The position numbers and the translations under genes are program-made. From assembly GCA_021813145.1 (NCBI GenBank), contig JAKALS010000004.1:8594-72593 (forward strand): DNA of 64,000 nucleotides, in the 5' to 3' direction. The notes beneath the pieces are model-generated. The model was not told the DNA's origin. It did not search any database and worked only from the letters and a program-made list of their open reading frames with translations. The stretch is from a bacterium (lineage in GTDB: Bacteria > Patescibacteriota > Microgenomatia > Levybacterales > UBA12049). Position 1 is the first letter of the stretch; the number at the start of each line of letters is the position of its first letter. Positions 1 through 64,000 of this stretch are shown in pieces.

Positions 1-1259
1 ATATTCCAAACGTTTCCGAGGAAGATTTGGCAAACCTTGACGAAGACGGAATAGTGGTCGTAGGAAGCTCGGTCGGACCGGGAGACATAATTGTAGGGAA
101 AATTGCACCAAAAGGCGAAACGGAATTGACGGCAGAAGAAAGACTTTTGAGGGCAATATTCGGAGAACAGGCAAGAGAAGTGAGGGATACCTCGCTTAGA
201 ATGCCCCACGGAGAAAGAGGAACCGTTATAAGCGTGCAGATATTGGACAGGAAAAAAGGAGATGAGTTGGAGCCGGGAACAATTAGAAAAATTCTTGTCG
301 AAGTAGCGCAGTTCAGACACGTTGTAATAGGAGACAAACTTGCCGGAAGACACGGAAATAAAGGCGTAATCTCGAGGATTCTTCCCGAAGTAGACATGCC
401 TCATCTTGCGGACGGGACACCCGTAGACATTATAATTTCGCCTATTTCGGTGCTTGCACGTATGAATTTGGGACAGCTTTTGGAAGCCCATTTGGGCTGG
501 GCCGAGAGGGATCTAAAATCAAAAGTCGGAGTTCCTGTTTTTGAAGAGGTAGACGAAGAAAGAATTGTGGGAGAGCTCAAAAAAGCCGGCCTTCCCGTCA
601 ACGGAAAAGCGGTTCTTTACGACGGAAGAACAGGAGAGCCTTATGAGAATCCTGCAGTTGTAGGAATAGAATATGTAATGAAGCTTATTCACATGGTAGA
701 AGACAAGACCCATGCACGCTCGACGGGGCCATATTCTTTGGTAACCCAGCAGCCATTGGGAGGAAAAGCCCAAATGGGAGGACAGAGACTTGGAGAAATG
801 GAAGTCTGGGCATTGGAATCTCACAGAGCAAGGTATACATTGCAGGAAATGCTTACGATTAAGTCCGACGACGTTGTGGGAAGGGCAAAAGCATTTGAAG
901 CAATTGTTAAAGGAACAGATATTCCTACACCCAAAGTTCCGGAATCATTCAAGGTCCTTATAAAAGAGCTTCAGGCTTTGGGGTTGAATGTTGTGCCTAT
1001 GGGAGCTACAATATCGGATAAACCCTTGGATATTCCTACAAACGAAACTCCGGCGGAAGAAAATGCAGAGGAAAAAGTTGAAGATCAGGCCAAAGAACTT
1101 CAGGACGAGTTGGGTGGCGGAGAAGAAGGCGTAACTCCAGGCGAAGAAGGAATGGAGCTTTCGGGAGAAGAAACTCCCCAGGATGTACAGACTTCGGAAA
1201 CGGTAGGAGAAGCGTCGGAGGAAACTGCAGAAGAAAGCAAGGAGGAAATAAATGAATAA
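1..1259 (+). CDS. rpoB: DNA-directed RNA polymerase beta subunit, C-terminal part (5' end outside window), with ~70-aa acidic low-complexity tail
   Basis: Frame open from window edge; [19 protein letters not shown] and [30 protein letters not shown] motifs typical of RpoB C-terminus; followed by rpoC. Confidence 0.95.
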
Positions 1260-4200
1260 CGACAATTCTAAAAAAATGAAAGATTTAACAGTATTGGACT
1301 TTAAGGCTTTAAAGATTTTATTGGCCGGAAAAGAAGATATTCTTTCCTGGTCATACGGAGAGGTAACAAAACCGGAAACAATAAACTACAGAACTTTAAG
1401 GCCCGAAAAAGACGGACTTTTTGACGAAAGAATTTTCGGTCCCACAAAAGACTGGGAATGCTATTGCGGAAAATATAAGAGAATAAGAAACCGCGGGATA
1501 ATCTGCGATAAATGCGGAGTCGAGGTTACTTTATCGAGAGTGAGGAGAGAAAGAATGGGCCATATTACAATAGCAGCACCCGTTGCCCACGTGTGGTTCT
1601 TTAAGGGATCTTCTTCGCCCTTGTCTCTTATTCTGGATATGTCTCAGAAAAACCTTGAAAGCGTTATCTATTACGCTTCTTATCTTGTTGTAGGCATAGA
1701 CGAAGAAAAGAAAAAAGAAGCTCTTGCCACTCTTAATAAAACAATAGAGGCTAGAAAAGTCGAACAGAAAAAAGAAATGGAAGAGGAAGAAAAGAAAATC
1801 GAAGCCGAAATGGCAGACAAGAAAAAAGACAGCAAAGACATAAAAGTAAAAGGTGAACAAAAGACATTAATAGCGGAAGAGTTAGAGCTTCAGAAGAGAC
1901 AAAAAATAGCAAGACTTAAAGAAAGATTCGATACCGAAAATAAGAAACTCGAGGAAATTTCCGAAGCGCTTTCAAGGCTTCTTAAAAGCCTTAAGGTCGG
2001 AAGCGTACTTTCCGAAGACGAATATTACAAGATTCTGGAATACGATATTCCTGTTTTCTTCACAATTAAAACCGGCGCGGAAGGATTAATGGAGCTTGTA
2101 AACAAAATCGACCTTGCAGCTTTAATCATGTCTTTGAGGGAAGAGGCCGAGAAATCAAAAGGACAGAAATACTTAAAGGTAATAAAAAGACTAAGACTCA
2201 TCGAGGATATGAGAAAAGCGGGAGTTTCTCCTTCCAACATGGTATTTACGGTACTTCCCGTTATCCCTCCGGATTTAAGGCCTATGGTACAGCTGGCCGG
2301 CGGAAGATTCGCAACCTCGGACCTTAACGATTTATACAGAAGAGTAATAAACAGGAATAACAGACTGAAACACTTAATAGGACTCGGAGCTCCCGAGATA
2401 ATTTTAAGAAACGAAAAGAGAATGCTTCAGGAATCGGTCGATTCTTTAATAGACGCGTCTCAGAGAAGCGGACAGTTTGTTGCTTCGCCTTTGAGGTCTT
2501 TGTCTGACATGCTAAGGGGAAAACAGGGAAGATTCAGACAAAACCTTTTGGGTAAAAGGGTAGATTATTCCGGACGTTCCGTAATCGTCGTCGGACCCCA
2601 GCTTAATATTTCCCAGTGCGGACTTCCGAAAGAAATGGCTTTGGAAATGTTTAAACCCTTCGTACTTAGGGAAGTAATACTCAGAGGTTTTGCTCCTAAC
2701 ATCAAATCCGCTAAAAGATTTATAGAAAAAAGACCTCCCGAAGTGTTCGATATCTTGGAGGAAATAACAATGAATCATCCTGTCCTTTTAAACCGCGCGC
2801 CTACGCTTCATAAACTTGGAATCCAGGCATTCTATCCGATATTGACAGAGGGTTCGGCAATCTCTTTGCATCCTTGCGTTTGCGCAGGATACAATGCGGA
2901 CTTTGACGGAGACCAGATGGCAGTACATATTCCGCTTTCTCAAAAAGCACAGCAGGAAGCGATAGACCTTATGATGCCAAAAAACAATCTATTAAAACCC
3001 GCGGACGGAAGTCCGATTACTCTTCCCAACAAAGAAATGGCCGTCGGAGTTTTCTATCTTACTTCAATGGACGAGGCATTAAGAAAAGAGGAGATTCCTA
3101 TGTTTTCGGGTTATCATGAAGCTCTTTTGGCAAATTCGTTTAAAAAGGTATCCTTAAGGGAACCTATCAGCGTAAAAGTGGACGGAAAACTCGTAGAAAC
3201 AACCCTTGGAAGACTTATGTTCAACGAAAGACTTCCAAAGGCGTTAGGTTTTATAAACGAACCTATAAAAGCTTCGGGAATTAAAAGACTGGTTACAAGA
3301 GCTATTTCTCTTGTAAGTTCGGAAGAAGTAGCAAACCTTATAGACAGTATAAAAGCATTAGGATTCTACGGTTCCACGATTTCGGGAATTTCGGTTTCGG
3401 TATTCGATAATACAATGGTTTCGGAGAAAGGAAAGTTGATAAAAGAAGCTGAAGAGAAAGTCTCAGGAGTTGAAAATGACTATCAGGAAGGGCTTATTAC
3501 AAATGATGAGAAAAAGAGGCTTTCGAATGAAATCTGGCTCGAGACTACGGATAAACTTGCAAATCTTACATGGAATAATTTAAGCAAGGAGAATGTAATA
3601 AGGGTAATCATAGATTCCGAAGGAGCAAGGGCAGGAAAAGAACAGCTAAAGCAGCTTTCCGCCATGAGAGGACTAATTCTGGATCCTTTGGGAAAAATTG
3701 TCGAGCTTCCGATTAAATCGAACTTCAGACAGGGACTTTCAATTTTTGAATACGTGGCTTCGGCAAGAGGTTCGAGAAAAGGTCTTACGGATTCGGCATT
3801 AAAGACCGCAAATGCAGGATATCTGACCAGAAGACTCGTCGACGTTTCGCACGACGTAATAATAAGAGATGAAGATTGCGGAACTACGGAAGGAATAGTG
3901 ATAAAGGCAAACGAGGCCGACAGGACAGCCGCTTTCGGGGACAGAATTTTGGGAAGGTTTGCCGCTACGCACATTGTTTCGAAGAAAAATAAGAAAGAAC
4001 TGGTAAAAGCGGGCGAAGAAATAACGGAGGATAAGGTAAAAGAAATTCTTGACAATGAAATAGACGAAGTAGTCGTAAGAAGCCCGATTACCTGCAAACT
4101 TGAATACGGAATTTGCGTAAAATGCTACGGCTGGGATTTCTCAAACAGAAGAAAAGTAGACCTCGGAGTTCCGGTCGGAGTAGTAGCCGCACAGTCCATC

Positions 4201-4971
4201 GGAGAGCCGGGAACACAGCTTACGATGAGGGTAAGACATTTCGGAGGAGTCGTAATGAGCGACGTTACTCAAGGTCTTCCGAGGGTAGAGGAACTCTTTG
4301 AAATGAGAACTCCCAAAAACCTTTCGCCTATAACCGATATTGCAGGAAAAGTAAGCATAGAAACAACAGAAGACGGATATATAGTAAGAGTAAAGAATTC
4401 GAGAGTCAAACCAAACGAAGAAAGAGAATATTTTGTTCCCTTGGCATCGACACTAACAGTTTCTGACGGAGACGAAGTCGGGGTCGGAACACAGCTTGCA
4501 CAAGGATATTTGGATCCGAAGGAAATACTTAAAGTAAAAGACCTTTTGGATGCACAAAGATACATCATAAACGAAGCACAGAAAGTTTATGAATCACAGG
4601 GAATAGTAATAAACGACAAGCATTTTGAAGTAATTCTTAGAAAAATGTCCGATAAGGTAATAATAGAAACAGTCGGAGACACGGCTCTTATTCCGGGAGA
4701 CTTCATAACAAAGACAAGATTCGACGAGATAAATGCAGAAGTGTTATCCCAGGGCGGAGAACCTGCAACGGCAAGACAGGTAATACTGGGAATTACAAAG
4801 TCATCTCTCTTCTCAGATTCATGGCTTTCGGCTTCCTCGTTCCAGGAGACCACTAAAGTTCTTACGGAAGCTGCTTTGGAAGGGGCGGAAGACAAGCTTG
4901 TCGGACTTAAGGAAAACGTAATAATCGGAAGACTCATTCCGGTTGATAGCAAGGAAGCAGTTGAAGTATAA
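1252..4971 (+). CDS. rpoC: DNA-directed RNA polymerase beta' subunit
   Basis: 1239 aa; Zn-finger [23 protein letters not shown], catalytic [12 protein letters not shown] motif, overlaps rpoB stop. Confidence 0.97.
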
Positions 4972-5048
4972 TATCAACTCAGAATTCCGAATTTAGAATT
5001 CATAATTAAAATTCTAAACTCTGAAATATAAATTATAAATTTAATATA

Positions 5049-5528
5049 ATGCCTACATTATCACAGTTAGCTAAAAAAGGAAGAAACAGAAAAACAAAAA
5101 AGATAAGGTCAACAGGCCTTAGGCGTTTGTTTAATGCAAAAGACAGGGTATATACCGCTGTTCCGGCTCCCCAGAAAAGAGGAGTTGTGACCTTGGTTAA
5201 AACAATGACTCCCAAAAAACCTAATTCGGCTCTTCGAAAAGTCGCAAGAGTAAAGCTTTCAAACAAAACGGAGGTTACAGCATATATACAGGGAGTAGGA
5301 CATTCACTTTCAGAGCACGGAATAGTACTGGTAAGAGGCGGAAGGGTAAAGGACTTGCCCGGAGTTAAATACCACATAGTAAGAGGGAAATTTGATTTGC
5401 AGGGAGTCGAAGGAAGAAAAAGATCAAGAAGTAAATACGGAACAAAGAAAGGCGGAGGCGGGGGGCCTAAGGTAATTTCAGGCTCTGCTCCGTCGGCACC
5501 GGCACCGGCAGCAGCGCCAAGCGCGTAG
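5049..5528 (+). CDS. rpsL: 30S ribosomal protein S12 with ~30-aa Gly/Ala/Pro/Ser-rich C-terminal extension
   Basis: [12 protein letters not shown]... [10 protein letters not shown]... [15 protein letters not shown] motifs; 159 aa vs ~124 typical. Confidence 0.93.
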
Positions 5529-5546
5529 ATTAATGATTATTGAAAA

Positions 5547-6020
5547 ATGAGACATAAGAAAGTACAAAAAAGAAAAATTGAAAGCGATAAAGTTTACAAC
5601 AGCCAGCTTGTCGCAAAGTTTATTAATAACATAATGAAAGATGGTAAAAAAAGCGCGGCGGAAGCAGCTTTTTACGGTGCTTTCAAAGTCCTCGAGGGTC
5701 AGAATAAGAATGCAATGGAAATATTCGAAAAGGCAATCTCAAATGTCGGACCTAGAACCGAGGTAAAAGCAAGAAGAGTCGGAGGAGCTTCCTATCAGGT
5801 TCCGCAGGAAGTAAGAGGAGAACGAAAAACATCTTTGGCAATAAGATGGATAATAGAAGCTGCAAGGGCAAGGTCGAATAAAGACTTCAGGACGTTTGCG
5901 GATAAGCTCGCGGCAGAATTTACGGATGCTTCAAACAACGAAGGTGCGGCAATAAAGAAAAGAGACACGGTCTTAAGAATGGCAGAAGCAAACAGGGCAT
6001 TTAGTCACTTTAGATTTTAA
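5547..6020 (+). CDS. rpsG: 30S ribosomal protein S7
   Basis: 157 aa, S7-like sequence, str-operon position between rpsL and fusA. Confidence 0.93.
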   Translation: MRHKKVQKRKIESDKVYNSQLVAKFINNIMKDGKKSAAEAAFYGAFKVLEGQNKNAMEIFEKAISNVGPRTEVKARRVGGASYQVPQEVRGERKTSLAIRWIIEAARARSNKDFRTFADKLAAEFTDASNNEGAAIKKRDTVLRMAEANRAFSHFRF

Positions 6021-6050
6021 ATTTACTTCAGATAGTATATAATTGAATAG

Positions 6051-6073
6051 CTTCCGAGGGCGGGAGTTTTTTT
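6051..6073 (+). terminator. Hairpin CUUCCG-aggg-CGGGAG followed by T7 between rpsG and fusA (attenuator/terminator-like), preceded by TATAAT-like box at 6038-6043
   Basis: Seen directly in sequence; stem has one G-U pair. Confidence 0.4.
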
Positions 6074-6092
6074 AAGGCTAAGGTTCAAAAAT

Positions 6093-8204
6093 ATGGCAGA
6101 ACAAACACAAGACAGGTTAAAAAGTTTAGATAAAGTAAGAAACATAGGGATTATTGCCCATATAGACGCCGGCAAGACAACAACTACAGAGCGTATTCTT
6201 TTTTATACCGGAAAAACCTACAAAATAGGAGATATTGACGAAGGAAACACTCAGATGGACTGGATGGAACAAGAAAGAGAAAGAGGAATTACAATCGTTT
6301 CCGCCGCAACTACGGCTTTTTGGAAAGATTACAGAATAAATATTATAGATACTCCCGGACATGTAGATTTTACCGCAGAAGTTGAAAGGTCGTTAAGGGT
6401 TTTAGACGGGGGAATAACTGTTTTGGACGCGGAAGAAGGAGTGCAATCGCAGTCAGAAACAGTCTGGAGACAGGCAGATAAATATAAAGTTCCTAGGCTT
6501 TGTTTTGTAAACAAAATGGATAAATTAGGAGCGGATTTTCTCGCAACTGTTAAATCCATAGAAGACAGACTCGGGGCAAATCCCCTTATAATGGTTCTTC
6601 CCATCGGTTCGGAATCTTCCTATAAAGGGATAGTTCATTTATTGGAAATGAAATCTTATATCTGGGGCTCGGACGAGTTGGGTGCAAAATTTGAGGTTTC
6701 GGATGAAATACCCGAAGACATGAAGGCCCAGGTGGAAGAATACAGGCATAAACTTATTGAAAAAATAGCGGAAACCGACGACGTTTTAATAGAAAAATAT
6801 TTAAACGGAGAAGAAATTTCAAACGACGAATTAAAAGCGGCTTTAAGGCGTGCGGTAATCGCTTATAAACTTGTCCCGATTTTTGCAGGATCATCTCTTA
6901 GAAACAAAGGTGTTCAGCCCCTTTTGGATGCGGTAGTAGATTATCTTCCTTCGCCTTTGGATGTGGGAGCAGTAACCGGAACAAATCCAAAGACAAACGG
7001 AGAAGAAAAAAGAGAGCCTAAAGAAGCAGATCCCATGGCAGGACTTGCTTTTAAAATACAGATAGACCCGCATGTTGGAAAACTCACATACTTTAGGGTC
7101 TATTCCGGAAAAATCCAGGCGGGTTCCTATATTTATAACTCCAATAAAAACAACACGGAAAGAGTCGGAAGGATTCTTTTGATGCATGCAAACCACAGGG
7201 AAGAAATAAAAGAAGCTTATGCGGGAGAGATTGTAGCTTTGGTCGGACTTAAGGATACAATAACAGGGGACACGCTTTGCGATGAAAATGCACCCATAAT
7301 TTTGGAGCAGATCTCTTTTCCCGAACCCGTTATTTCTTTGGCAATAGAACCAAAAACAAAAGCGGACCAGGAAAAACTGGGGTTTGCTCTTAAAAGGCTT
7401 TCCGAAGAAGATCCGACATTTTCTATAAAAACAAACCACGAAACAGGACAGACAATTATCTCGGGAATGGGAGAATTACAACTTGAGGTTATGGTAGACA
7501 GGATGAAAAGAGAATTCGGTGTTTTGGCAAATGTCGGAGCTCCCCAGGTAGCTTATAAGGAAACTGTTAAGGGAGAGGGAGAAGGAGAAGGAAAATACAT
7601 AAGACAGTCCGGAGGACATGGACAATACGGACACTGCTGGCTTAGGGTTAAACCCAAGGCAAGAGGTGAAGGATACGAGTTTGTCGATGCTATTAAAGGA
7701 GGAGCAATCCCCGCGGAGTTTGTTGTTTCTATACAAAAAGGAGTCAAGGAGACAATGGAAAACGGAATTCTTTTGGGATACCCGATGGTGGATATGGAAG
7801 TAACGGTTTATGACGGAAGTTTCCACGAAGTAGACTCTTCCGATATGGCATTTAAGATAGCAGCTTCCCAGGCCTTACAGGCAGCGGCCAAAAAAGCAGA
7901 ATTGTCGCTTTTGGAGCCTATTATGAAAGTTGAAGTTACGACTCCTTCGGAGTTTATGGGAGATGTAATAGGAGATTTGTCCGCAAAAAGGGCGCAGATT
8001 ATGGGAACGGAAGAAAGAGGGAAAGCAACTGTTATTTTGGCAATGGTTCCTTTGGCCGAGCTTTCCGGTTATGCAACAACTTTAAGGTCTATGTCGCAAG
8101 GCCGTGCATCTTATTATATGGAACCTTCACATTACGAAGAAGTTCCGCAAAATATAGTAGCCCAAATGCTTGCAAAATCCACATTTACGGGAAGAGTCGA
8201 ATAA
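6093..8204 (+). CDS. fusA: Elongation factor G
   Basis: 703 aa; G-domain [27 protein letters not shown] motifs. Confidence 0.97.
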
Positions 8205-8678
8205 TCAGGCCGCGGAGGGATAATCTCTTTGAATTCTTCTTAATTGATTGTTAAAATTTTTTGTTATATCGTTTCTGCTTCTACTTCCGTCTAAAAGTAT
8301 TAATCTTTGGCTTGCAAGCCATTCTCTTACCGGGACATGGATTCCGGTTTTTGATAGTCTATTTCCAATTTGTTTTATAAACTCACTTACTCCTGTTTGA
8401 CTTGATTTAACCTGTACCCAAACGATGTCCCCTGTTACTAAATGAACGGTTAAATCTCTTCCTCTTATGTCCTCATCGCTGAATTGTTCGTTTCTTATTA
8501 CTTCTTCAACCGTGTCCTGTCCTTGAATAACTGCGGCGGCTCTCATTTCGGATTTTCTTCCCCTTTTTTGGTCTTCGTGATAGCGTTCGAGTTCTTTTAT
8601 TTGTGAAGAAGAGAGTAAGGAGGTATCCCGGTATCCGGGAAAAAAGTTTCCTGGGGCAATTTCTACTGCAATTGCCAT
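8205..8678 (-). CDS. Hypothetical protein (157 aa), convergent with fusA with zero spacing
   Basis: ORF only; Arg/Gln-rich, no motif recognised; first gene of accessory insertion between fusA and tuf. Confidence 0.45.
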   Translation of the reverse strand: MAIAVEIAPGNFFPGYRDTSLLSSSQIKELERYHEDQKRGRKSEMRAAAVIQGQDTVEEVIRNEQFSDEDIRGRDLTVHLVTGDIVWVQVKSSQTGVSEFIKQIGNRLSKTGIHVPVREWLASQRLILLDGSRSRNDITKNFNNQLRRIQRDYPSAA

Positions 8679-8730
8679 CTAATTCCATTTTTAATTATAG
8701 AAATTACTTTGTCAATACAGCAAAAACGGG

Positions 8731-8739
8731 TGATATAAT
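8731..8739 (+). promoter_or_regulatory. Extended -10 promoter TGATATAAT, 6 nt upstream of the ATG at 8746 (predicts leaderless mRNA)
   Basis: Sequence match to TGnTATAAT; possible -35 TTGTCA at 8709-8714 with 19-nt spacer. Confidence 0.5.
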
Positions 8740-8745
8740 TTAATC

Positions 8746-9345
8746 ATGATGAATGATGCTGTCAGACAAGGGTATAACAAAGTTGCCGATAAATATCTGG
8801 AAGAAAGAGATCAATTTAAAAACGATAAATACCTCAAGAAATTCAATTCTTTACTTTCTCCCGAGTCTTTAATTTTAGATATAGGGTGCGGAGCAGGAAA
8901 ACCGGTGGACAAGTTTTTCATACAGCACGGACATCGAATAATCGGAATAGATATTTCGGAAAAACAAGTGGAACTTGCCAGGCAAAATGTTCCTCAGGGT
9001 TTGTTTAAGGTTGAAGATATGTCAGCCCTTAAACCCGGGGAATATAAAGTAGATGCTGTTATTTCGTTTTATGCAATTTTTCATATCGACAGAGAAACTC
9101 ATTTCGAGTTATTCAAAAAGATTTATTCATTTCTACCGACAGGCGGGTTAATTATGGTTACAATGGGATCAAGTAGCTGGGAAGGAAGCGAAGAAGATTT
9201 TCATGGTGGTAAAATGACTTGGAGCCATTTTGGAAAAGAGAAAAATAGACAAATAGTTGAGGCACAGAGCTTTAAGGTTTTAACAGATGAAATTGATGAA
9301 AACGGAAATGAAAAACATCAAGTAATTATTGCCAAAAAAATATGA
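8746..9345 (+). CDS. Class I SAM-dependent methyltransferase
   Basis: LILDIGCGAGKPVD (motif I GxGxG), acidic residue after beta2 (IGIDISE), 199 aa. Confidence 0.8.
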   Translation: MMNDAVRQGYNKVADKYLEERDQFKNDKYLKKFNSLLSPESLILDIGCGAGKPVDKFFIQHGHRIIGIDISEKQVELARQNVPQGLFKVEDMSALKPGEYKVDAVISFYAIFHIDRETHFELFKKIYSFLPTGGLIMVTMGSSSWEGSEEDFHGGKMTWSHFGKEKNRQIVEAQSFKVLTDEIDENGNEKHQVIIAKKI

Positions 9346-9872
9346 CAAAGACTAAAACAGGAAAAGAAATAACAATAAGATATCCGAGAAAATCCGATGC
9401 AGAAGAAATGTGGAGGTATATTAACGAACTTTCAAAAGAAAAAACTTTTGTAAGGTTTCAGGGCGAAGAAGTTTCTTTTGAAGACGAATCTAAATATCTG
9501 GAAACGATGCTTAAAAGAATAGAAGAAAAAAAGTCGGTTACACTTATGGCATTTTTCGGAGAAGAAATAATAGGAATTACCGGTATTAACATGATGGAAA
9601 AGACGGAAAAACACATTGGGGTTTTCGGAATTTCGGTTGCAAAAGATTATAGAAATGACGGTGTGGGAAAAATTCTTATGGAAAAAGTAATAGAAGAAGC
9701 AAAGAAAAACATAGAGGAATTAAAGATTATAATACTTGAGGTCTATGCCAAAAACTCCATTGCAAAAAGGGTGTACGAAGGGTTCGGCTTTAAGCAGTAT
9801 GGTCTTTTGCCGGAAGGAATAATAAGAGACGAGGGTTTTGATGACGCCCTTTTTATGTACAAAAAAATATGA
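9342..9872 (+). CDS. GNAT family N-acetyltransferase (RimJ/RimL-size)
   Basis: IGVFGISVAKDYRNDGVGKILMEKVIEEAKK acetyl-CoA binding motif (R/Q-x-x-G-x-G/A); start overlaps upstream stop (ATGA). Confidence 0.8.
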   Translation: MTKTKTGKEITIRYPRKSDAEEMWRYINELSKEKTFVRFQGEEVSFEDESKYLETMLKRIEEKKSVTLMAFFGEEIIGITGINMMEKTEKHIGVFGISVAKDYRNDGVGKILMEKVIEEAKKNIEELKIIILEVYAKNSIAKRVYEGFGFKQYGLLPEGIIRDEGFDDALFMYKKI

Positions 9873-10288
9873 ACGATAAAAATGTAAAAGTTGGAGTGGG
9901 AGTGATGGTTTTAAAAGACGGAAAAGTACTTCTTGGAAAAAGAAAAGGTTCTCACGGAGAAGGAGAATACGCATTTCCCGGTGGACATATGGAATTCGGA
10001 GAATCTTTTGAGGATTGCGCAAAAAGGGAAACTTTTGAAGAAACAGGAATAAAAATAAAAAATGTCAGATTTATTCTTTTATCGAATATAAAAATCTGGG
10101 AAGGTAAACATTATATTCACATAGGTTTATTGGCAGATTGGGAAAGCGGGGAACCGGAAGTTAAGGAAATAAATAAAGCGGAGAATTGGGATTGGTACGA
10201 GCTGGATAAATTGCCAAGCCCTTTATTTCTTCCGGTTATCCAGGAAATAGAAGCATATAAGGAAGGTAAAAATTTTATAGACTCATGA
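9869..10288 (+). CDS. NUDIX hydrolase
   Basis: Nudix box GGHMEFGESFEDCAKRETFEETGI; ATGA overlap with GNAT. Confidence 0.85.
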   Translation: MNDKNVKVGVGVMVLKDGKVLLGKRKGSHGEGEYAFPGGHMEFGESFEDCAKRETFEETGIKIKNVRFILLSNIKIWEGKHYIHIGLLADWESGEPEVKEINKAENWDWYELDKLPSPLFLPVIQEIEAYKEGKNFIDS

Positions 10289-10911
10289 GTAATAATTTTT
10301 GCACCATTTATTTGGTAAGACACGGACTTTCGGGAGCAAATGTAGCAAGAACAGTCGGAGGAAATACGGGTCTTGTTGAGAAAGGAAAAGAGCAAGCCAT
10401 GGAGTTGGGAAAGAAATTAAAAGATATAGATTTTGCCGCGGTTTTTTCTTCCGATTTGTTAAGAGCTAGACAGACAGCAGAGCTAATTATTGAAGGAAGA
10501 AATTTGGAAGTTTCAACACACAAGGAATTAAGGGAAAGAAGTTTTGGAAGCATAGATAACAAAAACGATAAAGAATTCATTCACCTTTTTCAAGCTTTAA
10601 AAGATGTATCGGATGATGAGTATTGGAAGTGGAAAATAGTAGATGATATGGAAAGCGCACAGGAAGCTTTCGGAAGATTTTTTAATGCTTTAAAGAAAAT
10701 CTCAAAAAAATATTTAGGTAAAGAAATTTTGATAGTAAGTCATGGAACGGTAATGCGTTCTTTACTGGTTTATCTGGGTTATGGAAGTTTTAAAGAACTT
10801 CCTACAAATTCTCTACAAAACACGGGTTATATAAAATTAAAAAGTGATGGCGAAAATTTCATAATTGAAGATACATGGGGTGTTAATAAAATGAAAGGAT
10901 TATCATTGTAG
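10285..10911 (+). CDS. Histidine phosphatase (phosphoglycerate-mutase-like) family protein
   Basis: IYLVRHGLSGAN (RHG catalytic motif), ...ILIVSHGTVMRSL second His motif; ATGA overlap with upstream. Confidence 0.8.
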   Translation: MSNNFCTIYLVRHGLSGANVARTVGGNTGLVEKGKEQAMELGKKLKDIDFAAVFSSDLLRARQTAELIIEGRNLEVSTHKELRERSFGSIDNKNDKEFIHLFQALKDVSDDEYWKWKIVDDMESAQEAFGRFFNALKKISKKYLGKEILIVSHGTVMRSLLVYLGYGSFKELPTNSLQNTGYIKLKSDGENFIIEDTWGVNKMKGLSL

Positions 10912-10912
10912 G

Positions 10913-11431
10913 ATGGAGCCTAAAGAATTTTATAAATTTTGTCCAAAGTGCGGAGGGGATTTGATTCCCGGAGAAGAACAGCTTCTTATTTGCGGTAAGT
11001 GTTCTTTCCGCTTTTACATTAATCCTTTGCCTTGCAATGCGGCGATCTTGGAAAACGAAAAGGGCGAAATACTTCTTGTAAAAAGAAAATACGACCCGAT
11101 GAAAGGATACTGGGATTGGCCGGGAGGTTTTATAGACCCGGGGGAAAGCCTTGAAGATTCGGTAAAAAGAGAAATAAAAGAAGAGCTAAATGTAGATATT
11201 AAAGTTATGGGGATTATCGGAGTTTATAACGACAGATATCTTTATCAAGATATTTTGCATTACTCTTTATGCGCTGCGGTATCGGCGAAAATAACTGCGG
11301 GACAATTAAAAGCCAACGATGACATAGATGGATTTGAATTTTTTAACAAAGACAAAATACTTAAACTGGATTTTGCATTTCCCTCGATTAAAAAAGGAAT
11401 AGAAGATTACTTTAAAAAGAGAAAAGTTTAG
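10913..11431 (+). CDS. NUDIX hydrolase with N-terminal C4 zinc ribbon (NudC-like architecture)
   Basis: CPKCGG...CGKCSF zinc ribbon then Nudix box GGFIDPGESLEDSVKREIKEELNV. Confidence 0.8.
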   Translation: MEPKEFYKFCPKCGGDLIPGEEQLLICGKCSFRFYINPLPCNAAILENEKGEILLVKRKYDPMKGYWDWPGGFIDPGESLEDSVKREIKEELNVDIKVMGIIGVYNDRYLYQDILHYSLCAAVSAKITAGQLKANDDIDGFEFFNKDKILKLDFAFPSIKKGIEDYFKKRKV

Positions 11432-13665
11432 GCTTTTTCGAAAATTACGTTTGAAGAATCTATGGGTACTGCTTGAGGCTCTTTGATTTTCTCATCCGGT
11501 TTTTTCTCGTGTATTTTTTCTTCCTTTTTGTTTTTTGAATACCTTTGTGCGGAAACTTTAATAACTTTTTCCCTGTTTTGGGTTTTTGATTGTGGCAAAG
11601 GTAGGGTTTGGGCAAGAAAAGGTGCCGTTGTTATAGAATCTATGGAGAGTTTTGTTAATATCTGGTAGTTCCCCAAAGCCAAAAGGTCATCTTCTTTAAA
11701 TCTTTCCCCGAATTCTTTTGCAAGATAGTAAGTGTCCTGCGCTCCGACTACGAAAGACAAAAGGGTTCCGATATTTCCGAATATTGCTGACCTTACATCA
11801 TCGGGTATTTGCGCCATATATTGGTTTGCCAAAATTAAATTAAGCCTGTATTTTCTTGCCTCGGACAATATTTTTATAAACGAACCCGTTGCAAAATTTT
11901 GGAACTCGTCTACATAAAGATAAAAATCTTTTCTTTGGGCTTCGGGTATATCGACTCTTTTCATTGCCGCAAGCTGTATTTTTGTAATTATCATCGCTCC
12001 CAAAAGAGATGAGTTATCTTCTCCGAGTTTTCCCTGCGACAGGTTAAGAATTAGAATTTTTCCTTCGTTCATTATCTTTTCAAGGTCTATTGTTGATTTG
12101 GGGTGACCTATTATATTTCTTACAGTCGGAGAGGAAACAAACTGCCCGACTTTATTAAGGATGGGAGATATGGACTCGCTGTAAAGCTTGGGAGGCATTT
12201 TTTCAAACTCATTTTGCCAGTAGCTTTTAAGGACAGGATCCTTAAGGTCTTTTACTATTTTATCCCTGAAACTTTTATCCGTTAGAAGTGGGTGTACATC
12301 CATAAATGTTGAATCCGGTTTTTCCAAAAGGGTAAGGACTGTATTTCTTAAAATGTATTCGAGTCTGGGTCCCCATGATGTTCCGTAGAGTTTCTTGAAT
12401 ATTGAAACTATTCCCGATGCAATCAACTCTTTTTGCGTTGTCCCTGCTTCCAGAGGATTTAAATGGAAAGAGCTGTCCGGGTCGGAGGGATTAAGGTAAA
12501 TTATGTCGTTAATTCTGTAAGAAGGAATATAGTCTAAGATAAGAGAAGTCAAATCTCCGTGCGGGTCTATAACGGCAAGGCCTTCGTTATTTCGCATATC
12601 GTTTATAAGCATATTTGCGATAAGAGTTGATTTTCCCGCTCCCGTTTTTCCCACAATATACTGATGTTTCCTTCTGTCATTTCTTTTTATACCGAAATTT
12701 GTAATTTTGTTTTTAAATTCCGTGTTTGCAAAAAAATTAATCTCCTTTTTCTCTTCTTGCGAAAGGTTTGCGGCAATAGGTAGATTTTCCGGCGGCTCGG
12801 AAAGGATTGTTTTTGTCCAGGAGAGATTATGGATTTTAGAAAGCTGTTCGGTAGGAAGATGATAAAGGGTTGCTATTTCCGACACATTTAAAATTTCGCT
12901 TGCCGGAATAAATGCTTTTGTCCTTTCCATTATTGCCCTGTGCAGTCTTTTTCTTTGCCAAAGTACGGGTCTTCTTAAAAAGAGGCTGTTTCCGGAAGGG
13001 TTTGAAAAAATAGAGAAGCCGTTGGTTATCTGGAAAAAATCCGAGTTGTTTGCCGTTTTTGCAAGAATTCTTATTCCCGTCTTAAAACCGTTTTTGCCGA
13101 TTTTTTCAGTAATAAATTTTGAATAAGGATTGGCGCCTTCTCCCGGTTCTTTCTGAAGGCTTTTTTGTCCTCTTGACTGCCACGACTGTGAAACGGGAAG
13201 AAGCAGGTATTGGATAACGACGGCGTTATCTTTATCCATTTTGGAAAGAAGGCTTAAAAGCGAAGAGAGGGGGTCTACTTCTTTATAATCTCTATAATTT
13301 TTTAATGGGTAAATAAAAGAAGATCGTAGTTTTAATCTTCCTTCGTGAATAACTCCCTTTCCTTCTAAAAGTGCAGGCAAATAATCTTTTACCTCGTTTA
13401 TAAGTGCTTTGGGATACTGAGCGCTGAGTTGTCCGATAACGAATGTTTGGTAGGCTTTTGGAACGACCAGGAAAAAATGTATCTGCTGGTCAAAAACCGC
13501 TATTTCCAAACTTATGGGAATACCCTTTTTGTAGACATATAAAATGGAACGCCTCAAGTTGGTTAAGCTGGCCAGAAACTGTTCCATGGCCTCGGGCGTT
13601 TCTTCGGATTTTCTCGGGGTTTTTATCTCAAGGACCGTTTTTTTGTCCATATTTAGCTTATGCAA
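11428..13665 (-). CDS. FtsK/HerA/TraG-VirD4-superfamily P-loop ATPase (type IV coupling-protein-like), 745 aa
   Basis: Walker A GKTGAGKST followed by VIDPHGD, Walker B LYVDEFQNF; no obvious N-terminal TM segments; convergent with the 5-gene cassette. Confidence 0.55.
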   Translation of the reverse strand: MHKLNMDKKTVLEIKTPRKSEETPEAMEQFLASLTNLRRSILYVYKKGIPISLEIAVFDQQIHFFLVVPKAYQTFVIGQLSAQYPKALINEVKDYLPALLEGKGVIHEGRLKLRSSFIYPLKNYRDYKEVDPLSSLLSLLSKMDKDNAVVIQYLLLPVSQSWQSRGQKSLQKEPGEGANPYSKFITEKIGKNGFKTGIRILAKTANNSDFFQITNGFSIFSNPSGNSLFLRRPVLWQRKRLHRAIMERTKAFIPASEILNVSEIATLYHLPTEQLSKIHNLSWTKTILSEPPENLPIAANLSQEEKKEINFFANTEFKNKITNFGIKRNDRRKHQYIVGKTGAGKSTLIANMLINDMRNNEGLAVIDPHGDLTSLILDYIPSYRINDIIYLNPSDPDSSFHLNPLEAGTTQKELIASGIVSIFKKLYGTSWGPRLEYILRNTVLTLLEKPDSTFMDVHPLLTDKSFRDKIVKDLKDPVLKSYWQNEFEKMPPKLYSESISPILNKVGQFVSSPTVRNIIGHPKSTIDLEKIMNEGKILILNLSQGKLGEDNSSLLGAMIITKIQLAAMKRVDIPEAQRKDFYLYVDEFQNFATGSFIKILSEARKYRLNLILANQYMAQIPDDVRSAIFGNIGTLLSFVVGAQDTYYLAKEFGERFKEDDLLALGNYQILTKLSIDSITTAPFLAQTLPLPQSKTQNREKVIKVSAQRYSKNKKEEKIHEKKPDEKIKEPQAVPIDSSNVIFEKA

Positions 13666-13776
13666 TTATAGCATTCCATTAAGAATAAGAAAAACTTCTT
13701 ACTTCTTTCTTACCTAACCTTAAAATAATTTTTACTGTCAGGATTTAACATGACTGCAGTATGGTAAAAGTCTACC

Positions 13777-13810
13777 AGAATGAGACCTCCAAAAAGGTCT
13801 CATTCTTTTG
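13777..13810 (+). promoter_or_regulatory. Perfect 11-bp hairpin AGAATGAGACC-(8)-GGTCTCATTCT followed by TTTTG, immediately 5' of yggT-like gene
   Basis: Seen in sequence. Confidence 0.4.
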
Positions 13811-14134
13811 AGAATTATGAAAGTAGCAGGATTTTTTTCAACCATAATAAATATAGTCTTCACCGTAATAGAGCTTTTGATAGGAGCAAGAGTTGTATTG
13901 AGGCTTTTGGGTGCCAATCCTTTTACTCCATTTGTTAACTGGGTCTATACGCTTTCCTCGGCTCTTATTTCTCCGTTTGCCAATATTTTTCCGAGCCCGG
14001 TTCTTAGAGGCGGATTTGTTTTGGATATTCCCGCGATCGTGGGACTTCTAGTTTATGCAATTTTGGCCTACGTAATTTTTCAGCTCATTGAATTTTTGTC
14101 GTACAAAAGGACAACAGTGTATACAACTCCTTAA
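13808..14134 (+). CDS. YggT-family small integral membrane protein
   Basis: 108 aa, two hydrophobic segments, conserved ...SPFANIFP...RGG.VLDIPAIVGLL pattern similar to YggT/Ycf19. Confidence 0.55.
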   Translation: MRIMKVAGFFSTIINIVFTVIELLIGARVVLRLLGANPFTPFVNWVYTLSSALISPFANIFPSPVLRGGFVLDIPAIVGLLVYAILAYVIFQLIEFLSYKRTTVYTTP

Positions 14135-14142
14135 TTTCCCTA

Positions 14143-14171
14143 TTGACGGAGTCAGAAAAATATTGTATATT
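14143..14171 (+). promoter_or_regulatory. sigma70-type promoter TTGACG-17-TATATT for tuf
   Basis: Sequence match; ~35 nt upstream of tuf ATG. Confidence 0.5.
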
Positions 14172-14208
14172 AAGTCTAACCTTAGACGGGTTATTTTTTT
14201 GACCAAAT

Positions 14209-15390
14209 ATGGCAGAAACATATCAAAGAACAAAACCACACGTTAATATCGGAACCATCGGTCATGTAGACCATGGTAAGACAACATTAACAGCAGCAAT
14301 TGCTACTGTTTTATCCAAACAGGGTAAAGCAAAAGCGATGAAATATGAAGATATTGATAACGCCCCGGAAGAAAGAGCAAGGGGAGTCACCATCAATATT
14401 ACCCACGTAGAATACGAAACAGAAAAAAGGCATTATGCACATATAGATGCTCCGGGACATGCCGATTATATTAAGAACATGATTACGGGAGCCGCCCAAA
14501 TGGACGGTGCAATCCTCGTAGTCTCGGCCCCCGACGGACCCATGCCTCAAACAAGAGAACACATTTTACTAGCACACCAGGTTCAGGTCCCTTCAATAGT
14601 AGTATTTCTTAATAAATGCGATATGGTTTCGGATCCCGAACTCTTGGACTTGGTTGAAATGGAAGTAAGGGAACTTCTCACAAAATACCAGTATCCGGGA
14701 AATGATGTGCCGATTATAAGAGGCTCGGCTCTTAAAGCTTTAGAAGGCGACGCGGAAGCAGAAAAACAAATACTGGCATTAATGGATGCGGTAGATAATT
14801 ATATTCCTACACCTGTAAGAGATACCGAAAAACCTTTCCTTATGCCTGTTGAAGACGTTTTCTCAATAAAGGGGAGAGGGACAGTCGTAACGGGAAGAAT
14901 AGAAAGAGGCAAGATTAAAATCAACGATCCGGTCGAAATAATAGGAATCAAACCCACAAGACAGTCGGTTGTAACGGGCGTAGAAATGTTTAGAAAACAG
15001 CTCGATGAAGGAATGGCCGGAGATAACGTAGGACTTCTTCTTAGGGGTGTAGAAAAAACCGATGTAGAAAGAGGACAGGTTGTTGCAAAACCCGGATCGA
15101 TAACACCCCACACACAATTTGAAGCAGAAGTTTATATCCTTACAAAAGAAGAAGGAGGAAGACATACTCCCTTCTTTACAGGATACAGGCCGCAATTCTA
15201 TATAAGGACAACGGACGTAACCGGAGAAGCTACGCTTCCTTCCGGAGTAGAAATGGTAATGCCCGGAGATAACGCAAAAATGAATGTAAAACTTATTGTG
15301 CCGGTTGCTATGGAAGAAGGATTAAGGTTTGCAGTAAGAGAAGGCGGAAAGACGGTAGGAGCAGGAGTAATTTCCAAGATTATTGCTTAA
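14209..15390 (+). CDS. tuf: Elongation factor Tu
   Basis: 393 aa; [22 protein letters not shown] motifs. Confidence 0.98.
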
Positions 15391-15413
15391 CGCCTTAATA
15401 AGTGTTAAAATCA

Positions 15414-15437
15414 ATGACCGCAAGGTCATTTTTTTTG
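15414..15437 (+). terminator. Intrinsic terminator ATGACC-gcaa-GGTCAT + T8 after tuf
   Basis: Seen in sequence. Confidence 0.6.
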
Positions 15438-15462
15438 TAATAAGAGGTTGGATCTTTAAAAT

Positions 15463-15771
15463 ATGCCAAAAGGAAGAATAAGAGTACGTTTAAAAAGTTA
15501 CGACGCAAGGGTAATCGACTCTACGTGTCAGCAAATATTGGATACGGCCATAAGGACCGGAGCCAAGGTTGTGGGACCGATACCTCTTCCTACAAAAAGA
15601 AGTGTATACGCAGTAAATAAATCTCCCTTTATAGATAAAAATGCAAGAGACCATTTTGAAATAAAAGTACACAAAAGATTAATAGATATAGTTTCTCCTA
15701 CGGAAAAAACAATTGACTCATTAACACACCTTGAGCTTCCAGCAGGTGTAAACATCGAAATCAGAATGTAG
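15463..15771 (+). CDS. rpsJ: 30S ribosomal protein S10
   Basis: 102 aa; IRVRLKSYD...LDTAI... typical S10. Confidence 0.95.
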   Translation: MPKGRIRVRLKSYDARVIDSTCQQILDTAIRTGAKVVGPIPLPTKRSVYAVNKSPFIDKNARDHFEIKVHKRLIDIVSPTEKTIDSLTHLELPAGVNIEIRM

Positions 15772-15886
15772 TTCTCCCCGATCTTTCTTAGCTCGCAAGT
15801 GAAATTTTCGTTTCTCGTTTGCTCAAGCAGATGTAAAGTTATCTGATAGAGAAAAAAATTCTGTTTTTATCCTTTAAGCTTTAAGT

Positions 15887-15915
15887 TTGACAAATCATAT
15901 CTTCGGATATATACT
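15887..15915 (+). promoter_or_regulatory. Consensus sigma70 promoter TTGACA-17-TATACT driving orphan gene inside S10 operon
   Basis: Exact TTGACA and TATACT with 17-nt spacer; ATG 9 nt downstream of -10. Confidence 0.55.
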
Positions 15916-15924
15916 GCGGCCACT

Positions 15925-16485
15925 ATGAGCCATGAATCTATATCTTCTGAAAATAAATATTCTTTGGGTGAGATATTAAGAAGTTTAAACGAAAGCCAGA
16001 AGCACTCTTTGGCTATAATTTTGCGCCTTGATGAAAGATTAAGGGATATGTCCCAAAGTGCTGAATTTTCGGACATTAGGACTTTTTCTATAAGACACGA
16101 TGCCTCAAATAATATTAGAGGTTTGGAATGGGATAAAGAATATGGATTTATGGAGCCATTCGGGGAGCCTCTTACAGCAATGGATATACTAAATGATTAT
16201 ATTGCCCGAACCTATACAAAACGTACGCAAGGTCCTGTTTGGTATTTTTCCCATATGTTTCCCGATACAGATTCACCAACGCTAAGAAGATCGGCAAAAG
16301 AAGAGATAAGAGCTGCTGTTTCGGCTCCACTTTATGCTTATGAAACTTCGTTTGACGGTTTATTTCCGAAATTTAGGGCAAATTTTCAAAATGCTGCTGC
16401 TGCTTGCATAAGAGGAGAAGGGAAACTTCGGGCTGACCCGCAAAGCCTTCTTTCAAAAGCAAAAGAAATTGCCAAAATTCTCTAG
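15925..16485 (+). CDS. Hypothetical protein (186 aa) inserted between rpsJ and rplC
   Basis: ORF only; Arg/Ala-rich composition atypical of the Lys/Ile-rich neighbours; own promoter; flanked by ~150-180 nt non-coding DNA each side. Confidence 0.5.
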   Translation: MSHESISSENKYSLGEILRSLNESQKHSLAIILRLDERLRDMSQSAEFSDIRTFSIRHDASNNIRGLEWDKEYGFMEPFGEPLTAMDILNDYIARTYTKRTQGPVWYFSHMFPDTDSPTLRRSAKEEIRAAVSAPLYAYETSFDGLFPKFRANFQNAAAACIRGEGKLRADPQSLLSKAKEIAKIL

Positions 16486-16668
16486 AATTTCCACTTTAAT
16501 TCTACTTGCATTTAGGCTCATTGCATTATATAATTATGCTTACTTAAGCATGGTTATAACGCATCAGGAGGTGATTGTAACTACATAGCAGAGCTTAAAA
16601 CTACGGATTCGTAAGTAAAGTGACTCTATGTGGGTCGCTTTTTTTTGTGTTTTATAACCTGAAAATAA

Positions 16669-17586
16669 ATGAACATACAAGGGCTAATAGGCAAAAAAAG
16701 TTATCAGACACAGGGATTTCTGGAAGACGGGACGAGGGTCCCGTTGTCTGCTGTCATTTTGGCAGAAAACCTGGTTTCTCAGGTAAAAACGCAGGAAAAA
16801 GAAGGATACAATGCGGTGCAAATTGCCTTCGGAGAAAAGAGGAAAACAACAAAAGCATTACAGGGACACGGAAAGAAAGCGGGACTTGAAAAAAATGCCC
16901 GCTTTTTTAGAGAAATAAGAGTAGAAGACACGGCGGGGTTTGAGCCGGGTGCAAAAATAAATGTTAATGATGTGTTTAAACCCGGAGATATCGTTGACGT
17001 AACGGGAGTTTCCAAAGGAAAAGGATGGGCAGGAGTAGTTAAAAAATGGCATTTTAGAGGAGGACCAAGAACTCACGGGCAATCCGACAGAGAAAGGGCC
17101 CCCGGTTCAATCGGACAGACTACAACGCCGGGAAGAGTATACAGGGGAAAGAAAATGGCCGGGAAAATGGGAAGCGAAACTGCCACGGTAAAAAATCTCG
17201 AAATAACAGAAGTAACAAACGACGGAGTACTTTTAATAAAAGGATTGATTCCCGGTTATACAAACGGTTTGGTAATGGTTAAAAAGGTGGGAGAAAACAA
17301 AAAATTTGTCCCTCTCTATAAGGAAATATCAAAAGAGGAAGAGGTATCAGAACCTTCGGAAGGGCAAGAAACACAGGAAGCTTCTCCAGAACCAGTTGTT
17401 GAAGAAGCACCGGTCTTGGAAGAAAATCCCGAACAAAGTTCAGAGCCGGTTGTCAGTTCGCCTGCAAATGAACAGCCTGCTGTCTCTGAGGATAAGGGAA
17501 CAATAGAAGAAGCATCAGAAGCAACAGTGGAAACTGCCGAAAAGAGGAAAGAAGCACAAGAAGAAGAGAAAGGAGAGAATTCTTAA
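16669..17586 (+). CDS. rplC: 50S ribosomal protein L3 with ~90-aa acidic/Pro-rich C-terminal extension
   Basis: 305 aa vs ~210 typical; conserved L3 core through ...LIKGLIPGYTNGLVMVKK, then low-complexity E/P/S/A tail. Confidence 0.93.
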   Translation: MNIQGLIGKKSYQTQGFLEDGTRVPLSAVILAENLVSQVKTQEKEGYNAVQIAFGEKRKTTKALQGHGKKAGLEKNARFFREIRVEDTAGFEPGAKINVNDVFKPGDIVDVTGVSKGKGWAGVVKKWHFRGGPRTHGQSDRERAPGSIGQTTTPGRVYRGKKMAGKMGSETATVKNLEITEVTNDGVLLIKGLIPGYTNGLVMVKKVGENKKFVPLYKEISKEEEVSEPSEGQETQEASPEPVVEEAPVLEENPEQSSEPVVSSPANEQPAVSEDKGTIEEASEATVETAEKRKEAQEEEKGENS

Positions 17587-17654
17587 TTACTAATTGACCT
17601 AATAACATAATTTCTCTAAAGAGGTTAGAAATTAGGATTTAGAATTTTCAGAAT

Positions 17655-18425
17655 ATGCCAAAAGTTAAAGCCAACGTAAAAGTTAAGGTTGCTCCCAAAG
17701 CCAAAGTCAAGGTTGCAGTTAAGACAGGGTCTAAAACAAGTGCCACCAAAAAGGTGATACAAGAGCTTCCCAAGGAAACGGGATTAAAGCAAAGTGTTTA
17801 TGATACGAAAGGAAAGGTTGTAGAAAGCATAACTTTACCTAAAGAAATTTTCGGAGTAAAAGTAAACGAACATTTAATGGCCCAGGCCGTAAGAGTATTT
17901 CTTAACAACAGAAGAAAAGGTACGGTAAAAACAAAATCAAGAGGAGAGGTAAATAAGACAACAAAGAAAGCATACAGGCAAAAAGGAACAGGAAGAGCAA
18001 GGCACGGAGCAATGTCCGCTCCTATATATGTAGGAGGAGGAGTTGCATTCGGACCAAAACCCAGGGATTATTCATTAAGCCTTCCTAAAAAAATGAAAAG
18101 AGCAGCTCTTTTTTCCGCTCTTTCTGCAAAAGTTGCGGGTGGGGAAATAAAAGTTCTGACCGGACTTGAAAAGATTGAACCTAAAACAAAGCTTATGGCG
18201 GATGTTATAAAAAATCTTTCGCTTGATGGCAAAAATAAAAAGTTGCTTTTGGTAGCAGCCGATCCTAAAGCCGATAATGTAAAAAAAGCAGGAAGAAACA
18301 TAAAGGGATTAAGCATTTTGGATGCTAATCTTTTGAACACTTATGAAGTTTTGGATAGCAAAGGAATAATTTTAATGAAAGGAGCAATAGAAGCTATTCA
18401 AAAAAGCTTTGTAAAAGAAAGTTAA
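17655..18425 (+). CDS. rplD: 50S ribosomal protein L4 with Lys/Val-rich N-terminal extension
   Basis: 256 aa; KANVKVKVAPKAKVKVAVK repeat N-terminus, then L4 core (RQKGTGRARHG). Confidence 0.93.
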   Translation: MPKVKANVKVKVAPKAKVKVAVKTGSKTSATKKVIQELPKETGLKQSVYDTKGKVVESITLPKEIFGVKVNEHLMAQAVRVFLNNRRKGTVKTKSRGEVNKTTKKAYRQKGTGRARHGAMSAPIYVGGGVAFGPKPRDYSLSLPKKMKRAALFSALSAKVAGGEIKVLTGLEKIEPKTKLMADVIKNLSLDGKNKKLLLVAADPKADNVKKAGRNIKGLSILDANLLNTYEVLDSKGIILMKGAIEAIQKSFVKES

Positions 18426-18709
18426 TGAATACAATAATTGCGCCGGTTATTTCGGAAAAATCTATGGCAGATGCGGCAAAAAATAAATTTACCTTCAGGG
18501 TAGCAAGGGCAGCCGGAAAAGACGAGATTAAAAAAGAAATAGAAAAAAAATTTAAAGTTAATGTAATAGGTATTTCAACAATTACGATTAAGGGTAGAAC
18601 TCAAAAAACCGGCACCAGGAGAATAGAGGTTAAACATTCGCCGTTTAAAAAGGCTGTAGTAAAACTTAAAGAAGGACAAAAAATCGCCTTATTTGATATA
18701 GGAGCATGA
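18425..18709 (+). CDS. rplW: 50S ribosomal protein L23
   Basis: 94 aa, operon position, L23-like. Confidence 0.9.
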   Translation: MNTIIAPVISEKSMADAAKNKFTFRVARAAGKDEIKKEIEKKFKVNVIGISTITIKGRTQKTGTRRIEVKHSPFKKAVVKLKEGQKIALFDIGA

Positions 18710-18740
18710 CCTTAAAATTAATAATTAAAGATTAAAAAAT

Positions 18741-19493
18741 ATGAAGAAATTAAAATTTATTAAAAAGAAAAATTCGGGAAGAGACCAAAGCGGACAAGTC
18801 TCGGTAAGACATCAGGGAGGACAGCATAAAAGATATCTTAGGGTAATAGACTTTAAACGTGATAAAATAGGCGTTGGCGGAAGAGTTGTTTCCCTTGAGT
18901 ATGATCCTAACAGGAGTGTTGATATTGCTCTTATTCACTACTCGGATGGAGAAAAAAGATATATTCTTGCTCCTCAGGGTTTAAAACTCAACGACACTGT
19001 CTTTTCCGGACAGAATGCGGATTTAAGGACAGGCAATACCTTACCCCTTTCTCTTATTCCGATAGGAACATTTGTGCATAATGTAGAGTTAACTCCCGGA
19101 AAAGGCGGACAAATAGCAAGAGGAAGCGGAACAAGTGCGATAGTCCAGGCAAAAGAAGGCGATTTTGTCCACCTTAAGATGCCATCAGGAGAGGTAAGAA
19201 AAATAAGAGCTGCGGGCTTTGCGACAGTCGGAGTTCTGGGAAAAGCGGAATTAAAAAACAGGAACTTGGGCAAAGCAGGAACAAAAAGACACATGGGAAT
19301 CAGACCGACCGTAAGGGGAGTTGCGCAGAACCCCAGAAGCCATCCTCACGGAGGGGGAGAGGGAAGAAGCGGAATAGGAATGTCTTTACCTAAGACTTTC
19401 GCAGGAAAGCCAGCGGTTGGAAAAACAAGAAGACCTAAGAAATATTCGAATAAGTATATTTTACAAAGGAGAAAGGCTGGTAAACACAGTTAA
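18741..19493 (+). CDS. rplB: 50S ribosomal protein L2
   Basis: 250 aa; ...GRNxxGxITxRHxGGGHKRxYR-like motifs ([10 protein letters not shown]). Confidence 0.95.
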
Positions 19494-19777
19494 TGAGTAG
19501 AAGTTCTAAAAAAGGACCATTTGTAGACCAGAGGCTTTTAAGAAAAGTCATGGTTCAGAAAAATACGGGCGACAAAAGCCCTATAAAAACGTGGTCGAGG
19601 GCATGCCAGATACCTCCGGAATTTGTAGGACACACGATTGCTGTTCACAACGGTAGGGTCTTTAACAATGTATTTGTTCTTGAAGGAATGGTGGGCCACA
19701 GGCTCGGAGAGTTTTCGCCTACCAGAACATTCAGAACCCATGGAAGAGTAGTAGCAAGGGAGATTTCTAAGACCTAA
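19493..19777 (+). CDS. rpsS: 30S ribosomal protein S19
   Basis: 94 aa; [10 protein letters not shown] motif. Confidence 0.95.
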
Positions 19778-19803
19778 GACATAGGACTTAAGATTTAAAA
19801 ATT

Positions 19804-20148
19804 ATGGAAGTAATTGCAAGAAGCACATCGGTAAGAGTAAGTCCAAGGAAAGTAAGGCTTGTAGCAGAGCAGGTAAGGACATTGCCTGTGGATGAAGCTT
19901 TAAAAGTTTTGGCGGTAATCAATAAACGCGGAGCGTTTGTACTAGGAAAAACTCTAAAAAGTGCGATAGCAAATGCCACAAACAACGCAAATCTTAAAAG
20001 GGAAAACTTATTTATAAAAACAATTGACGTAAACGAAAGCGTTTCCTTTAAAAGGTTTCATCCTTCGACAAGAGGAAGGGTGCATCCTTATAAAAAAAGA
20101 GGAAGCAATATACGAATAACTTTAGGAGAGAAGGGAGGCAGTAAATAA
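19804..20148 (+). CDS. rplV: 50S ribosomal protein L22
   Basis: 114 aa; SPRKVRLVAEQVR typical L22 start. Confidence 0.93.
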   Translation: MEVIARSTSVRVSPRKVRLVAEQVRTLPVDEALKVLAVINKRGAFVLGKTLKSAIANATNNANLKRENLFIKTIDVNESVSFKRFHPSTRGRVHPYKKRGSNIRITLGEKGGSK

Positions 20149-20224
20149 GCAAATATCAAATAAGCAAATGACAAATGGGTGTCAAATGCCAATTGATAAA
20201 TGATATTTACAACTAAAAGGAGTT

Positions 20225-20872
20225 ATGGGACAGAAAGTTAATCCAAAAGTAATAAGGCTCGGCCCGGTTTATGACTGGAGCAGCCGATGGTTCGACGATA
20301 AAAAATACAGCGACACACTTTTAGAGGATGTTAAATTGAGAAAATTACTAAACGAAAGGCTTAAAAATGCAGGAATTTCGGAAATAGTAATAGAAAGGTC
20401 CATAAATAACATAAAAATAACCGCTAACGTCTCAAGACCGGGAATGGTTATAGGAAGAGCCGGCTCGGGACTCGAGGAACTTAAGGAGTTCTTGTATGCA
20501 CAATTGGGCTATAGGAAAAACGGAAAAAATGCCCAAAAGCTTGATATAAGAGTAGAACCTATTAAAGATCCTAATCTTGATGCATATCTTGTTGCAAGAA
20601 ATGTTTCGGAACAGCTTGTGAGAAGGCTTCCTGCGAAAAGGGTTTTGAGCCAGACCGTAGATAAAGTTATGGGTTCCGGAGCAAAAGGAGTAAGAATAGT
20701 TCTTTCGGGAAGGATCGGCGGAGCCGAAATAGGAAGAAGAGAAAAATTACAGCAGGGAAAAGTCCCGCTTTCGACGATACGGGAACATATTAGTTTTGCA
20801 AGCGTTCCTGCTTTAACAAAGAAAGGATACATAGGAGTTAAAGTTTGGATAAACAAACCGGAATCGAGTTAA
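20225..20872 (+). CDS. rpsC: 30S ribosomal protein S3
   Basis: 215 aa; MGQKVNPKVIRLG start, KH-domain; AGGAG Shine-Dalgarno upstream. Confidence 0.95.
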   Translation: MGQKVNPKVIRLGPVYDWSSRWFDDKKYSDTLLEDVKLRKLLNERLKNAGISEIVIERSINNIKITANVSRPGMVIGRAGSGLEELKEFLYAQLGYRKNGKNAQKLDIRVEPIKDPNLDAYLVARNVSEQLVRRLPAKRVLSQTVDKVMGSGAKGVRIVLSGRIGGAEIGRREKLQQGKVPLSTIREHISFASVPALTKKGYIGVKVWINKPESS

Positions 20873-20907
20873 AAATTCATAAAGAAATTAAAAATTAGAA
20901 TTAATAT

Positions 20908-21315
20908 ATGTTAGTACCGAGAAGAGCAAAATACAGAAAACAGCACAGAGGAAGAATGAAAGGGGATGCTTATAGGGGCACCAAGGTTTCCTTTGGAGAA
21001 TTCGGGTTGCTTGCAGAAACCGCCGGCTGGATTTCTAACAGGGAAATAGAGGCGGCAAGAAGAGCAATAACTCACTACACACAAAGAGGCGGAAGAGTAT
21101 GGATAAGAATTTTCCCTGATAAGCCGATAACAAAAAAACCTGCAGAAACAAGGATGGGAAGCGGAAAAGGAGATGTTTTTGAGTTTGTGGCTCCGGTAAA
21201 AGCCGGGAGAATGCTCTTTGAAATGGGCGGAGTCTCGCAGGATATAGCAAATGCGGCATTAAAACTTGCTGCGCATAAACTGCACGTAAAAACAAGGATC
21301 GTAGCAAAAGAATAG
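20908..21315 (+). CDS. rplP: 50S ribosomal protein L16
   Basis: 135 aa; [19 protein letters not shown] typical L16. Confidence 0.95.
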
Positions 21316-21328
21316 CTATAAAGTAATT

Positions 21329-21532
21329 ATGAAGACGAAAGAAAGAAAGGATTTACATACAAAGAGCCTGGCCGAGCTAAGAACACTTTTAAAAAGTGCA
21401 AAAGAGACGTTGTTAGATTATAATCTTGAGAAGTCTCAGAATAAGCTTAAAAATACAAGGCAGATTTTCTTAAAGAAAAAAGAAATTGCGCAGATACTAA
21501 GCGTAATGAGAGAAAAGGAGATTGAAAAATAA
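21329..21532 (+). CDS. rpmC: 50S ribosomal protein L29
   Basis: 67 aa, operon position, helical K/E-rich L29-like. Confidence 0.85.
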   Translation: MKTKERKDLHTKSLAELRTLLKSAKETLLDYNLEKSQNKLKNTRQIFLKKKEIAQILSVMREKEIEK

Positions 21533-21533
21533 T

Positions 21534-21773
21534 ATGAAGAAGACATTTTCGGGAAAAGTAGTTTCGCTTAAAATGCAAAATACGGCAGTGGTCGAAGTCT
21601 TAAGATACATAGAACACCCGCTTTATAAAAAGAGGCTAAAAAGGACAAAAAAATATAAGGCGGATTTGGGAGAATTAACCGTAAATCTTGGAGATAGAGT
21701 AAGAATCCAGGAAATCCCTCCGATGTCAAAAGGAAAATATTTTAGAGTGTTGCCGGGAAAGGCGGAAAAATAA
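21534..21773 (+). CDS. rpsQ: 30S ribosomal protein S17 (start taken at ATG 21534 rather than upstream TTG 21522)
   Basis: KKTFSGKVVS...; SD GGAG upstream; operon position. Confidence 0.88.
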   Translation: MKKTFSGKVVSLKMQNTAVVEVLRYIEHPLYKKRLKRTKKYKADLGELTVNLGDRVRIQEIPPMSKGKYFRVLPGKAEK

Positions 21774-22148
21774 ATGATACAGCACAGAAGTATTTTAAAA
21801 GTTGCTGATAATTCGGGAGCAAAATCTCTTATGGTAATCCATATCTTCGGGGGTTCAAAGAGAAAATATGGGTATTTGGGAGATGTATTAAACTGTGTCG
21901 TCAGAGAAGCGAATCCGACTGGACAGGTAAAAGACAGCGAGATAGTAAAAGTTGTTCTTGTCAGGTCAAGGAAAGAATTCAAAAGAGCGGACGGTTCTTA
22001 TATAAGATTTTCCGATAACGCGGGAGTCCTGATAGACAATATAAAAGATAAAAATCCCAGGGGAACCAGGATATTCGGACCTGTTGCAAGAGAGGTAAGA
22101 GACAGAGGGTTTGCAAAAATAGCGAGCATGGCAGTAGAAGTTGATTAG
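21774..22148 (+). CDS. rplN: 50S ribosomal protein L14
   Basis: [17 protein letters not shown] typical L14 start; 124 aa. Confidence 0.95.
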
Positions 22149-22183
22149 TCCATAAAATTGAAAGTTATAAAGGTAAAAAAATT

Positions 22184-22489
22184 ATGAAATTAAAAAGAGG
22201 AGACGAAGTAAAAGTAGTAAAAGGAAAAGACAAGGGAAAGACCGGAAAAGTAGAACAGGTTTTTCCAAAATTTAATAAGGTTTTAATAAACGGTGTAAAC
22301 GAGTTTAAGAGACATCTTAAAAAAAGAACAGAAGAGCAGGCATCTCAGATAGTAACTCTTACAAAACCGATGCCGGTTGCAAATGTTTCCCTTGTTTGCC
22401 CCAAGTGCCATCTTACAACAAGAGTCTCTTATAAATCGGAAAAAAATAAAAAAGTAAGAATTTGCAGTAAATGTAAGGCGGAAATTTAA
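22184..22489 (+). CDS. rplX: 50S ribosomal protein L24 (KOW) carrying a Cys4 zinc-ribbon in its C-terminal part
   Basis: [23 protein letters not shown] motif; CPKC...CSKC in last 30 aa. Confidence 0.9.
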
Positions 22490-22490
22490 T

Positions 22491-23042
22491 ATGTCAAGAC
22501 TTGAGGAAAAATACAAAAAAGAACTGGTTAAAAAATTGCAAACCGATTTGGGAATAAAAAATGTAATGTCCGTTCCCAGAATGACAAAGATTGTTCTTAA
22601 TATGGGCGTAAAAGATGCAATTGCCGATAAGAAAAATATGGAAAAGGCAGCAGAGACCTTGGCTTTAATTACAGGTCAAAAACCTAAAGTTATGAAAGCC
22701 AAAAAATCTATTTCCACCTTTAAATTAAGAGAAGGGGACGAGATAGGATTGGTTGCAACGCTTAGAGGCGAGAGAATGTACGATTTTTATGATAAACTTG
22801 TCTCTATTGTTTTTCCAAGACTCAGAGATTTCCATGGAGTAAGGAGAAACAGTTTTGACGGACACGGAAATTATACTTTGGGCTTTGTGGAAAGTGCGGT
22901 ATTTCCGGAAATAGATCCCGGAAAAGTAGATAAGATACAGGGATTGGAAATTAGCATAGTTACAACGGCAAAAAGTAATAAGGAAGGAGAGGCATTGCTC
23001 GAAGCTTTGGGAATGCCCTTTGCGAAGGGAGAGAATAGATAA
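22491..23042 (+). CDS. rplE: 50S ribosomal protein L5
   Basis: 183 aa; typical L5; operon position. Confidence 0.93.
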
Positions 23043-23060
23043 TTCTATTCACTAAAATTT

Positions 23061-23246
23061 ATGGCTAAAGTATCGGATATAGTAAAGTTTAAGAAAAAAC
23101 AGAAATTTAAGGTAAGAGAAAAGAACAGATGTAAAATCTGCGGTAGATCCCGCGGCTACATGAGAAAGTTTGGAATTTGCAGACTCTGCTTTAGAGAACT
23201 TGCACAGAAAGGAGAACTTCCCGGAGTAGTTAAATCTACCTGGTAA
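23061..23246 (+). CDS. rpsN: 30S ribosomal protein S14 type Z (zinc-binding)
   Basis: 61 aa; [10 protein letters not shown]...CRLCFRE. Confidence 0.93.
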
Positions 23247-23252
23247 CGAGCT

Positions 23253-23645
23253 ATGAATCATACCGTTTCGGATTTTGTGGTAAGAATTAAAAATGCAACA
23301 CTCGCAAGAAGGAAAGAGGTTATTCTACCTTTCTCGAACATAAATAAAGAAATAGGGAAAGTTCTTGTTAAGGAAGGATTTTTAGAGGGAATAAAAGAAG
23401 AAAGCGAAAAAGGCAAAAAAACACTTAAGGCAATAATCAAGTACGAAAAAAGGACACCTGTTCTTACGGATGTTCTTATAATATCAAAACCTTCGTTAAG
23501 AGTATACGAAGGAGCAAAGGATACGCAAGCAATAGAAAGAAGAGGAAATAAAACAATAATAATGTCTACAAGTAAAGGCGTTATGACAGGAAAAGAGGCA
23601 AGAAAAAAGGGAGTAGGAGGAGAAATATTATTTACCATTTGGTAA
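23253..23645 (+). CDS. rpsH: 30S ribosomal protein S8
   Basis: 130 aa; S8-like; operon position. Confidence 0.92.
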   Translation: MNHTVSDFVVRIKNATLARRKEVILPFSNINKEIGKVLVKEGFLEGIKEESEKGKKTLKAIIKYEKRTPVLTDVLIISKPSLRVYEGAKDTQAIERRGNKTIIMSTSKGVMTGKEARKKGVGGEILFTIW

Positions 23646-23684
23646 ATAAAAATAAAGGAATAAAAGATTAAATCTTAAATAAAT

Positions 23685-24242
23685 ATGTCAAAAATTGCAA
23701 AGAAACCGGTTTTAATAAAAGAAGGAGTAAGTGTAAATATAGCCGAGAATAAAGTTTCGGTTAACGGCCCAAAGGGCTCGCTTTCTTTTGTTGTTCCGCA
23801 AGGAATAGAAGTTAAACAGGAAGACGGTAATCTTGTAGTTTCACAAAGAATAAAAAATGACATAAAGACAAATGCCCTTTTCGGACTTACAAGGGCGATG
23901 GTGGCAAACATGGTAACGGGGGTATCAAACGGTTTTACCAAAAAACTCGAGCTTTCGGGAGTCGGATATAGAGCGCAAGCTTCCGGAAATACTCTTACGC
24001 TTTCACTGGGTTTTTCTCATCCGGTAATTATAAAAGGCGAAGAAGGAATAACGTTTGCCGTTGAGGAAAACGTAATTACGGTTTTGGGAATAGACAAAAC
24101 ACTTGTCGGAAATACTGCGGCAAGAATAAGGGCGATAAGGCCCCCGGAGCCTTATAAGGGGAAAGGTATAAAATATCAGGGCGAAAGAATAAGAAGGAAA
24201 GCAGGAAAAGCTGCAAAAGCCGTAGGAGGAGCTGCTAAATAA
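23685..24242 (+). CDS. rplF: 50S ribosomal protein L6
   Basis: 185 aa; SKIAKKPV start typical. Confidence 0.93.
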
Positions 24243-24580
24243 TGAATAAAAAAATAAGAAGACAAAAAAGGGTAAGGGTAAAACTTTTCGGAACCAAAGA
24301 AAAACCAAGACTATCCGTTTTCAGGTCTAACAGATATATTTTTGCGCAGGTAATAGACGACGAGAAAAAAGAAACAATCGTGGGAATTTCGGAAAAAGAT
24401 CTATCTCTCAAGGAAAGGATAAATAAAACAGAAAAAGCCAAACTTCTGGGAAACCTTTTGGCAAAGAAAGTTTTGGAAAAAAAGATAAAGAAAGTTATTT
24501 TTGACAGAGGAAGTTATATGTATCATGGAAGAGTAAAAGCATTGGCGGAAGGCGCAAGGGAAGGAGGACTTGAATTTTAA
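24242..24580 (+). CDS. rplR: 50S ribosomal protein L18
   Basis: 112 aa; [18 protein letters not shown] typical L18. Confidence 0.93.
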
Positions 24581-25095
24581 TGGACAGAAATATTAGGCGG
24601 ATGGAGAGCGTCAGAAATCAGGACGGATTTGAAGAAGAAATAGTCCAGGTAAACAGAGTCTCTAAAAAAACAAAAGGAGGAAACAAAATCGGATTCTCTG
24701 TCCTTACGGTTGTTGGTGATAAAAAAGGAAAAGTCGGAGTAGGTTTAGGAAAGGCTCCCGATGTATCGGCAGCTATTAAAAAAGGGGTAGCGTTGGCAAA
24801 AAAACACGCAATTGAAGTGCCTATACAAAACGGAACCATTCCTTTTGAGGTAAATATTAAATTAGGAGCCGCAAAAGTACTTCTTAAACCTGCGCCTCCG
24901 GGGAGCGGAGTAATAGCAGGAGGAGCGGTAAGAAGCGTAGTTTCTTTGGCCGGCATACAAAATGTCTCCTCAAAGGTTTTAGGAACAGATAATCAGGCAA
25001 GCAATGTTTACGCCACAATAGAGGCATTAAAAAGATTATCCGAAAGGCATAAAAGACAAAAAGAATTAAGGGGAGTGAAAGATGAATCTAAATAA
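24580..25095 (+). CDS. rpsE: 30S ribosomal protein S5
   Basis: 171 aa; dsRBD + S5 C-domain (VVGDKKGKVGVGLGKA). Confidence 0.95.
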   Translation: MDRNIRRMESVRNQDGFEEEIVQVNRVSKKTKGGNKIGFSVLTVVGDKKGKVGVGLGKAPDVSAAIKKGVALAKKHAIEVPIQNGTIPFEVNIKLGAAKVLLKPAPPGSGVIAGGAVRSVVSLAGIQNVSSKVLGTDNQASNVYATIEALKRLSERHKRQKELRGVKDESK

Positions 25096-25540
25096 TCTTG
25101 CAAAAACTACAAAAAGAGAAAAGAAAAGACTCGGCCAGGGTCACGGCTCGGGAAGGGTAAAAACTTCGGGGCGGGGAACAAAAGGACAGAAAGCCAGAAG
25201 CAAAATTCCCCTTTATTTTGAAGGGGGAGCTCTCCCTTTAATTAAAAGGATGCCATTCCATCGGGGGAAAGGCAAAAATAAAGTCTTTAAGAAAAAACCT
25301 ATTGTAATAAATATTGAAGCATTAAACCTTTTTAAGAAAGACGAATCAATAGACTTAAAAGCCCTTATAGCAAAAAAAATCGTAGAGGAAGAAGAGGCAA
25401 AATTATACGGAGTGAAAATACTGGGAAACGGAGAAATAAAAACGTCTTTAACCATAAAATTGCCAATTTCTAAACAGGCAGAGGAAAAAATAAAAAAAGC
25501 CGGCGGTCGAGTCGAGCTTGAGGGGAAAAGTAGAATTTAA
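25082..25540 (+). CDS. rplO: 50S ribosomal protein L15 (overlaps rpsE; no L30 gene between)
   Basis: 152 aa; LGQGHGSGRVKTSGRGTKGQKARS motif. Confidence 0.93.
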   Translation: MNLNNLAKTTKREKKRLGQGHGSGRVKTSGRGTKGQKARSKIPLYFEGGALPLIKRMPFHRGKGKNKVFKKKPIVINIEALNLFKKDESIDLKALIAKKIVEEEEAKLYGVKILGNGEIKTSLTIKLPISKQAEEKIKKAGGRVELEGKSRI

Positions 25541-25544
25541 TTAA

Positions 25545-26834
25545 ATGGACCGAATTTTAGCCATTTTTAAAAACAGCGTAAATTCTCCCGACGTAAGAAG
25601 AAAACTTTTGTTTACTGCTCTGATATTTGCCGTGTTCAGAGTATTTGCCCATATCCCCGTTTCGGGCGTAAACGTAGCACAACTTAAAGCGCTTTTTGCA
25701 CAAAATCAATTCCTTGGACTTTTGGATATATTCTCGGGAGGAACGCTTGCAAATTTTTCGATTATGGCTTTAGGACTTAACCCATACATTAACGCATCGA
25801 TTATTTTTCAGCTTTTGGGAATGGTTTTTCCAAAACTCGAGGAACTGCAAAAAGAGGGAGATCAGGGAAGGCAGAAGATTAATCAGTACACAAGAATTTT
25901 AACAGTTCCCCTCGCAATGCTTCAGGCTATAGGTATGTATGCTCTTTTAAGAAACCAGGGGATAATTTCGGTTTTTAATCCTTTGGATATTGTTTCTTTT
26001 ATAGTTGTAACTACCGCCGGAACAATGCTTTTGGTATGGCTTGGAGAAATGATTACAGACAGAGGCGTTGGAAACGGAATTTCACTTCTTATTTTTGCGG
26101 GTATAATTTCAAGACTTCCCGTATTGTTTGGTCAGACCGCCTCTACCGTTACAGCGCAGAACTTCTTTAATTTGGGAGTATTTGCCGTAATGGGACTTTT
26201 GGTAATTGCTTCTATAGTAGTTATAAACGAGGCCACCAGGCAGATAACAGTTTATTATGCAAAGCAGGTAAGAGGAAACAAGATGTACGGAGGCCAGTCC
26301 ACTCACTTGCCTCTCCGTTTAAATCAGGCAGGAGTAATACCTATTATATTTGCCGTTTCTTTGGTCCTTTTGCCTTCGTTAATTGCCAATTACCTTTCGG
26401 TTTCAAAGATCCCTGTCTTACATAATATCGCTACAGATATTACGATATGGCTTAATCCCAACGGATTTTTATATAACGCCATGTATTTTATCCTTGTCGT
26501 AGGGTTTACTTACTTTTATACGGCTGTTGTTTTTAACCCTAAAAAAATTGCCGAGGAAATACAAAAATACGGAGGATTTATTCCGGGAATAAGGCCGGGT
26601 GCTCCAACGGCAAAATATTTGAATTACATATTAACAAGGATTACCCTTGCGGGAGCAATATTTTTGGGTATTATTGCCATATTTCCGACAATTGCAAGAG
26701 CCGCCACTAATGTCCAGAATCTCCTTTTGGGAGGTACAGGGATACTAATCGTTGTTTCGGTAATTCTCGAGACCATAAAAGCAATTGAGGCCCAACTGGT
26801 GATGAGAAATTACGAGAGCTTCGCAAAAAAATAA
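25545..26834 (+). CDS. secY: Preprotein translocase subunit SecY
   Basis: 429 aa, 10 TM segments, conserved SecY motifs. Confidence 0.96.
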
Positions 26835-26843
26835 TAGAAAATT

Positions 26844-27377
26844 ATGAAACTTATTCTGATAGGAATTCAGGGAGCCGGAAAATCTACGCAGGGAAATTTA
26901 CTTTCCGAAAAACTAGGAATTCCATATCTTTCGACAGGTCATATCTTTAGGGAAATGGCAAAAGAAAAAACACCGCTCGGCAGATATATAAAAGAAACGA
27001 TAAATGCCGGGTATCTTATTCCAGACGAAAAAACTCTCGAGATCGTTACCGGTTATTTGCATAGGCCAGAATATGAAAAAGGGTATATAATGGACGGATT
27101 TCCGAGAACCACACAGCAGGCCGAAAAATTCGAAAACGGGATAGATAAGGTGATTTATCTTAAGGTTTCGGATAAAGAGGCTTTGTGGAGGCTTTCGGGA
27201 AGAAGCGACAACAGACAAGACGATACTTTGCAGGCGATAAGAAAAAGAATAAATCTTTTCCACGAATTTACCGAGCCGGTAATCGATTATTTTAAGAAAA
27301 AAGGAATATTGGTTGAAATAGACGGAGAAAAGCAGATAGAGGAAATCCACAAAGAAATCCTCTCAAAGCTTCATTAA
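26844..27377 (+). CDS. adk: Adenylate kinase (short form, no Zn LID)
   Basis: GIQGAGKSTQ P-loop, ...GFPRTTQQAE. Confidence 0.9.
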   Translation: MKLILIGIQGAGKSTQGNLLSEKLGIPYLSTGHIFREMAKEKTPLGRYIKETINAGYLIPDEKTLEIVTGYLHRPEYEKGYIMDGFPRTTQQAEKFENGIDKVIYLKVSDKEALWRLSGRSDNRQDDTLQAIRKRINLFHEFTEPVIDYFKKKGILVEIDGEKQIEEIHKEILSKLH

Positions 27378-27392
27378 ATCTTCGCTCGAATT

Positions 27393-28112
27393 ATGGAAAA
27401 AGGTTTTGTTATTGCTATAGATGGTCCGGCTGCTGCCGGAAAAGGTACGATTGTCCAGATGCTTACAAAATATCTTGACGGAATAAATATTTACACGGGA
27501 GGAATGTACAGAGCTTTAGGTTTAAAATGTTTAAGAAAAAACATCTCTCTTGATGATAAAGAAAAGATAATAGAAATTATGAATAATTCCGATATAAACC
27601 TGGGAAGCGGAGATAATCTGGGAATAGTTGCGAATGTATATCTTGACGGAGAAAACGTAACCGAGGGGATAAAGACTCCAGATGTGGGCATAGCTGCGGG
27701 CAAAACGGTTCTTATAGAAGAGGTCCGCAATGCTATGGTGAGAAGACAAAGAGAGCTGGCAGACAGATTTATAAACATGGGAAAAACCGTTATTCTGGAC
27801 GGTCAGGATACGGCTCTTATATATCCTGACGCAAAAATTAAAATATTCCTTACGGCGAGTCAGGAAGCGAGGGCAAAAAGAAGACAAAAACAATACGAAC
27901 GGCAGGGAATAGCAAAAACCTTGGAAAATGTTCTCTCGGAAATTAAAGAAAGGGATACGCGAGACTTTTCCAGGAATGTTCATCCGCTTTCAAAGGATCC
28001 GTTAAATGATGGCTATTTCGTTCTGGATAGCACGGATTTAAATGAAGAAGAAACTTTTAATATAATAAAAGAAGAACTTTTTAAAAGAGGTTTTATTAAT
28101 GATAAAAATTAA
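27393..28112 (+). CDS. cmk: Cytidylate kinase-like NMP kinase
   Basis: IAIDGPAAAGKGT P-loop typical of Cmk; unusual position between adk and map. Confidence 0.75.
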   Translation: MEKGFVIAIDGPAAAGKGTIVQMLTKYLDGINIYTGGMYRALGLKCLRKNISLDDKEKIIEIMNNSDINLGSGDNLGIVANVYLDGENVTEGIKTPDVGIAAGKTVLIEEVRNAMVRRQRELADRFINMGKTVILDGQDTALIYPDAKIKIFLTASQEARAKRRQKQYERQGIAKTLENVLSEIKERDTRDFSRNVHPLSKDPLNDGYFVLDSTDLNEEETFNIIKEELFKRGFINDKN

Positions 28113-28869
28113 AAATAAAAAAGAAATAGAAATAATGGCAAAGTCGGGGAACATACTTGCAAATACTTTATTCGAGGTATTAAGGCATGTCGAGCCTGGA
28201 GTTTCTGAAAAAGAACTCGACAAACTGGCCGATGATTTAATAGTAAAACAGGGAGGATATCCCGGTTTTAAAAAAGTTCCCGGTTACCATAATGCTACGT
28301 GTATTGCTACAAACGATGTAGTTGTCCACGGAATCCCTTCGGATTATCGGCTAAAAGAGGGGGACGTTATAGCAATTGACTGCGGAGTATTTTATAAAGG
28401 TTACCATTCGGATATGTGCGAAACGGTAAGAGTAAGGTCTAAGGGGTCAAAGTTAAAAAAAGACAGGGTGGACGAATTTCTGGAAATTGGGAAAAAAGCT
28501 CTCGAGGAAGGAATAAAAGCCGCAAAATTAGGCAATCATGTGGGTGATATATCGAAAGTTATACAGGACATAGTAGAGAAAAAAGCCGGGTATTCGGTCG
28601 TAAGAAGCCTTGTGGGCCATGGAGTCGGAAAAGAACTTCATGAGGATCCCGAAGTTCCGGGTTACCTTATGGATAGAATAGAGGATACGCCTGTTCTTAA
28701 AGAAGGAATGGTAATAGCCATAGAGGTAATTTACAATATGGGAGCAAGTGATGTGGTATATGCAAATGATGACGGTTGGACAATTGCAACCGAAGACGGA
28801 AGCCTTTCGGCTGTTTTTGAAAGGACAATAGCAATAACAAAAGACGGCCCGTTGGTCCTTACCAAGTAG
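28099..28869 (+). CDS. map: Methionine aminopeptidase type I
   Basis: 256 aa; MIKIKNKKEIEIM start, metal ligands D...D...H...E...E pattern. Confidence 0.93.
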   Translation: MIKIKNKKEIEIMAKSGNILANTLFEVLRHVEPGVSEKELDKLADDLIVKQGGYPGFKKVPGYHNATCIATNDVVVHGIPSDYRLKEGDVIAIDCGVFYKGYHSDMCETVRVRSKGSKLKKDRVDEFLEIGKKALEEGIKAAKLGNHVGDISKVIQDIVEKKAGYSVVRSLVGHGVGKELHEDPEVPGYLMDRIEDTPVLKEGMVIAIEVIYNMGASDVVYANDDGWTIATEDGSLSAVFERTIAITKDGPLVLTK

Positions 28870-28952
28870 TTGCTCTTTTCAGGTTCGTTTGTTATAATTG
28901 TAGATACAAAATTCTAAATCCCTAAGAAAAAACGGGATTAGAATTTTATTTT

Positions 28953-29171
28953 ATGGCTCATCAGGGAAGTTTTGAAGCCGAAGGGGTTGTAAGAGAATCT
29001 TTGCCGAATACCCTTTTTAGGGTAGAATTGCAAAACGGCGACATAATTCTTTGCCATTTGTCGGGCAAAATGAGGATGAATTTTATAAAGATCTTGCCGG
29101 GAGACAAAGTTAGGGTCGAAATGACTCCTTACGATAAAACAAAAGGAAGAATAGTTTACAGAAGCAAATAA
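28953..29171 (+). CDS. infA: Translation initiation factor IF-1
   Basis: 72 aa S1-like OB fold, typical IF-1. Confidence 0.93.
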
Positions 29172-29284
29172 TGAAAGTTCAGGCTAGCGTTAAACCAAGA
29201 TGTTCTAAATGTAAAATAATTAAGCGCAGAGGCGTGTTACGTGTGGTTTGCGAAAACCCCAGGCACAAACAAAGGCAGGGCTAG
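29171..29284 (+). CDS. rpmJ: 50S ribosomal protein L36 (zinc form), not in ORF track (<60 aa)
   Basis: [37 protein letters not shown]; TAATG overlap with infA. Confidence 0.9.
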
Positions 29285-29318
29285 GTTAAATCGGACTAGC
29301 ATCGAAGATTATAGTATT

Positions 29319-29735
29319 ATGAGATTTTCAGGCGTAAACATACCGGACGAAAAAAGGGTCGACATAGGCCTTTCTTATCTTTATGGAATAGGAAGGAAAA
29401 ACGTAGAAGAAATTTTAAAAAAGTCCGAAGTTGACCCTTCGACAAGAGTAAAATCTCTTTCGGAAGACGAACAGAAAAGGATTCAGAAGGCACTCGAATC
29501 CTATAAAATAGAAGGAGATTTAAGAGCGGAAATTTCCGATAACGTAAAAAGACTCAGGGAAATGGGTACATACAGAGGAATAAGGCACAACAGAAATCTT
29601 CCGGTAAGAGGACAGAGAACAAAATCAAACGCAAGGACAAAAAGAGGAAAGAGAGTAACAATTGGAGCTATAAAGAAAGAAGTCGCGGCAAAAATGGGAA
29701 TCGGAACAGCAGCCCCGGCGGGAGGAGCTAAATAA
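29319..29735 (+). CDS. rpsM: 30S ribosomal protein S13 (start at internal ATG; tracked ORF start overlaps rpmJ)
   Basis: [25 protein letters not shown] typical S13 N-terminus. Confidence 0.9.
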
Positions 29736-29737
29736 AA

Positions 29738-30145
29738 ATGGCAACAGCAGAAACAAAAAAGCAGACAAAAACAGCAAAGAAAAAATCCAATTTAAAAGTT
29801 TCAAATAACGGAAAGGTTTTTATTTCCGCTACTTTTAATAATACACTTGTAACAATTACAAACGATAAGGGAGACACTGTTGCCTGGAGTTCTGCAGGAG
29901 CAAGCGGATTTAAAGGGACAAGAAAATCAACTCCGTTTGCGGCAACAACCGCAGTCGAAGGAGTAGCGAAAAAGGCGGTTGATTCCGGAATAAAAACAGT
30001 AGAGGTTTTTGTAAAAGGACCGGGAGCGGGAAGAGACGCGGCGCTGAGAGCAATAAAGGCTGCCGGTCTTTCTATTTCGATGATTGCCGACGTTACGCCT
30101 ATGCCACACAACGGGCCAAGAGCGCAAAAGAAAAGAAGGGTATAG
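29738..30145 (+). CDS. rpsK: 30S ribosomal protein S11
   Basis: 135 aa; typical S11. Confidence 0.95.
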
Positions 30146-30249
30146 GATTTATGAATACATTAATCATTACAATTCGAAGAATTTTGGAAAGGAGAATCCA
30201 GCTGAAAGCCAAAGTCCGATAAGGACGAAGGCACTAACTGAGACTTGAC

Positions 30250-30855
30250 ATGGCTAGATATACAGGACCAAAACACAGATTAGCAAGAAGAGAAGGAGTA
30301 AATGTTTTAGATAAGACTTCTAAGAGCCTTCAAAGAAGGCTTAATGTTCCTCCGGGAATACACGGAAGAAAAAGAAGAAGAAGGCTTTCGGAATACGGAA
30401 CTCAACTTAGGGAAAAACAAAAAGCAAAAACAACATACGGGATTTTGGAAAAACAATTTAAAAAACTCGTTCAGACGGTACGAAAGAGAAAAGGCGAGAC
30501 CGGAGAAATGATAGTAGCGCTTTTGGAAACAAGGCTGGATAATGTTGTCTATAGACTGGGTTTCGCAAAATCCAGAAATATGGCAAGACAGTTTGTTACG
30601 CACGGACATGTCACTGTAAACGGAAAAAGAGTAAACATTCCTTCATATCAAGTCAGTATCGGAGATGTGATTGCCATATCACCGAAGATCCAAAAAAACC
30701 CTGAAGTTTCGGAACTTTTAGCAGACAAAGAAATGCCCGTATTACCCTTTTTAGAGAAAAAAGGCGTTTCCGGAAAGCTTGTCAGGATGCCCAAAAGGGA
30801 GGATTTGGAAGTTCCCTTCAACCTGCAGTTGATTATTGAATATTATTCCAGATAG
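30250..30855 (+). CDS. rpsD: 30S ribosomal protein S4
   Basis: MARYTGPKHRLARREG typical start; S4 domain. Confidence 0.95.
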   Translation: MARYTGPKHRLARREGVNVLDKTSKSLQRRLNVPPGIHGRKRRRRLSEYGTQLREKQKAKTTYGILEKQFKKLVQTVRKRKGETGEMIVALLETRLDNVVYRLGFAKSRNMARQFVTHGHVTVNGKRVNIPSYQVSIGDVIAISPKIQKNPEVSELLADKEMPVLPFLEKKGVSGKLVRMPKREDLEVPFNLQLIIEYYSR

Positions 30856-30872
30856 TGATAAAATAGTAAACT

Positions 30873-31790
30873 ATGGTCGAACCGACTTTTAAGATAAAAG
30901 AACAAAACGCAACCGATACTTTCGGAGAATTTATTATAGAACCTTTAGAACCCGGATATGGACACACGCTAGGCAACTCTTTAAGAAGAGTTCTTTTGGT
31001 TTCTATTCCCGGAGCAGCGGTTACATCTGTTAAAATTTCAGGCGTAAAACATAAGTTTTCAACTGTCCCCGGTCTTAAAGAAAATGTCGTAGATTTCCTT
31101 CTAAATATAAAAGGACTTAATTTAAGGCTTTTGGATGGTGCTACGGAGGCAACAGTAAAATTATCCGTAAAAGGACCGAAAGAAATTACGGCCAAAGATT
31201 TGGAAACCCCCGAAAATGTAGAAATAGTTAACCCTGACCACTACCTCGGATACTTAAGCGATAAAAAACTGGATATGGAATTGACAGTCGAAAAAGGAAT
31301 GGGATATTCTTTGGCTGAAGAAAGGAAAGTCTCGACTCTTGGAGTACTTTCTACAGACGCAGTATTTACACCTATACGAAGAGTCAACTATGAAGTTTCC
31401 GCAACAAGGGTAGGAAGACAAACAAATTTGGACAGACTCGGTTTGAGTATTTGGACAAATGGCGTGGTAACGCCCAAGGAGGCACTTGAGGAAGCTGCAA
31501 AAATATTAAGTTCTTATTTCTTCCAGGTTTATGAACCTAAATCGGCTCCGGCTTCGGAGGCTCCCGCTGTTCATTCATCTATTCCGGAAGCAACCTTAAA
31601 ACTTACCATAGATGAACTTGATTTACCAACAAGAATATATAATAGCTTAAGAAACGGCGGAATAGAAACATTGGGACAGCTTTTAGAAACTCCGAGAAAA
31701 GACCTCATCTCCATGAGGAATATGGGAGGTAAATCGATTACAGTAATAGAAGAAAAGCTGAGAGAAAAAGGTATAAGTTTAACGGTCTAG
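30873..31790 (+). CDS. rpoA: DNA-directed RNA polymerase alpha subunit
   Basis: 305 aa; NTD + CTD (RIYNSLRNGGIETLGQL). Confidence 0.95.
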   Translation: MVEPTFKIKEQNATDTFGEFIIEPLEPGYGHTLGNSLRRVLLVSIPGAAVTSVKISGVKHKFSTVPGLKENVVDFLLNIKGLNLRLLDGATEATVKLSVKGPKEITAKDLETPENVEIVNPDHYLGYLSDKKLDMELTVEKGMGYSLAEERKVSTLGVLSTDAVFTPIRRVNYEVSATRVGRQTNLDRLGLSIWTNGVVTPKEALEEAAKILSSYFFQVYEPKSAPASEAPAVHSSIPEATLKLTIDELDLPTRIYNSLRNGGIETLGQLLETPRKDLISMRNMGGKSITVIEEKLREKGISLTV

Positions 31791-31886
31791 GGTAAATCCG
31801 AAATTCGAATTTCGAAATTCGAAATGGCTCGACTCCGGTCGAAGAGTTTCGTTTTTCGGGTTTAATATTCGGATTTTTTTGTATTT

Positions 31887-32369
31887 ATGAAGAAAAGTGT
31901 GTACGGACGAAAATTTAAAAGAGATGTAGACGAAAGAAAGGCCTTATTCAAGGGTCTTATGTCCTCGCTTGTGCTTAACGAAAGAATAAAAACAACAGAA
32001 CCCAAAGCAAAAGCGATAAAGGGTGAGGTAGACAAACTCGTTACTAAGGCAAAAAAAGATGGTATATTGGCAAGAAAACTTCTCTCTTCAAAATTAACCC
32101 CGGAGGCAATAGACAAAATGATAAATGATGTATCGAAAAGATTTGATAAAAGACAGGGCGGATATACAAGGACATTAAGGCTGGGAAAAAGATTCGGCGA
32201 TGACGCGACAATGGTAGTTATGGAGTGGACAGAGATATCAAAAGCGGTAGCTGTAGTAGAACCGGAAAAACCCTCCGCTAAACCTGCGCAAGGGCAAGGG
32301 AAAAAGGCAAGTACGGCAAAGAAAGTTTCACCTAGAAAAAGAGCAGTAAAAAAGGAGACTAAAAAATAA
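31887..32369 (+). CDS. rplQ: 50S ribosomal protein L17 with ~35-aa Lys/Ala/Pro-rich C-terminal extension
   Basis: 160 aa; L17 core then low-complexity tail. Confidence 0.9.
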   Translation: MKKSVYGRKFKRDVDERKALFKGLMSSLVLNERIKTTEPKAKAIKGEVDKLVTKAKKDGILARKLLSSKLTPEAIDKMINDVSKRFDKRQGGYTRTLRLGKRFGDDATMVVMEWTEISKAVAVVEPEKPSAKPAQGQGKKASTAKKVSPRKRAVKKETKK

Positions 32370-32794
32370 TGACAAAGGCGACTAAAGCATCGGAAATAAA
32401 AAGAGAATGGCACATAGTTGATATAAAGGATAAGATTTTGGGAAGGGAAGCAACAAAAATAGCAAACCTTCTTATGGGTAAATCGAAACCTAATTTTGTA
32501 AGAAATCTTGACTGCGGAGACAGTGTTGTTGTAATAAATGCCAAAGAGGTAAAAGTTTCCGGAAAAAAGGAAACACTTAAAAAATATTACAGGCACTCCG
32601 GATATCCGGGAGGATTTAAGTCCGAAAGGTTAATCGACTTAAGGCAAAGAAAGCCGGAACTGATTATAATAGAAGCAGTAAAAGGAATGCTCCCTCAAAA
32701 CAGATTAAGGGACCAAATGCTTAAAAGGCTTTTTGTATTTCCGGGGGAAGAGCATACCCATCAGGATAAATTTAAAACAGGAGGTAAAGAATAA
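32369..32794 (+). CDS. rplM: 50S ribosomal protein L13
   Basis: 141 aa; WHIVDIKDKILGR typical. Confidence 0.93.
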   Translation: MTKATKASEIKREWHIVDIKDKILGREATKIANLLMGKSKPNFVRNLDCGDSVVVINAKEVKVSGKKETLKKYYRHSGYPGGFKSERLIDLRQRKPELIIIEAVKGMLPQNRLRDQMLKRLFVFPGEEHTHQDKFKTGGKE

Positions 32795-32852
32795 AAGAGT
32801 TCAGCGATAAGTTTGACTTATCGTTTAATACTAAATTTTTTAAATTTTAAAT

Positions 32853-33317
32853 ATGACAGAAATTGCAGACGAAAGAAAAAATCCGAAAAAAGAATATATT
32901 TTTGCAGTAGGAAAAAATAAAGAAGCAGTGGCAAGATTAAGGTTGTATGAAACTCTTAAATCCGGTCTTACCCTAAACGGAACCGAAGTGGAAAAAGGTA
33001 AGATGTATGTAAACGGCAAAAATATAGAGCAATATTTTGGAGGAGAAGCGGCAAAAGCAAAATTCCTCGAGCCTTTTAGGATAACAAATACTCTTGATAA
33101 ATTCACATTAACATTTAGGGTAAGCGGCGGAGGTAAAGGCGGACAGTTGGACGCAGTGGTTCATGCAATAGCGAGGGCGCTTTCTCTAATGGATATAAAA
33201 AACAGACAGATGCTTAAAAAAAGAGGATTCTTAACAAGAGATGCAAGAGTAAGAGAAAGAAGAAAAGTCGGAATGGGCGGAAAATCAAGAAGACAAAAAC
33301 AAAGTCCCAAGAGGTAA
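32853..33317 (+). CDS. rpsI: 30S ribosomal protein S9
   Basis: 154 aa; C-terminal ...SRRQKQSPKR typical S9 end. Confidence 0.93.
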   Translation: MTEIADERKNPKKEYIFAVGKNKEAVARLRLYETLKSGLTLNGTEVEKGKMYVNGKNIEQYFGGEAAKAKFLEPFRITNTLDKFTLTFRVSGGGKGGQLDAVVHAIARALSLMDIKNRQMLKKRGFLTRDARVRERRKVGMGGKSRRQKQSPKR

Positions 33318-33398
33318 ATCCGTTTAACAGGCGAGAACAAATGCTTAGATGGTATAAATTAGATCCCGGCTTCTAGATCTAATTCCCAGTTTCCACTT

Positions 33399-33740
33399 TC
33401 AGCCATCAATTTCCAGGTATTCTTTTATTGCAACTGCGTTGTTGTGCTCTACGTTTTTTGCTCCGAAGACCAAAGTAACTGTCCCTTTATGTTTTTTGAT
33501 TTCTTCAATCAAGTCTTTTTTTGTTTCTAATTCTTTAAAATATTTTTTTCTAAAGTCGGACCATTTTTCATCTTCGTGATTAAACCATTCACGAAGTTCG
33601 TTAGAAGGACCTATATCTTTTAGCCATAAGTCTATTTTTGCTTCTTCTTTTGAAATCCCTCTTGGCCAAAGCCTGTCTACAAGAATTCTTGTTCCGTCGT
33701 CTTTCGAAGCTTTTTCATAAACTCTTTTAAGGAAAATCAT
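33399..33740 (-). CDS. DUF488 (YeaO-like) family protein
   Basis: 113 aa; RVYE...[14 protein letters not shown]...[15 protein letters not shown] pattern characteristic of DUF488. Confidence 0.6.
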
Positions 33741-33794
33741 ATAATCTATCTTACACTATCAGTCAATGTTAAAGCCGGATATATGCTATATAGG

Positions 33795-34337
33795 TTAAAG
33801 AAGTTTTTTTTCAATCATTTTTTTGCCCCAAGGGGAAAGGTTTTCAAAGATTCTGGATTTTTTGTTATAAAGTTCTTCTTTTGTTGCAAGGGAATATCCG
33901 TAGGCAAAATCAAGATTTGGTTTTGGAAATTTATTTATCTCTACTATTAAAATATCGCAGTATTCGTGTTCGGTATAAATGCTTTTTGGATCTCTCGATT
34001 TGTAATAGACATATCCCAAGTTTTTTATTTCCCCCCTTAAATCCTCTTCCTTAATATTCCATTCTCTTTTTAAAGAATTGATAACCGCTTCGTTAAGGTT
34101 TTCAAAATCTCCCCTTTTTTGCAGCTGATGGGAAGCAGAGCTTAAATCCAATACCGCGTCGAATGCGGGATGTCGTCTGTGCTGTAAAAGATAATAATTT
34201 TTATAAACAAGAATAACCCCGAAACCTCTATGAAGAACTCCTTTTTTGTGGGCTTCCCATTTTTCTATAAATCCCAGATGTTTCCCCTTTTTATCGACTT
34301 TTTCTATATATTGTTTTTCATCGTAATAGTTTTTCAT
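33795..34337 (-). CDS. Isopentenyl-diphosphate isomerase type 1-like NUDIX-fold protein (His metal ligands present, catalytic Cys position is Ala)
   Basis: 181 aa from internal ATG (MKNYY); alignment by eye to E. coli Idi: H..H and S.SH conserved but NSVCGHP -> SSASHQ; TATAAT box lies inside the longer tracked ORF. Confidence 0.5.
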   Translation of the reverse strand: MKNYYDEKQYIEKVDKKGKHLGFIEKWEAHKKGVLHRGFGVILVYKNYYLLQHRRHPAFDAVLDLSSASHQLQKRGDFENLNEAVINSLKREWNIKEEDLRGEIKNLGYVYYKSRDPKSIYTEHEYCDILIVEINKFPKPNLDFAYGYSLATKEELYNKKSRIFENLSPWGKKMIEKKLL

Positions 34338-34420
34338 AGGTTTGCCCTGAGCCTGGAAATGTATTATAATCCAACGGTTGATAAAATAACAATTCCTCAT
34401 CAACGGGCTGGATAAAAATT

Positions 34421-35194
34421 ATGAAGGAAATTTTTCTGGTAAAACTTGGGGGTTCGGTAATTACGGATAAAAAGACTCCTTATAACGCGAATAAGGACAC
34501 TATAAGGCGTTTGGCAAAAGAAATTCTCCAAAGTAAAAAAAATGTTGTTATTGCCCATGGCAGCGGCAGCTTCGGCCATCCTTCTGCCGTTAAATACGGA
34601 GGTAAAAAAGGTTATAAGAGTAAATTAGGGCTTGCAAAAGTTGCCAGAGACGCAATGGAGATAAACAGGATTGTAATGGAGATTCTGGTAGAAGAGGGTT
34701 TGCCCGCTGTTTCTTTCCGGCCCATGAGTATGGTTTTCTCCGAAAAAGGAAAGACAAAAGAAAATTTTTTCCAAGTTATAAAAGCTGCGGTTTCACAGGG
34801 GTTTATTCCTGTTGTTTACGGGGATGTAATTATGGATAAAAACTGGAAAACAACAATTCATTCCGGAGAAAATACATTAAATGAAATAGGAATTTATCTT
34901 AGAAAAAACGGATTTTTGGTAAATAGGATAATACAGGCCGGAAAAACAAGCGGAGTTTACGACGGCAACGGAAAAACAATTCCCCAGATTTCTAAAAATA
35001 CCTGGCCTAAATTTAAAAAATTTGTAAATAAATTAAAAGTAAAAGACGTAACGGGAGGAATGCTTCATAAAATTGAAGAATCTCTGCAAATGACAGAATT
35101 TGGAATTACAACAATCCTTGTTAACGGAGAAACAAAAAAGGAATTATTAAAAGCTCTTGCAGGCAAAAAGGTTGAAGGAACCTTAATTAAATAA
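34421..35194 (+). CDS. Isopentenyl phosphate kinase (amino-acid-kinase fold)
   Basis: LVKLGGSVITDK ... VIAHGSGSFGHP motifs characteristic of IPK. Confidence 0.75.
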   Translation: MKEIFLVKLGGSVITDKKTPYNANKDTIRRLAKEILQSKKNVVIAHGSGSFGHPSAVKYGGKKGYKSKLGLAKVARDAMEINRIVMEILVEEGLPAVSFRPMSMVFSEKGKTKENFFQVIKAAVSQGFIPVVYGDVIMDKNWKTTIHSGENTLNEIGIYLRKNGFLVNRIIQAGKTSGVYDGNGKTIPQISKNTWPKFKKFVNKLKVKDVTGGMLHKIEESLQMTEFGITTILVNGETKKELLKALAGKKVEGTLIK

Positions 35195-35853
35195 TGGCAG
35201 TAGAAAGAATCGGAGATTCTCTTAGGGAAGAGTCAGGAATTGAACGGGAAGTCGTTCAAAGCGCCGGAGTGGCGCTTTTAATAGTAGGTTTTGATCCTTT
35301 AAAAAACGGAGATAATATAACGGATCCCCTTATCTGGACAATAACCGAACTTCAGGATAAACCCGAAACACAAAAAAGGGCAGGAGACACTTCTATTCCA
35401 TCAGAAACAAGAAAACAAAATGAAACAAGAACACAGAATATTTTGGGAGCTTTGGCTGAATTTTGTGATGAAGGCTGCGTAGGCGGATTAAGCAGACATT
35501 TATTTTTTGCCCCCGGTTCTTATAAGGATGAAGCAATTTCTATAAACGGCAATCTTGTAGATATCGGCGTTTTGGTTTACGACGGTCCTTTAGATGTTTT
35601 TTTTAATCCCCAAAACTGCGAGGAGGTCTCGGGAAACGGATGGCAAAAAAGAAGCGTTATCGAGCAAGGAGAAAATATAAGAAGTGTTTTAAGGCTTGCG
35701 CTGGAGGAGGATAAAAAAGAGGGTTTAACAAGAAAGGCACTCGAGACGTACTATGCAAATTCCGGGATACAAATAGTCCCGGAAGGTTTTTCTATAAGAA
35801 ATTATTACCAAGCAAGAGAAAGCCGAAAGGACCTTACCCTTAAAAAAGGTTAA
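35194..35853 (+). CDS. Hypothetical protein (219 aa) translationally coupled to IPK (TAATG)
   Basis: ORF only; no recognisable motif; operon context with isoprenoid genes. Confidence 0.5.
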   Translation: MAVERIGDSLREESGIEREVVQSAGVALLIVGFDPLKNGDNITDPLIWTITELQDKPETQKRAGDTSIPSETRKQNETRTQNILGALAEFCDEGCVGGLSRHLFFAPGSYKDEAISINGNLVDIGVLVYDGPLDVFFNPQNCEEVSGNGWQKRSVIEQGENIRSVLRLALEEDKKEGLTRKALETYYANSGIQIVPEGFSIRNYYQARESRKDLTLKKG

Positions 35854-36914
35854 TTCTGTCTTATCCTCATTGATTCTATGAGTATTAAACAAATTTCCTT
35901 GCATTCTTCCGGCAGAAGAGAATTTTCTATTATTTTTTTTGCTTCATTTAAATTTTTAAGAATTTCCAGTTTTCCTTCTTCTATAGCTCTTGATTTCTCA
36001 AAAATTTCTATAACTTCTTTCTGCTCATTATCTTTTAATTCTTTTCCGAAATATTTTAATAATTTTTCTTTTTGTTGTTTTGTTCCTTTTTCAAAAACAT
36101 AATCCGTAAAAAAAGTATGCTGGTGTTCGGCAATATCCCTTAGAGTATTTTTCTCCAATATTTTAGGGTCTCCTACAATATCCAGCAAATCGTCCTGCAT
36201 TTGGAAAGCAATTCCTAGCCTAGTCCCCAGCTCTTCGCAAAAAGCGTCCATATTGCTGTTGGGGTTTGCTAGATGGGCTCCTATTTGCATGGGCCTGACA
36301 AAGGTGTAGCGGGAAGTTTTAAGCCTTGTTTTATCCTCAATTAAGTTTTTCTTTGCCTTTTTTCTTGTTGCTATATCTATATCCAGAATCTGGCCGAAAC
36401 ATAATTCGTCCACCATTTTGTAAAAATAATTTTGGCTGCTGTTGAGATTTTCCTTTGGAAAATTTTTGTTTCCCAGGAAAAGTTCCATTGCCCAGGAAAA
36501 AAAGAGGTCTCCCATCAGTATCCCCTGGGCGTTTGAGGCGTTTTCCAGATCTCCCGTTCTTTTTTCTTCCTTAAGCCTTTTTAAAACAAAAGCGGGAATT
36601 GTATCCACGCCGTGTCTTTTGTATTGTTTATCCATTATGTCGTCGTGGATCAATGCAAAGTTATGAAATATTTCCAAAGAAACAAAAAGTTTTAATGCGT
36701 TTTGTATATCTTTTCCTCCGTTTGCCGTGTACATTACATAGGCAATGTACGGCCTTATCCTTTTTCCTCCGGCCATTGTTAATTTTTCCGAGTATTCTAT
36801 AAAATCTTTTATGAAATTATCTGAAGAATTAGACGAAAACTTCTTAAGCCTTTGTTCGAGAAAATTTTTTAGTATGGGGTCGAAGACCTGCTTAAATTCC
36901 TGTAGGTTATACAT
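35850..36914 (-). CDS. Polyprenyl (geranylgeranyl/farnesyl) diphosphate synthase; start moved to ATG 36914 because tracked start 37001 runs through tRNA-Pro
   Basis: FARM FALIHDDIMD and SARM MQDDLLD motifs. Confidence 0.85.
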   Translation of the reverse strand: MYNLQEFKQVFDPILKNFLEQRLKKFSSNSSDNFIKDFIEYSEKLTMAGGKRIRPYIAYVMYTANGGKDIQNALKLFVSLEIFHNFALIHDDIMDKQYKRHGVDTIPAFVLKRLKEEKRTGDLENASNAQGILMGDLFFSWAMELFLGNKNFPKENLNSSQNYFYKMVDELCFGQILDIDIATRKKAKKNLIEDKTRLKTSRYTFVRPMQIGAHLANPNSNMDAFCEELGTRLGIAFQMQDDLLDIVGDPKILEKNTLRDIAEHQHTFFTDYVFEKGTKQQKEKLLKYFGKELKDNEQKEVIEIFEKSRAIEEGKLEILKNLNEAKKIIENSLLPEECKEICLILIESMRIRQN

Positions 36915-36920
36915 AAAAAG

Positions 36921-36991
36921 TCGGGGTGCCGAGAATTGAACTCGGCCCACACGCACCCCATGCGCGCATTCTACCGATAAACTACACCCCG
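36921..36991 (-). tRNA. tRNA-Pro (anticodon GGG)
   Basis: Hand-folded cloverleaf: 7-bp acceptor CGGGGUG/CACCCCG with C1-G72 and A73 (bacterial Pro identity), anticodon loop AUGGGGU, T-arm CCGAG-UUCAAUU-CUCGG. Confidence 0.8.
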
Positions 36992-37086
36992 TTTGTGCCA
37001 TTGAATTATATCAAAAAAAGTCCAGGCATGGTACAGTTTGACCTATTGTATTTTGTTAGAGTTTTGTTCTACAATATTTCAGAAAT

Positions 37087-38181
37087 ATGGCAAGGGCGGC
37101 AGGAAATTCTCATAAGACCTCTAACGAACCTTCGGAAGGCGCGCAAAAACTGGAAGCGGTGAAGCTTGCAATGGAACAAATAGAAAAGCAGTATGGGCGT
37201 GGTTCCATAATGCGATTCGGAGAAGCAGGCAATAAACTCGACATTTCCGTTATCTCCACAGGATGTCTTCCCCTGGATTTGGCTCTCGGAGTAGGCGGAG
37301 TGCCAAGAGGAAGAATCATAGAAATCTTCGGCCCCGAAGCTTCGGGAAAAACAACGGTTTGTCTGTCAATTATTGCACAGGCGCAAAAACACGGAGGAGT
37401 CGCGGCATTCATAGATGCGGAGCACGCCCTTGATCCGCTTTGGGCAGAACAAATAGGAGTAAAACTTGATGAACTTCTTATTTCCCAGCCCGACACGGGA
37501 GAACAGGCATTGGAAATTGCTGAAAGCCTTATTCGAAGCGGAGGAATAGACGTTTTGGTCATAGACTCGGTAGCTGCTTTAGTACCGAGGGCGGAACTTG
37601 AGGGCGAAATGGGAGAAGCGGCAATCGGACTTCAGGCAAGGCTTATGTCGCAGGCTTTAAGAAAATTAACAGCCGTTATTTCCAAATCAAAAACAGTAGT
37701 CATTTTTACAAATCAACTAAGGCAAAAAATCGGAGTGATGTTTGGAAATCCCGAAACAACAACAGGAGGACTGGCACTTAAATTTTATTCTTCAGTTAGA
37801 ATGGATATTCGAAAAATAGAAACAATAAAAGATGCGGATAAGGCAGTTGGTTCAAGGCATAGGGTGAAAGTTGTAAAAAATAAAGTTTCTTCGCCCTTTA
37901 GGATTGCGGAATTCGATGTTATGGCGGACACCGGAATTTCAAGGGAAGGCGGAATAATGGACGTAGGAGTTGAGATGGGAATTATACAAAAATCCGGTGC
38001 ATTTTTCAGATACGGAGAACAAATGCTGGGTCAGGGAAAACAGGCCGCAATTTTATATCTTAGAGAAAAACCGGATCTTGCCAAAAAAATAGCGGATGAG
38101 ATAATTAAAAGAAGTAAAACAAATACACCTGTTGAAGTAGGAGTTGAGAATGAAGAAAAAGACAGCGAAGACTCCGAGTGA
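37087..38181 (+). CDS. recA: Recombinase RecA
   Basis: 364 aa; GPEASGKTT Walker A, typical RecA core, acidic C-tail. Confidence 0.97.
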
Positions 38182-38674
38182 AGATTTTGAAATAAACCTC
38201 AATAGAGCATTGCGTTATCTCTCATATAGGGCAAGAAGTGAAAAGGAAATAGTTACATATCTCAATAAAAGAATTAAGATTCAAGACTTAAAAATTAAGA
38301 ATGGAATGATAGAAAAGATAAGAAATAGACTAAGGGAATTAAGATTAATAGATGACGAAGGGTTTGCAAGAATGTGGGCAGAGAACAGAAAAACAAAAGC
38401 ATGGAGAGTTGTAAAAATGGAATTAAGGCAAAAAGGAATATCCGAAGATACAATTCAGAATTTAGAATTTAGAGGTCAGAATGACGATAACCAACCGGAA
38501 TTAAAGATTTTAAATGATGAGGAGAAGGCAAAGAAACTTGCGGAAAAAAGAATGGAAAGATATAAAGAATTGCCGAAGAACGAAATATACCAAAAAATGG
38601 GAAGATATTTGGCTTTAAAAGGATTTGACTGGGACACAATAAAAAGGGTAATTGACGGAATTTTTTCTAAATAG
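38144..38674 (+). CDS. recX: Regulatory protein RecX
   Basis: [18 protein letters not shown]... three-helix repeat pattern of RecX; overlaps recA 3' end. Confidence 0.8.
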
Positions 38675-38710
38675 TATAATTAACAGTACTTAGGACACCG
38701 GAAGGTTTTT

Positions 38711-38764
38711 ATGAAAAAGCTAAATACTTTTCTTCAGAAACTCTTAAAAAGGCTTAAAATATAA
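38711..38764 (+). CDS. Possible 17-aa Lys/Leu-rich small ORF (MKKLNTFLQKLLKRLKI) with GGAAGG SD; 3' end overlaps terminator-like hairpin AAGGCTT-(7)-AAGCCTT
   Basis: Seen in sequence only; no homology evidence. Confidence 0.25.
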   Translation: MKKLNTFLQKLLKRLKI

Positions 38765-38793
38765 GCCTTTCTTTGTTGTGTCCTCATTAATAT

Positions 38794-40056
38794 ATGGCAG
38801 ATCAAGATTTAGTAGCACTCGAAAAAAAACTTCTTGAAAGACAGGAAGCATTAGACAGACAAAAAGAAGAATTAGAAAAAGAAGATAAAGAAATACAAAG
38901 ACTTAAAGACGAATACAGGGAAAAACTCTCGAAAGCTTCGGGTCTGACCGCGGAAGAAGCAAAAAAAGAACTCCTTAAAGAGACCGAAGATAAAGAAGCA
39001 TCTGCAGTTGCAAAACTCATTAAAGAAAAAGAGGAAGAAGCAAAATTGACCGCGGATAAAAAATCCCGCGAAATTCTGGTGGATAGTATGCGACACGGAG
39101 CTCTTAACTACATTGCGGAATACACGGTTTCGGAAGTAAAAATCCCCGATGAGGAATTAAAGGGAAGAATTATCGGAAAAGAAGGAAGAAACATAAGAGC
39201 CTTCGAGCAGGCAACCGGAGTAGATGTAGACCTTGATGAAGAAGGAGTAATAAGACTTTCTTCGTTTGACCAGGTAAGAAGGGAAGTGGCAAGAAGGTCT
39301 TTGGAGATATTAATAAAAGATACAAGAATACAGCCTTTTAGGATAGAAGAAATAGTTGAACAGACAAGAAAAGAAGTAGAAAAAATAATGCTCGAAGAGG
39401 GAGAAAAACTTGCTCACGAAGTAGGAGTTTACAATCTTCAACCAGAATTATTGGCCGTTTTGGGGAGATTTAAATTCAGGACCTCTTACGGACAGAACTT
39501 AATAGTACATACGCTTGAAGATACAAAAATCGGAACCCATATAGCGGAAGAAATTGGAGCAAATGTAAATGTTGTAAAACTTGGGTGTCTTTTCCATGAC
39601 ATAGGAAAAGTTGTAGAGGGCGAAGGAAGCCATGTAAAACTCGGCGTTGAGCTTCTTAAAAAATTCAATATTCCTGAGCCTATTGTAAACTGCGTTGCGG
39701 AACACCATGAAGATATTCCTTTCTCTTCCGTAGAATCGGTAATAGTCCATATTGCAGACTCAATTTCGGGGGCAAGACCCGGAGCAAGATACGAAGATGT
39801 CGAAGAATACGGAAAAAGATTAAGAGAAATGGAAGAAATAGCAAAGAAACACGACGGAGTAGAAGACGCGTATGCATTCGAAGCGGGAAGGGAGTTAAGG
39901 GTTATTATAAATCCGGGAAAACTCGATGACGCGCAGACAACAATAGTAGCATCCCAGATACGCGACGAATTAAGCAAATCTCAGGCCGTTCCGGGAGAAA
40001 TAAAAGTAACCGCGATAAGGGAATTCAGGGCAGTAGCATCGGAATTTTCCTCGTAA
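38794..40056 (+). CDS. rny: Ribonuclease Y (KH + HD domains; no N-terminal TM helix)
   Basis: GRIIGKEGRNIRAFEQATGVDVDLD KH motif; HTLEDTKIGTHIAEEIGANVNVVKLGCLFHDIGK HD motif. Confidence 0.88.
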   Translation: MADQDLVALEKKLLERQEALDRQKEELEKEDKEIQRLKDEYREKLSKASGLTAEEAKKELLKETEDKEASAVAKLIKEKEEEAKLTADKKSREILVDSMRHGALNYIAEYTVSEVKIPDEELKGRIIGKEGRNIRAFEQATGVDVDLDEEGVIRLSSFDQVRREVARRSLEILIKDTRIQPFRIEEIVEQTRKEVEKIMLEEGEKLAHEVGVYNLQPELLAVLGRFKFRTSYGQNLIVHTLEDTKIGTHIAEEIGANVNVVKLGCLFHDIGKVVEGEGSHVKLGVELLKKFNIPEPIVNCVAEHHEDIPFSSVESVIVHIADSISGARPGARYEDVEEYGKRLREMEEIAKKHDGVEDAYAFEAGRELRVIINPGKLDDAQTTIVASQIRDELSKSQAVPGEIKVTAIREFRAVASEFSS

Positions 40057-40239
40057 GTCTTGCTCGGTAGTTCGAAAGTAAACTGCCTCTCAGCTTCAAT
40101 AGATTTACTCCTTGACAAATGCGTCGATTACATTGTATTGTTAAGCTAATCTAATAGCCACTAGTGATTAGCTACTAGCCTTTAGTTTTAACTGATCGCC
40201 AGTTGCAGTTGCTAAATGCTGAAAGCGGGGTGAATAAAA

Positions 40240-40512
40240 ATGACAAAAAAAGATTTAATCGAATTAGTTGCAAAAAAATCAAATCTTACAAACAAAGCTG
40301 CTAGAGATTCTGTTCAGGCTTTTCTTAATGGAATAAGGGATTCTCTTAAAAGAGGAGAAAAAGTTGTAATCACGGGATTCGGCACATTTTCTGTAAGAAA
40401 AAGAGCAACAAGACCCGGAAGAAACCCAAAGACCGGAGCAAAAATCACTATCGAGGCAAGAAAGGCTCCAGGTTTTACTCCCGGAAAAACTCTCAAAAAG
40501 GCAGTCCGCTAA
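40240..40512 (+). CDS. hup: DNA-binding protein HU
   Basis: 90 aa; GFGTFSVRKRATRPGRNPKTG arm motif. Confidence 0.95.
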   Translation: MTKKDLIELVAKKSNLTNKAARDSVQAFLNGIRDSLKRGEKVVITGFGTFSVRKRATRPGRNPKTGAKITIEARKAPGFTPGKTLKKAVR

Positions 40513-40539
40513 GGATTCTGATATAATATAGAAGCTCTT

Positions 40540-41574
40540 ATGACAATAAGACTCAGAACGGCATTTTTTATAGTCTTAGGCCTGGTTCTTGTTTGGTTTT
40601 TGTATTATGAGAGGGCAGTACTTGCTCCGTTTATACTTGCCGCAATTTTTGCATATCTCTTTAATCCTCTTGTAAATTTTTTCTCTAATAAGATAAAGCT
40701 TCCCAGAACGCTTTCTATAATAATTATTTATATTCTTTTAATAGGAATAGTAGCAGCCATAGGGATAACAATGAGTAAAAGAGTAGTTGAAGAATCTTCG
40801 GAACTTACCCAATATGCTACCCAAATAAACAAAGAAGCAAAACAACAAATAAATTCTTTGCCCGATTGGATAAAGCCTACTGTCAACGATGCCTTATATT
40901 CTCTGGAAAATTATAAAGTCATTTCCTCGCCTTCGGCATTTAGCTTTGTTCCGAAAGCGTTTTCCAGGATATTGAGTTTTATAATTTTTCTCTTTTCTGC
41001 ATTTTATTTTCTAAAAGAGGGAAAGAATATGCGGGATAAGGCCTTAAACTTGATTCCCAACGAATATAAATTCGATGTCGAGATACTTCTTCGTAAAATC
41101 AATCTGACTTTAGGAAGTTACCTTAGGGGTCAGATATTCCTTGTTGTTATAGTCTCTACCGCGCTTTTTATAGCTCTTACGATTTTGGGTGTTAAATTTT
41201 CACTTATACTTGCCATTTTTTCTGGACTTGCAGAAATTGTCCCCATAATAGGCCCTATTGTTGCTGCTTCAGTTGCGGCAATTGTTGCTTTTGTCGGAGG
41301 CACTTCTAGCTTTGGCTTAAATTCTGTCCAGATGGTAATTGCAGTTATTGTTATTTATACAGTTTTAAGGCAAATACAGGACTATATAGTTAATCCTTAT
41401 TTTATGGGTAAGATTACCAATCTTCATCCGCTTATTATTCTTTTTGCAGTTGTGGCAGGCGAACATACCGCAGGAATTTTAGGTTTAATACTTGCTGTTC
41501 CAACCGCGGGAATAATAAAAATACTTCTGGAATTTTCCCTCGATAAGCTAAACGGAATAGAGGATAAAGAATAA
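40540..41574 (+). CDS. AI-2E family transporter (PerM/YhhT, UPF0118)
   Basis: 344 aa polytopic membrane protein with conserved ...ILAVPTAGIIKIL C-terminal region typical of the family. Confidence 0.75.
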   Translation: MTIRLRTAFFIVLGLVLVWFLYYERAVLAPFILAAIFAYLFNPLVNFFSNKIKLPRTLSIIIIYILLIGIVAAIGITMSKRVVEESSELTQYATQINKEAKQQINSLPDWIKPTVNDALYSLENYKVISSPSAFSFVPKAFSRILSFIIFLFSAFYFLKEGKNMRDKALNLIPNEYKFDVEILLRKINLTLGSYLRGQIFLVVIVSTALFIALTILGVKFSLILAIFSGLAEIVPIIGPIVAASVAAIVAFVGGTSSFGLNSVQMVIAVIVIYTVLRQIQDYIVNPYFMGKITNLHPLIILFAVVAGEHTAGILGLILAVPTAGIIKILLEFSLDKLNGIEDKE

Positions 41575-41579
41575 AAAAG

Positions 41580-41980
41580 TTCTTTGGAAGACAATAAGCC
41601 AGATTCTGTATTTGTTGCAATCTATCTCTATTGTGATGTTTATGTCACTTTAGGTCCGATTTTCGTCGGACTGCCCTCTGCATTGATGCTCCCGTAAAGC
41701 AGGTAACGTCCTTCTTCGCACAAAGCTATGGAAGGACACGCATCTTTCGGAGGTTGCAGCAGGTAGGATTGCCCGTTTCACTCCCACTCGTCTCTGTTGC
41801 TCTCAAGTTCTGTCGATTCAGAACCTGTCTCAAATCTTATATGTGGGTAAAAAAACTTGAGAACCAGCTATCTCTAGTCGGAGCTTTCGCTCCGTCCCCG
41901 GCCTTACACCTGTCTGGACTTTCCTGTCCGGTGTTGTCCTTAGACTTCACCGGACTAGCAACTCATCTTCCAAAGAACAG
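41580..41980 (-). ncRNA. rnpB: RNase P RNA (bacterial type A-like)
   Basis: Minus-strand sequence contains CAGGAAAGUCCAGAC (P4 5' strand, cf. GGAAAGUCCGGGC), GCAACAGAGA, and ACAGAAUCUGGCUUAU (cf. ACAGAACCCGGCUUAU, P4 3' strand); 5' CUUUGGAAGA pairs with 3' UCUUCCAAAG (P1); region is GC-richer than flanks. Confidence 0.8.
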
Positions 41981-42036
41981 CCGTATTATACCAAAATAGG
42001 AGCAATTTTAAAAGTTTTTGAGGCTAAAGTAAGCAG

Positions 42037-44895
42037 TTACACATTGCATAATAATTTGTACTCGCAGTTTAGGCAAAGTACATTTCCGCTGCATTTAAAA
42101 TCGCTTTTTTCAATTTCCTTTATTTTTTCGATTAAATCTTCCTCCACTTTTATTAAGTCTTCTTTTTTAAACGCCATTGTCTTTTTTGTTCCGTCTTCCA
42201 AAAAGTAAAGGGAAAGAGATATATCTTCCGGCTTGCGGTTAAAAATTTTATCGTTAATTTTTGTAGCCGCCAAAGCATATATTTCCAACTGCAGTTTATG
42301 AGCCTTGTCCGCCTTTGGATTATCTTCTCCGGTTTTGTAATCTATTATTTCTATGCCTTTTTCCTTAGCGTCGACCCTATCTATTTTTCCGAATACTTTT
42401 ACTCCGTTCTTTAAAACAAAAGAGAAAGGCAGTTCTATTCCTATTGGTTTTATAGGCGGTTTACATTCTTTTTCGTAAAATCTTTCAAGAATTTTTGTTG
42501 CCTGTTCATATCTTTCCTTCTCGTGACTTTTGTTTTCGTATCCGTCGCTCATCCATTCTTTTTTTAGCATCTCTTTAAATTCCAAAAGAGTTGGAGATTT
42601 TTCTTCGGTAACGTTTTTATAAAAATCGTAAAGTGTATTGTGCAGGGAAATGCCGAAACTTTGGACAGAGCTTATGGGTGTCGGAATATTTAATATTGCT
42701 TTTGCTTTATAATGTAGAGGGCATATATCAAACATTTGAAGGTTTGAATAAGTAATATAAGAAATTTTAAACGGAGGTTTTTCTTCGTCTTTTTCTTCTT
42801 CTATTTCGTAGTTTGAGAGCACGTCGGAAAGAGTCAACTGTTTTGCGTTTTTTAACAGGTTTTCTTCTATTTTAAGTTTTGGGAGAGCTTCATAGATAAA
42901 AGGCGAAAGTTTCTTTGAACGTTTTCCGTTACCGTAATAGTTTGCTGCAGTAAAATACAGGGCTTCTTTAGCTCTTGTCATTCCGACATAAAACAATCTT
43001 CTTTCTTCCTGAAGGTGGAAGTCAACCCCTTCGGGTAGTTTTTCTTTTATTATTCCCAAAGGCAAAGGTATTTTTTCCGATCTTTCTCTTGAAGGAAAAC
43101 GCTCCGAGACGAGGTTTACAAGAAAAACAACCTTGAATTCCAGTCCCTTGCTGGAGTGAACAGTTAAAATATTAACCGCATTTTTGTCTCTTATGTCTAT
43201 ATCGGCAGCAGTAGGGCTGTCTCCAAGCGAAAGCATAAGAGTAAGCCATTCAACTACATCAAAAATATTACTGTTATTTTTTTCGGTTTCGAAATTTTTT
43301 ATCCTGTCGAAGAATTTTGCTATATTCTTTACCCTTTTTTCTTCTTTAATGGAATCAGTTTTTTGAAATGATTCATAAAGACCCGAATCTATAAGGAAGT
43401 AGTAAAGAATCTGTCCTGCGACTTCTTTCTTACTTTTTTCAAGGTGTCTTTCAACCATGAATTTAAACTTTCCAAGTTTTTCCCGGGTCTCGTCTTTTAG
43501 AAACGCATGTTCCATATCCATTGCTTCAAAAAGCGAAAGATTTTTTTTCTTCGCAAAATTAAGAAGGAAATTCAGTTCTATATTAGAAATTTTGAAAATA
43601 TCCATGGAAAGAACTCTAAAAAGCGATACGGAATCCGAAAGGTTTGTTAAAAATGTCAGATACGCTATTAAATCTTTTATTTCTTCCTGCTGGAAAAGAT
43701 AGCCTGGACCCAAAAACTGGTAAGGAATTTTATGCCTTTGCAATGCCTGGGTAATACTTTGGGAATGATTGTTGGCTCTGACAAGAATTGCTATATCCCG
43801 GTATTCATATTCTTTTGCAAGTTTTTTTATTGTTTTTGCTATTTCGTCTGCTTCGTCTTCGACTTTTTCCGCGTGTATAATTTCTATTTCGCGTTCCATG
43901 GTTTTTGTGTGGCTTTGGAGTTTTTTATTGATATTTTCTACAACCTCAAGACGGTTCGGATTGTTGTTTTGTATGAGCTGATGGGCAGAATCGAGTATTG
44001 TTTGGGTTGAGCGGTAATTGTCGGTTAAAGTTATTATTTTTGCATTCGGAAAATTTTTCTTAAACTGCAGGACGTTTGATACGGCAGCTCCGCGGAATCT
44101 ATAGATGGACTGGTCGTCGTCTGCCACCACCGTAATATTTTTATCGTTACCGGCAAGGAGAATGGCAAGCTCGTTTTGCGAATAATTTGTATCCTGAAAT
44201 TCGTCTACCAAAACATATTTAAACTGTTCTTGATATTTTTTAAGAATATTTTTTCTTGTCCTGAAAAGTAGAAGAGTATTGGAAATAAGGTCTGAAAAAT
44301 CCATAACTCCCTCCTTGGCTTTTAGTTCCTCGTATGCTTTATAAGCATTTGCAAGTTCAAGGTATTCAACTTTTTCGTCAACGGAAGTAAGTTCCTTTGC
44401 CCATTTTAAATATTCTTCGGGCGTTATGTCTTCGTCTTTAAGTCTTGAAAAATGTGTAAGTAGGGCGTCGAGAAATTTTGTTGGATTCCCCAAGGGCCTG
44501 AAAAATTTAAGCCCCAAATTAAAAATATTTTTTTTCATAAGAAGTACGGATTCGGCTTCTGTGATAAGTCTGTAAGCAGGGTCAAGTCCTATTGCGTGGG
44601 CGTCATCTCTTAAAATTCTGTCGCAGAAAGAGTGGAAAGTGTGAATCCACATGTTTAAATATCCGTAGGGAAGAAGAATATCCACTCTTTCCTGCATTTC
44701 AAAAGCAGCTTTGTCGGTAAAGGTAAGGGCTAAAACTTCCGAAGGAGGAACTTTTTTTTCAACGATAAGGTGTTTTATTCTTTCGGTTATTACGGTTGTT
44801 TTTCCCGTTCCGGCTCCTGCAATAATAAGAAGCGGCCCTTTGTCGTGCTCCACTGCCTCAAGCTGTTCTTTGTTGAGGGTTTTTTCCGTCTTCAT
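42037..44895 (-). CDS. UvrD/PcrA-family helicase fused to C-terminal RecB/Cas4-like PD-(D/E)xK nuclease with Cys4 cluster (AddA-like architecture)
   Basis: N-terminal GAGTGKTT Walker A; C-terminal GKIDRVD...EIIDYKTG nuclease motifs; Cys in DICPLHY plus CSGNVLCLNCEYKLLC. Confidence 0.85.
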   Translation of the reverse strand: MKTEKTLNKEQLEAVEHDKGPLLIIAGAGTGKTTVITERIKHLIVEKKVPPSEVLALTFTDKAAFEMQERVDILLPYGYLNMWIHTFHSFCDRILRDDAHAIGLDPAYRLITEAESVLLMKKNIFNLGLKFFRPLGNPTKFLDALLTHFSRLKDEDITPEEYLKWAKELTSVDEKVEYLELANAYKAYEELKAKEGVMDFSDLISNTLLLFRTRKNILKKYQEQFKYVLVDEFQDTNYSQNELAILLAGNDKNITVVADDDQSIYRFRGAAVSNVLQFKKNFPNAKIITLTDNYRSTQTILDSAHQLIQNNNPNRLEVVENINKKLQSHTKTMEREIEIIHAEKVEDEADEIAKTIKKLAKEYEYRDIAILVRANNHSQSITQALQRHKIPYQFLGPGYLFQQEEIKDLIAYLTFLTNLSDSVSLFRVLSMDIFKISNIELNFLLNFAKKKNLSLFEAMDMEHAFLKDETREKLGKFKFMVERHLEKSKKEVAGQILYYFLIDSGLYESFQKTDSIKEEKRVKNIAKFFDRIKNFETEKNNSNIFDVVEWLTLMLSLGDSPTAADIDIRDKNAVNILTVHSSKGLEFKVVFLVNLVSERFPSRERSEKIPLPLGIIKEKLPEGVDFHLQEERRLFYVGMTRAKEALYFTAANYYGNGKRSKKLSPFIYEALPKLKIEENLLKNAKQLTLSDVLSNYEIEEEKDEEKPPFKISYITYSNLQMFDICPLHYKAKAILNIPTPISSVQSFGISLHNTLYDFYKNVTEEKSPTLLEFKEMLKKEWMSDGYENKSHEKERYEQATKILERFYEKECKPPIKPIGIELPFSFVLKNGVKVFGKIDRVDAKEKGIEIIDYKTGEDNPKADKAHKLQLEIYALAATKINDKIFNRKPEDISLSLYFLEDGTKKTMAFKKEDLIKVEEDLIEKIKEIEKSDFKCSGNVLCLNCEYKLLCNV

Positions 44896-44912
44896 TAGAG
44901 GTTATTGTATCA

Positions 44913-45881
44913 CTAATTTTCGCTCTTTTCGCCTATTCTTTTTGTAGAATTAAGCTTTTGTCCGAGTTGCAAAAATCCCGAAGTTACGTTGTTAAATTGT
45001 GTATAGGCGTTATTCAAATGCTTACCTAAAACATTAAGACTTTCGTTTGTTTTGTCGTAGTCTATTTGAAGCGCTCTAAGCATTGCAAAAACTTCTCTTG
45101 ATTTTGCCTCCAGCTTTTTACCTTCAAAAGAAAGAAGAATTGTCTGAAGGTGTGCATAAAGGGTAGAAGGTGAAACTATATAAACTCTTGCCCTTCTTGC
45201 ATATTCCATGATGTCCTGGCTGTTTACGACTTCGTAGAAAACCGACTCGCTCGGAACATACATAAGGGCAAAATCCATTGTTCCTTCCGCCGGCAAAATG
45301 TATTTTTTCGAAATAGCGTCTACGTGTTTTTTAACGTCTTTAATAAATTCCTTTTCATATTGTTCTTTTTCACCGTTTACTGCTTTTGTCATTTTCTGGA
45401 AATTTTCCATAGGGAATTTGGAGTCTATCGGTAAAATCCCCGCGTCTGTTTTTATTGCGGCATCCACCTTTTCTCCCGATTTAAATTCGTATTGTAAATT
45501 AAAACTGTTTTTGGGAAACATTTGTGCGATTAAATCCTTAAGCACCTGTTCGCCTATATTTCCCCGAAGCTTAGGGCTTTTTAAGAATTCCTGGAGCTCA
45601 CGCATATTCCTTCCAATTTCGTTCATCTGCCCGACCTCTTTGCTTACGTCTCTCATTGCAAGAGCAGCTTTATCTAATCTTTCGTTTAATTGTCTTGAAT
45701 TTTCCTGCAGAGTTTTCACCATATTGCCGGTTGAGGAGTTCATTGTATTTTGCATGGACTTTAGCCATTCCATTAAAGCCTCGTCGGTTTTTTGGGTGTT
45801 TGATTTTTTATTTAGTAAATAAAACATAATTCCAAATCCTAAGATTACAATAAGAAACAGTATGGTGAATTCAAAAGACAT
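44913..45881 (-). CDS. rmuC: DNA recombination protein RmuC
   Basis: N-terminal TM, coiled-coil, C-terminal DFALMYVPSESVFYEV region typical of RmuC. Confidence 0.75.
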   Translation of the reverse strand: MSFEFTILFLIVILGFGIMFYLLNKKSNTQKTDEALMEWLKSMQNTMNSSTGNMVKTLQENSRQLNERLDKAALAMRDVSKEVGQMNEIGRNMRELQEFLKSPKLRGNIGEQVLKDLIAQMFPKNSFNLQYEFKSGEKVDAAIKTDAGILPIDSKFPMENFQKMTKAVNGEKEQYEKEFIKDVKKHVDAISKKYILPAEGTMDFALMYVPSESVFYEVVNSQDIMEYARRARVYIVSPSTLYAHLQTILLSFEGKKLEAKSREVFAMLRALQIDYDKTNESLNVLGKHLNNAYTQFNNVTSGFLQLGQKLNSTKRIGEKSEN

Positions 45882-45897
45882 ATTTATATTTTATCAC

Positions 45898-46941
45898 TTA
45901 ATCAAAATATAATTCGGGATTGGCAGTCACATTCTGCCAGGGTTCTTCTTTTTGGTTAAAAAAAGCTGCGGCTGCAATCATTGCCGCGTTGTCGGTGGAA
46001 AGTTTTTTCTCGGGGACAAAAAACTTGATTGTTGATTGCTGATTGCTGATTACCGATTCAAAACGTTTTCGAAGTTCAGAATTTGCGGAGACACCGCCGC
46101 CTAATAGTATTGATTTCACTTTATATTCTTTTGCTGCTTTTAATGTTTTTGTTGTTAAAACGTCGAAGATGGCATTTTGCAAAGAAAAGCAGATATTGGA
46201 AATTATTTCTTTGTCGGCGATATTTACTTTTTGTATTTCCCTGTGTACCGCGGTTTTGAGCCCGCTAAAACTAAAATCGTAATCGGAAGAGTCTATTAGC
46301 GGTTTTGGAAAATGATAAATATCTTTTTGGGAAGAAGAAGCAAGTTTTTCTATTAGTGGCCCTGCAGGATAAGACAAATTAAGAAGCCTTCCCGTTTTGT
46401 CGAATGCTTCACCAGCCGCGTCGTCTCTTGTTCCCCCGAGCCATTTATAATCGTTATAATTTTTCATAAGCACCAAATCGGTATGTCCTCCAGAGACGAT
46501 AAGGGCTATTGCCGGAAATTCAACATCTTTAAGTTTAAGATTTAAGACTTCAGATTTAGGATTTTCGCGAATGAAATTGGCGTAGATGTGGCCGAATAAA
46601 TGGTTGACGGGAATGATGGGTTTTTTATAAATGTAGGAAAGGGTTTTTGCCGTTTCTACCCCTACCAAAAGAGAACCAATAAGTCCCGGCCCTACGGTAA
46701 CCGCTATTGCGTCTATATCTTCAACTCCGGTTTCTCCTAATGCTTCTTTTATTACCGGTATTATAAATTTTACCTGTTCTCTTGCGGCAATTTCTGGTAT
46801 TATGCCTCCAGTTTTTGAATGAAGGACCAGGGAAGTAGCAAGAGAGTTGGAAATAAGATCAACAAAATTTCCTCCCTTTTTTCCTTCTATTATTGCCGCA
46901 CCTGTTTCGTCGCAGCTTGTTTCAATTCCCAGTATTTTCAT
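45898..46941 (-). CDS. tsaD: tRNA N6-adenosine threonylcarbamoyltransferase TsaD (Kae1/Gcp)
   Basis: MKILGIETSCDETGAAI start; His-His metal motif region. Confidence 0.93.
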   Translation of the reverse strand: MKILGIETSCDETGAAIIEGKKGGNFVDLISNSLATSLVLHSKTGGIIPEIAAREQVKFIIPVIKEALGETGVEDIDAIAVTVGPGLIGSLLVGVETAKTLSYIYKKPIIPVNHLFGHIYANFIRENPKSEVLNLKLKDVEFPAIALIVSGGHTDLVLMKNYNDYKWLGGTRDDAAGEAFDKTGRLLNLSYPAGPLIEKLASSSQKDIYHFPKPLIDSSDYDFSFSGLKTAVHREIQKVNIADKEIISNICFSLQNAIFDVLTTKTLKAAKEYKVKSILLGGGVSANSELRKRFESVISNQQSTIKFFVPEKKLSTDNAAMIAAAAFFNQKEEPWQNVTANPELYFD

Positions 46942-46942
46942 A

Positions 46943-47392
46943 TTAATAATTAATGCTTACGGAATCTCCTTCTTTAAATCCGTATTTTTGAGATAAACCT
47001 GCGTTAATTTCAAGTACCGTATCCGAAAGGGAATCAGGTCTGTAAATCGGCAAAGGCGAATTATCCGTTTTGGGAGGAGGAACGTTTGCAAAAATTTTAA
47101 TAATTTTTCCATTTCTTATAAAAATAATATCTATAGGAAATTTCATATTCTTCATCCAGAAAGAGTAATAGCCTTCCTTTCCAAAAGGAAAAAGCATTCC
47201 GAAATCATTGGATATTTTATTATATTTTGCAAGGCCGGTTTCTTTTTCCTTATCGGTTTTTGCCACCTCTATTTTAAACGTATAGTCGTCTATTGTCGCA
47301 GAAGGGACAGTTTTTTTTAGGATTTGCGGGAGAATAGATATAAGCAGAAAAACGACTGCTGTCGCAAAGAAAAAGAAAAAAATTTTTTTCAT
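46943..47392 (-). CDS. DUF192 family protein (signal/TM at N-terminus)
   Basis: 149 aa; C-terminal ...LEINAGLSQKYGFKEGD pattern characteristic of DUF192. Confidence 0.6.
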   Translation of the reverse strand: MKKIFFFFFATAVVFLLISILPQILKKTVPSATIDDYTFKIEVAKTDKEKETGLAKYNKISNDFGMLFPFGKEGYYSFWMKNMKFPIDIIFIRNGKIIKIFANVPPPKTDNSPLPIYRPDSLSDTVLEINAGLSQKYGFKEGDSVSINY

Positions 47393-47880
47393 ATGCGGTT
47401 ATTTTCTTCTATGAGTTTTGCAAGACGGGTAGTAGATCTGTTGGAAATCCTGTTTACAACAAAAGCTGGTTCTGCTCCTGCGAGTTTTGCCGTCCTTTTT
47501 ATATGTATACTCTGCTCTGCGTCTTTTGTGGCTGCAATAATATCCGGTTTTAAAGACAATACAAGTTTATCATAGTCGGTATTTGTATTCATATCGGGGA
47601 GAATAACAACATAATCAACGGGTCTAAGAGATGAAAGAAGAATCGCTCTTTCTTCCTGCGTATTTATCGGTCTTTCCTCTCCTTTTAGTTTTTTTACGGA
47701 TGTATCGTTTTCCAAAAGTACAAATAAAATATCTCCTTCTTTTTTTGCCGCGTCCAGAAATCTTATATGACCTATATGGAGTACATCAAAACATCCTCCG
47801 CAAAGTACTATTTTCTTTCCTTCTTGCTTTAATTTTTTGCTTATCTTTATTGCTTTTTTTATATCTATTATTCTTTGCAT
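47389..47880 (-). CDS. Cytidylyl/adenylyltransferase-like nucleotidyltransferase (TagD / RfaE domain II-like)
   Basis: GGCFDVLHIGH (HxGH) motif. Confidence 0.75.
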   Translation of the reverse strand: MQRIIDIKKAIKISKKLKQEGKKIVLCGGCFDVLHIGHIRFLDAAKKEGDILFVLLENDTSVKKLKGEERPINTQEERAILLSSLRPVDYVVILPDMNTNTDYDKLVLSLKPDIIAATKDAEQSIHIKRTAKLAGAEPAFVVNRISNRSTTRLAKLIEENNRI

Positions 47881-49296
47881 TTATTGTGTTCCTCTGAGGT
47901 ATACAGCCTGCCATGGTTGGTAATTCGATACAAATTTATCGTTTAGGTAAAGTTTTCCGTCTTTATAAACCTGTCTGGTAAAATAAACATTTGCTCCCCA
48001 TGCGGCAAAATCTGTTTGTTGTATTACTCCTTTTGGAAGGTTGGGGTCATCCTGATAAAGGGGCGGAGGAGGGGGAGTCTGGTTGGTTATTACGGGTTTA
48101 GAAATTGTCACCTGTCTTCCGTCCGAAGTGCCGTAAAGGTAGAAAGCCATGGAATAATTAGCCGGATCCGTTACTCCCTGAATTAAAATATAATGCCCTG
48201 TATCGTTTTTAAATTTTAAATCTACTGTAGGGACATAAATCGTGGCGTCGAAACCGGGAGGGGAATCTTGTTCGTAATATCCTACCCTATAGGCATGAGC
48301 AGTCCTGTCTACTATAGGGAGCCCTGCGTTTAGAAGTGCCCTGAAAAAGGTAGTTGAAACCTGGCAGACTCCGCCACCGTCTCCAAGCACGGTATGACCG
48401 TTTTGGATTACATAAGCCTGCTGATAACCACTATAAACGGATATATCTCCCAAAGTTTTGTCAAAAGAAAAAGTTTCTCCCGGAGCCACCAATACACCGT
48501 TTATTCTCGAAGTTGCAAGGACTATGTTGTGAACGCGGCTCGTTATAGAGTCATAATATGTAGAATGGCCTTCACCTATAAGTTCTTTTATACCCATATT
48601 GTTTGCCTTATCCGTTGTCACATCGGGTTGTATAGTTGCTATGGGAAGAGGAACAATAATAACAGAGCCTTTTTGTCCCGACATTGCAGTTAATGATTTC
48701 GATAAAAGCTGCGTATCTAATGCATTTAAATCTACCGCCTGGCCGTTTTCAGACATCCTAAAAGCCGTAACTCTACCATTTGAAAATGTAAAGAGTGCGT
48801 TTACGGGTTGTTTGTTTATTTTTTGCGTTAAAGGAAGAAGGATCCGGGACAAAGAGTCTTGCGAATATGTATACGAAGAGGGGAGATTGATTCCATTTAT
48901 ATAGGCCTGAAGAATAAGACTTATATTGGAAAGTATGTTATTAGTCCTTCCAAGTGTAAAAGCCTGTGAGGCAAGAAGGTCCGAGTTGTATCCATAAGAA
49001 ATGTCTCCGGCAGAAGCCGTTGCTACGCCATCGCTACTGGTAAAAACAAAGTTTACATCTTTTACCGAAAGATTCTTTTTGTCGAAATAGCTCTGCACCT
49101 GTTGTTCCGTTTTCCCTCCGAAATTAACTCCGTTTATCATTACCCCCGGATAAACAGAATTTTGGTAGATAGTCTTAAATATTAAAAAACTGAAGCTTAG
49201 GATAAAAAAGAGGGAAAGAAATGCTCCCATAAAAAACCAAAAAAGAATCCTGCCTGTATGATAAAAATGTTTGGCTTTAATTCGAGGAATTTTCAT
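47881..49296 (-). CDS. VanW family protein (N-terminal TM anchor)
   Basis: GGGVCQVSTTFFRALLNAGLPIVDRTAHAY...GFDATIY signature of VanW domain. Confidence 0.8.
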   Translation of the reverse strand: MKIPRIKAKHFYHTGRILFWFFMGAFLSLFFILSFSFLIFKTIYQNSVYPGVMINGVNFGGKTEQQVQSYFDKKNLSVKDVNFVFTSSDGVATASAGDISYGYNSDLLASQAFTLGRTNNILSNISLILQAYINGINLPSSYTYSQDSLSRILLPLTQKINKQPVNALFTFSNGRVTAFRMSENGQAVDLNALDTQLLSKSLTAMSGQKGSVIIVPLPIATIQPDVTTDKANNMGIKELIGEGHSTYYDSITSRVHNIVLATSRINGVLVAPGETFSFDKTLGDISVYSGYQQAYVIQNGHTVLGDGGGVCQVSTTFFRALLNAGLPIVDRTAHAYRVGYYEQDSPPGFDATIYVPTVDLKFKNDTGHYILIQGVTDPANYSMAFYLYGTSDGRQVTISKPVITNQTPPPPPLYQDDPNLPKGVIQQTDFAAWGANVYFTRQVYKDGKLYLNDKFVSNYQPWQAVYLRGTQ

Positions 49297-49340
49297 TTGA
49301 TATGTTATACTAAGTATTATACTATAATAGCCGCTTAAAT

Positions 49341-50756
49341 ATGGATGAAAATGCCGTTTTCCAGGGACAAAATCTAGAACAGCCGCAAAGCTATTATCAG
49401 CCCGTTCAGGCTCCGCAAATGCAGACTCCGCCTCCGCCTCCTCCTGAAGAAGGCTCGAGGTTTAATTTTTCGCCTCAGGCCCTTGTAAAGCTCTTAATAG
49501 GACTTGTCGTTGTCATACTATTATTGACGGTTTTGATTGTAGTAGTATTACCACGTTTTACGCAAAAGAATAATCAAAAGGTGACTCTTGTTTATTGGGG
49601 ACTTTGGGAATCTCCAAGCGTCATGCAGCCCGTAATTTCGGATTTTGAAAGACAATATCCTAATATTACGGTAGAGTATTCGCAACAGGATATTAAACAG
49701 TACAGAGAGAGGCTGATGACAAGGATAAGCAACGGGAACGGTCCTGATGTTTTTCGTTTTCACGATAGCTGGTATCCTATGCTTTCTTCCTATCTTGCTC
49801 CGCTTTCAAGCGATACGATTTCAAATGCCGATTTTAGCCGTCTATTTTATCCTGTCGCTGTGAAAGACCTGGTGAAAAATGGTGCAATATACGGTATACC
49901 TCTGGAAATAGATACTCTTGGCCTATATATTAACACGGATATACTAAAAGCTGCGGGACTTACCCCTCCTGCTACCTGGAACGATTTTGTAAATGACGCA
50001 AAAACAATGACCGTAAAAGACTCTTCGGGGAAAATAAAGACAGCAGGGGCAGCGCTTGGTACCTACAGCAACGTTACCCACGCACCCGATATTATGGCTC
50101 TCCTTTTTGCCCAGAACGGAGTAAATATGAGTACGATGACTCCCGCTCAAAGTGCTTCGGATGCCTTGAATTTTTACACTTCGTTTGCTCTTGATAATGC
50201 CAATGTCTGGGATAATACTCTTGATCCTTCGATTCTTGCTTTTTCTAAAGGGAACCTTGCCATGTATTTCGGATATTCTTGGGATTACTTTACCATAAAA
50301 GCTGCGAATCCTTCGTTAAATTTTGAGATTGTTCCGGTTCCCCAGCTTCCCGGCCAAAACATAAATATCGCAAGCTATTGGGTCGAAGGGGTTTCGTCAA
50401 AGAGTAAGCACCAAAAAGAAGCTATGCTTTTTCTTAAGTACCTTTCACAGGCATCAACAGAACAAAAACTTTACGGCGAAGAATCTAAGACAAGAGATTT
50501 CGGGGAACTTTATGCGAGAACAGACCTGGCATCAACTCTCGAGCAAAATCCAACAGTGTCCCCGTTTATTAAGGAAGCGCCAACTGCGGTTTCTTCTTTT
50601 TTTGCAGACGGTACCTATGATGACGGTCTTAATTCTCAGGTAAATACATACCTTGGTAATGCCATTAATTCGATGTTTAATAATACCTCCGCCGATACTG
50701 CCATAGGTACACTTTCCCAGGGGGTGGCACAAGTGTTGAAGCAGTATGGACAATAA
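49341..50756 (+). CDS. ABC transporter extracellular solute-binding protein (family 1) with Pro-rich N-terminus and TM anchor
   Basis: 471 aa; LVYWGLWESP...; typical SBP_bac_1 pattern. Confidence 0.7.
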   Translation: MDENAVFQGQNLEQPQSYYQPVQAPQMQTPPPPPPEEGSRFNFSPQALVKLLIGLVVVILLLTVLIVVVLPRFTQKNNQKVTLVYWGLWESPSVMQPVISDFERQYPNITVEYSQQDIKQYRERLMTRISNGNGPDVFRFHDSWYPMLSSYLAPLSSDTISNADFSRLFYPVAVKDLVKNGAIYGIPLEIDTLGLYINTDILKAAGLTPPATWNDFVNDAKTMTVKDSSGKIKTAGAALGTYSNVTHAPDIMALLFAQNGVNMSTMTPAQSASDALNFYTSFALDNANVWDNTLDPSILAFSKGNLAMYFGYSWDYFTIKAANPSLNFEIVPVPQLPGQNINIASYWVEGVSSKSKHQKEAMLFLKYLSQASTEQKLYGEESKTRDFGELYARTDLASTLEQNPTVSPFIKEAPTAVSSFFADGTYDDGLNSQVNTYLGNAINSMFNNTSADTAIGTLSQGVAQVLKQYGQ

Positions 50757-51609
50757 GCTGAAAGCTATTCTTAGTACCCTTTCCTACGCGGATATCTTCG
50801 ATTATCCGTTAACAAAAGAAGAAATATTTTTATATCTTATTTCAATCCAAAAATTTTCAAAACAGGATATATATCCTTTCCTTAGTGAGAAAAACGGTTA
50901 TTTTGAAAGAAAAAAAGAATTTTATTTCCTGAAGGGAAGAGGGGAAATTATAGAAAAAAGAATAAGAAGAAAAAAGGAAAGTATTAAAAAACTTAATATT
51001 GCCCGGAAAATCGTAAGAAAAATTTCTTTTGTCCCGACGGTAAAATTTATAGGTATCAGCGGAGCCCTAGCGATGCAAAATTGCGAGAAAGAAGATGATA
51101 TAGACCTTTTTGTAATAACGGAAAAAAACTCGGTATGGGCCACAAGGCTTTTGTTGGTGCTGTTACTAAGGATTTCGGGAATTTACAGGTCCAGAGGGGA
51201 TAAAAATGTTTCCAATAAAATCTGTCTTAATTTTTTGATAGATTCCGGCCAAATAGATTTCTCAAAAAAATCCGATATCTTTACAGCTCATGAAATAGTA
51301 CAGATAATCCCCGTGTTTTCAAGAAATTCCGGTTTTAGGGACTTTGTAAAAGCCAACTCATGGACTAAAAAATTCTTGCCGAATACTTCGGTGAAATACA
51401 TTAGGGAAGAGAAAGACAAATTTTATAATCCTTTGTTTAAGTTCTTTCTTCTAAAAAGTGAAAAAACAGCCCGTTTCATTCAATACGGTTACATGAAAAA
51501 ACACATAACAAAAGAGAAGGTATCTCAAAATTTGCTCGCTTTTCACCCATTCGATTACAGACAATACGTACTGAAAGAATATAGAAATAAGCTCAAAAAA
51601 TTGATATAG
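50746..51609 (+). CDS. Hypothetical protein with possible Pol-beta-like nucleotidyltransferase fold
   Basis: GISGALAMQNCEKEDDIDLFVIT resembles GS-x(n)-DxD NTase motif. Confidence 0.4.
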   Translation: MDNKLKAILSTLSYADIFDYPLTKEEIFLYLISIQKFSKQDIYPFLSEKNGYFERKKEFYFLKGRGEIIEKRIRRKKESIKKLNIARKIVRKISFVPTVKFIGISGALAMQNCEKEDDIDLFVITEKNSVWATRLLLVLLLRISGIYRSRGDKNVSNKICLNFLIDSGQIDFSKKSDIFTAHEIVQIIPVFSRNSGFRDFVKANSWTKKFLPNTSVKYIREEKDKFYNPLFKFFLLKSEKTARFIQYGYMKKHITKEKVSQNLLAFHPFDYRQYVLKEYRNKLKKLI

Positions 51610-51736
51610 TAAGTAAATACTAGAGGTTATTGACAAAGATTTTAATTTCTTATATCATTCCTTAAATTAAGTATTTATCATGTTTACTCCCTCATTGATT
51701 CTGAGGGATTTTCTTTTAAATACGGCAATAAAAAAT

Positions 51737-52210
51737 ATGGACAGTAAAAAAATTTATTTGACCAAAGAAGGCCTAGACGACCTTAAAAAAGAATACGAAG
51801 ATCTTACTAAATCAAGAAGGCCCGATGTTTTGTCGAGGGTTTCCCAGGCAAGAAGCATGGGAGATCTTTCGGAGAATGCTGAGTATGTAGCCGCAAGGGA
51901 AGAGCTATCTTTTATCGACGGAAGAATAGATGAGCTTGAAGAGCTCTTAAAACAGGCAATTCTTATTTCCGGAAACGGTCATAGAAACGCCGGACAAACG
52001 GTAAAACTCGGTTCAAAAGTTATCCTTAATACAAAAGGAAAAAAGGAATCCTTTGTCGTAGTTGGTGAATGGGAGGCGGATCCCAAAGAAAGGAAAATTT
52101 CACACGAATCCCCCCTTGGAAAAGCCCTGATAGGGAAAAAAGTAGGAGAAAAGGTCGAGGTTGAAGCTCCGGCCGGTAAAGTCCTTTACACAATCGTTTC
52201 GGTAGACTAA
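51737..52210 (+). CDS. greA: Transcription elongation factor GreA (start at internal ATG of tracked ORF)
   Basis: MDSKKIYLTKEGLDDLKKEYEDL... typical GreA N-terminal coiled coil and FKBP-like C-domain. Confidence 0.9.
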   Translation: MDSKKIYLTKEGLDDLKKEYEDLTKSRRPDVLSRVSQARSMGDLSENAEYVAAREELSFIDGRIDELEELLKQAILISGNGHRNAGQTVKLGSKVILNTKGKKESFVVVGEWEADPKERKISHESPLGKALIGKKVGEKVEVEAPAGKVLYTIVSVD

Positions 52211-52220
52211 AATAATTAGG

Positions 52221-53408
52221 ATGCCTCAACAAGATTTCTATAAAAAAATTGAATCCGAAGTATCTTCTTTTAAGTCCCCGTATGTAATTGGATCCGGACA
52301 AGGCGCATATTTAAAAATTAACGGGCAAGACAAACTTAATTTTTGCTCAAGCCATTATCTGGGATTTGCCGTAGACCAAAGGCTTAAAGATGCCGTTTGC
52401 GAAGCCGTCCAAAAGTATGGAGTCGGAACAGGTTACAGGACCTTGGCGGGTACTCATTCTCTTCATCTAGAGCTTGAAGAAGCGATAGCAAAATTTAAAG
52501 GCACGGAAGCTGCGGTAGTATTTTCAAGCGCTTATATGGCGAATGCGGCAGCCATTCAGACGATTATAGGAAAAGACGATGTCGTAATTTCGGACGAGCT
52601 TAATCATGCTTCCATAATCGATGCAGTAAGGCTCTCTCAGGTTAAAAATAAATTTATATACAAACACGTGGATACGAACGATCTTGAGGAAAAACTCAAG
52701 GAAGCTTCAAAAACAGTAAAGCCCGACGGGGAAAAGCCTTTAATGCTTATTGTTACCGACGGCGTGTTTTCCATGGACGGAGATTTGGCTCCTTTGCCTA
52801 AAATTGTAGAATTGGCCAGAAAATACGGCGCTTTGACAATGGTTGACGATGCCCACGGGGAAGGAGTTTTGGGAAAAGGCGGACGCGGAATCGTAGACCA
52901 TTTTGGTCTGGTTGGAGAAATAGATATAGAAATCGGAAGCCTGTCAAAAGCATTTTCGGTTATAGGTGGATTTATTGCAGGAAAAAAGAACCTGATAAAT
53001 TATTACAACTTAAAATCCAGGCAAAGGCTTTTTTCTATAGCGCTGACGATCCCCGATACGGCAGCAGCATTAAAGGCGGTGAACATTCTTCTTGAGTCCG
53101 ATGCCCAGGTTAAAAAACTTTGGGAGAATGTTGATTATCTCCAGCACGAATTTAAAAGACTGGGTTTTGATACGGGAAATTCTAAGACTCCGATAATACC
53201 GGTAATGATAGGCGATGAAGACAAGGCAAGGGAATTCAGCACAAAATTGTTCGAGGAGAATGTGTTTGCGACTCCTATTCTTTTCCCGATGGTTGCAAAA
53301 GGGAAAGCGAGAATAAGGATAATTGCCTCAGCCTCCCATTCAAAAGAAGACCTCAAAAAGGGGATAGAGGCATTCGAAAAAATAGGGAAAGAGATGCAGA
53401 TCATATGA
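52221..53408 (+). CDS. kbl: 2-amino-3-ketobutyrate CoA ligase / 8-amino-7-oxononanoate synthase family (class II PLP aminotransferase)
   Basis: 395 aa; PLP-lysine region SLSKAF; adjacent to tdh favours Kbl. Confidence 0.8.
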   Translation: MPQQDFYKKIESEVSSFKSPYVIGSGQGAYLKINGQDKLNFCSSHYLGFAVDQRLKDAVCEAVQKYGVGTGYRTLAGTHSLHLELEEAIAKFKGTEAAVVFSSAYMANAAAIQTIIGKDDVVISDELNHASIIDAVRLSQVKNKFIYKHVDTNDLEEKLKEASKTVKPDGEKPLMLIVTDGVFSMDGDLAPLPKIVELARKYGALTMVDDAHGEGVLGKGGRGIVDHFGLVGEIDIEIGSLSKAFSVIGGFIAGKKNLINYYNLKSRQRLFSIALTIPDTAAALKAVNILLESDAQVKKLWENVDYLQHEFKRLGFDTGNSKTPIIPVMIGDEDKAREFSTKLFEENVFATPILFPMVAKGKARIRIIASASHSKEDLKKGIEAFEKIGKEMQII

Positions 53409-54340
53409 AAAAAATCTTAGTCACCGGAGCATTCGGCCAGATTGGCTCCGAGCTTGTCCCCGCCCTTTATAAGGAATACGGAAAAGAGAATGTCGTATCC
53501 ATGGGACATTCAACTATTAGCCTGGGCTTTGACGGTACTTTGGAAAAAGCTGATGCAAGAGATAAAGAAGCTCTAAGAGGCATAATAAAAAAATACGACA
53601 TAGATACTGTTTATCATTTGGTTTCTCTTCTTTCCGCAAAAGGTGAGGTTGACCCTTCTCTTACATGGGACATTAACATGAACGGCTTAAAAAATGTTCT
53701 TGATCTAGGGGTAGAATTTAAACTTAAAATCTATTGGCCAAGTTCTATTGCAGCCTTCGGGCCGACAACTCCAAGAGAGGATACCCCCCAGCATACTGTT
53801 TTGGAGCCTACAACAATGTATGGAGTTACAAAAACAGCCGGTGAGGGGCTTTGCCGCTATTACAATGTTAAATACGGATTGGATGTAAGGTCACTAAGAT
53901 ATCCAGGCATTATTTCCTGGAAAACTCCTCCGGGCGGAGGAACAACCGATTATGCGGTAGCAATTTTTTATGAAGGCATAAAAACGGGAAAATATGAATG
54001 CTTTGTGGGTCCGGATACGATGCTGCCCATGATGTATATAGACGATGCAATAAGAGCAACGGTAGAGCTTATGAAGGCAGACTTAAAAACAGACAGCTGG
54101 AACAGTTATAATTTGTCAGCAGTAAGCTTTACCGCCAAAGAGCTGGAGGAGGAGTTAAGAAAATATCTGCCGGATTTGACTATAACATATAAACCAGACC
54201 ATAGACAAAAAATTGCCGATTCCTGGCCAAAGTCTATTGATGACAGTCAGGCCCGGAAAGACTGGGGTTGGAAACACGAATACGGGCTTTCGGAAATAAC
54301 AAAAGTTATGGTAGAGAATCTTAAAAAGGTTCTTGCTTAA
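53405..54340 (+). CDS. tdh: L-threonine 3-dehydrogenase (NAD-dependent epimerase/dehydratase-family type)
   Basis: MKKILVTGAFGQIGSEL Rossmann start; YxxxK; coupled to kbl. Confidence 0.75.
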   Translation: MKKILVTGAFGQIGSELVPALYKEYGKENVVSMGHSTISLGFDGTLEKADARDKEALRGIIKKYDIDTVYHLVSLLSAKGEVDPSLTWDINMNGLKNVLDLGVEFKLKIYWPSSIAAFGPTTPREDTPQHTVLEPTTMYGVTKTAGEGLCRYYNVKYGLDVRSLRYPGIISWKTPPGGGTTDYAVAIFYEGIKTGKYECFVGPDTMLPMMYIDDAIRATVELMKADLKTDSWNSYNLSAVSFTAKELEEELRKYLPDLTITYKPDHRQKIADSWPKSIDDSQARKDWGWKHEYGLSEITKVMVENLKKVLA

Positions 54341-54415
54341 TGCCATGCTTTTGTGATATAAATCACTTATTCAATGGTAATTAAATTCGGTTTCGATTCA
54401 AAGAAGTCCAAGAAG

Positions 54416-54436
54416 ACCCTCTTAACGAGGGGTTTT
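54416..54436 (+). terminator. Intrinsic terminator CCCTC-uuaac-GAGGG + U-run
   Basis: Seen in sequence. Confidence 0.55.
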
Positions 54437-54472
54437 GTCTTGGAGTAAAATAAAAAACTCAGAGAAAGACGA

Positions 54473-54495
54473 CCCCTCAAAATGAGGGGTTTTTT
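54473..54495 (+). terminator. Intrinsic terminator CCCCUCA-aaa-UGAGGGG + U6
   Basis: Seen in sequence. Confidence 0.65.
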
Positions 54496-54521
54496 AGTGG
54501 AAAAAAGGAGGTGAATAATAA

Positions 54522-54788
54522 ATGAAAGAACATTTTAAACCGGTTGACGGGGATTTTCCGGATATGCCCAGGGTAATAAGATACAGGACGCCAAGAGACG
54601 AAAGAGTAGTAGTAAAATTTGGGACAGTTTTTGGATATCCAGCTACCGATTATGCCGTAAGGAATAGAAGAGGACAGGTTGTAAGTGAAGGACTAAGTTG
54701 GGGAGTTAACTTTGATACTGCTTTGACTGCAGGGTTAAAATATGACGGAAGAAGAGGAAAAGTGCTTTTAAGCCGTCTTGTGAGGTAG
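54522..54788 (+). CDS. Hypothetical Arg-rich small protein (88 aa) with perfect SD AAGGAGGTGA
   Basis: ORF + 10-nt perfect Shine-Dalgarno; no signal peptide or TM. Confidence 0.55.
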   Translation: MKEHFKPVDGDFPDMPRVIRYRTPRDERVVVKFGTVFGYPATDYAVRNRRGQVVSEGLSWGVNFDTALTAGLKYDGRRGKVLLSRLVR

Positions 54789-54820
54789 GTAAACTTTAAT
54801 AAAAAAGGAGGTGAATTATT

Positions 54821-55306
54821 ATGAAAGAAAACGGTAGAAATCGTGGAACAGAAAATGCAGTCTCTTATGAAACAGTTGAGGCTTCCAGGTTTCCCTGGTT
54901 AAGAGGCCCGCAAAGATGTCCCGTGACAACGGAGCAGGTGGGAGACAGAACAATTAGGATAATCGATATAACAGGAACACATCCTGTTTTAGATTCTTTG
55001 AGTAAAAAACTTAACGGAAGTACGCAAAGAGCGAATTCATTAATAAGAACAAGCATAGGAAGAGGACTTGCCAACGGAGGGGTTGTACAAGGGGCACAGA
55101 TTTTAAGGGAAAGAGGAAGAAATTCTTCTCTTATAGGAGTTGCAACAACCGACCCGAATGAAAGGACAAGGTTAAGTGCAATTTATACAGCTCCAGATTC
55201 CGATAACAGAAGTTATATTGTTTCAAGGTCTATGTATGAGGATTCAAGAAAAGTCTTGCAGGCGCTGGCTTCTGTCGGGTATGTTTCCTCCGGTAGAGGA
55301 AATTAA
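54821..55306 (+). CDS. Hypothetical Arg/Gly/Ser-rich protein (161 aa) with identical perfect SD context
   Basis: ORF + AAAAAAGGAGGTGAAT...ATGAAAGAA initiation region identical to upstream gene. Confidence 0.55.
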   Translation: MKENGRNRGTENAVSYETVEASRFPWLRGPQRCPVTTEQVGDRTIRIIDITGTHPVLDSLSKKLNGSTQRANSLIRTSIGRGLANGGVVQGAQILRERGRNSSLIGVATTDPNERTRLSAIYTAPDSDNRSYIVSRSMYEDSRKVLQALASVGYVSSGRGN

Positions 55307-55323
55307 TGTGGTAGAATAGCATT

Positions 55324-56835
55324 ATGTTCTGGGCAGATAAAGTAGCGGAAGAAGTTATAAAATCCGGCAAATACAAACCTTATTGGGTGGATGACATGAA
55401 AACTCCCTCGGGTTTTTCCCATGTAGGCTCAATGATGGGTCCTGTCGTTCACAGTATGGTCTATAGGGCTCTAAAAGACGTGGGCAAAGAAGATACTTTT
55501 ACTTTTGTTATCAACGATTTTGATCCGGCTGACGATTTGTTACCCGAAGTCCGGGGGAAATACGAGAAGTATTTGGGGATGCCTTTAAAGCTTTTTCCTT
55601 CTCCCGACCCTTCTTTTCAAAGTATGGGAGATATGTTTGCCGCAGATTTTGTAGGTTCAATTAGAAATTTGGGAGTAGAGGCAGAGATGCTTTCTTCCTG
55701 GGAGCTTTACCATCAGGGAAAATTTGACGAAGTTATAAGGCTTGCCTTGGATAACGCAGAAAAAATCCAAGATATTTACCAGAAAGTAAGCGGCAGCAGG
55801 AAAAAAGAAGCCGGGTGGCTCCCTTTTCAGGTAATTTGTGAAAATTGCCAAAAACTCGGGACAACAAGAGTTTTTGCCTGGGACGGGGAAAAAGTTTCAT
55901 ATAAGTGTGAGTCTAATCTTGTTAAATGGGCTGTGGGTTGCGGATACGAAGGAAAAATTTCTCCATTCGGCGGAACCGGAAAACTGCCCTGGAAAGTTGA
56001 CTGGGCAGCACACTGGAAAGTAATAGGGGTAACAATAGAAGGCGCGGGCAAAGACCATGCCTCAAAAGGCGGTTCATACGATATAGCAATGACAATATGC
56101 GAAGAAGTTTTTAAATATCCCCATCCTTTTAAGCTTCCCTACGAATTCGTCTTAATCGGTGGCAAAAAAATGTCTTCTTCCAAAGGCCTTGGTCTGAAGG
56201 CCCACGACCTTGTTGAGATTCTTCCTCCGCAACTGGGGCGTTTTCTTTTTGCAAGAAACGGTATAAGGTCGCAGACAAATTTTGACCCTGTTGGCACGGA
56301 TGCTATTCCCCTTCTTTTTGACGATTATCAAAAAGCGGCAGATGCTTATTTTGATAAAGGGGACGAAGATTCGGCCAGAGCTTTCGAACTTTCACAAATA
56401 GGAAAAATCCAAAAACCTCCGTCTGTAAGGTTTTCGGTTTTGGCTCAATGGATACAGATGCCAAATATGGAGGAGGAAATTAAAAAAAAGGGACTTGAGG
56501 AGTGGGCAAAATATGCAAGAATATGGGTCGAAAGATTTGCTCCGGATAAAGACAGGTTTACCGTACAAAAAGAGCTGCCGATTAGCGCAAGGGAACTTTC
56601 CCAAAAACAAAAAGAGTTTTTAAGAAATATTGCAAAAGAGCTGGATAAAAAATGGGAGGGAGAAGAATTCCAAACCAGAATTTATGATATCGGAAAAGAA
56701 TTGGGCTTGGGAGGAAAAGACGCTTTTAAAGCGATCTATTTATCTTTAATCGGAAAAGACCACGGTCCAAAAGCGGCATGGTTAATTCTTTCTTTGGATA
56801 AAAACTTTGTAGAAAAAAGATTTAATGAGGTTTAA
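55324..56835 (+). CDS. lysK: Lysyl-tRNA synthetase, class I (archaeal-type)
   Basis: PSGFSHVGS (HIGH-like), KMSSSKG (KMSKS), Cys cluster CENC...CES; 503 aa. Confidence 0.8.
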   Translation: MFWADKVAEEVIKSGKYKPYWVDDMKTPSGFSHVGSMMGPVVHSMVYRALKDVGKEDTFTFVINDFDPADDLLPEVRGKYEKYLGMPLKLFPSPDPSFQSMGDMFAADFVGSIRNLGVEAEMLSSWELYHQGKFDEVIRLALDNAEKIQDIYQKVSGSRKKEAGWLPFQVICENCQKLGTTRVFAWDGEKVSYKCESNLVKWAVGCGYEGKISPFGGTGKLPWKVDWAAHWKVIGVTIEGAGKDHASKGGSYDIAMTICEEVFKYPHPFKLPYEFVLIGGKKMSSSKGLGLKAHDLVEILPPQLGRFLFARNGIRSQTNFDPVGTDAIPLLFDDYQKAADAYFDKGDEDSARAFELSQIGKIQKPPSVRFSVLAQWIQMPNMEEEIKKKGLEEWAKYARIWVERFAPDKDRFTVQKELPISARELSQKQKEFLRNIAKELDKKWEGEEFQTRIYDIGKELGLGGKDAFKAIYLSLIGKDHGPKAAWLILSLDKNFVEKRFNEV

Positions 56836-57046
56836 TCCCGTTGCCGTTTTCTTTGGAGATTTCCATGCTTAAATCCCTGAAGATTTCCCTTTGTAAAAGC
56901 TCCGTATGAATTTTAGGATTTTGGTCCTGAAGTCTTCTTAGTCTTGAAATATCCGTAATAAGGGTTTGGGCAATGGAGGTTCTTGCTTCTAACCTGGACA
57001 TATAAATTTTATAAACAAAAAATGGGTGTATTTCAAGTGGCATTTT

Positions 57047-57055
57047 TGTTATACT
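57047..57055 (+). promoter_or_regulatory. Extended -10 TGTTATACT 7 nt upstream of rdgB ATG (leaderless)
   Basis: Sequence match. Confidence 0.45.
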
Positions 57056-57062
57056 TTTTGCG

Positions 57063-57614
57063 ATGAAAAGTCTGGTTTTGGCAACGGGCAATAAGGGGAA
57101 ACAAAAAGAGCTTGAAGATATTCTGGAAATACCCATAGAAATTGCGGATGCGGGAATGGACGAGGTTCAAAGCATGGATCTTGAATATGTAGCAAGAAGA
57201 AAAGCGGAAGAAGCATTTAAAATAATAAGAAAACCCTTAATCGTGGACGACGTCGGAGTATTTATAGAAGCTTGGAACGAGCTTCCCGGCCCCTTTGTCA
57301 AATATTTCTATGAAATAATGGGGCTTAAAAAAATTCTCAAGATGATGGAAAATGAGAAAAATAGAAGTGTCACAGTCAAATGCGCGGTAGGATACCACGA
57401 CGGAAATAAGGTACATGTTTTTACGGGGGAAGTAAAGGGAGTTGTGGCAGAGAAGGAAAAGGGAACAGAAGGATGGGGATTTGACCCAATTATTATTCCA
57501 AAAGGGTATAAAGAGACTTTTGCCGAAATGGGATTTAAAAAGAAAAATAAAATTTCCCATAGGGGGAAAGCATTCAAAAAATTAAAAAAGTATTTGGATA
57601 GTAAAAGAAAATAA
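57063..57614 (+). CDS. rdgB: Non-canonical purine NTP pyrophosphatase (RdgB/Ham1)
   Basis: LATGNKGKQKELEDIL start and FGYDPIF-like region typical of Ham1. Confidence 0.88.
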   Translation: MKSLVLATGNKGKQKELEDILEIPIEIADAGMDEVQSMDLEYVARRKAEEAFKIIRKPLIVDDVGVFIEAWNELPGPFVKYFYEIMGLKKILKMMENEKNRSVTVKCAVGYHDGNKVHVFTGEVKGVVAEKEKGTEGWGFDPIIIPKGYKETFAEMGFKKKNKISHRGKAFKKLKKYLDSKRK

Positions 57615-57633
57615 AAAAGGTTATAATTGCCTT

Positions 57634-58890
57634 ATGCTAGACATAAAGTTTATCCGCGAAAATCCTCAGTTGGTAAAACAGGGAGCAAAAAATAAGGGGA
57701 TAGTGGTAGACATAGATAATCTTTTAAAAATAGACGAAAAGTTTAGGGCCTTAGATGCTTCGGTCCAGAAGTTGAGAGAAGAGAGAAATACAAATTCATC
57801 CCAAATCAAAGGAAAGCCTACAAAAGAGCAAATAAAAAAAGGACAGGAAATAAAGGAAAAACTGGAAAAGGCGGAAAAAGAGCTAACAGAAAAACAATCA
57901 GAATTAAAAAACCTGGTTTTAGAAATTCCTAATCCTCCAAAAAATGACGTTAAAATAGGAAAAGATGAAAGTGAAAACGATGTAGTCAAAAAATATAAAG
58001 AGCCGCGAAAATTTATCTTTAAGCCAAAGGATCATTTGGAGCTCGGCGAAGCTTTGGATATCCTGGATGTAGAAAGGGCATCCAGGGTTTCTGGCGCTAG
58101 GTTTGCATATCTTAAAAATGACGGAGTCCTTTTGGAGCTTGCCCTTGTACAGCTTGCAATGAAAACTCTTATTAAAGAAGGTTTCACTCCTGTTATTCCT
58201 CCTACCCTAATAAAAAAAGAAACAATGAAGGGACTGGGTTACATGGAAAACGGAGGGGAAGAAGACATGTATCATCTGGAAAAAGACGATTTGTATCTTG
58301 TCGGAACGGCTGAACATTCGATAGTCCCTATGCATATGGGAGAGGTTTTTGATAAAAAAGAATTGCCTAAACGTTACGTCGCATTTTCAAGCGCATACAG
58401 AAGAGAAGCCGGAAGTTATGGTAAGGACACAAAAGGGATAATAAGAGTTCACCAGTTTGACAAAGTGGAAATGGTTTCCTATGTTCCCCAGGGCGAAGAC
58501 GACAAGGAACACGATTATTTATTATATATAGAAGAAAAACTGTTTCAGCTTTTGGAAATCCCATATCAAGTAGTAAAAATGTGTACCGGAGATTTGGGAT
58601 TTCCTGCTGCAAGAAAATACGACATCGAAGCATGGATGCCCGGCCAGAATAAATACAGGGAAGTTACCTCGGTTTCTACAATTACCGATTTCCAGTCAAG
58701 AAGGTTAAATATAAAATACCAGGACGGTAATGAGAAAAAATTCGTAAATATATTAAACGGGACTGCCTTTGCGATAGGAAGAACGATAGTAGCTATTTTA
58801 GAAAATTATCAGCAAGAAGACGGTAGCGTAGAAATTCCCAAAGTTTTGCAAAATATTGTAGGAAAAAGTGTTATAAAATCAATAAAATAG
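57634..58890 (+). CDS. serS: Seryl-tRNA synthetase
   Basis: 418 aa; N-terminal coiled-coil, class II motifs. Confidence 0.95.
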   Translation: MLDIKFIRENPQLVKQGAKNKGIVVDIDNLLKIDEKFRALDASVQKLREERNTNSSQIKGKPTKEQIKKGQEIKEKLEKAEKELTEKQSELKNLVLEIPNPPKNDVKIGKDESENDVVKKYKEPRKFIFKPKDHLELGEALDILDVERASRVSGARFAYLKNDGVLLELALVQLAMKTLIKEGFTPVIPPTLIKKETMKGLGYMENGGEEDMYHLEKDDLYLVGTAEHSIVPMHMGEVFDKKELPKRYVAFSSAYRREAGSYGKDTKGIIRVHQFDKVEMVSYVPQGEDDKEHDYLLYIEEKLFQLLEIPYQVVKMCTGDLGFPAARKYDIEAWMPGQNKYREVTSVSTITDFQSRRLNIKYQDGNEKKFVNILNGTAFAIGRTIVAILENYQQEDGSVEIPKVLQNIVGKSVIKSIK

Positions 58891-59039
58891 AAACGTGATT
58901 TTTCCCCCGGAATCAATCTAAATAGAGTAATTTGAGGCAAGCGGAAAATCTTGACAAAACAATAAAAATATTTCACCATTAAGTTAGTTTCTGCCCATTT
59001 CATTTTAGAAACGGTAGAAGGAAAGGAAGGTGATCCTTC

Positions 59040-59072
59040 ATGGCTGCAAAGAAAAAGAAGAAGAAGAAATAA
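59040..59072 (+). other. Mini-ORF MAAKKKKKKK with strong SD AGGAAGGTGA, in serS 3' region upstream of terminator and secA
   Basis: Seen in sequence; function unknown. Confidence 0.3.
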
Positions 59073-59114
59073 TTGGTAACGTATTTGGAAATTACCAATT
59101 GATCAGTTGGTAAA

Positions 59115-59146
59115 CCCCTCACTATATATTAGTGAGGGGTTTTTTG
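59115..59146 (+). terminator. Intrinsic terminator CCCCUCACUA-uauau-UAGUGAGGGG + U6
   Basis: Perfect 10-bp stem. Confidence 0.7.
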
Positions 59147-59156
59147 AGCTCGATTA

Positions 59157-59165
59157 TGGTAAAAT
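59157..59165 (+). promoter_or_regulatory. Extended -10 TGGTAAAAT 6 nt upstream of secA ATG (leaderless)
   Basis: Sequence match. Confidence 0.45.
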
Positions 59166-59171
59166 GTATGT

Positions 59172-61865
59172 ATGCTAAATGTCATCACCAAATTCTTCGA
59201 TTCTAACGAAAAAGAGGTAAAAAAGCTGGAGCCTATTATTGAAGAGATTAACTCTCTTGAGGAAAAAACCAAAAAATTAAAAGATTCGGATTTTCCAAAA
59301 AAAACCGCAGAGCTTAAGGAACGGGTAGAAGAAGGAGAGCCTTTGGAACTGATACTTGTGGAGGCTTTTGCTCTTGTAAGAGAAGCGGCAAAAAGAACTA
59401 TCGGTTTAAGGCCTTTTGATGTCCAGCTGATGGCAGCTGCGGTTTTATCATCGGGAAAAATAGCCGAACAAAAAACAGGAGAAGGAAAAACTCTTTCTGC
59501 TGTTCCTGCGCTTTACCTAAATGCTTTAACCGGAAAAGGAGTTCATCTTGTTACCGTTAACGACTATCTTGCAAGAAGAGATGCGGGGTGGATGGGTCCG
59601 GTTTTTAATCTTTTGGGAATGAAAGTTTCTTCAATAATAAGCGAAGAATCTTTTATTTACGACCAGGATTTTATAAACAAAGATGCACACGATTTCAGAC
59701 TTTTGCATCTAAAACCTGTAACAAGAAGGGAAGCATACCAGGCAGATGTAGTTTACGGAATAAATTCGGAATATGGATTCGACTATCTAAGGGACAACAT
59801 GGCTCCGGATATGGAATCTATAGTTCAAAGGGACTACTACTTTGCTGTTGTCGATGAGGTCGATTCGGTTCTCATAGATGAGGCAAGGACTCCTCATATA
59901 ATCTCAGCTCCCGATGAAGAGCCAACGCAAAAATATTATGAGTATGCAAAACTGGTCGAAAGACTGACTCCCGAAATAGATTTTAAAATAGATGAGAAGT
60001 TAAAGACTGCACATCTCACTGACCATGGGATAGGAAAAGTCGAAAAAATTTTCGGTATATCGGATATTTATGAAAAAGATTTTGATACCGTTTACCACCT
60101 TGAAGCCGCCCTTAAGGCAAGAACTTTGTTCCATAAAGAAAAAGATTATATTGTAAAGGACGGAGAGGTAATCCTTGTAGACGAGTTCACGGGAAGACTT
60201 ATGGTCGGGAGAAGGCTTTCCGAAGGACTTCATCAGGCAATAGAGGCAAAGGAAGGGGTACAAATACAAAGGGAATCAAAAACACTTGCAACAGTATCCC
60301 TACAGAACTACTTCAGAATGTATGAGAAGCTTGCCGGTATGACCGGAACAGCGGTAACCGAAGCCGAAGAATTTCATAAAATATATAAACTCGATGTTGT
60401 CGTAATTCCCACACACAGACCGATGGTAAGGGAAGATTTCCCGGACGCAATATATAAAACTTCAAGAGCAAAATATACGGCGGTCGTAAACCAGATAGAA
60501 CAGGCTCATAAAAAAGGCCAACCGGTTCTTGTCGGAACAACATCTATAGACAAGAACGAGATAGTTTCCGAACTTTTAAGAAGACGTGGAATAAAGCACG
60601 AAGTTTTAAACGCAAAAAATCATGAAAGGGAAGCGGAGATAATCGCAAGAGCGGGAGAAAGAGGTGGGGTAACAGTTGCAACCAATATGGCCGGAAGAGG
60701 TGTTGATATTATTCTCGGTGGAGATGCCCCTAAAGGTGAAAACGGTATAGAAAAAAGAGGGACAAAAGAATGGGAAGCGTGGGAAAAAAAGCATAATGAA
60801 GTGTTATCTCTGGGAGGACTTTTGGTAATAGGTACAGAAAGACACGAGTCAAGAAGAATAGATAACCAGTTAAGAGGAAGGTCGGGAAGACAAGGTGATC
60901 CGGGGGAATCAAGATTTTTCGTAAGTCTAGAAGACGATATAATGAGGCTTTTCGGAGGAGATTCTATTTCTGGGATTATGACAAGATTTAACATGCCCGA
61001 AGACGTTCCCCTTCAGCACCCGCTTGTTTCAAGAGCTATAGAGCAGGCCCAAGTAAAAGTTGAGGGATATAATTTCGATATCAGAAAACATCTTGTGGAA
61101 TACGATGATGTTTTAAATAAACAAAGAGAAATAATTTATCAGAGAAGAAGAAAAGTTTTGGAGGCAGGCGGACGTGATGGCGAGGGGCTAAAAGAAGATG
61201 TCGGTGAAAAAATATCAAATAGTATTACAAATATGGTTATGCTCAATTCAGGTGAAACTTTGGTAGATGGAAAATCCTTATCAAGAAAACTGGCAGAGGA
61301 ATTTACCACAATAATTCCCTTTGACGAAAATTCTATAGACCAAATAACTCAGCAACTGGAGCAGGTGTATTCCGTCGAAGAAAAAACAGCTTTTCTTACC
61401 AACATAGCAAACGATCTCTACAAGGCAAGGGAAAACCAGATGGGAAAAGATTTAATGAGACAGATAGAAAGATTCGTAGAGCTTTCGGTAATAGATAATC
61501 TTTGGATGGATCATTTGGATGCCATTGAAAATTTAAGGCAGGGAATAGGGCTTAGGGGTTACGGGCAAAAGGATCCTCTTGTGGAATATAAAAATGAAGC
61601 ATACACGATGTTCGAGAAATTGATAATGGCAATAGACGACGAAATTGCCCATAGAATTTATAAAATTCAGGTACAGCAGACCCCTCAGCCTACTGTCCAG
61701 CAACACCAGAATATTGTCACACAAGCAGCAGGGGCATCTGAGGTAAAAACTACTTCTCGGACTCCAAAGGCAAATACGACAACTCTCAATAAAAAACTCG
61801 GAAGGAACGATCCCTGCTGGTGCGGAAGCGGTAAAAAATACAAGAAATGTCATTACCCCAATTGA
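59172..61865 (+). CDS. secA: Preprotein translocase ATPase SecA (with C-terminal zinc-binding CWCGSGKKYKKCH)
   Basis: 897 aa; DEAD-like motor motifs; Zn-finger tail. Confidence 0.97.
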   Translation: MLNVITKFFDSNEKEVKKLEPIIEEINSLEEKTKKLKDSDFPKKTAELKERVEEGEPLELILVEAFALVREAAKRTIGLRPFDVQLMAAAVLSSGKIAEQKTGEGKTLSAVPALYLNALTGKGVHLVTVNDYLARRDAGWMGPVFNLLGMKVSSIISEESFIYDQDFINKDAHDFRLLHLKPVTRREAYQADVVYGINSEYGFDYLRDNMAPDMESIVQRDYYFAVVDEVDSVLIDEARTPHIISAPDEEPTQKYYEYAKLVERLTPEIDFKIDEKLKTAHLTDHGIGKVEKIFGISDIYEKDFDTVYHLEAALKARTLFHKEKDYIVKDGEVILVDEFTGRLMVGRRLSEGLHQAIEAKEGVQIQRESKTLATVSLQNYFRMYEKLAGMTGTAVTEAEEFHKIYKLDVVVIPTHRPMVREDFPDAIYKTSRAKYTAVVNQIEQAHKKGQPVLVGTTSIDKNEIVSELLRRRGIKHEVLNAKNHEREAEIIARAGERGGVTVATNMAGRGVDIILGGDAPKGENGIEKRGTKEWEAWEKKHNEVLSLGGLLVIGTERHESRRIDNQLRGRSGRQGDPGESRFFVSLEDDIMRLFGGDSISGIMTRFNMPEDVPLQHPLVSRAIEQAQVKVEGYNFDIRKHLVEYDDVLNKQREIIYQRRRKVLEAGGRDGEGLKEDVGEKISNSITNMVMLNSGETLVDGKSLSRKLAEEFTTIIPFDENSIDQITQQLEQVYSVEEKTAFLTNIANDLYKARENQMGKDLMRQIERFVELSVIDNLWMDHLDAIENLRQGIGLRGYGQKDPLVEYKNEAYTMFEKLIMAIDDEIAHRIYKIQVQQTPQPTVQQHQNIVTQAAGASEVKTTSRTPKANTTTLNKKLGRNDPCWCGSGKKYKKCHYPN

Positions 61866-62992
61866 CAAAAAAATTAATAAGAAATAGGAGTTTGATTAAT
61901 AAATTGTCGTTCACAATTTTTATTCTTTCTCTTTTTTTTATTTTTAAAACTCTTTTCTTAAATTTTTATCCCGATTTTAAAGTACATTATTTATCTCCCA
62001 TAGCCGTCTTTTCGGGAAATAATCCCTATAAGGGAGGGGAAAATTTTTTTACTCCTGAAGTCTATCCTCCGTTTGTTATTTACCTTTTCTCGCCTTTTAT
62101 TCTTTTTTCCTACTCTGTTGCTGAAAAACTTTGGACCGCTCTCTCTATAATTTTTTTATTTGTTTCGTTATATTTTATCTTTAAAATAAACGGAAAATTT
62201 TTATTTTCCACAACGGGCCTTTTACTTTCGGCATTATTTTTTACTTTCTATTTTCCGATAAAGTTTACTCTCGGGATGGGACAAATAAACTTTTTAATTT
62301 TATTTCTTACAGTTCTATCAGTTTATTTTTTAAATAAAAACAAAGAAGCCTCTTCCGGTTTTTTCCTAACCCTTTCCATGATGATAAAATTTTTTCCCTT
62401 ACTGTTACTGCCCTATTTATTATTATTAAAAAAATGGAAAATGCTGTTGTCTATAGGAATTACTTTTTGCACAATTTCTTTTTTCATTTTTTTGCTGAAT
62501 CCTAAACTTACTCTTTATTTTTACGGCAGTGTTCTTCCCTCTCTCTTAGGAGGATGGAAAGGGGATTATTATAACCAATCATTGGCGGGATTTCTTACAA
62601 GAGAAGTAGTTTTTTTACCGCTAAGAGAATTTATGACTGTTTTATTCTCTCTCTTACTCGTCATTATTTCTTTTGTCACTATCCATATAAGAAAAAATAT
62701 TTTTTCAAATCTTTCAGTCAGTCTTTTAATTTCGCTTTCTCTTTTAATAAATAATTTTTCCTGGCAGCATGTTTTTGTCTGGTTAAGCTTTCCATTTATT
62801 ACGATTTTCTATTTTATTAAAGATCAAAGAAGCTCGTTATTTTACTTTTTAGTTTGGGGAGCAAGTTTTTTCCTTACCGGGTTAAATTTGCCAAATCCGG
62901 GAATATTTCCTGTTATTTTTATTTCACATGTTTTTTACGGAGCCTTACTGCTTTGGGCATTAAATATTTATCTTCTTTTAAAAAAAACTTAA
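61847..62992 (+). CDS. Polytopic integral membrane protein, possible GT-C-fold glycosyltransferase (DUF2029/GT87-like)
   Basis: 381 aa, >8 hydrophobic segments; MMIKFFPLLLLPYLL region; overlaps secA 3' end. Confidence 0.4.
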   Translation: MSLPQLTKKLIRNRSLINKLSFTIFILSLFFIFKTLFLNFYPDFKVHYLSPIAVFSGNNPYKGGENFFTPEVYPPFVIYLFSPFILFSYSVAEKLWTALSIIFLFVSLYFIFKINGKFLFSTTGLLLSALFFTFYFPIKFTLGMGQINFLILFLTVLSVYFLNKNKEASSGFFLTLSMMIKFFPLLLLPYLLLLKKWKMLLSIGITFCTISFFIFLLNPKLTLYFYGSVLPSLLGGWKGDYYNQSLAGFLTREVVFLPLREFMTVLFSLLLVIISFVTIHIRKNIFSNLSVSLLISLSLLINNFSWQHVFVWLSFPFITIFYFIKDQRSSLFYFLVWGASFFLTGLNLPNPGIFPVIFISHVFYGALLLWALNIYLLLKKT

Positions 62993-63972
62993 TCCCTTTT
63001 CCCTTCAAAATGCCAGTCCACAATATCCTGATTAGGATTAACAACCGCTATCCTTCTTTCCTGACTGATGGGAAGGCTTCTTAAGAGAGTTCTTATGTAA
63101 TAGGCTTTTTTCTTGAATACTGTTGCTTCTTCCGGGGAAAGGTTTTCGGTTCCAGGATAAAGAGGAATACTTTCAAGCGGATTTCTGATTTCATCCCATC
63201 TTCTTCCAAGCATTTGATTTGCCTGGTCTATTATTTCTTTTTCTATTCTTTTTATTGTTGTTTCTCCTGCGATAGCCTGCGACCTTATTATTCTTCCCGC
63301 TTTGGTTGGAGTCATTCCTTCTAGGCCATGGACTACGACTCCGTATTTTCTTGCAAGCCCGTCGATTACATAGTCGGGTTGTGTGCTCCTTATATATTCT
63401 CTTATGGCGATTCTTCTTTTTTGAGATTCCGCATCGGTTCCCGCTATTCCTATAATAAAAGAATCTGGCCTTTGCGCAAGCATCATAAGGGTCGATTGAC
63501 CGTAGTCCATTCCTCCTACCGCAGGCATTTCTACGACAAGTATTTTCCTGCGGAATTTTTCCTGTTTTGTTTTTTCAACTTTTGAGCTGACTGTCCTTGA
63601 AAATATTTCCGTTGCCTTGACTCTTTCTTCAGGCCCAGTCCATTTACGCCACGAGCCAAGTTTTCTTTTAACGGCTTTTAGGTGCTGATCCCACGAGTAT
63701 TTTTCTATACAGATATTGTTTTGCGATCTTCTTTGCAGCTCGTGTATTAATTGTCCCTGAATTGTGCTTTTTCCAGCGTTGGGTTCTCCTATAATTGCTA
63801 CGACGCTAATATTACCCCCCAATATTGCTTTTACTATATAGTCTCCAACCAGCTCCGGCGTTATCCTTACGTTTTCCTCTTTGACGGTACCGGTGTTTCC
63901 CTCGACGGAGACAGAGAAATTTTTAGTTCCGTTTATAAGAGTTAAGTTGTATAGAACAGGAGCCTGTCTCAC
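62989..63972 (-). CDS. Uncharacterised P-loop NTPase/kinase-like protein
   Basis: Walker A VAIIGEPNAGKST; rest unrecognised. Confidence 0.4.
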   Translation of the reverse strand: MRQAPVLYNLTLINGTKNFSVSVEGNTGTVKEENVRITPELVGDYIVKAILGGNISVVAIIGEPNAGKSTIQGQLIHELQRRSQNNICIEKYSWDQHLKAVKRKLGSWRKWTGPEERVKATEIFSRTVSSKVEKTKQEKFRRKILVVEMPAVGGMDYGQSTLMMLAQRPDSFIIGIAGTDAESQKRRIAIREYIRSTQPDYVIDGLARKYGVVVHGLEGMTPTKAGRIIRSQAIAGETTIKRIEKEIIDQANQMLGRRWDEIRNPLESIPLYPGTENLSPEEATVFKKKAYYIRTLLRSLPISQERRIAVVNPNQDIVDWHFEGKRD

Positions 63973-64000
63973 TAGTGACTCAAGCGAATTTCCTATTACT

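Follow-up and report, generated by a model that had tools for sequence, protein, structure and literature searches.

A five-gene cluster between fusA and tuf of a Patescibacterium may be one arrangement of a variable island of nucleotide-sanitation enzymes

Introduction

The canonical str operon has the order rpsL-rpsG-fusA-tuf. The known genes of house-cleaning enzymes are, to our knowledge, scattered single genes. Nudix, Maf and all-alpha NTP-PPase enzymes are classed together as house-cleaning enzymes (PMC3899018). Mycobacterial MutT1 joins a Nudix N-terminal domain to an RHG histidine-phosphatase C-terminal domain and acts on 8-oxo-(d)GTP, and recent work ascribes protein-phosphatase roles to these domains too (PMC11784022).

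Here we describe a cluster of five small enzyme genes in a 64,000-nucleotide stretch of patescibacterial DNA (the window, whose positions are used throughout). The flanking order rpoB-rpoC-rpsL-rpsG-fusA ... tuf-rpsJ-rplC is kept as in the canonical str operon. In contrast to that operon, fusA and tuf stand 1.6-8.0 kb apart in this lineage (ten related loci), with variable genes on either strand between them, and the insert in the window has its own predicted promoter and opposite-strand boundaries. We put the probability at roughly 55% that this cluster is the form taken in one species by a fusA-tuf island which is specific to the lineage, varies combinatorially and serves as a modular nucleotide-sanitation toolkit.

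Results

A transcription unit between fusA and tuf

The earlier note on this DNA had placed the cluster between the genes of EF-G and EF-Tu, and the features of the region agree:

6093-8204, plus strand: fusA (EF-G), left island boundary
8205-8678, minus strand: orf157, 157 aa, unannotated, directly after fusA and divergent from the operon
8731-8739, plus strand: putative extended -10 promoter element TGaTATAAT (motif call), ending 6 nt upstream of the ATG at 8746
8746-9345, plus strand: class I SAM methyltransferase (MTase), 199 aa
9342-9872, plus strand: GNAT N-acetyltransferase, 176 aa
9869-10288, plus strand: short Nudix hydrolase (NudA), 139 aa
10285-10911, plus strand: histidine phosphatase, branch 1, PhoE/CobC-like, 208 aa
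10913-11431, plus strand: zinc-ribbon Nudix hydrolase (Zn-Nudix), 172 aa
11428-13665, minus strand: DUF8128/TrwB-type (HerA-like) P-loop ATPase, 745 aa, convergent with the operon
13808-14134: YggT-family gene, upstream of tuf
14209-15390, plus strand: tuf (EF-Tu), right island boundary

By the ORF calls of the window, the five enzyme genes are intact and run head to tail on the plus strand (8746-11431); full-length homologues of the same size back their start codons. As the earlier note had stated, ATGA stop/start overlaps join the cistrons at 9342, 9869 and 10285. The fourth junction, TAG-G-ATG, leaves a 1-nt gap, at 10912. Since minus-strand genes lie on both sides (8205-8678 and 11428-13665, the ATPase and Zn-Nudix stop codons overlapping by 4 nt), the cluster forms its own transcription unit and does not belong to a fusA-tuf read-through.

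Across the window, 21 of the 60 same-strand neighbour pairs (35%) overlap or lie within 1 nt of each other, and 17 of 56 do so when the cluster's own pairs are set aside. Tight junctions are thus this genome's normal packing and no special trait of the cluster. Four of them in a row indicate an operon, with coupling of no unusual degree. Of the tight stoichiometric co-expression proposed in the earlier note, the operon and probable translational coupling stand; the stoichiometry was over-read, as the overlaps are normal packing and are what one would see where Shine-Dalgarno sites are missing.

The putative promoter sits in the 67 bp (8679-8745) that separate the operon from the divergent gene. 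In sister islands, 8 of 12 plus-strand blocks begin with this TATAAT-6 nt-ATG geometry, with the TG extension in 7 of these 8, and in the window a TAnAAT ending 5-8 nt before the start was found for 11 of 74 genes, against 1.5 ± 1.25 in shuffles. These motifs suggest that the five-gene mRNA is leaderless. The downstream starts have no Shine-Dalgarno sites, and the tight junctions fit this combination with a leaderless first cistron. On the motifs, the four downstream cistrons would be translated by termination-reinitiation at ATGA or abutting junctions; such a dependence, we propose, would be the reason why junctions remain tight after a gene is inserted or swapped.

The five enzymes

The earlier note's domain assignments (MTase, GNAT, two Nudix proteins, His-phosphatase) are borne out by Pfam and by catalytic motifs that are intact in all five proteins. 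Since none of the five reaches a curated NCBIfam equivalog cutoff, we infer every substrate named below.

The MTase matches Methyltransf_25 (59 bits) as well as Methyltransf_11 and CMAS, with motif I, DIGCGAG, at residues 45-51. Its best PDB matches are phosphoethanolamine N-methyltransferases and CMAS (30-37 bits); it reaches no NCBIfam cutoff and matches no DNA-MTase family of Pfam or NCBIfam. It is probably of the small-molecule type. A 68% identical relative lies between GNAT and tuf in locus L103, and relatives of 59-62% occur in other contexts; the gene appears to have been added at species level, at the block's 5′ end.

The flanking genes bring in a possible link to defence. The orf157 protein has no Pfam or NCBIfam match, its family (C2) has a conserved E...D...(Q/E)xKSS pattern, and it gives a weak profile match to 2eo0 (E=0.15); its single-sequence AF2 model (pLDDT 43) is unusable. 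The ATPase has a 76% orthologue at the same position in L083/L084, and in L101 a 37% relative immediately precedes a relative of the MTase. Nudix, MTase, HerA/TrwB-like ATPase and a PD-(D/E)xK-like protein might together form an anti-phage or conjugation-related system. In favour are the hypervariable gap content and a nuclease-like motif in the orf157 family, and PADLOC returns domain-level matches of the MTase to mad2 (63.5 bits), of the ATPase to mad8 (52.6 bits) and HerA, and of both Nudix proteins to PDC-S07. However, these matches span generic domains only (positions 254-406 of 492 in mad2), no more than 2 of 10 islands carry the ATPase, and 2 the MTase, the MTase lacks the DNA-MTase match, and the short Nudix looks like a CPR-wide core gene. 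Nor did we find an integrase, repeat or tRNA at the site, or a foreign composition (GC z-scores -0.6 to -1.5). A defence or mobile-element island is therefore scarcely credible.

The GNAT (Acetyltransf_1, 62 bits; motif RNDGVG at residues 104-109) resembles RimI, RimJ and RimL in fold, size and proximity to translation genes, and RimI is its top NCBIfam match. It nevertheless remains below the RimI cutoffs (TIGR01575, 55.2 bits against 86.4; another RimI score, 31.9 against 173) and matches no RimJ/RimL profile of NCBIfam, which removes the ground for the RimJ/RimL role suggested earlier. Its nearest solved relative, 2i79, is an uncharacterised protein, and its match to MccE is weak (22.6 bits).

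The short Nudix (NUDIX, 76 bits; Nudix box at residues 39-61) aligns over nearly its full length with Rickettsia MutT (4kyx, 112 bits), AtNUDX1 (106 bits) and NUDT15 (88 bits), which are house-cleaning pyrophosphatases. It scores below the mutT equivalog cutoff (44.9 against 97.9) and is a probable candidate sanitiser of non-canonical (d)NTPs; it does not group with NAD/ADP-ribose enzymes. Its family comprises 4108 homologues, 62-68% identical across CPR phyla; it is highly conserved and counts as a housekeeping gene throughout the CPR. A 74% relative stands in a GNAT-Nudix-HisPhos run with ATGA overlaps (L105-L109) and a 67% relative is solitary (L110); outside this lineage the gene is solitary.

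The His-phosphatase (His_Phos_1, 139 bits) has the catalytic RHG (residues 12-14) and SHG (152-154) of PhoE and CobC, its best PDB matches (PhoE 1ebb/1h2e, 70 bits; CobC 6nru, 51 bits), but falls below the CobC equivalog cutoff (TIGR03162, 95.7 bits against 162.9). Cobalamin synthesis is usually absent from CPR genomes, which makes alpha-ribazole phosphate an unlikely substrate. The MutT-type Nudix followed by a His-phosphatase repeats the domain order of MutT1 in two cistrons with an ATGA overlap. Unlike in MutT1, the genes are separate (MutT1 model 19.4 bits against a cutoff of 475), and in relatives Maf or Zn-Nudix may partner the His-phosphatase instead. Relatives of the His-phosphatase at 60-65% identity lie inside fusA-tuf gaps in 3 of 3 cases. 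A second paralogue (HP-B, 37-41% identical to the window's HP-A) occupies the same slot in L083, L003, L105 and L095.

The Zn-Nudix (NUDIX, 72 bits) has two CxxC motifs (residues 10-13 and 27-30) ahead of a Nudix box at 72-94; the four cysteines and the Nudix box are invariant in 35 homologues. For its AF2 model (pLDDT 94) Foldseek returned first the uncharacterised 3cng and then the zinc-motif and Nudix half of NudC/NUDT12. A Cys4 zinc motif and the Nudix domain that directly follows it make up the part that Foldseek and phmmer match in these enzymes. However, the Zn-Nudix lacks their N-terminal domain of about 95 residues, the matches beginning at NudC residue 95, and its target-normalised TM-score is only 0.38-0.42; the SQPWPFPxS signature of NudC is missing from it and from 35 of 35 homologues, and the NAD(+) diphosphatase model gives 48.9 bits against a cutoff of 158. 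The earlier label 'NudC-like' thus holds for the zinc ribbon and the Nudix fold and fails for the N-terminal domain and the signature, and 3cng is the nearer relative. The substrate would be of the NDP-X or dinucleotide type.

These assignments bear on a reading in which the cluster serves the translation apparatus: EF-Tu, EF-G or ribosomal proteins would be acetylated or methylated by GNAT and MTase, protein phosphatases would be found in the His-phosphatase and in the low-molecular-weight (LMW) phosphatase of relatives, and the Nudix enzymes would remove ADP-ribose or nucleotidyl adducts. The fusA-tuf location, the order Zn-Nudix-tuf in L003, L085 and L094, where the two genes are neighbours, the RimI match, and LMWPc and PIG-L in sister islands are in line with it, and protein-phosphatase activity is possible for domains of the His-phosphatase fold and for Nudix domains, as described for SixA on Ndk (PMC12934123) and for MutT1 (PMC11784022). 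Yet the GNAT profile scores point away from Rim enzymes, the His-phosphatase is of the 200-aa PhoE/CobC type (SixA model 28 bits against a cutoff of 74.5), the best matches of the MTase are small-molecule enzymes, and in the window fusA and tuf lie outside the operon's transcription unit. We also know of no protein-modification role for Maf, MazG or NUDT15-like Nudix enzymes. Taken together, we regard this reading as very unlikely.

The fusA-tuf gap in relatives

We compared ten related Patescibacteria loci, with EF-G 87-92% identical. In the gap, Zn-Nudix occurs in 8 of 10 and HisPhos in 6 of 10, frequencies biased upward because the loci were found by anchoring on one or other of these genes; the orf157 family follows with 5, GNAT with 4, Maf with 3, and MazG, PIG-L, YggT and the ATPase with 2 each. 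HIT and LMW phosphatase genes occur as well. The full five-gene set is confined to the window's species; beyond the window, MTase is seen again in L103 alone and the short Nudix in L105-L109 alone. Zn-Nudix stands without the others in L087, L089 and L093, HisPhos in L097, and L103 has GNAT-MTase only. Zn-Nudix is the most constant member, and 7 of its 8 relatives of at least 58% identity lie in a fusA-tuf gap. In other lineages, GNAT, HisPhos, MTase, Maf and MazG were not recurrent among 110 immediate neighbours of Zn-Nudix relatives, and tblastn for block partners found none at 79 of 80 such loci. The earlier view of the five genes as one stoichiometric pathway is therefore not supported, for members are individually dispensable and swapped for analogues in close relatives, and outside the lineage Zn-Nudix lacks these neighbours. 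Nor are the genes scattered and never co-occurring, the outcome that the note had named as speaking against its reading: subsets co-occur in the gap of relatives.

The 38 Pfam-annotated gap genes include 16 nucleotide pyrophosphatases and 9 phosphatases, which upholds the nucleotide-centred theme of the earlier note within the annotated share, about 40% of gap ORFs being unannotated. These pyrophosphatases differ from the known scattered house-cleaning genes in that several superfamilies meet in a single place within the str gene array and replace one another from relative to relative; Maf and MazG take equivalent positions in sister islands.

The turnover raises the question of neutral accretion, by which unrelated useful small genes would reshuffle in a permissive, recombination-prone gap, tight junctions being genome compaction. 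Heavy change of content among such similar genomes, the many ORFs that are unrelated or lack annotation (including a VWA and DnaJ block in L003, YggT and the ATPase), the ordinary packing and the non-foreign composition all speak for it. The 25 pyrophosphatases and phosphatases are, however, phosphoanhydride or phosphoester hydrolases of six superfamilies, none recurrent in control neighbourhoods; the order GNAT-(pyrophosphatase)-HisPhos is kept through swaps, and repeats, tRNA and integrase are missing from the site. We consider neutral accretion improbable.

Three enzymes make up the part that recurs: GNAT, a pyrophosphatase for nucleotides (short Nudix, Maf or Zn-Nudix) and His-phosphatase. 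This triad reads GNAT/HP in L094 and L083, GNAT/NudA/HP-A in the window, GNAT/NudA/HP-B in L105 and GNAT/Maf/HP-A/HP-B in L095, where HIT accompanies GNAT. Such a unit could be a dedicated module, in which GNAT, pyrophosphatase and His-phosphatase (with Zn-Nudix) process a single nucleotide-derived substrate one after another, with accessory roles for MTase and the second Nudix. The module might turn over NAD/ADP-ribose, or it might acetylate a toxic aminoacyl-nucleotide or nucleoside antibiotic, cleave its pyrophosphate and dephosphorylate it, and so inactivate it. GNAT (MccE/RimL) and HIT (MccH) enzymes detoxify microcin-C-type aminoacyl-nucleotides, so that HIT beside GNAT in L095 favours this role, tempered by the weak MccE match. 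Counting only loci with a visible downstream side that is not MTase, a His-phosphatase follows GNAT within one gene in 5 of 5 (the window and L083, L094, L095 and L105, whose GNAT orthologues are 55-74% identical), and a pyrophosphatase adjoins the His-phosphatase in 5 of 7. That a slot is refilled by an analogue (Maf or short Nudix; HP-A or HP-B) and the tight junctions are restored suggests that the combination is under selection. Against this, close relatives have each member without its partners, the 120 His-phosphatase homologues listed are all single-domain, without fusions, and the association is absent outside the lineage. Maf and NUDT15-like Nudix enzymes also differ in known substrate ranges, so their exchange fits a shared class of job better than a shared substrate. 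We regard a dedicated module as doubtful.

Discussion

The change of island content from relative to relative leads us to favour a shuffled toolkit of nucleotide clean-up enzymes over a new five-step pathway. The island of these Microgenomates-like Patescibacteria would gather small single-domain housekeeping enzymes, in which pyrophosphatases of four superfamilies (two Nudix types, Maf, MazG, HIT) prevail, with phosphomonoesterases (two His-phosphatase paralogues, LMW phosphatase) and others including GNAT, PIG-L deacetylase and MTase. The triad would usually be accompanied by a Zn-Nudix adjoining tuf, and the window would show this core (GNAT, HisPhos-A, Zn-Nudix) after two changes, the short Nudix having moved in between GNAT and HisPhos and an MTase having joined at the 5′ end.

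By family knowledge, the short Nudix may convert non-canonical (d)NTPs to (d)NMP and PPi, and the Zn-Nudix may cut an NDP-X or dinucleotide compound. By analogy with MutT1, the His-phosphatase would then strip the remaining phosphate from the product, and the damaged or toxic nucleoside would be discarded; GNAT and MTase may act on some small molecule. What the enzymes would have in common is the kind of work they do, nucleotide-pool sanitation or metabolite damage control, and the setting in which they are expressed, rather than a fixed linear pathway.

GNAT, MTase, PIG-L, YggT and the ATPase have no obvious fit to nucleotide sanitation. The order GNAT-pyrophosphatase-HisPhos, which outlasts the swaps, could mean a real sequential pathway.

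Organization of the cluster

The cluster comprises five plus-strand genes between fusA (EF-G) and tuf (EF-Tu), with a minus-strand gene on each side.

Genes of the cluster and its minus-strand neighbours (window coordinates)
8205-8678, minus strand: 157-aa gene between fusA and the cluster
8746-9345, plus strand: class I SAM methyltransferase (MTase; Pfam Methyltransf_25, 59 bits)
9342-9872, plus strand: GNAT (Pfam, 62 bits)
9869-10288, plus strand: short Nudix (Pfam Nudix, 76 bits)
10285-10911, plus strand: branch-1 histidine phosphatase (His-phosphatase; Pfam His_Phos_1, 138.6 bits, cutoff 21.7)
10913-11431, plus strand: Zn-ribbon Nudix (Zn-Nudix; Pfam Nudix, 72 bits), with two CxxC pairs N-terminal to the Nudix domain
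11428-13665, minus strand: 745-aa DUF8128/TrwB-type ATPase between the cluster and the YggT gene and tuf

Stop and start codons overlap as ATGA at 9342, 9869 and 10285, and TAG-G-ATG leaves a 1-nt gap ahead of 10913. All five proteins have intact catalytic motifs, and the start codons are backed by homologues of equal length; the ORFs, positions, overlaps and domain types listed in the earlier note were thus borne out by ORF calls, Pfam and motifs. An identical cluster is present on six contigs from several samples (ENA ERZ27237541 and Logan SRR13299515 carry this population), which indicates a real population rather than an assembly artefact, and the nearest named, more distant protein relatives belong to Levybacteria, Roizmanbacteria and Woesebacteria (Patescibacteria). 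The left flank reads rpoB-rpoC-rpsL-rpsG-fusA and the right flank tuf-rpsJ followed by the ribosomal protein array. The cluster itself is not co-directionally embedded in the str operon, having minus-strand genes on both sides; the stop codons of the ATPase and Zn-Nudix genes overlap by 4 nt, with no terminator in between. The ATPase belongs to a P-loop family (DUF8128 and TrwB/TraD/HerA-like, 740-889 aa) with further members at L083:6130-8352 (minus strand) and L101:7289-9958 (L numbers denote loci from related genomes or contigs). The L101 relative, 37% identical, is followed directly by an MTase-GNAT pair, and its context is unrelated.

Expression signals

In the 67-bp divergent spacer 5′ of the MTase gene, TGaTATAAT occupies 8731-8739, 6 nt before the ATG and without a Shine-Dalgarno (SD) sequence; the geometry at 8731-8746 is that of a predicted leaderless mRNA. 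An identical arrangement, TATAAT-6 nt-ATG, stands at the head of 8 of the 12 plus-strand blocks of sister islands (with the TG extension in 7 of these 8), where it precedes differing genes: Zn-Nudix, His-phosphatase and small unknown ORFs. Across the window, TAnAAT ends 5-8 nt before the start of 11 of 74 genes, as against 1.5±1.25 for shuffled upstream regions, and a permissive SD-like tetramer is found for only 20 of the 74. These patterns suggest that leaderless mRNAs may be widespread in this Patescibacteria lineage; a literature search found no paper on leaderless initiation in Patescibacteria. The promoter was called from the conserved −10-to-ATG geometry and not from a generic sigma-70 scan of the window, which gave no excess (17 found, 17.9 expected from shuffles) and missed the operon −10 box owing to its 19-nt spacing from the −35.

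TGnTATAAT or TGnTAnAAT at 5-8 nt (typically exactly 6) before SD-less starts was seen in the window at 8731-8746, 30873, 42037-44895 (minus strand), 44913-45881 (minus strand), 55324, 57634 and 59172; in the sister loci at L087:9945-10003, L089:5200-5253, L086:1894-1948 and L093:9724-9786; and also at L003:~9740-9785, L097:7948-8003 and L097:6708-6766. Several extended −10 genes begin within 4-19 nt of the end of the gene before them, implying promoters within upstream coding ends.

None of the four downstream cistrons of the cluster has an SD sequence. Overlapping or abutting junctions are found in 21 of 60 same-strand pairs in the window, and in 17 of 56 when the cluster is left out. Since tight junctions are common here and the downstream cistrons have no SD, we take the overlaps to mark an operon, with termination-reinitiation as the probable way in which its downstream cistrons are translated. 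The ATGA overlaps had been read as a sign of stoichiometric co-expression; with so many other pairs equally tight, a stoichiometric complex need not be invoked. More generally, stop/start overlaps should not be taken as a sign of such a complex where leaderless first cistrons and missing SD sequences make overlaps the default. The MTase/GNAT (9326-9345) and GNAT/Nudix (9853-9872) junctions have a 20-nt near-repeat in common, TTAT..(C/A)AAAAAAATATGA, and the upstream protein in either case ends in KKI-stop, with the following ATG embedded. The near-repeat may reflect a context favoured for reinitiation, or the way in which the cistrons were joined.

The encoded enzymes

NCBIfam equivalog cutoffs were reached by none of the five proteins. 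Of these, the short Nudix has the clearest affinities. Its Nudix box lies at residues 39-61, and residues 6-128, nearly the full length, match Rickettsia MutT (4kyx, 112 bits), Arabidopsis NUDX1 (AtNUDX1, 106 bits) and human NUDT15 (88 bits). Against the MutT equivalog TIGR00586 it scores 44.9 bits, below the cutoff of 97.9, so that strictly speaking it is not E. coli MutT. The family (139 aa; proteins P0246-P0368 among its members) gave 4108 matches, with 62-68% identity even between CPR phyla, in Parcubacteria, Paceibacterota, and Taylor-, Colwell- and Microgenomates-type genomes. This breadth and identity point to a core housekeeping enzyme; such conservation, unusual for a small enzyme, suggests that its activity may be essential in CPR.

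The Nudix box of Zn-Nudix, GFIDPGESLEDSVKREIKEELNV at residues 72-94, conforms to GX5EX7REUXEEXGU and is invariant in 35 homologues, as are the four Cys of the zinc motif (CPKC 10-13 and CGKC 27-30) directly N-terminal to it. The AF2 model has a pLDDT of 94. Structure and sequence both match best with 3cng, which is uncharacterised, and next with the zinc-motif and Nudix half of NudC/NUDT12. The earlier note called the zinc ribbon NudC-like. The architecture of zinc ribbon plus Nudix does resemble NudC, but the protein is not a NudC. NudC has an N-terminal domain of ~90-100 residues before the zinc motif, whereas Zn-Nudix has only 9 residues before the first Cys; phmmer aligns it to NudC chains only from NudC residue 95/96 on, and Foldseek TM-scores normalised to NudC are 0.38-0.42. 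The signature SQPWPFPxS downstream of the Nudix box marks NudC-type NADH pyrophosphatases. Neither the full nor a partial form of it is present in Zn-Nudix or in any of the 35 aligned homologues, and the alignment with NudC ends at residue 99, just past the Nudix box. The score against the NAD(+) diphosphatase model NF001299 is 48.9 bits (cutoff 158). On the missing domain, the missing signature and this score, assignment as NudC was rejected.

The His-phosphatase carries RHG at 12-14 and SHG at 152-154, as expected of branch 1, and has its nearest match in PhoE, a phosphatase of broad specificity (70 bits); CobC is matched as well. Assignment as the CobC alpha-ribazole phosphatase was rejected (TIGR03162, 95.7 bits, cutoff 162.9). 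The GNAT has as its nearest solved relative the uncharacterised 2i79, and the MTase matches small-molecule methyltransferases, generically only.

The position next to two translation factor genes lends appeal to a role of the cluster in modifying translation factors or ribosomal proteins, and a RimJ/RimL-type GNAT had been proposed. That proposal fails on the models: the GNAT stays below the cutoffs for RimI (55.2 bits for TIGR01575, cutoff 86.4; 31.9 bits for NF007025, cutoff 173) and does not match the RimJ/RimL NCBIfam models at E≤0.01. With position as its sole attraction, we regard such a role as very doubtful.

Gene content of the fusA-tuf gap in relatives

Reference genomes were searched for relatives of Zn-Nudix with a 13-sequence alignment. 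When the 80 loci found (30-59% identity) were searched by tblastn with all window proteins, the other four genes were seen in L003 only, which is the closest reference genome among them. When 110 genes immediately adjoining Zn-Nudix in these loci were classified by Pfam, GNAT, His_Phos, MTase, Maf and MazG did not recur; the commonest families, GluRS, TPR proteins and SOD, accounted for no more than 5 of the 110 each. Among closer relatives the location is shared: seven of eight Zn-Nudix relatives of at least 58% identity, and all three His-phosphatase relatives of at least 60%, lie between fusA and tuf, in genomes whose EF-G is 87-92% identical to that of the window. We surveyed ten such gaps (1.6-8.0 kb), taking greedy longest ORFs as gene calls.

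Families in ten fusA-tuf gaps (genes of the island led to these loci, which biases the counts for Zn-Nudix and His-phosphatase upward)
Zn-Nudix: 8/10
His-phosphatase: 6/10
Family of the 157-aa gene (orf157 family), minus strand: 5/10
GNAT: 4/10
Unknown ~127-aa family: 4/10
Maf: 3/10
MazG: 2/10
PIG-L: 2/10
YggT: 2/10
ATPase (DUF8128/TrwB-type): 2/10

HIT, an LMW phosphatase and a block with VWA and DnaJ genes were also found. The MTase was seen again once, as GNAT-MTase-tuf in L103, and the short Nudix once, as GNAT-Nudix-HisPhos with ATGA overlaps in a sister species (L105-L109); a 67% identical short Nudix relative is solitary. By a hand tally of the 38 Pfam-annotated gap genes (~40% of gap ORFs have no annotation), 16 encode nucleotide pyrophosphatases (Nudix, Maf, MazG, HIT) and 9 phosphatases. 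The full set of five was present only in the identical same-species copies, in none of the ten related islands and not in the fragments L103 and L105. Subsets of the genes thus co-occur in the gap of close relatives, but the five-gene set does so in none. Of the nucleotide pathway of five enzymes that the earlier note put forward, the operon and the nucleotide theme stand; a fixed five-enzyme pathway does not, the set being confined to one species.

Such turnover, together with unrelated passengers, would fit neutral accretion of genes at this site. The enrichment in hydrolases and the conserved gene order do not fit it, and we consider it rather improbable. A defence or mobile island is hardly credible: PADLOC gave generic domain matches, and mobility signatures are lacking (no tRNA nearby, repeats short and at chance level, no Rfam match, no composition anomaly). 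A known PADLOC defence system was rejected, as only generic domains were matched (mad2, positions 254-406 of 492; mad8; HerA; the single-gene candidate PDC-S07).

Some features of individual loci were also noted. In L003 a minus-strand block (6214-9450) includes one gene each for a VWA-domain and a DnaJ-domain protein, along with three ORFs that have no annotation, so the island accepts cargo outside nucleotide metabolism too. The ~127-aa family is encoded on the plus strand at L089:4217-4603, L094:7054-7437, L095:5464-5856 and L097:6608-7138; it is not in the window and has no Pfam or PHROG match. An HTH_38 gene (IS30-type helix-turn-helix; L097:1660-2679, minus strand) lies directly upstream of fusA, at the site expected for rpsG/rpsL, showing that the str array of that genome is disrupted on the other side of fusA as well. 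At L085:702-1883 (contig_95437) tuf is broken up into two or three frames, probably by sequencing or assembly frameshifts, and the JGI gene call P0053, which has both Nudix and GTP_EFTU domains, is probably a fused miscall; both reflect the placement of Zn-Nudix directly upstream of tuf.

A recurrent triad and its proposed function

What recurs on one strand in several species is not the five-gene set; it is a unit of adjacent GNAT, nucleotide pyrophosphatase and His-phosphatase genes, seen in loci that were reached through island genes and form a biased sample.

Gene order in the triad loci
Window: MTase / GNAT / Nudix / HisPhos / ZnNudix
L083: Maf / GNAT / HisPhos / 340 aa / ZnNudix
L094: GNAT / HisPhos / ZnNudix
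L095: HIT / GNAT / Maf / HisPhos / HisPhos
L105: GNAT / Nudix / HisPhos

Junctions in the triads overlap or are 1-2 nt long, and GNAT and HisPhos either adjoin each other or have Maf or the short Nudix between them. The His-phosphatases are of two paralogues, HP-A, 60-65% identical to that of the window (L094, L095, L097), and HP-B, 37-41% identical (L083, L003, L105 and a second copy in L095). The varying fillers and the two paralogues indicate that what is conserved is the class of activity, which different genes supply. In L095 the His-phosphatases stand in tandem just upstream of tuf (8001-8621 and 8611-9243; 65% and 38% identical to that of the window) with an 11-nt overlap, and the Maf/HP and HP/HP2 junctions have ATGAAAAATAATAATT in common.

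We favour, with a probability of roughly 55%, the reading that the cluster belongs to a modular island, specific to this lineage, of hydrolases and transferases with housekeeping roles, which would serve mainly to sanitise the nucleotide pool or to control metabolite damage. A published grouping of house-cleaning enzymes takes in Nudix, Maf and all-alpha NTP-PPases (PMC3899018). The window would then hold an ancestral-looking core (GNAT, HP-A, Zn-Nudix) into which the short Nudix, a core enzyme, was relocated and to which an MTase was added. Transcription would start leaderless at about 8746 and the four downstream cistrons would be translated through coupling; the short Nudix would convert non-canonical (d)NTPs to (d)NMPs, Zn-Nudix may cleave an NDP-X or dinucleotide compound, and the His-phosphatase might remove the remaining phosphate. 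A parallel for a Nudix step followed by a His-phosphatase step is mycobacterial MutT1, a fusion of Nudix and RHG-phosphatase (PMC11784022). There the two domains form one polypeptide, whereas the window has two cistrons in a like order; the MutT1 model NF052459 gives 19.4 bits (cutoff 475), and no fusion with Nudix or GNAT occurs among the 120 His-phosphatase homologues listed, all of which have PF00300 only.

The persistence of the triad through gene swaps would also be expected of a sequential module acting on one substrate. Each member, however, is found alone in some close relative, and no fusions were seen; we hold this alternative to be possible but unlikely. More speculatively, and with little confidence, the island could be a selected, lineage-wide locus of 'guanine-nucleotide hygiene', in which pyrophosphatases and phosphatases guard the two adjoining translational GTPases against guanine nucleotides that are damaged, methylated or of alarmone type (8-oxo-GTP, m7GTP, (p)ppGpp-like) in organisms that obtain nucleotides by salvage and not by synthesis; the triad would be a two- or three-step disposal route with exchangeable analogous enzymes.

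If the favoured reading, a modular island of housekeeping enzymes, is true, the island is a small, clean example of how metabolite damage control is organised in reduced genomes, with unrelated superfamilies of like function clustering and swapping between close relatives while order and tight junctions are kept. It would also offer testable substrate hypotheses for very common Patescibacteria proteins, including the short Nudix (>4000 homologues) and Zn-Nudix families. Even then the cluster reveals no new pathway or enzyme class. The enzyme families are already known, and the novelty is modest: our literature search found no description of Nudix genes in a fusA-tuf operon or of this arrangement, a variable house-cleaning island in the str array whose function is kept through non-orthologous swaps.

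The minus-strand orf157 family

Members of the orf157 family, which has no annotation, are 157-242 aa long and lie on the minus strand of the gap in five of the ten islands.

Members of the orf157 family (all minus strand)
Window: 8205-8678
L083: 551-1051
L093: 8626-9234
L094: 6358-6984
L097: 5644-6372

The gene directly follows fusA in the window, L083 and L094. A PHROG search gave nothing useful, a single-sequence AF2 model was unusable (pLDDT 43), and a profile search of the PDB returned only a weak match (2eo0, E=0.15). The conserved pattern E...R, D, (Q/E)-x-K-S-S is like a PD-(D/E)xK nuclease signature; if the family is a nuclease, it might relate to gene turnover at the fusA-tuf site.

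Follow-up and report, generated by a model that had tools for sequence, protein, structure and literature searches.

An anchor-less DUF8128 coupling-type ATPase of a Microgenomates bacterium belongs to a very large conjugation-type family

A stand-alone gene of a Microgenomates bacterium encodes one of the very many members of a known family of coupling ATPases of the conjugation type, and it is an ordinary representative of that family rather than something particular to the ribosomal operon within which it lies. The gene occupies positions 11428 to 13650 of the minus strand of the window (the whole stretch of DNA analysed, 64 kb in length), and all features of the gene described below lie on that strand. 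Its product joins an N-terminal DUF8128 domain to a VirD4-like ATPase. We see an even chance that this Microgenomates-type, anchor-less form of a DUF8128-T4CP (coupling protein) family acts as a hexameric substrate-feeding motor, which may serve a T4SS-like platform. It is very unlikely that the assignment to a DUF8128/TrwB-type family would be overturned.

Much of bacterial diversity belongs to the Patescibacteria, which are dependent on other cells. In the sole species open to genetics the T4SS is essential, and nearly all Patescibacteria retain one or two 'orphan' coupling-type ATPases. The hypotheses for the function of these proteins are narrowed by three observations, namely that DUF8128 is predicted to adopt the fold of the VirB4 N-terminal domain, that coupling proteins of actinobacterial conjugative clusters have the same architecture, and that the form present in Microgenomates has lost the membrane anchor.

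A real gene with a revised start

The ORF list and translation give a coding sequence that ends with the TAA stop codon at 11428-11430 and that can be read in a longer version, 11428..13665, from a TTG codon. The ORF named in the original prediction exists on the minus strand, but the length of 745 aa given there does not hold. Translation most likely starts at the ATG at 13650, which gives 740 aa, because the ATG-initiated product is 100% identical to a database protein of 740 aa (P0001). The candidate TTG at 13665 lies inside an extended -10-like box, TGCTATAAT (13665..13673), 14 nt upstream of the ATG. By translation, the longer ORF cannot be extended any further upstream. The box was read from the sequence and is a tentative assignment, since a consensus promoter scan of the region returned 6 sites against 6.8 expected, which is not above chance; a terminator scan of the region was likewise at chance level. 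Inspection of the sequence between the box and the ATG found no Shine-Dalgarno sequence. At its 3' end, the gene overlaps a convergent NUDIX gene by 4 nt.

That the ORF is a real gene, beyond chance, is confirmed by more than 7,800 homologues and by an AlphaFold2 monomer model of the 740-aa protein with a mean pLDDT of 90.6. The best 120 of these homologues are 58-73% identical over the full length, and among GTDB species genomes more than 600 loci were found, with every class of Patescibacteria represented; the nearest of these genomes (55% identity) is a Shapirobacteria MAG. Insertion as a mobile element was rejected, given that no tRNA or integrase gene adjoins and the GC content is close to that of the flanks. 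A search of IMG/VR recovered relatives of the ATPase half only, with DUF8128 in none of them.

The ATPase half is of the VirD4/TrwB type

Pfam, Foldseek and a profile search of the PDB delineate a RecA-like nucleotide-binding domain with an inserted all-alpha domain of the T4CP type (aa 304-690, 11581..12741). The motifs on which the original prediction was built were verified by translation, both the Walker A or P-loop motif GKTGAGKST (aa 334-342, 12625..12651) and the Walker B motif LYVDEFQNF (aa 578-586, 11893..11919). VIDPHGD is present as well (aa 360-366, 12553..12573), although it stands 18 residues downstream of Walker A and not immediately after it as had been described; its TrwB equivalent, IVDPNGD, is aligned with it in the HMMER output. 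In an alignment of 67 family sequences, G334, G337, G339 and K340 of Walker A are invariant, as are D362 and G365 of VIDPHGD, with P363 and H364 at least 90% conserved. The same level of at least 90% conservation is reached in Walker B by L578, Y579, D581, E582, F583, Q584, N585 and F586. The all-alpha insertion (aa 404-530, 12061..12441), which corresponds to the all-alpha domain of T4CPs, falls within the TrwB_AAD_bind match and is modelled by AlphaFold2 as helices at aa 404-425, 428-443, 449-457, 459-467, 472-482, 487-506 and 508-514. The alignment and the model presented here show a P-loop motor whose catalytic residues are intact and into which an all-alpha domain of the T4CP type is inserted.

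Membership in the HerA/FtsK/VirB4/VirD4 superfamily, as originally proposed, is borne out by three Pfam models that score above their cut-offs: TrwB_AAD_bind (36.2 bits against 20.5, 4e-9, aa 319-649), TraG-D_C (24.1 bits against 22, 4e-5) and DUF87 (5e-7). The range of names offered can now be shortened to VirD4/TrwB, since FtsK_SpoIIIE (PF01580) reaches 12.4 bits where 24 are required, and NF040819, the equivalog model for HerA, 15 bits where 970 are required. Judged by such profiles, the ATPase half is a member of the VirD4/TrwB coupling-protein (T4CP) clade and not of HerA or FtsK. The best NCBIfam matches are to TraD and VirD4-like families, at scores that stay under the equivalog and subfamily cut-offs (44 bits against 366 for TraD), and the best solved-structure sequence matches in the PDB profile search are TrwB (2.6e-7) and DotL (1.7e-5). 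Foldseek aligned the ATPase half with TrwB at a TMt of 0.61-0.66 over about 410 columns. It also matched HerA (E 5e-13) and aligned TrwK/VirB4 co-linearly across both halves of the protein (E 2e-16). Among the VirB4 sequence models, TIGR00929 (22 bits against 643) and AAA_10 (19 bits against 27.5) scored below cut-off, and a profile search with CagE_TrbE_VirB and P-loop_TraG gave no match to the protein.

The likeness to TrwB, VirD4, DotL and Cag-beta extends to the succession of Walker A and DPxGD, to Walker B, to the all-alpha insertion and to the fold of the motor domain, even though sequence identity to the TrwB group is only about 14%. However, the N-terminus of canonical T4CPs is a transmembrane domain and not a soluble VirB4-like one, and the window protein shows the reverse; they are also encoded with relaxase or T4SS genes, unlike the window gene. 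With HerA, FtsK/SpoIIIE and Mad8 of the MADS system, the protein has the P-loop superfamily in common, but the HAS-barrel and NurA partner of HerA are missing and its N-terminal fold differs. Also missing are the 4TM, alpha and gamma domains of FtsK and the MADS partners mad6 and mad7 beside the gene.

An N-terminal domain with a predicted VirB4 fold

The homologue search suggested for the N-terminal region in the original prediction, run with phmmer on aa 1-305, recovered 1,551 clusters at 50% identity. The domain is DUF8128 (PF26449; aa 1-262, 12865..13650), a precomputed assignment for the identical protein P0001 and also for the contigs that encode it. AlphaFold2 models this domain as tandem beta-alpha-beta units at a pLDDT of about 90. 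When the model was compared with the PDB by Foldseek, all 13 of the 13 matches at E<=1e-3 were TrwK/VirB4 chains (best E 4.8e-7, TMq 0.54), so that TrwK/VirB4 is the sole solved structure matching it. The predicted fold therefore matches that of the VirB4 (TrwK) N-terminal domain at the structural level only. Homology at the level of sequence was rejected, since hhalign of the DUF8128 alignment against an Embleya VirB4-like protein revealed no sequence-level similarity. TrwK/VirB4 and the window protein are thus alike in two-domain layout and N-terminal fold, but they differ in that the ATPase half of the latter is closer to T4CPs, with VirB4 HMMs far under threshold.

The two domains are joined through a conserved HxP...W...PPxNLP linker, here YHLP...NLSW...EPPENLP (aa 263-303, 12742..12864 by the 67-member alignment and translation), in which the 67 family members share H264, P266 and P291 without exception, while conservation is at least 90% for W278, P287 and L290. 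At the other end, the C-terminal tail (aa 691-740, 11431..11580, from model and composition) has a short predicted helical stretch at aa 693-712 and ends in a segment rich in Lys and Glu that is modelled at low confidence (aa 713-740, pLDDT <50); there are 11 Lys and 7 Glu among the 50 residues of the tail. The tails of relatives are longer, and among 48 long members two have an S1 domain and one has a NUDIX domain.

The original prediction was right that there is no transmembrane N-terminus: the highest 19-residue Kyte-Doolittle mean anywhere in the 740-aa protein is 1.42, and no transmembrane segment was found. A single N-terminal hydrophobic helix is present in relatives from Saccharibacteria, Dojkabacteria, Peregrinibacteria, Parcubacteria and Gracilibacteria. 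Most members outside Microgenomates have such an N-terminal membrane anchor, and the Microgenomates clade, this protein included, is without it. These membrane-anchored relatives show that the family operates at the membrane.

Relatives in Patescibacteria and Actinobacteria

The orphan VirD4-like T4CPs of Patescibacteria reported by Quinonero-Coronel et al. 2025 (PMC12102498), such as SEML1_0293 of Ca. Southlakia epibionticum ML1, belong to the same family. In SEML1_0293, an N-terminal region of ~400 aa precedes an ATPase with the same Pfam matches (PF10412, PF12696 and PF01935). Saccharibacteria members align with residues 3-727 of the window protein at 37-42% identity and, like the window gene, are distant from virB4 and without a relaxase. 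They differ in length, Saccharibacteria-type relatives having 830-1,130 aa against 740 aa here, and the Saccharibacteria and Parcubacteria members have an upstream Sigma70_r4 plus HARE-HTH gene that this window lacks. An apparent fusion of such a Sigma70_r4/HARE-HTH gene with the ATPase at one locus (L062) was rejected, since a run of N had produced it artificially.

The same layout, with DUF8128 followed by a TrwB/TraG-type ATPase, is found in the coupling proteins of actinobacterial conjugative T4SS clusters, and dozens of proteins from Actinobacteria have a precomputed PF26449 assignment. On the Embleya plasmid NZ_CP108778, the gene order is PrgI, VirB4-like, T4CP, Replic_Relax and NlpC/P60; in the T4CP, hhalign detects DUF8128 with a probability of 96.7% and an E of 3.6e-10, and the ATPase shares 33% identity with that of the window protein. 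On the Nonomuraea rubra chromosome, genes for T4SS_pilin, TrbL_3, PrgI and a split VirB4 precede the DUF8128 protein, which is followed by one small gene, Replic_Relax and NlpC/P60. The actinobacterial proteins are thus encoded within a complete module (pilin, VirB6-like, PrgI, VirB4, T4CP, Replic_Relax, NlpC/P60), whereas the window gene stands alone. In addition, their DUF8128 domain starts after an N-terminal extension of ~77 aa that the window protein is without.

A solitary copy is the rule

When the roughly 37 ORFs of the 64-kb window were compared with Pfam, no VirB4, relaxase, nuclease, pilus, competence or T4SS gene was found, in agreement with the earlier statement that partner genes are absent nearby. 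Relaxase, virB4 or T4SS linkage was likewise absent near homologues that are 60-73% identical. These relatives are located in unrelated gene contexts, and the position between fusA and tuf is unconserved even in those that are 73% identical; only this genome has the gene within the str/S10 ribosomal region, and the location is incidental. What is shown by these comparisons is that the gene stands alone and that none of its neighbours is conserved as an operon partner.

The original prediction regarded such a solitary copy as unusual, a view that finds no support in a family that is near-universal in Patescibacteria and normally away from virB4. Specifically, 5,713 T4CP homologues were counted in 2,918 of 3,035 Patescibacteria genomes, and just 148 of the 5,713 are near virB4 (PMC12102498), so a solitary copy is the rule. 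The same survey detected virB4 in 2,417 of the 3,035 genomes (PMC12102498), which makes it likely, for the phylum, that a T4SS is encoded elsewhere in the genome, a condition that the original prediction had named as refuting it. By subtraction, at least 501 genomes have a T4CP homologue without a detected virB4. Relaxases are nearly missing across Patescibacteria.

Among 80 loci, topA is syntenic at 23 and dprA at 16, a pattern that recurs in Saccharibacteria and some Microgenomates. A NUDIX-box neighbour occurs at one of 21 related Microgenomates-type loci, and a general functional link to the adjoining NUDIX genes, an idea derived from a NUDIX fusion in one family member (P0177), was rejected on this count.

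Proposed role and alternatives

In the role we favour, the family would descend from monoderm conjugation machinery of the Actinobacteria/Firmicutes type, as its coupling ATPase of the VirD4/TrwB kind, and it is now a near-universal chromosomal gene in Patescibacteria. By analogy with TrwB and VirB4, the ATPase may assemble into a ring. Its VirB4-like N-terminal domain could dock this ring onto a membrane platform, most plausibly the relaxase-less chromosomal T4SS typical of the phylum, or else a membrane-anchored paralogue, to which a polymer substrate (DNA, nucleoprotein or unfolded protein) would be handed over at the expense of ATP. Several observations count against coupling to a T4SS. 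These include the rarity of virB4 nearby and the genomes without it, the window free of T4SS genes, the near absence of relaxases, and the missing transmembrane anchor, one of the features by which canonical T4CPs are defined. Moreover, Tn-seq found the Saccharibacteria member SEML1_0293 to be non-essential while T4SS genes are essential.

An alternative is that the anchor-less protein of Microgenomates has given up its service to a secretion channel and has been exapted as a cytoplasmic, T4SS-independent motor, an explanation that we regard as possible but doubtful. Its task in the cell would be to move DNA or RNA along or to remodel it, for example incoming DNA in natural transformation, or chromosomal DNA that must be resolved or handled. 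Exaptation has been raised by the authors of PMC12102498, and T4CP homologues are indeed found more widely than virB4 and seldom near it. The loss of the anchor in the Microgenomates clade, the S1 nucleic-acid-binding domains at the C-terminus of some long members and the basic, Lys-rich tail of the window protein are all consistent with such a motor, as is the recurring synteny with topA and dprA. However, this synteny comes mostly from one class and is convergent in Microgenomates, and dprA and topA are in any case long-established neighbours of each other. Deletion of comEC in S. epibionticum indicates that competence exists but provides no tie to the ATPase gene. Furthermore, Saccharibacteria such as S. 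epibionticum already have a bona fide, essential FtsK (SEML1_0096), and because this canonical protein co-exists with the ATPase, and the FtsK profile scores below cut-off, a role as FtsK replacement was rejected. We also entertain, as an unlikely proposition, that the anchor-less Microgenomates clade was exapted from conjugation to a T4SS-independent motor and, separately, that the family is a living intermediate between VirB4 and VirD4. If the former were true, the protein may have a housekeeping or DNA-acquisition role in genome-reduced symbionts; if the latter, it may be a coupling protein that retains the VirB4 N-terminal domain.

Given the VirB4 fold predicted for the N-terminal domain, it is conceivable that the protein acts as a VirB4-like assembly ATPase, a paralogue that powers pilin extraction and pilus or channel assembly and is not a substrate receptor. 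The co-linear Foldseek alignment with TrwK/VirB4 and the exclusive match of the N-terminal domain to TrwK would fit this explanation. So would the large VirB2-like pilin arrays carried by Microgenomatia and Saccharimonadia, and the T4SS_pilin (a weak match) and N_methyl pilin genes near one 62%-identical homologue. We nevertheless judge it improbable. The VirB4 sequence models fail, hhalign with the Embleya VirB4-like protein is negative, and both Embleya and Nonomuraea have a separate, genuine VirB4 directly upstream of the DUF8128 protein, which itself takes the T4CP position beside a relaxase-like gene.

Reassignment of the favoured coupling ATPase to anti-phage defence of the HerA or MADS (mad8) type, acting with the nearby methyltransferase and NUDIX genes, is highly improbable and largely refuted. 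PADLOC did match the ATPase to mad8 (1.4e-14) and to several HerA models, the methyltransferase (8746-9345) to mad2 (4e-18) and both NUDIX genes to the candidate defence family PDC-S07, and one family member has the fused NUDIX domain noted above; but MADS detection requires mad6, mad7 and mad8 (bioRxiv 10.1101/2023.03.30.534895), and no neighbour matches mad6 or mad7 or is a NurA, Sir2 or other nuclease partner. The mad2 match is confined to the generic Rossmann part of what is a 199-aa enzyme of the CMAS/Methyltransf_25 type on the opposite strand, NUDIX neighbours are as rare as stated, and the family has a near-universal, vertically conserved distribution, unlike defence islands.

Architecture of the ATPase

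The minus-strand open reading frame predicted at 11428..13665 is genuine. Read from an ATG at 13650, it encodes a 740-aa ATPase identical to the database protein P0001, which is present on six contigs; the TTG start listed for it falls within TGCTATAAT, the tentative extended -10-like box near the start of the gene. Translation confirmed Walker A (GKTGAGKST, aa 334-342) and Walker B (LYVDEFQNF, aa 578-586), and the VIDPHGD motif is present (aa 360-366), not immediately after Walker A as proposed but 18 residues downstream. The motor is catalytically intact by its motifs: Walker A, Walker B and an R599-K600 pair are conserved in a 67-member family alignment. The protein is under strong purifying selection. 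As proposed, it has no transmembrane N-terminus; over the whole protein the top 19-residue hydropathy (1.42) is too low for a membrane helix.

The original prediction of a HerA/FtsK/VirD4-clade ATPase was essentially right, and the Pfam, NCBIfam and PDB profile matches are of the TrwB/TraD/VirD4 type. TrwB_AAD_bind, DUF87 and TraG-D_C score above their Pfam cut-offs in the C-terminal half (aa ~304-690), while FtsK_SpoIIIE and AAA_10 score under theirs on the ATPase. Its top NCBIfam matches are TraD and VirD4-like families, and it falls far under threshold for the VirB4 and HerA equivalogs. With a profile of 67 members, the best solved structures by sequence are TrwB (2.6e-7) and DotL (1.7e-5), in an alignment that crosses the P-loop and DPxGD motif.

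The N-terminal 300 aa correspond to Pfam PF26449 (DUF8128), a call that comes precomputed with the identical database protein. An AlphaFold2 model built from the 67-sequence alignment has a mean pLDDT of 90.6, with disorder confined to aa 713-740. Searched in full against the PDB with Foldseek, it matched TrwK/VirB4 of R388 first (E 2e-16, both domains aligned) and HerA next; TrwB aligned to the ATPase half only (TMt 0.61-0.66). When aa 1-300 were modelled separately (pLDDT 89.7), 13 of 13 matches at E<=1e-3 were TrwK/VirB4 chains, the best with E 4.8e-7, probability 1.0 and TMq 0.54. Because this list holds no other P-loop ATPase, we infer a match to the VirB4-specific N-terminal domain, from Foldseek output that does not print target coordinates; sequence profiles detect no similarity between DUF8128 and that domain. 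Helices 404-530 of the model form an all-alpha insertion of the type IV coupling protein (T4CP) type. From the profile matches, models and Foldseek results it follows that the ATPase joins a VirB4-like N-terminal domain to a VirD4-like motor with an all-alpha insertion, and we are highly confident that it belongs to the DUF8128-T4CP family.

Distribution of the family

Searching with the full-length protein gave 7,807 significant homologues. The top 120 are 58-73% identical across 95-100% of the query, and where a source is named it is mostly given as Patescibacteria, Microgenomates, Daviesbacteria or Saccharimonadales. The N-terminal domain alone found 1,551 clusters at 50% identity. Scanning one genome per GTDB species gave at least 600 loci, with a Shapirobacteria MAG (55% identity) the closest among the matches listed, a distance at which the window probably belongs to a Microgenomates species not yet sampled. 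We took 80 of these loci for a context survey, in which ORFs were called and neighbour proteins clustered; they include Microgenomates lineages (Shapiro-, Roizman-, Ames-, Collier- and Daviesbacteria), Saccharibacteria, Dojkabacteria, Parcubacteria lineages, Peregrinibacteria, Abawacabacteria and Gracilibacteria. Microgenomates-type copies also occur in many GTDB species genomes (L010, L015, L017, L019, L021, L022, L024, L027 and L030) that are TPA assemblies titled 'uncultured Gammaproteobacteria/Pseudomonadales bacterium'. Those on longer contigs show Patescibacteria-like surroundings, and the names are probably wrong.

A published survey of 3,035 Patescibacteria genomes (PMC12102498) counts 5,713 VirD4-type T4CP homologues in 2,918 of them, with only 148 of these proteins close to virB4. 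It records virB4 in 2,417 genomes and relaxases in 103, and its authors write that exaptation 'cannot be ruled out'. The ATPase is a further member of this already catalogued family, which is near-universal in Patescibacteria and in which standing alone is the normal state and not, as had been thought of this solitary copy, unusual. The literature that we searched yielded no mention of DUF8128.

Gene context and variants

No partner gene is universal across the 80 loci. In Saccharibacteria dprA, topA and a ~350-aa gene precede the family member (~830-1,040 aa), in that order. Parcubacteria have the family member split into two adjacent genes, one for anchor and DUF8128 (~440-490 aa) and one for the ATPase (~540-650 aa). 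The pair usually follows secD-secF and the ~350-aa gene already met in Saccharibacteria (L035, L036, L044, L047, L066, L080, L084 and L085 are of this split type); the two domains can evidently function as separate polypeptides. Microgenomates-type members (43-55% identity to the query) are single genes, mostly of ~710-740 aa with four of 825-1,110 aa, and lack both N-terminal extension and hydrophobic helix. An N-terminal extension of 35-65 aa with a hydropathy of 1.4-3.4 is found in most members of other classes and in one Daviesbacteria member, and the membrane anchor has been lost in the clade of the window ATPase. Paralogues exist, since in some Saccharibacteria (L029, L075) one contig carries two family members.

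The ~350-aa gene encodes Sigma70_r4 and HARE-HTH domains and precedes membrane-anchored members in Saccharibacteria and Parcubacteria (L043, L048, L035, L036, L085 and others). Because it has no match to sigma region 2, its product is unlikely to be an ordinary sigma factor. An apparent fusion of this protein to the ATPase in L062 (a 1,340-aa ORF) proved to be an artefact of a masked run of N. Among 48 long family members, two carry a C-terminal S1 RNA-binding domain and one a C-terminal NUDIX domain (examples of fusions are P0131, aa 782-850, and P0177, aa 835-965); the remaining long tails contain no Pfam domain.

Relationship to conjugation systems

The ATPase half matched 715 plasmid records by tblastn. 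Among the matches listed, most bear annotations for T4SS DNA-binding, conjugative DNA transfer or TraM-recognition proteins, and the sources are Bacillus, Streptomyces, haloarchaea and Sulfolobus. An Embleya plasmid encodes an 812-aa homologue flanked by a VirB4-like ATPase and a Replic_Relax protein; PrgI lies further upstream and NlpC/P60 further downstream, and residues 78-395 of this homologue align to DUF8128 (hhalign probability 96.7%, E 3.6e-10). Its N-terminal region, used as a query, returned 83 proteins, most with precomputed PF26449; the sources, where named, are Streptomyces, Kitasatospora, Frankia, Nonomuraea, Acidimicrobiia and Pseudonocardiaceae. The Nonomuraea rubra module is a full one, made up of T4SS_pilin, TrbL_3, PrgI, a split VirB4, the DUF8128 protein, a small unknown gene, Replic_Relax and NlpC/P60, and on a Pontibacillus megaplasmid a decayed copy adjoins an Mbov_0395-type pilin-like gene. 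Given these contexts, DUF8128 plus ATPase is a bona fide monoderm coupling-protein architecture, in agreement with the published conclusion that Patescibacteria T4SS derive from the monoderm MPF-FATA class.

Bacillus thuringiensis Bt407 plasmid BTB_502p (L090, 3052-8653) carries a type IA topoisomerase, a 305-aa hypothetical protein and then a T4CP, an order resembling the Saccharibacteria topA, ~350-aa gene and family member, and such an order may be the vestige of a conjugative DNA-processing module. Five proteins from Streptomyces, Frankia and Acidimicrobiales (P0276, P0300, P0305, P0307 and P0336), four with precomputed DUF8128, bear the NCBI name 'type VI secretion protein', apparently in error, as they resemble coupling-type proteins of a T4SS. 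The alphaproteobacterial Sulfitobacter mediterraneus plasmid NZ_CP081110 (L089, 8935-10122) encodes a 395-aa ATPase-only homologue, with transposase genes directly downstream, that is 40% identical to the window ATPase half; no coupling protein from actinobacteria or Bacillus comes as close.

Possible function

The N-terminal domain of TrwK touches VirB3, VirB8 and the membrane in the R388 structure. The window ATPase would assemble as a ring, its N-terminal domain would dock onto a membrane platform, and ATP hydrolysis would drive transfer of a polymer substrate. We give this coupling-type reading as a whole about even chances, and a specific coupling to a T4SS somewhat less than that. The main rival, a nucleic-acid motor that acts independently of any T4SS, we consider less likely still. 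In its favour are a family more widely spread than virB4, the missing anchor of this clade, the synteny with topA and dprA, and the occasional S1-domain fusions. The ATPase has no operon partner.

Functional data are published for Ca. Southlakia epibionticum ML1. Its family member SEML1_0293 has the same Pfam matches at aa 402-719 and adjoins a 349-aa 'RpoS' gene (SEML1_0294), from which a type I topoisomerase gene lies another two genes away (Wang et al. 2023), in agreement with the synteny in our survey. By Tn-seq SEML1_0293 was non-essential at three of three time points; the essential genes include the adjoining Sigma70_r4-type SEML1_0294, the T4CP-like ATPase SEML1_0142 and the T4SS cluster, which is without recognisable coupling or relaxase proteins (Wang et al. 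2023). A role as a replacement for FtsK was tested and rejected, the genuine FtsK (SEML1_0096) being essential in this species (Wang et al. 2023). The role of the DUF8128-T4CP family is a tractable question.

Neighbourhood in the window

Downstream of a region with rpoC, S12 (both assigned from gene calls on the identical contig), S7 and fusA (EF-G, 6093-8204), eight non-ribosomal genes (8205-14134) separate fusA from tuf. A 157-aa unknown gene on the minus strand comes first, followed on the plus strand by a small SAM methyltransferase (8746-9345), a GNAT gene, a NUDIX gene (9869-10288), a histidine phosphatase and a second NUDIX gene (10913-11431), which is convergent with the ATPase (11428..13650, minus strand, from its ATG) and overlaps it by 4 nt. 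A YggT-like membrane protein gene is divergent from the ATPase and precedes tuf (EF-Tu, 14209-15390) and S10. Further contigs of this organism (L001, L002) carry an identical block. Relatives at 60-73% identity sit in unrelated surroundings (CLIPPER/Rho/LysM-M23, CYTH/DHO_dh or glycosyltransferases), so the fusA-tuf location is incidental.

A MADS/HerA defence role was tested and rejected. PADLOC matched the methyltransferase to mad2 (4e-18, Rossmann part only) and both NUDIX proteins to candidate defence family PDC-S07 (1e-14 and 3e-18); with no other MADS component at the locus, we read these matches as generic similarities. The claim that partner genes are missing nearby held: a Pfam scan found no T4SS, type IV pilus or competence gene among the neighbours and ~37 further window ORFs, the latter being housekeeping genes (RecA, SecA, aminoacyl-tRNA synthetases, TsaD, an AddA-like helicase and others).

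Elsewhere in the window, ARAGORN placed a tRNA-Pro (anticodon ggg) at 36920-36991 on the minus strand. The polyprenyl synthetase ORF, listed at 35850-37001, overlaps this tRNA with its 5' end, and its start probably lies downstream of the listed one. A lysyl-tRNA synthetase of class I (archaeal-type) occupies 55324-56835, and the stretch 42037-45881 encodes an AddA-like UvrD helicase fused to a PD-(D/E)XK nuclease, with RmuC next to it.

What the first reader, a model, noticed from the sequence alone, without database searches (positions are those of the whole stretch)
15772..16668. Orphan gene with its own consensus sigma70 promoter inserted inside the S10 operon (rpsJ | rplC)
rpsJ and rplC are almost universally adjacent. 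Here ~900 nt are inserted. The insert has a near-perfect TTGACA-17-TATACT promoter (15887-15915) and a 186-aa ORF starting 9 nt after the -10. The protein is Arg/Ala-rich and uses CGN arginine codons, unlike its Lys/Ile-rich, AGA-using neighbours. Downstream there is a 6-bp hairpin (ATGCTT-acuu-AAGCAT), a stray AGGAGGTGA, and an A3GUGAC...GUCGCU3 hairpin plus U8 just before rplC. This looks like a recent, independently transcribed insertion into one of the most conserved operons. Candidate functions include a ribosome-associated factor, a toxin/immunity or anti-phage gene hitch-hiking in a highly expressed locus, or a regulator of the r-protein operon.
Basis: partly seen in the sequence, partly recalled or inferred. 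Interest (0 to 1): 0.65.

Follow-up and report, generated by a model that had tools for sequence, protein, structure and literature searches.

The report
Lineage-specific orphan gene at rpsJ–rplC boundary
A real but function-unknown 186-aa gene with its own promoter sits between ribosomal genes rpsJ and rplC of a Levybacteria (candidate-phyla) genome; in this group that junction is an operon boundary where about half of the species carry unrelated extra genes, so it is not a breach of an intact operon.

Summary
The 897-nt gap, the TTGACA-17-TATACT promoter and the 186-aa ORF are real. The claimed Arg/Ala richness and CGN codon bias are not: 11 of 15 Arg codons are AGA/AGG, and GC and codon usage match the neighbours.

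The ORF encodes a genuine protein. It has three homologues at 29–36% identity, and two AlphaFold models have pLDDT 84–87. It matches no Pfam, NCBIfam, PADLOC, PHROG, PDB, phage or plasmid entry.

All four family members lie between rpsJ and rplC in the window's closest relatives. Each has the same promoter 9–11 nt before the ATG, which implies a leaderless mRNA. A close relative of one carrier has an empty site.

The last ~170 nt of the "insert" (AGGAGGTGA, hairpin, U8) are not inserted. They are a promoter plus structured leader/attenuator found upstream of rplC in essentially all Levybacteria examined, and they match no Rfam family.

In 77 species representatives the gap is 92–246 nt in 41 and 299–3442 nt in 36. 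The larger gaps hold unrelated cargo such as deformylase, NUDIX, His-phosphatase, Fic and many orphans.

Verdict: a clade-restricted, fast-diverging accessory gene in an insertion hot spot at a transcription-unit boundary. It is neither recent nor inside an operon. Its biochemical function remains unknown.

The parts
15413..15437 (+). Terminator-like hairpin + T8 between tuf (14209-15390) and rpsJ
   Evidence: Pattern scan; sequence. Not tested further.
15463..15771 (+). rpsJ (ribosomal protein S10), upstream flank of the slot
   Evidence: ORF list. Pfam Ribosomal_S10 on the identical gene in L001. 70-97% identical to the 80 Levybacteria-group relatives fetched, and 98-100% to the family-carrying relatives L087 and L088.
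15772..15886 (+). Spacer with no recognised feature. It is about 95 nt longer than the equivalent spacer in the three homologous loci.
   Evidence: No nucleotide similarity to any relative. Folding is no better than shuffles, z = -0.04. In L087, L088 and L089 the promoter starts 11-20 nt after the rpsJ stop.
15887..15915 (+). Sigma-70-type promoter TTGACA-17-TATACT of the orphan gene
   Evidence: 11/12 match. One of four such sites in 64 kb against 1.15 expected. TTGAMA-17-TATACT/TATAAT is conserved 9-11 nt before the ATG in all four family loci. The TSS is inferred, not measured.
15925..16485 (+). ORF186: soluble 186-aa protein of a four-member orphan family, probably translated from a leaderless mRNA
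   Evidence: Homologues P0002, P0003 and P0005 at E = 4e-23, 1e-18 and 6e-8 over full length. 27 invariant columns. AF2 pLDDT 87.3 / pTM 0.85, and 83.6 / 0.84 for a second member with the same topology. No family, fold, phage or plasmid match.
16506..16534 (+). Resident promoter-like element of the rplC operon, TTGCAT-17-TATAAT
   Evidence: Read from the sequence. The same CTTGCATTT...TATATAAT element precedes the leader in relatives with and without cargo.
16541..16646 (+). Conserved rplC leader/attenuator. It contains the SD-like AGGAGGUGA (16566-16574), the CUACAUAG box (16581-16588), a variable hairpin (~16600-16616) and a terminator hairpin + U8 (16617-16646).
   Evidence: Nucleotide homology to the leaders of L009, L014, L020, L023, L024, L033 and others. 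Terminator + T-run found in 82 of 84 loci, 0-50 nt before rplC in most and up to 140 nt in a few. Terminator stem 99% paired; box/terminator-loop pairing 89-90% paired, with 3 pairs changed on both sides and 0/500 shuffles reaching the covariation score. MFE -34.6 kcal/mol, z = -3.4. No Rfam match.
16669..17586 (+). rplC (L3, with an acidic C-terminal extension of ~95 aa), downstream flank of the slot
   Evidence: ORF list. Pfam Ribosomal_L3 on the identical gene in L001.

Best explanation
THE ORGANISM AND THE JUNCTION
The window comes from a Levybacteria (Patescibacteria/CPR) genome. In this group tuf-rpsJ and the large rplC-led ribosomal-protein operon appear to be separate transcription units. 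rplC has its own promoter-like element and a structured leader ending in an intrinsic-terminator-like hairpin, which is probably an autoregulatory attenuator.

The short DNA between the rpsJ stop and the rplC promoter tolerates insertions and behaves as an accessory-gene hot spot. About half of the species carry one to several unrelated genes there.

THE GENE
ORF186 occupies this slot in one genus-level clade. It was probably acquired once in that clade's ancestor and inherited vertically at the same site with its own strong sigma-70 promoter. It has diverged much faster than its flanks, and it has been lost, or never gained, in at least one close relative.

HOW IT IS EXPRESSED (INFERRED)
- Transcription starts about 3 nt before the ATG, giving a leaderless mRNA.
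- There is no terminator of its own, so transcripts run into the rplC promoter/leader.
- They stop at, or read through, the leader's attenuator. The gene therefore adds a second upstream promoter feeding that attenuator.

THE PROTEIN
It is a soluble, near-neutral alpha/beta protein with a confidently predicted fold that has no detectable relatives. Its biochemical role is unknown. The rapid divergence and presence/absence pattern fit a dispensable, lineage-specific accessory function, possibly conflict- or environment-related, better than a core ribosomal role.

SHOWN VERSUS INFERRED
Shown: anatomy, homologues, synteny, hot-spot statistics, leader conservation. Inferred: TSS positions, read-through, ancestral gain and later loss, functional class.
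For: ORGANISM AND RELATIVES.

GAP STATISTICS
- In 77 GTDB representatives, 41 gaps are 92-246 nt and 36 are 299-3442 nt. 30 contain an ORF of >=100 aa, and the longest ORF is co-oriented in 23 of those 30.
- In an independent JGI set, 19 of 22 sites are occupied.

CARGO HETEROGENEITY
- Pfam families found: His_Phos_1, NUDIX, Pep_deformylase, Asp_Glu_race, FtsJ, Fic, deaminase, NTP_transf_6, AAA_14/DUF4143, EamA, PMT_2, GH26/CBM96, CAP, Glyoxalase. A substantial share of the cargo proteins have no Pfam match.
- Ogt-like proteins (judged by eye from the PCHRVV motif) and ~194-aa ORFs resembling the deformylases of L020/L033 recur in metagenomes.
- hhalign shows no relation of ORF186 to any other cargo.

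THE FAMILY
- An exhaustive phmmer of 1.84 billion representatives gives only P0002, P0003 and P0005 as credible homologues.
- All lie between rpsJ and rplC with a conserved promoter 9-11 nt before the ATG.
- The carriers are the window's nearest relatives: L3 72-79%, L4 74-80%, S10 98-100%, EF-Tu 89-95%. The best GTDB representative has L3 at only 64%.
- ORF identities within the family are 29-42%.
- L087 versus L089: leader 99% nt, rplC 5' end 91% nt, ORF protein 42%.
- The empty-site locus L116 is the closest relative of carrier L088: rplC 82% nt, leader 89%.

NATIVE COMPOSITION AND NO MOBILE-ELEMENT SIGNS
- Composition.
- No flanking repeats or mobile-element genes.
- No phage or plasmid relatives.

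GENUINE PROTEIN.

LEADER CONSERVED INDEPENDENTLY OF CARGO.
Against: - There are no expression data. Both promoters, the leaderless start and read-through into the leader are sequence inferences.
- The family has only four sequence clusters, so the gain/loss history rests on few taxa and partly on short contigs (L089 and L090 are <1 kb).
- The window's leader resembles the L119-type leader (78%) more than that of its closest r-protein relative L087 (64%). Recombination at the locus therefore blurs a purely vertical history.
- Fast divergence could reflect relaxed constraint rather than conflict.
- Some cargo in the slot is translation-related (deformylase, FtsJ-like methyltransferase, deaminase). 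A functional link of slot genes to translation is therefore not excluded.
- The hot-spot mechanism is unknown, since no mobile-element signature was found.
Confidence: 0.72

Rival explanations
1. Recent horizontal insertion of a foreign, self-contained cassette (promoter + gene + terminator) into the S10 operon.
For: - The gene is absent from all 77 GTDB representatives and 22 JGI loci outside the small clade.
- It has its own strong promoter.
- A close relative of one carrier has an empty site.
- Identity along L087/L089 is mosaic.
Against: - Homologues of 29-36% identity sit at the same site, with the same promoter, in the nearest relatives.
- GC, GC3 and codon usage are native.
- There are no repeats, integrase or transposase.
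- There are no phage, plasmid or viral relatives.
- The 'terminator' belongs to the resident rplC leader.
- The site is an operon boundary in the whole group.
Confidence: 0.1
2. ORF186 is a translation- or ribosome-linked factor, or a regulator of the rplC operon, and its position next to the leader is functional.
For: - The position immediately upstream of the rplC promoter/leader is invariant in all four members.
- Its transcripts must enter the leader, because no terminator lies between 16485 and 16506.
- Other slot cargo includes translation-related enzymes.
Against: - It is restricted to one small clade, while the leader is conserved in all relatives without it.
- Its closest relatives include an empty site.
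- pI is 6.2-6.5 and it has no RNA-binding or ribosomal family match.
- It diverges far faster than r-proteins.
- Most slot cargo is unrelated to translation.
Confidence: 0.1
3. ORF186 is a conflict gene: a stand-alone anti-phage, immunity or host-interaction protein kept in a highly transcribed neighbourhood and evolving under diversifying selection.
For: - Divergence is extreme between near-identical flanks: 42% protein identity against 99% leader identity.
- Close relatives show presence/absence polymorphism.
- Different alleles co-occur in one sample, SRR13300764, and in assemblies with neighbouring ENA accession numbers.
- It is an orphan family with an unmatched fold.
Against: - It has no PADLOC or PHROG match.
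- No partner gene sits in the slot.
- No selection test was possible. The six copies of the window allele are identical at the nucleotide level, and the homologues are too diverged for dN/dS.
- Relaxed constraint explains the same pattern.
Confidence: 0.2
4. The ORF is a chance open reading frame in a long non-coding spacer.
For: It has no family annotation anywhere.
Against: - Full-length homologues with 27 invariant residues exist at E down to 4e-23.
- Length is conserved at 180-193 aa.
- Two independent AF2 models have pLDDT 84-87 and pTM 0.84-0.85 with the same topology.
- The promoter and start-codon spacing are conserved.
Confidence: 0.02

Closest known systems
Accessory-gene integration hot spots flanked by conserved core genes (general concept from comparative bacterial genomics; my own knowledge, not checked against a paper here)
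   Same: - Two highly conserved core genes (rpsJ, rplC) bracket a segment whose content differs among related species, from empty to 5 kb.
- Cargo is functionally heterogeneous and includes many orphans.
- Close relatives show presence/absence differences.
   Different: - The hot spot lies inside the str-S10-spc ribosomal super-cluster.
- No integrase, transposase, tRNA or repeat signature was found.
- Cargo is mostly single small genes, co-oriented with the flanks in 23 of 30 loci.
E. coli S10-operon leader: L4-mediated transcription attenuation and translational repression (described in PMC3616713)
   Same: - It is a structured 5' leader of the operon encoding L3-L4-L23-L2 and following genes.
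- It ends in a terminator hairpin.
- A further hairpin lies directly upstream of the terminator.
   Different: - Here the leader lies upstream of rplC, not rpsJ.
- It shows no sequence or structure match to any Rfam model.
- It contains a conserved GGAGGUGAU element and a box complementary to the terminator loop.
- The effector is unknown.
- PMC3616713 reports the E. coli RNA as restricted to Gammaproteobacteria.
Candidate L4 r-leader upstream of rplC-rplD-rplW-rplB in Archaeoglobi (PMC7247131, Table 1)
   Same: It is a candidate regulatory RNA directly upstream of an operon that begins with rplC rather than rpsJ.
   Different: It is from a different domain of life. That study lists no CPR or Levybacteria motif, and no Rfam model hits the window leader.
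Archaeal gene order, in which S10 follows EF-1alpha in the str cluster and L3 starts a separate operon (my own knowledge)
   Same: tuf-rpsJ form one unit and rplC starts the next, with regulatory DNA in between.
   Different: These are bacteria. The separation is 92-250 nt in empty sites and carries a bacterial-type promoter and intrinsic terminator.

Membership tests
Contiguous bacterial S10 operon (rpsJ-rplC co-transcribed, as in E. coli) | rpsJ immediately followed by rplC, with no promoter or terminator between them | tested here: not met
   All 84 loci of the group have >=92 nt between the genes. 82 of 84 have a terminator-like hairpin + T-run before rplC, preceded by a conserved TTGCAT...TATAAT element.
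Genuine protein-coding gene | Homologues conserved over full length, with a foldable product | tested here: met
   P0002, P0003 and P0005 at E = 4e-23 to 6e-8. 27 invariant columns. AF2 pLDDT 87.3 and 83.6 with the same topology.
Any curated protein family (Pfam, NCBIfam) | Profile match at or near the curated threshold | tested here: not met
   No Pfam hit below E = 0.13 for any of the four members, and no NCBIfam hit.
Known anti-phage defence or toxin-antitoxin systems | Match to a defence-system model, or an adjacent partner gene | tested here: not met
   PADLOC gives 0 families for 4 members. ORF186 is the only credible gene in the gap.
Phage- or plasmid-derived gene / mobile element cargo | Homologues on phages or plasmids; integrase or transposase; flanking repeats; deviant composition | tested here: not met
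   - PHROG best E = 0.089.
- IMG/VR none.
- BFVD fold search none.
- INPHARED and PLSDB tblastn none.
- No significant flanking repeats.
- Native codon usage.
Known protein fold (PDB) | Foldseek match with E<=0.001 or TM>=0.5 | tested here: not met
Core-gene-flanked insertion hot spot | Variable, unrelated gene content at one syntenic site across related genomes | tested here: met
   36 of 77 GTDB representatives and 19 of 22 JGI loci are occupied. More than 15 Pfam families plus orphans are present, and empty sites occur in close relatives.
Leaderless mRNA | Transcription start at or within a few nt of the start codon, with no Shine-Dalgarno | not testable with these tools
   The -10 ends 9-11 nt before the ATG in all four loci and no SD is present. 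The TSS is not measured.
E. coli-type L4-responsive S10 leader (or any Rfam r-protein leader) | Match to the curated covariance model | tested here: not met
   No Rfam family at gathering score in the window except one tRNA. In an E<=10 scan of 15772-16700 the best hits are E = 1-10 and far below their thresholds.
E. coli-type L4-responsive S10 leader (or any Rfam r-protein leader) | Terminator hairpin preceded by a required upstream hairpin in the 5' leader of the L3-L4 operon | tested here: met
   Terminator stem is 99% paired across 29 leaders. A variable-sequence hairpin lies directly upstream in most of the 29 (clear in about two-thirds).
E. coli-type L4-responsive S10 leader (or any Rfam r-protein leader) | Termination or translation responds to ribosomal protein L4 | not testable with these tools
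   Needs in vitro transcription or reporter assays.

The most novel reading that the evidence does not exclude
Two linked novelties are not excluded.

(1) ORF186 may found a new-fold family of fast-evolving conflict or host-interaction proteins that Levybacteria keep at a dedicated, highly transcribed 'cassette slot' between rpsJ and rplC. Alleles would be exchanged by recombination through the ultra-conserved flanks.

(2) The adjacent, previously undescribed rplC leader may be a ribosome-sensing attenuator. Its conserved GGAGGUGAU is a perfect complement of the canonical bacterial 16S 3' end (the 16S rRNA of this genome was not examined). The overlapping mini-ORF/CUACAUAG box pairs with the terminator loop. 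Free 30S subunits or translating ribosomes, rather than a single r-protein, would then set transcription of the main r-protein operon.
Probability: 0.12. Interest if true: 0.75.

Novelty: new variant of a known kind. Interest (0 to 1): 0.45.

Why it matters
- The rpsJ-to-rpsQ block is treated as a near-invariant operon and is the backbone of concatenated-marker phylogenies of uncultivated bacteria. In one CPR phylum the rpsJ|rplC junction is instead an operon boundary that collects lineage-specific genes. That changes how such loci should be annotated and binned.
- It also points to a convenient 'landing pad' where new genes of these reduced genomes accumulate.
- The orphan family is a well-defined target for structural and functional work. 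It is small and soluble, its fold is predicted with confidence, and it has no known relatives.
- The conserved rplC leader is a candidate new ribosomal-protein regulatory RNA in a group where none has been described.

Tried and rejected
PROTEIN SEARCHES THAT FOUND NOTHING
- Word-indexed search of 5.8 billion proteins with the protein alone found only itself.
- The same search with the family profile recovered only the already known members P0001, P0003 and P0005, nothing new.
- P0004, P0006 and P0007 from the exhaustive search are tandem-repeat proteins with many short stretches, and were rejected as false hits.
With 3 sequences it found nothing.
- IMG/VR found nothing.
- PADLOC, PHROGs, NCBIfam, Pfam and PDB-sequence searches were all negative.
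- Foldseek against PDB (two models) and BFVD was negative.
- hhalign of the family against every other slot protein gave probabilities <1%, which rejects the idea that the ~180-aa orphans of the slot are one hyper-divergent family.
- The window contains no paralogue.
- There are no phage or plasmid relatives.

DNA AND RNA CHECKS THAT LED NOWHERE
- There are no meaningful flanking direct or inverted repeats.
- Population variation could not be used, because the six metagenomic copies are nucleotide-identical.
- Rfam scans of the leader were negative.
- The lower antiterminator helix (GGAGG x U-tract) is 80% paired but shows no covariation, so I do not claim it.
- I could not support a 5' hairpin involving GGAGGUGAU by eye and dropped it.
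- The literature searches found nothing on Levybacteria r-protein operon structure.
Full report
1. WHAT IS IN THE SEQUENCE

The window carries rpoC, rpsL, rpsG and fusA, then about 6 kb of other genes, then tuf (14209-15390), rpsJ (15463-15771), a gap of 897 nt, and rplC (16669-17586) followed by rplD, rplW, rplB and so on.

Inside the gap:
- TTGACA-17-TATACT lies at 15887-15915, matching 11 of 12 consensus positions.
- A 186-aa ORF lies at 15925-16485.
- The hairpin 16536-16551, AGGAGGTGA (16566-16574) and a terminator-like hairpin 16617-16641 followed by T8 are all present.

The promoter is one of only four sites scoring >=11/12 in 64 kb on both strands, against 1.15 +/- 1.05 expected. All four lie just upstream of genes, one of them in front of rpsL.

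- R is 8.1% and A is 9.7%, both ordinary.
- 11 of 15 Arg codons are AGA/AGG.
- GC is 0.39 and GC3 is 0.27, like the neighbours.
- The GC profile has no step.
- Codon-usage distance is inside the range of similar-length genes of the window.

2. THE ORF IS A REAL GENE OF A TINY FAMILY

- There is no Pfam, NCBIfam, PADLOC or PHROG match and no PDB sequence match.
- The word-indexed search of 5.8 billion proteins found only the protein itself.
- An exhaustive phmmer of 1.84 billion cluster representatives found three credible full-length homologues: P0002 (191 aa, 36%, E = 4e-23), P0003 (193 aa, 33%, E = 1e-18) and P0005 (180 aa, 30%, E = 6e-8). It also returned three tandem-repeat proteins, which I reject as artefacts.
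- The four sequences align end to end with 27 invariant columns. Pairwise identities are 29-42%.
- AlphaFold2 with only these four sequences gives pLDDT 87.3 / pTM 0.85 for ORF186. For P0003 it gives 83.6 / 0.84, with all five models above 80. Both show the same order of elements: short helix, long helix, three-stranded sheet, then six helices.
- The proteins are hydrophilic, have pI 6.2-6.5 and lack hydrophobic segments.
- There are no relatives on phages, plasmids or viral contigs, and no paralogue in the window.

3. WHERE THE FAMILY LIVES

The window allele occurs in at least six metagenome samples. It is identical at the nucleotide level and always lies between rpsJ and rplC.

P0003 (L087), P0005 (L088) and P0002 (L089/L090) are also encoded between rpsJ and rplC. 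Each is preceded by CCTATAGTTGA(A/C)AA-17-TATACT/TATAAT ending 9-11 nt before the ATG, with no Shine-Dalgarno. The conserved promoter-to-start spacing implies a leaderless or nearly leaderless mRNA.

The carriers are the window's nearest relatives in all data fetched:

| Locus | S10 | EF-Tu | L3 | L4 |
|---|---|---|---|---|
| L087 | 100% | 95% | 79% | 80% |
| L088 | 98% | 89% | 72% | 74% |

The best of 80 GTDB species representatives reaches only 64% in L3. The gene is therefore restricted to one genus-level clade and has diverged far faster than its flanks.

The extreme case is L087 versus L089. The leader is 99% identical, the rplC 5' end is 91% and the ORF proteins are 42%.

A metagenomic locus with an empty site (L116, 193 nt) is the closest relative of carrier L088, with rplC at 82% nt and the leader at 89%. 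That is closer than any other carrier.

The simplest history is one gain in the clade's ancestor, vertical descent with rapid divergence, and at least one loss. The window's leader resembles the L119-type leader (78%) more than L087's (64%), so recombination at the locus also occurs.

4. THE JUNCTION IS AN OPERON BOUNDARY AND A HOT SPOT

A scan of one genome per species with S10 returned 80 Levybacteria-group loci. In the 77 that contain both genes:
- the gap is never below 92 nt;
- 41 gaps are 92-246 nt (median 153);
- 36 gaps are 299-3442 nt;
- 30 gaps hold at least one ORF of >=100 aa, and the longest ORF is co-oriented in 23 of those 30.

The cargo is unrelated from lineage to lineage. Pfam finds His_Phos_1, NUDIX, Pep_deformylase, Asp_Glu_race, FtsJ, Fic, cytidine-deaminase-like, NTP_transf_6, AAA_14+DUF4143, EamA, PMT_2, GH26+CBM96, CAP, Glyoxalase and DUF5680. 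A substantial share of the cargo proteins have no Pfam family. No integrase or transposase is present.

An independent set from JGI metagenomes, fetched with a leader DNA pattern, gave 22 loci with both genes. Of these, 19 are occupied (478-5129 nt) and 3 are empty. Ogt-like ~102-aa proteins and ~194-aa ORFs resembling the deformylases of L020/L033 recur there. None of these loci has an ORF186 homologue.

Profile comparison shows that ORF186 is unrelated to any other cargo. No repeats flank the window's insert.

5. THE 3' PART OF THE 'INSERT' IS THE RESIDENT rplC LEADER

Only 16486-16668 has nucleotide homology in relatives, and it matches loci with different cargo or with none.

Empty sites consist essentially of this unit:
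- CTTGCATTT-N-TATATAAT;
- a ~100-nt leader containing (A/U)GGAGGUGAU and a CUACAUAG box (a second leader type has AGCCUAA);
- a variable hairpin;
- a GC-rich hairpin plus U-run, 0-50 nt before the rplC ATG in most loci.

A terminator-like hairpin + T-run was found in 82 of 84 loci.

In a MAFFT alignment of 29 type-A leaders:
- the terminator stem is 99% paired;
- the box pairs with the terminator loop and 3' shoulder in 89-90% of cells, with three pairs changed on both sides;
- 0 of 500 shuffles reach the covariation score;
- slid controls give 31-62% pairing.

The segment just before the terminator folds into a hairpin of differing sequence in most of the 29 leaders, clearly in about two-thirds.

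The window's leader folds at -34.6 kcal/mol (z = -3.4). Its minimum-energy structure is an antiterminator-like helix in which CUACAUAG pairs with CUAUGUGG and AGGAGGUGAU pairs with GUCGCUUUUU. The lower helix shows no covariation, so I do not claim it.

No Rfam family matches. The published r-leader surveys I read list an rplC-proximal L4 candidate only in Archaeoglobi (PMC7247131). They describe the E. coli L4-responsive S10 leader as restricted to Gammaproteobacteria (PMC3616713).

The 16536-16551 hairpin is window-specific and overlaps the predicted start of the leader.

6. HOW IT MOST LIKELY WORKS

Shown: the anatomy above.

Inferred:
- tuf-rpsJ and rplC-and-following genes are separate transcription units in this phylum.
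- DNA between the rpsJ stop and the rplC -35 is free of constraint, so genes can be inserted without disturbing either unit.
- ORF186 is transcribed from its own strong promoter as a leaderless mRNA.
- No terminator lies between its stop (16485) and the rplC -35 (16506). Its transcripts therefore enter the leader and terminate at, or read through, the attenuator.

The biochemical role of the protein is unknown. Soluble, near-neutral, clade-restricted, dispensable in a close relative and fast-diverging together argue for an accessory role, possibly conflict- or niche-related, and against a core ribosomal role.

7. COMPARISON WITH KNOWN SYSTEMS AND NOVELTY

The locus behaves like a core-gene-flanked integration hot spot. 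It is unusual in sitting inside the ribosomal super-cluster and in lacking any mobile-element signature.

The leader works like, but is not a member of, the E. coli S10 leader class. It shares a terminator plus an upstream hairpin. It differs in position and sequence, has no Rfam match, and its effector is untested.

The protein belongs to no known family. Overall this is a new variant of known kinds of things, namely a hot-spot accessory gene and an r-protein leader. It is not a breach of an intact, universally conserved operon.

Interest is moderate. The headline claim is deflated, but three concrete and testable items emerge: the slot, the orphan fold and the undescribed leader.

Noticed in passing
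window 16506-16646; same position in L007-L086 and about 50 of L091-L193: A conserved promoter + structured leader + terminator lies directly upstream of rplC in essentially all Levybacteria-group loci, in two sequence types. Type A has GGAGGUGAU, a CUACAUAG box and a GCGAC/GUCGC terminator. Type B has an AUGCCCAAA motif, an AGCCUAA box and a GGUAGCCUA..GGCUAUC terminator. It matches no Rfam family and is a candidate new ribosomal-protein leader/attenuator.
   Followed up: partly
window 16566-16588 and the aligned leaders (A3 columns 46-68): GGAGGUGAU is a perfect complement of the canonical bacterial 16S rRNA 3' end (the 16S rRNA of this genome was not examined). In many relatives it is followed at SD-like spacing by a three-codon mini-ORF (UUG/GUG-[AG]CU-ACA-stop), or lies within a seven-codon frame (AUG-GAG-GUG-...-stop). 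Both overlap the box that pairs with the terminator loop. A start codon is not present in every sequence; the window has GUA.
   Followed up: partly
window 8205-14134: The fusA|tuf junction also holds about 6 kb of non-ribosomal genes: methyltransferase, GNAT, NUDIX, His_Phos_1, NUDIX, a 745-aa TraG/VirD4-like coupling-protein homologue on the minus strand, and YGGT. The His_Phos_1 protein is 40-43% identical to those occupying the rpsJ|rplC slot in L028, L029 and L047, so the same gene families populate different junctions of the cluster.
   Followed up: partly
window 15413-15437: A terminator-like hairpin + T8 lies between tuf and rpsJ, only 25 nt before the rpsJ start. Either rpsJ depends on read-through or this is another attenuator.
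   Followed up: no
window 17300-17586 and 17655-17780: L3 carries an acidic, low-complexity C-terminal extension of ~95 aa (305 aa in total). L4 begins with a Lys/Val-rich N-terminal extension.
   Followed up: no
L004 and L089 (both from SRR13300764); L001, L087, L090 (ERZ27237541, ERZ27237183, ERZ27237563): Divergent alleles of the orphan family (P0001 and P0002 at 34% identity, and P0003) occur in the same sample, or in assemblies with neighbouring ENA accession numbers. Sister lineages with different alleles therefore probably co-exist.
   Followed up: no
L104, L113, L122, L123, L130, L158, L183, L190, L191 (slot, last gene before the leader); L020, L033, L096, L127, L135, L157, L190: Two cargo types recur in the slot in other Levybacteria. 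One is a ~102-aa Ogt/MGMT-like protein with a PCHRVV motif, placed directly before the rplC leader. The other is a ~194-aa ORF: those of L020 and L033 cluster together and one matched Pfam Pep_deformylase, while the metagenomic ones were assigned by sequence resemblance only. Both would be co-transcribed towards the r-protein operon.
   Followed up: partly
L001 positions 3-668: The partial EF-Tu gene at the end of this 122-kb ENA contig is only 94% identical to the window's, while rpsJ, ORF186, rplC, rplD and rplW are 100% identical. This may reflect strain mosaicism or a chimeric contig end.
   Followed up: no
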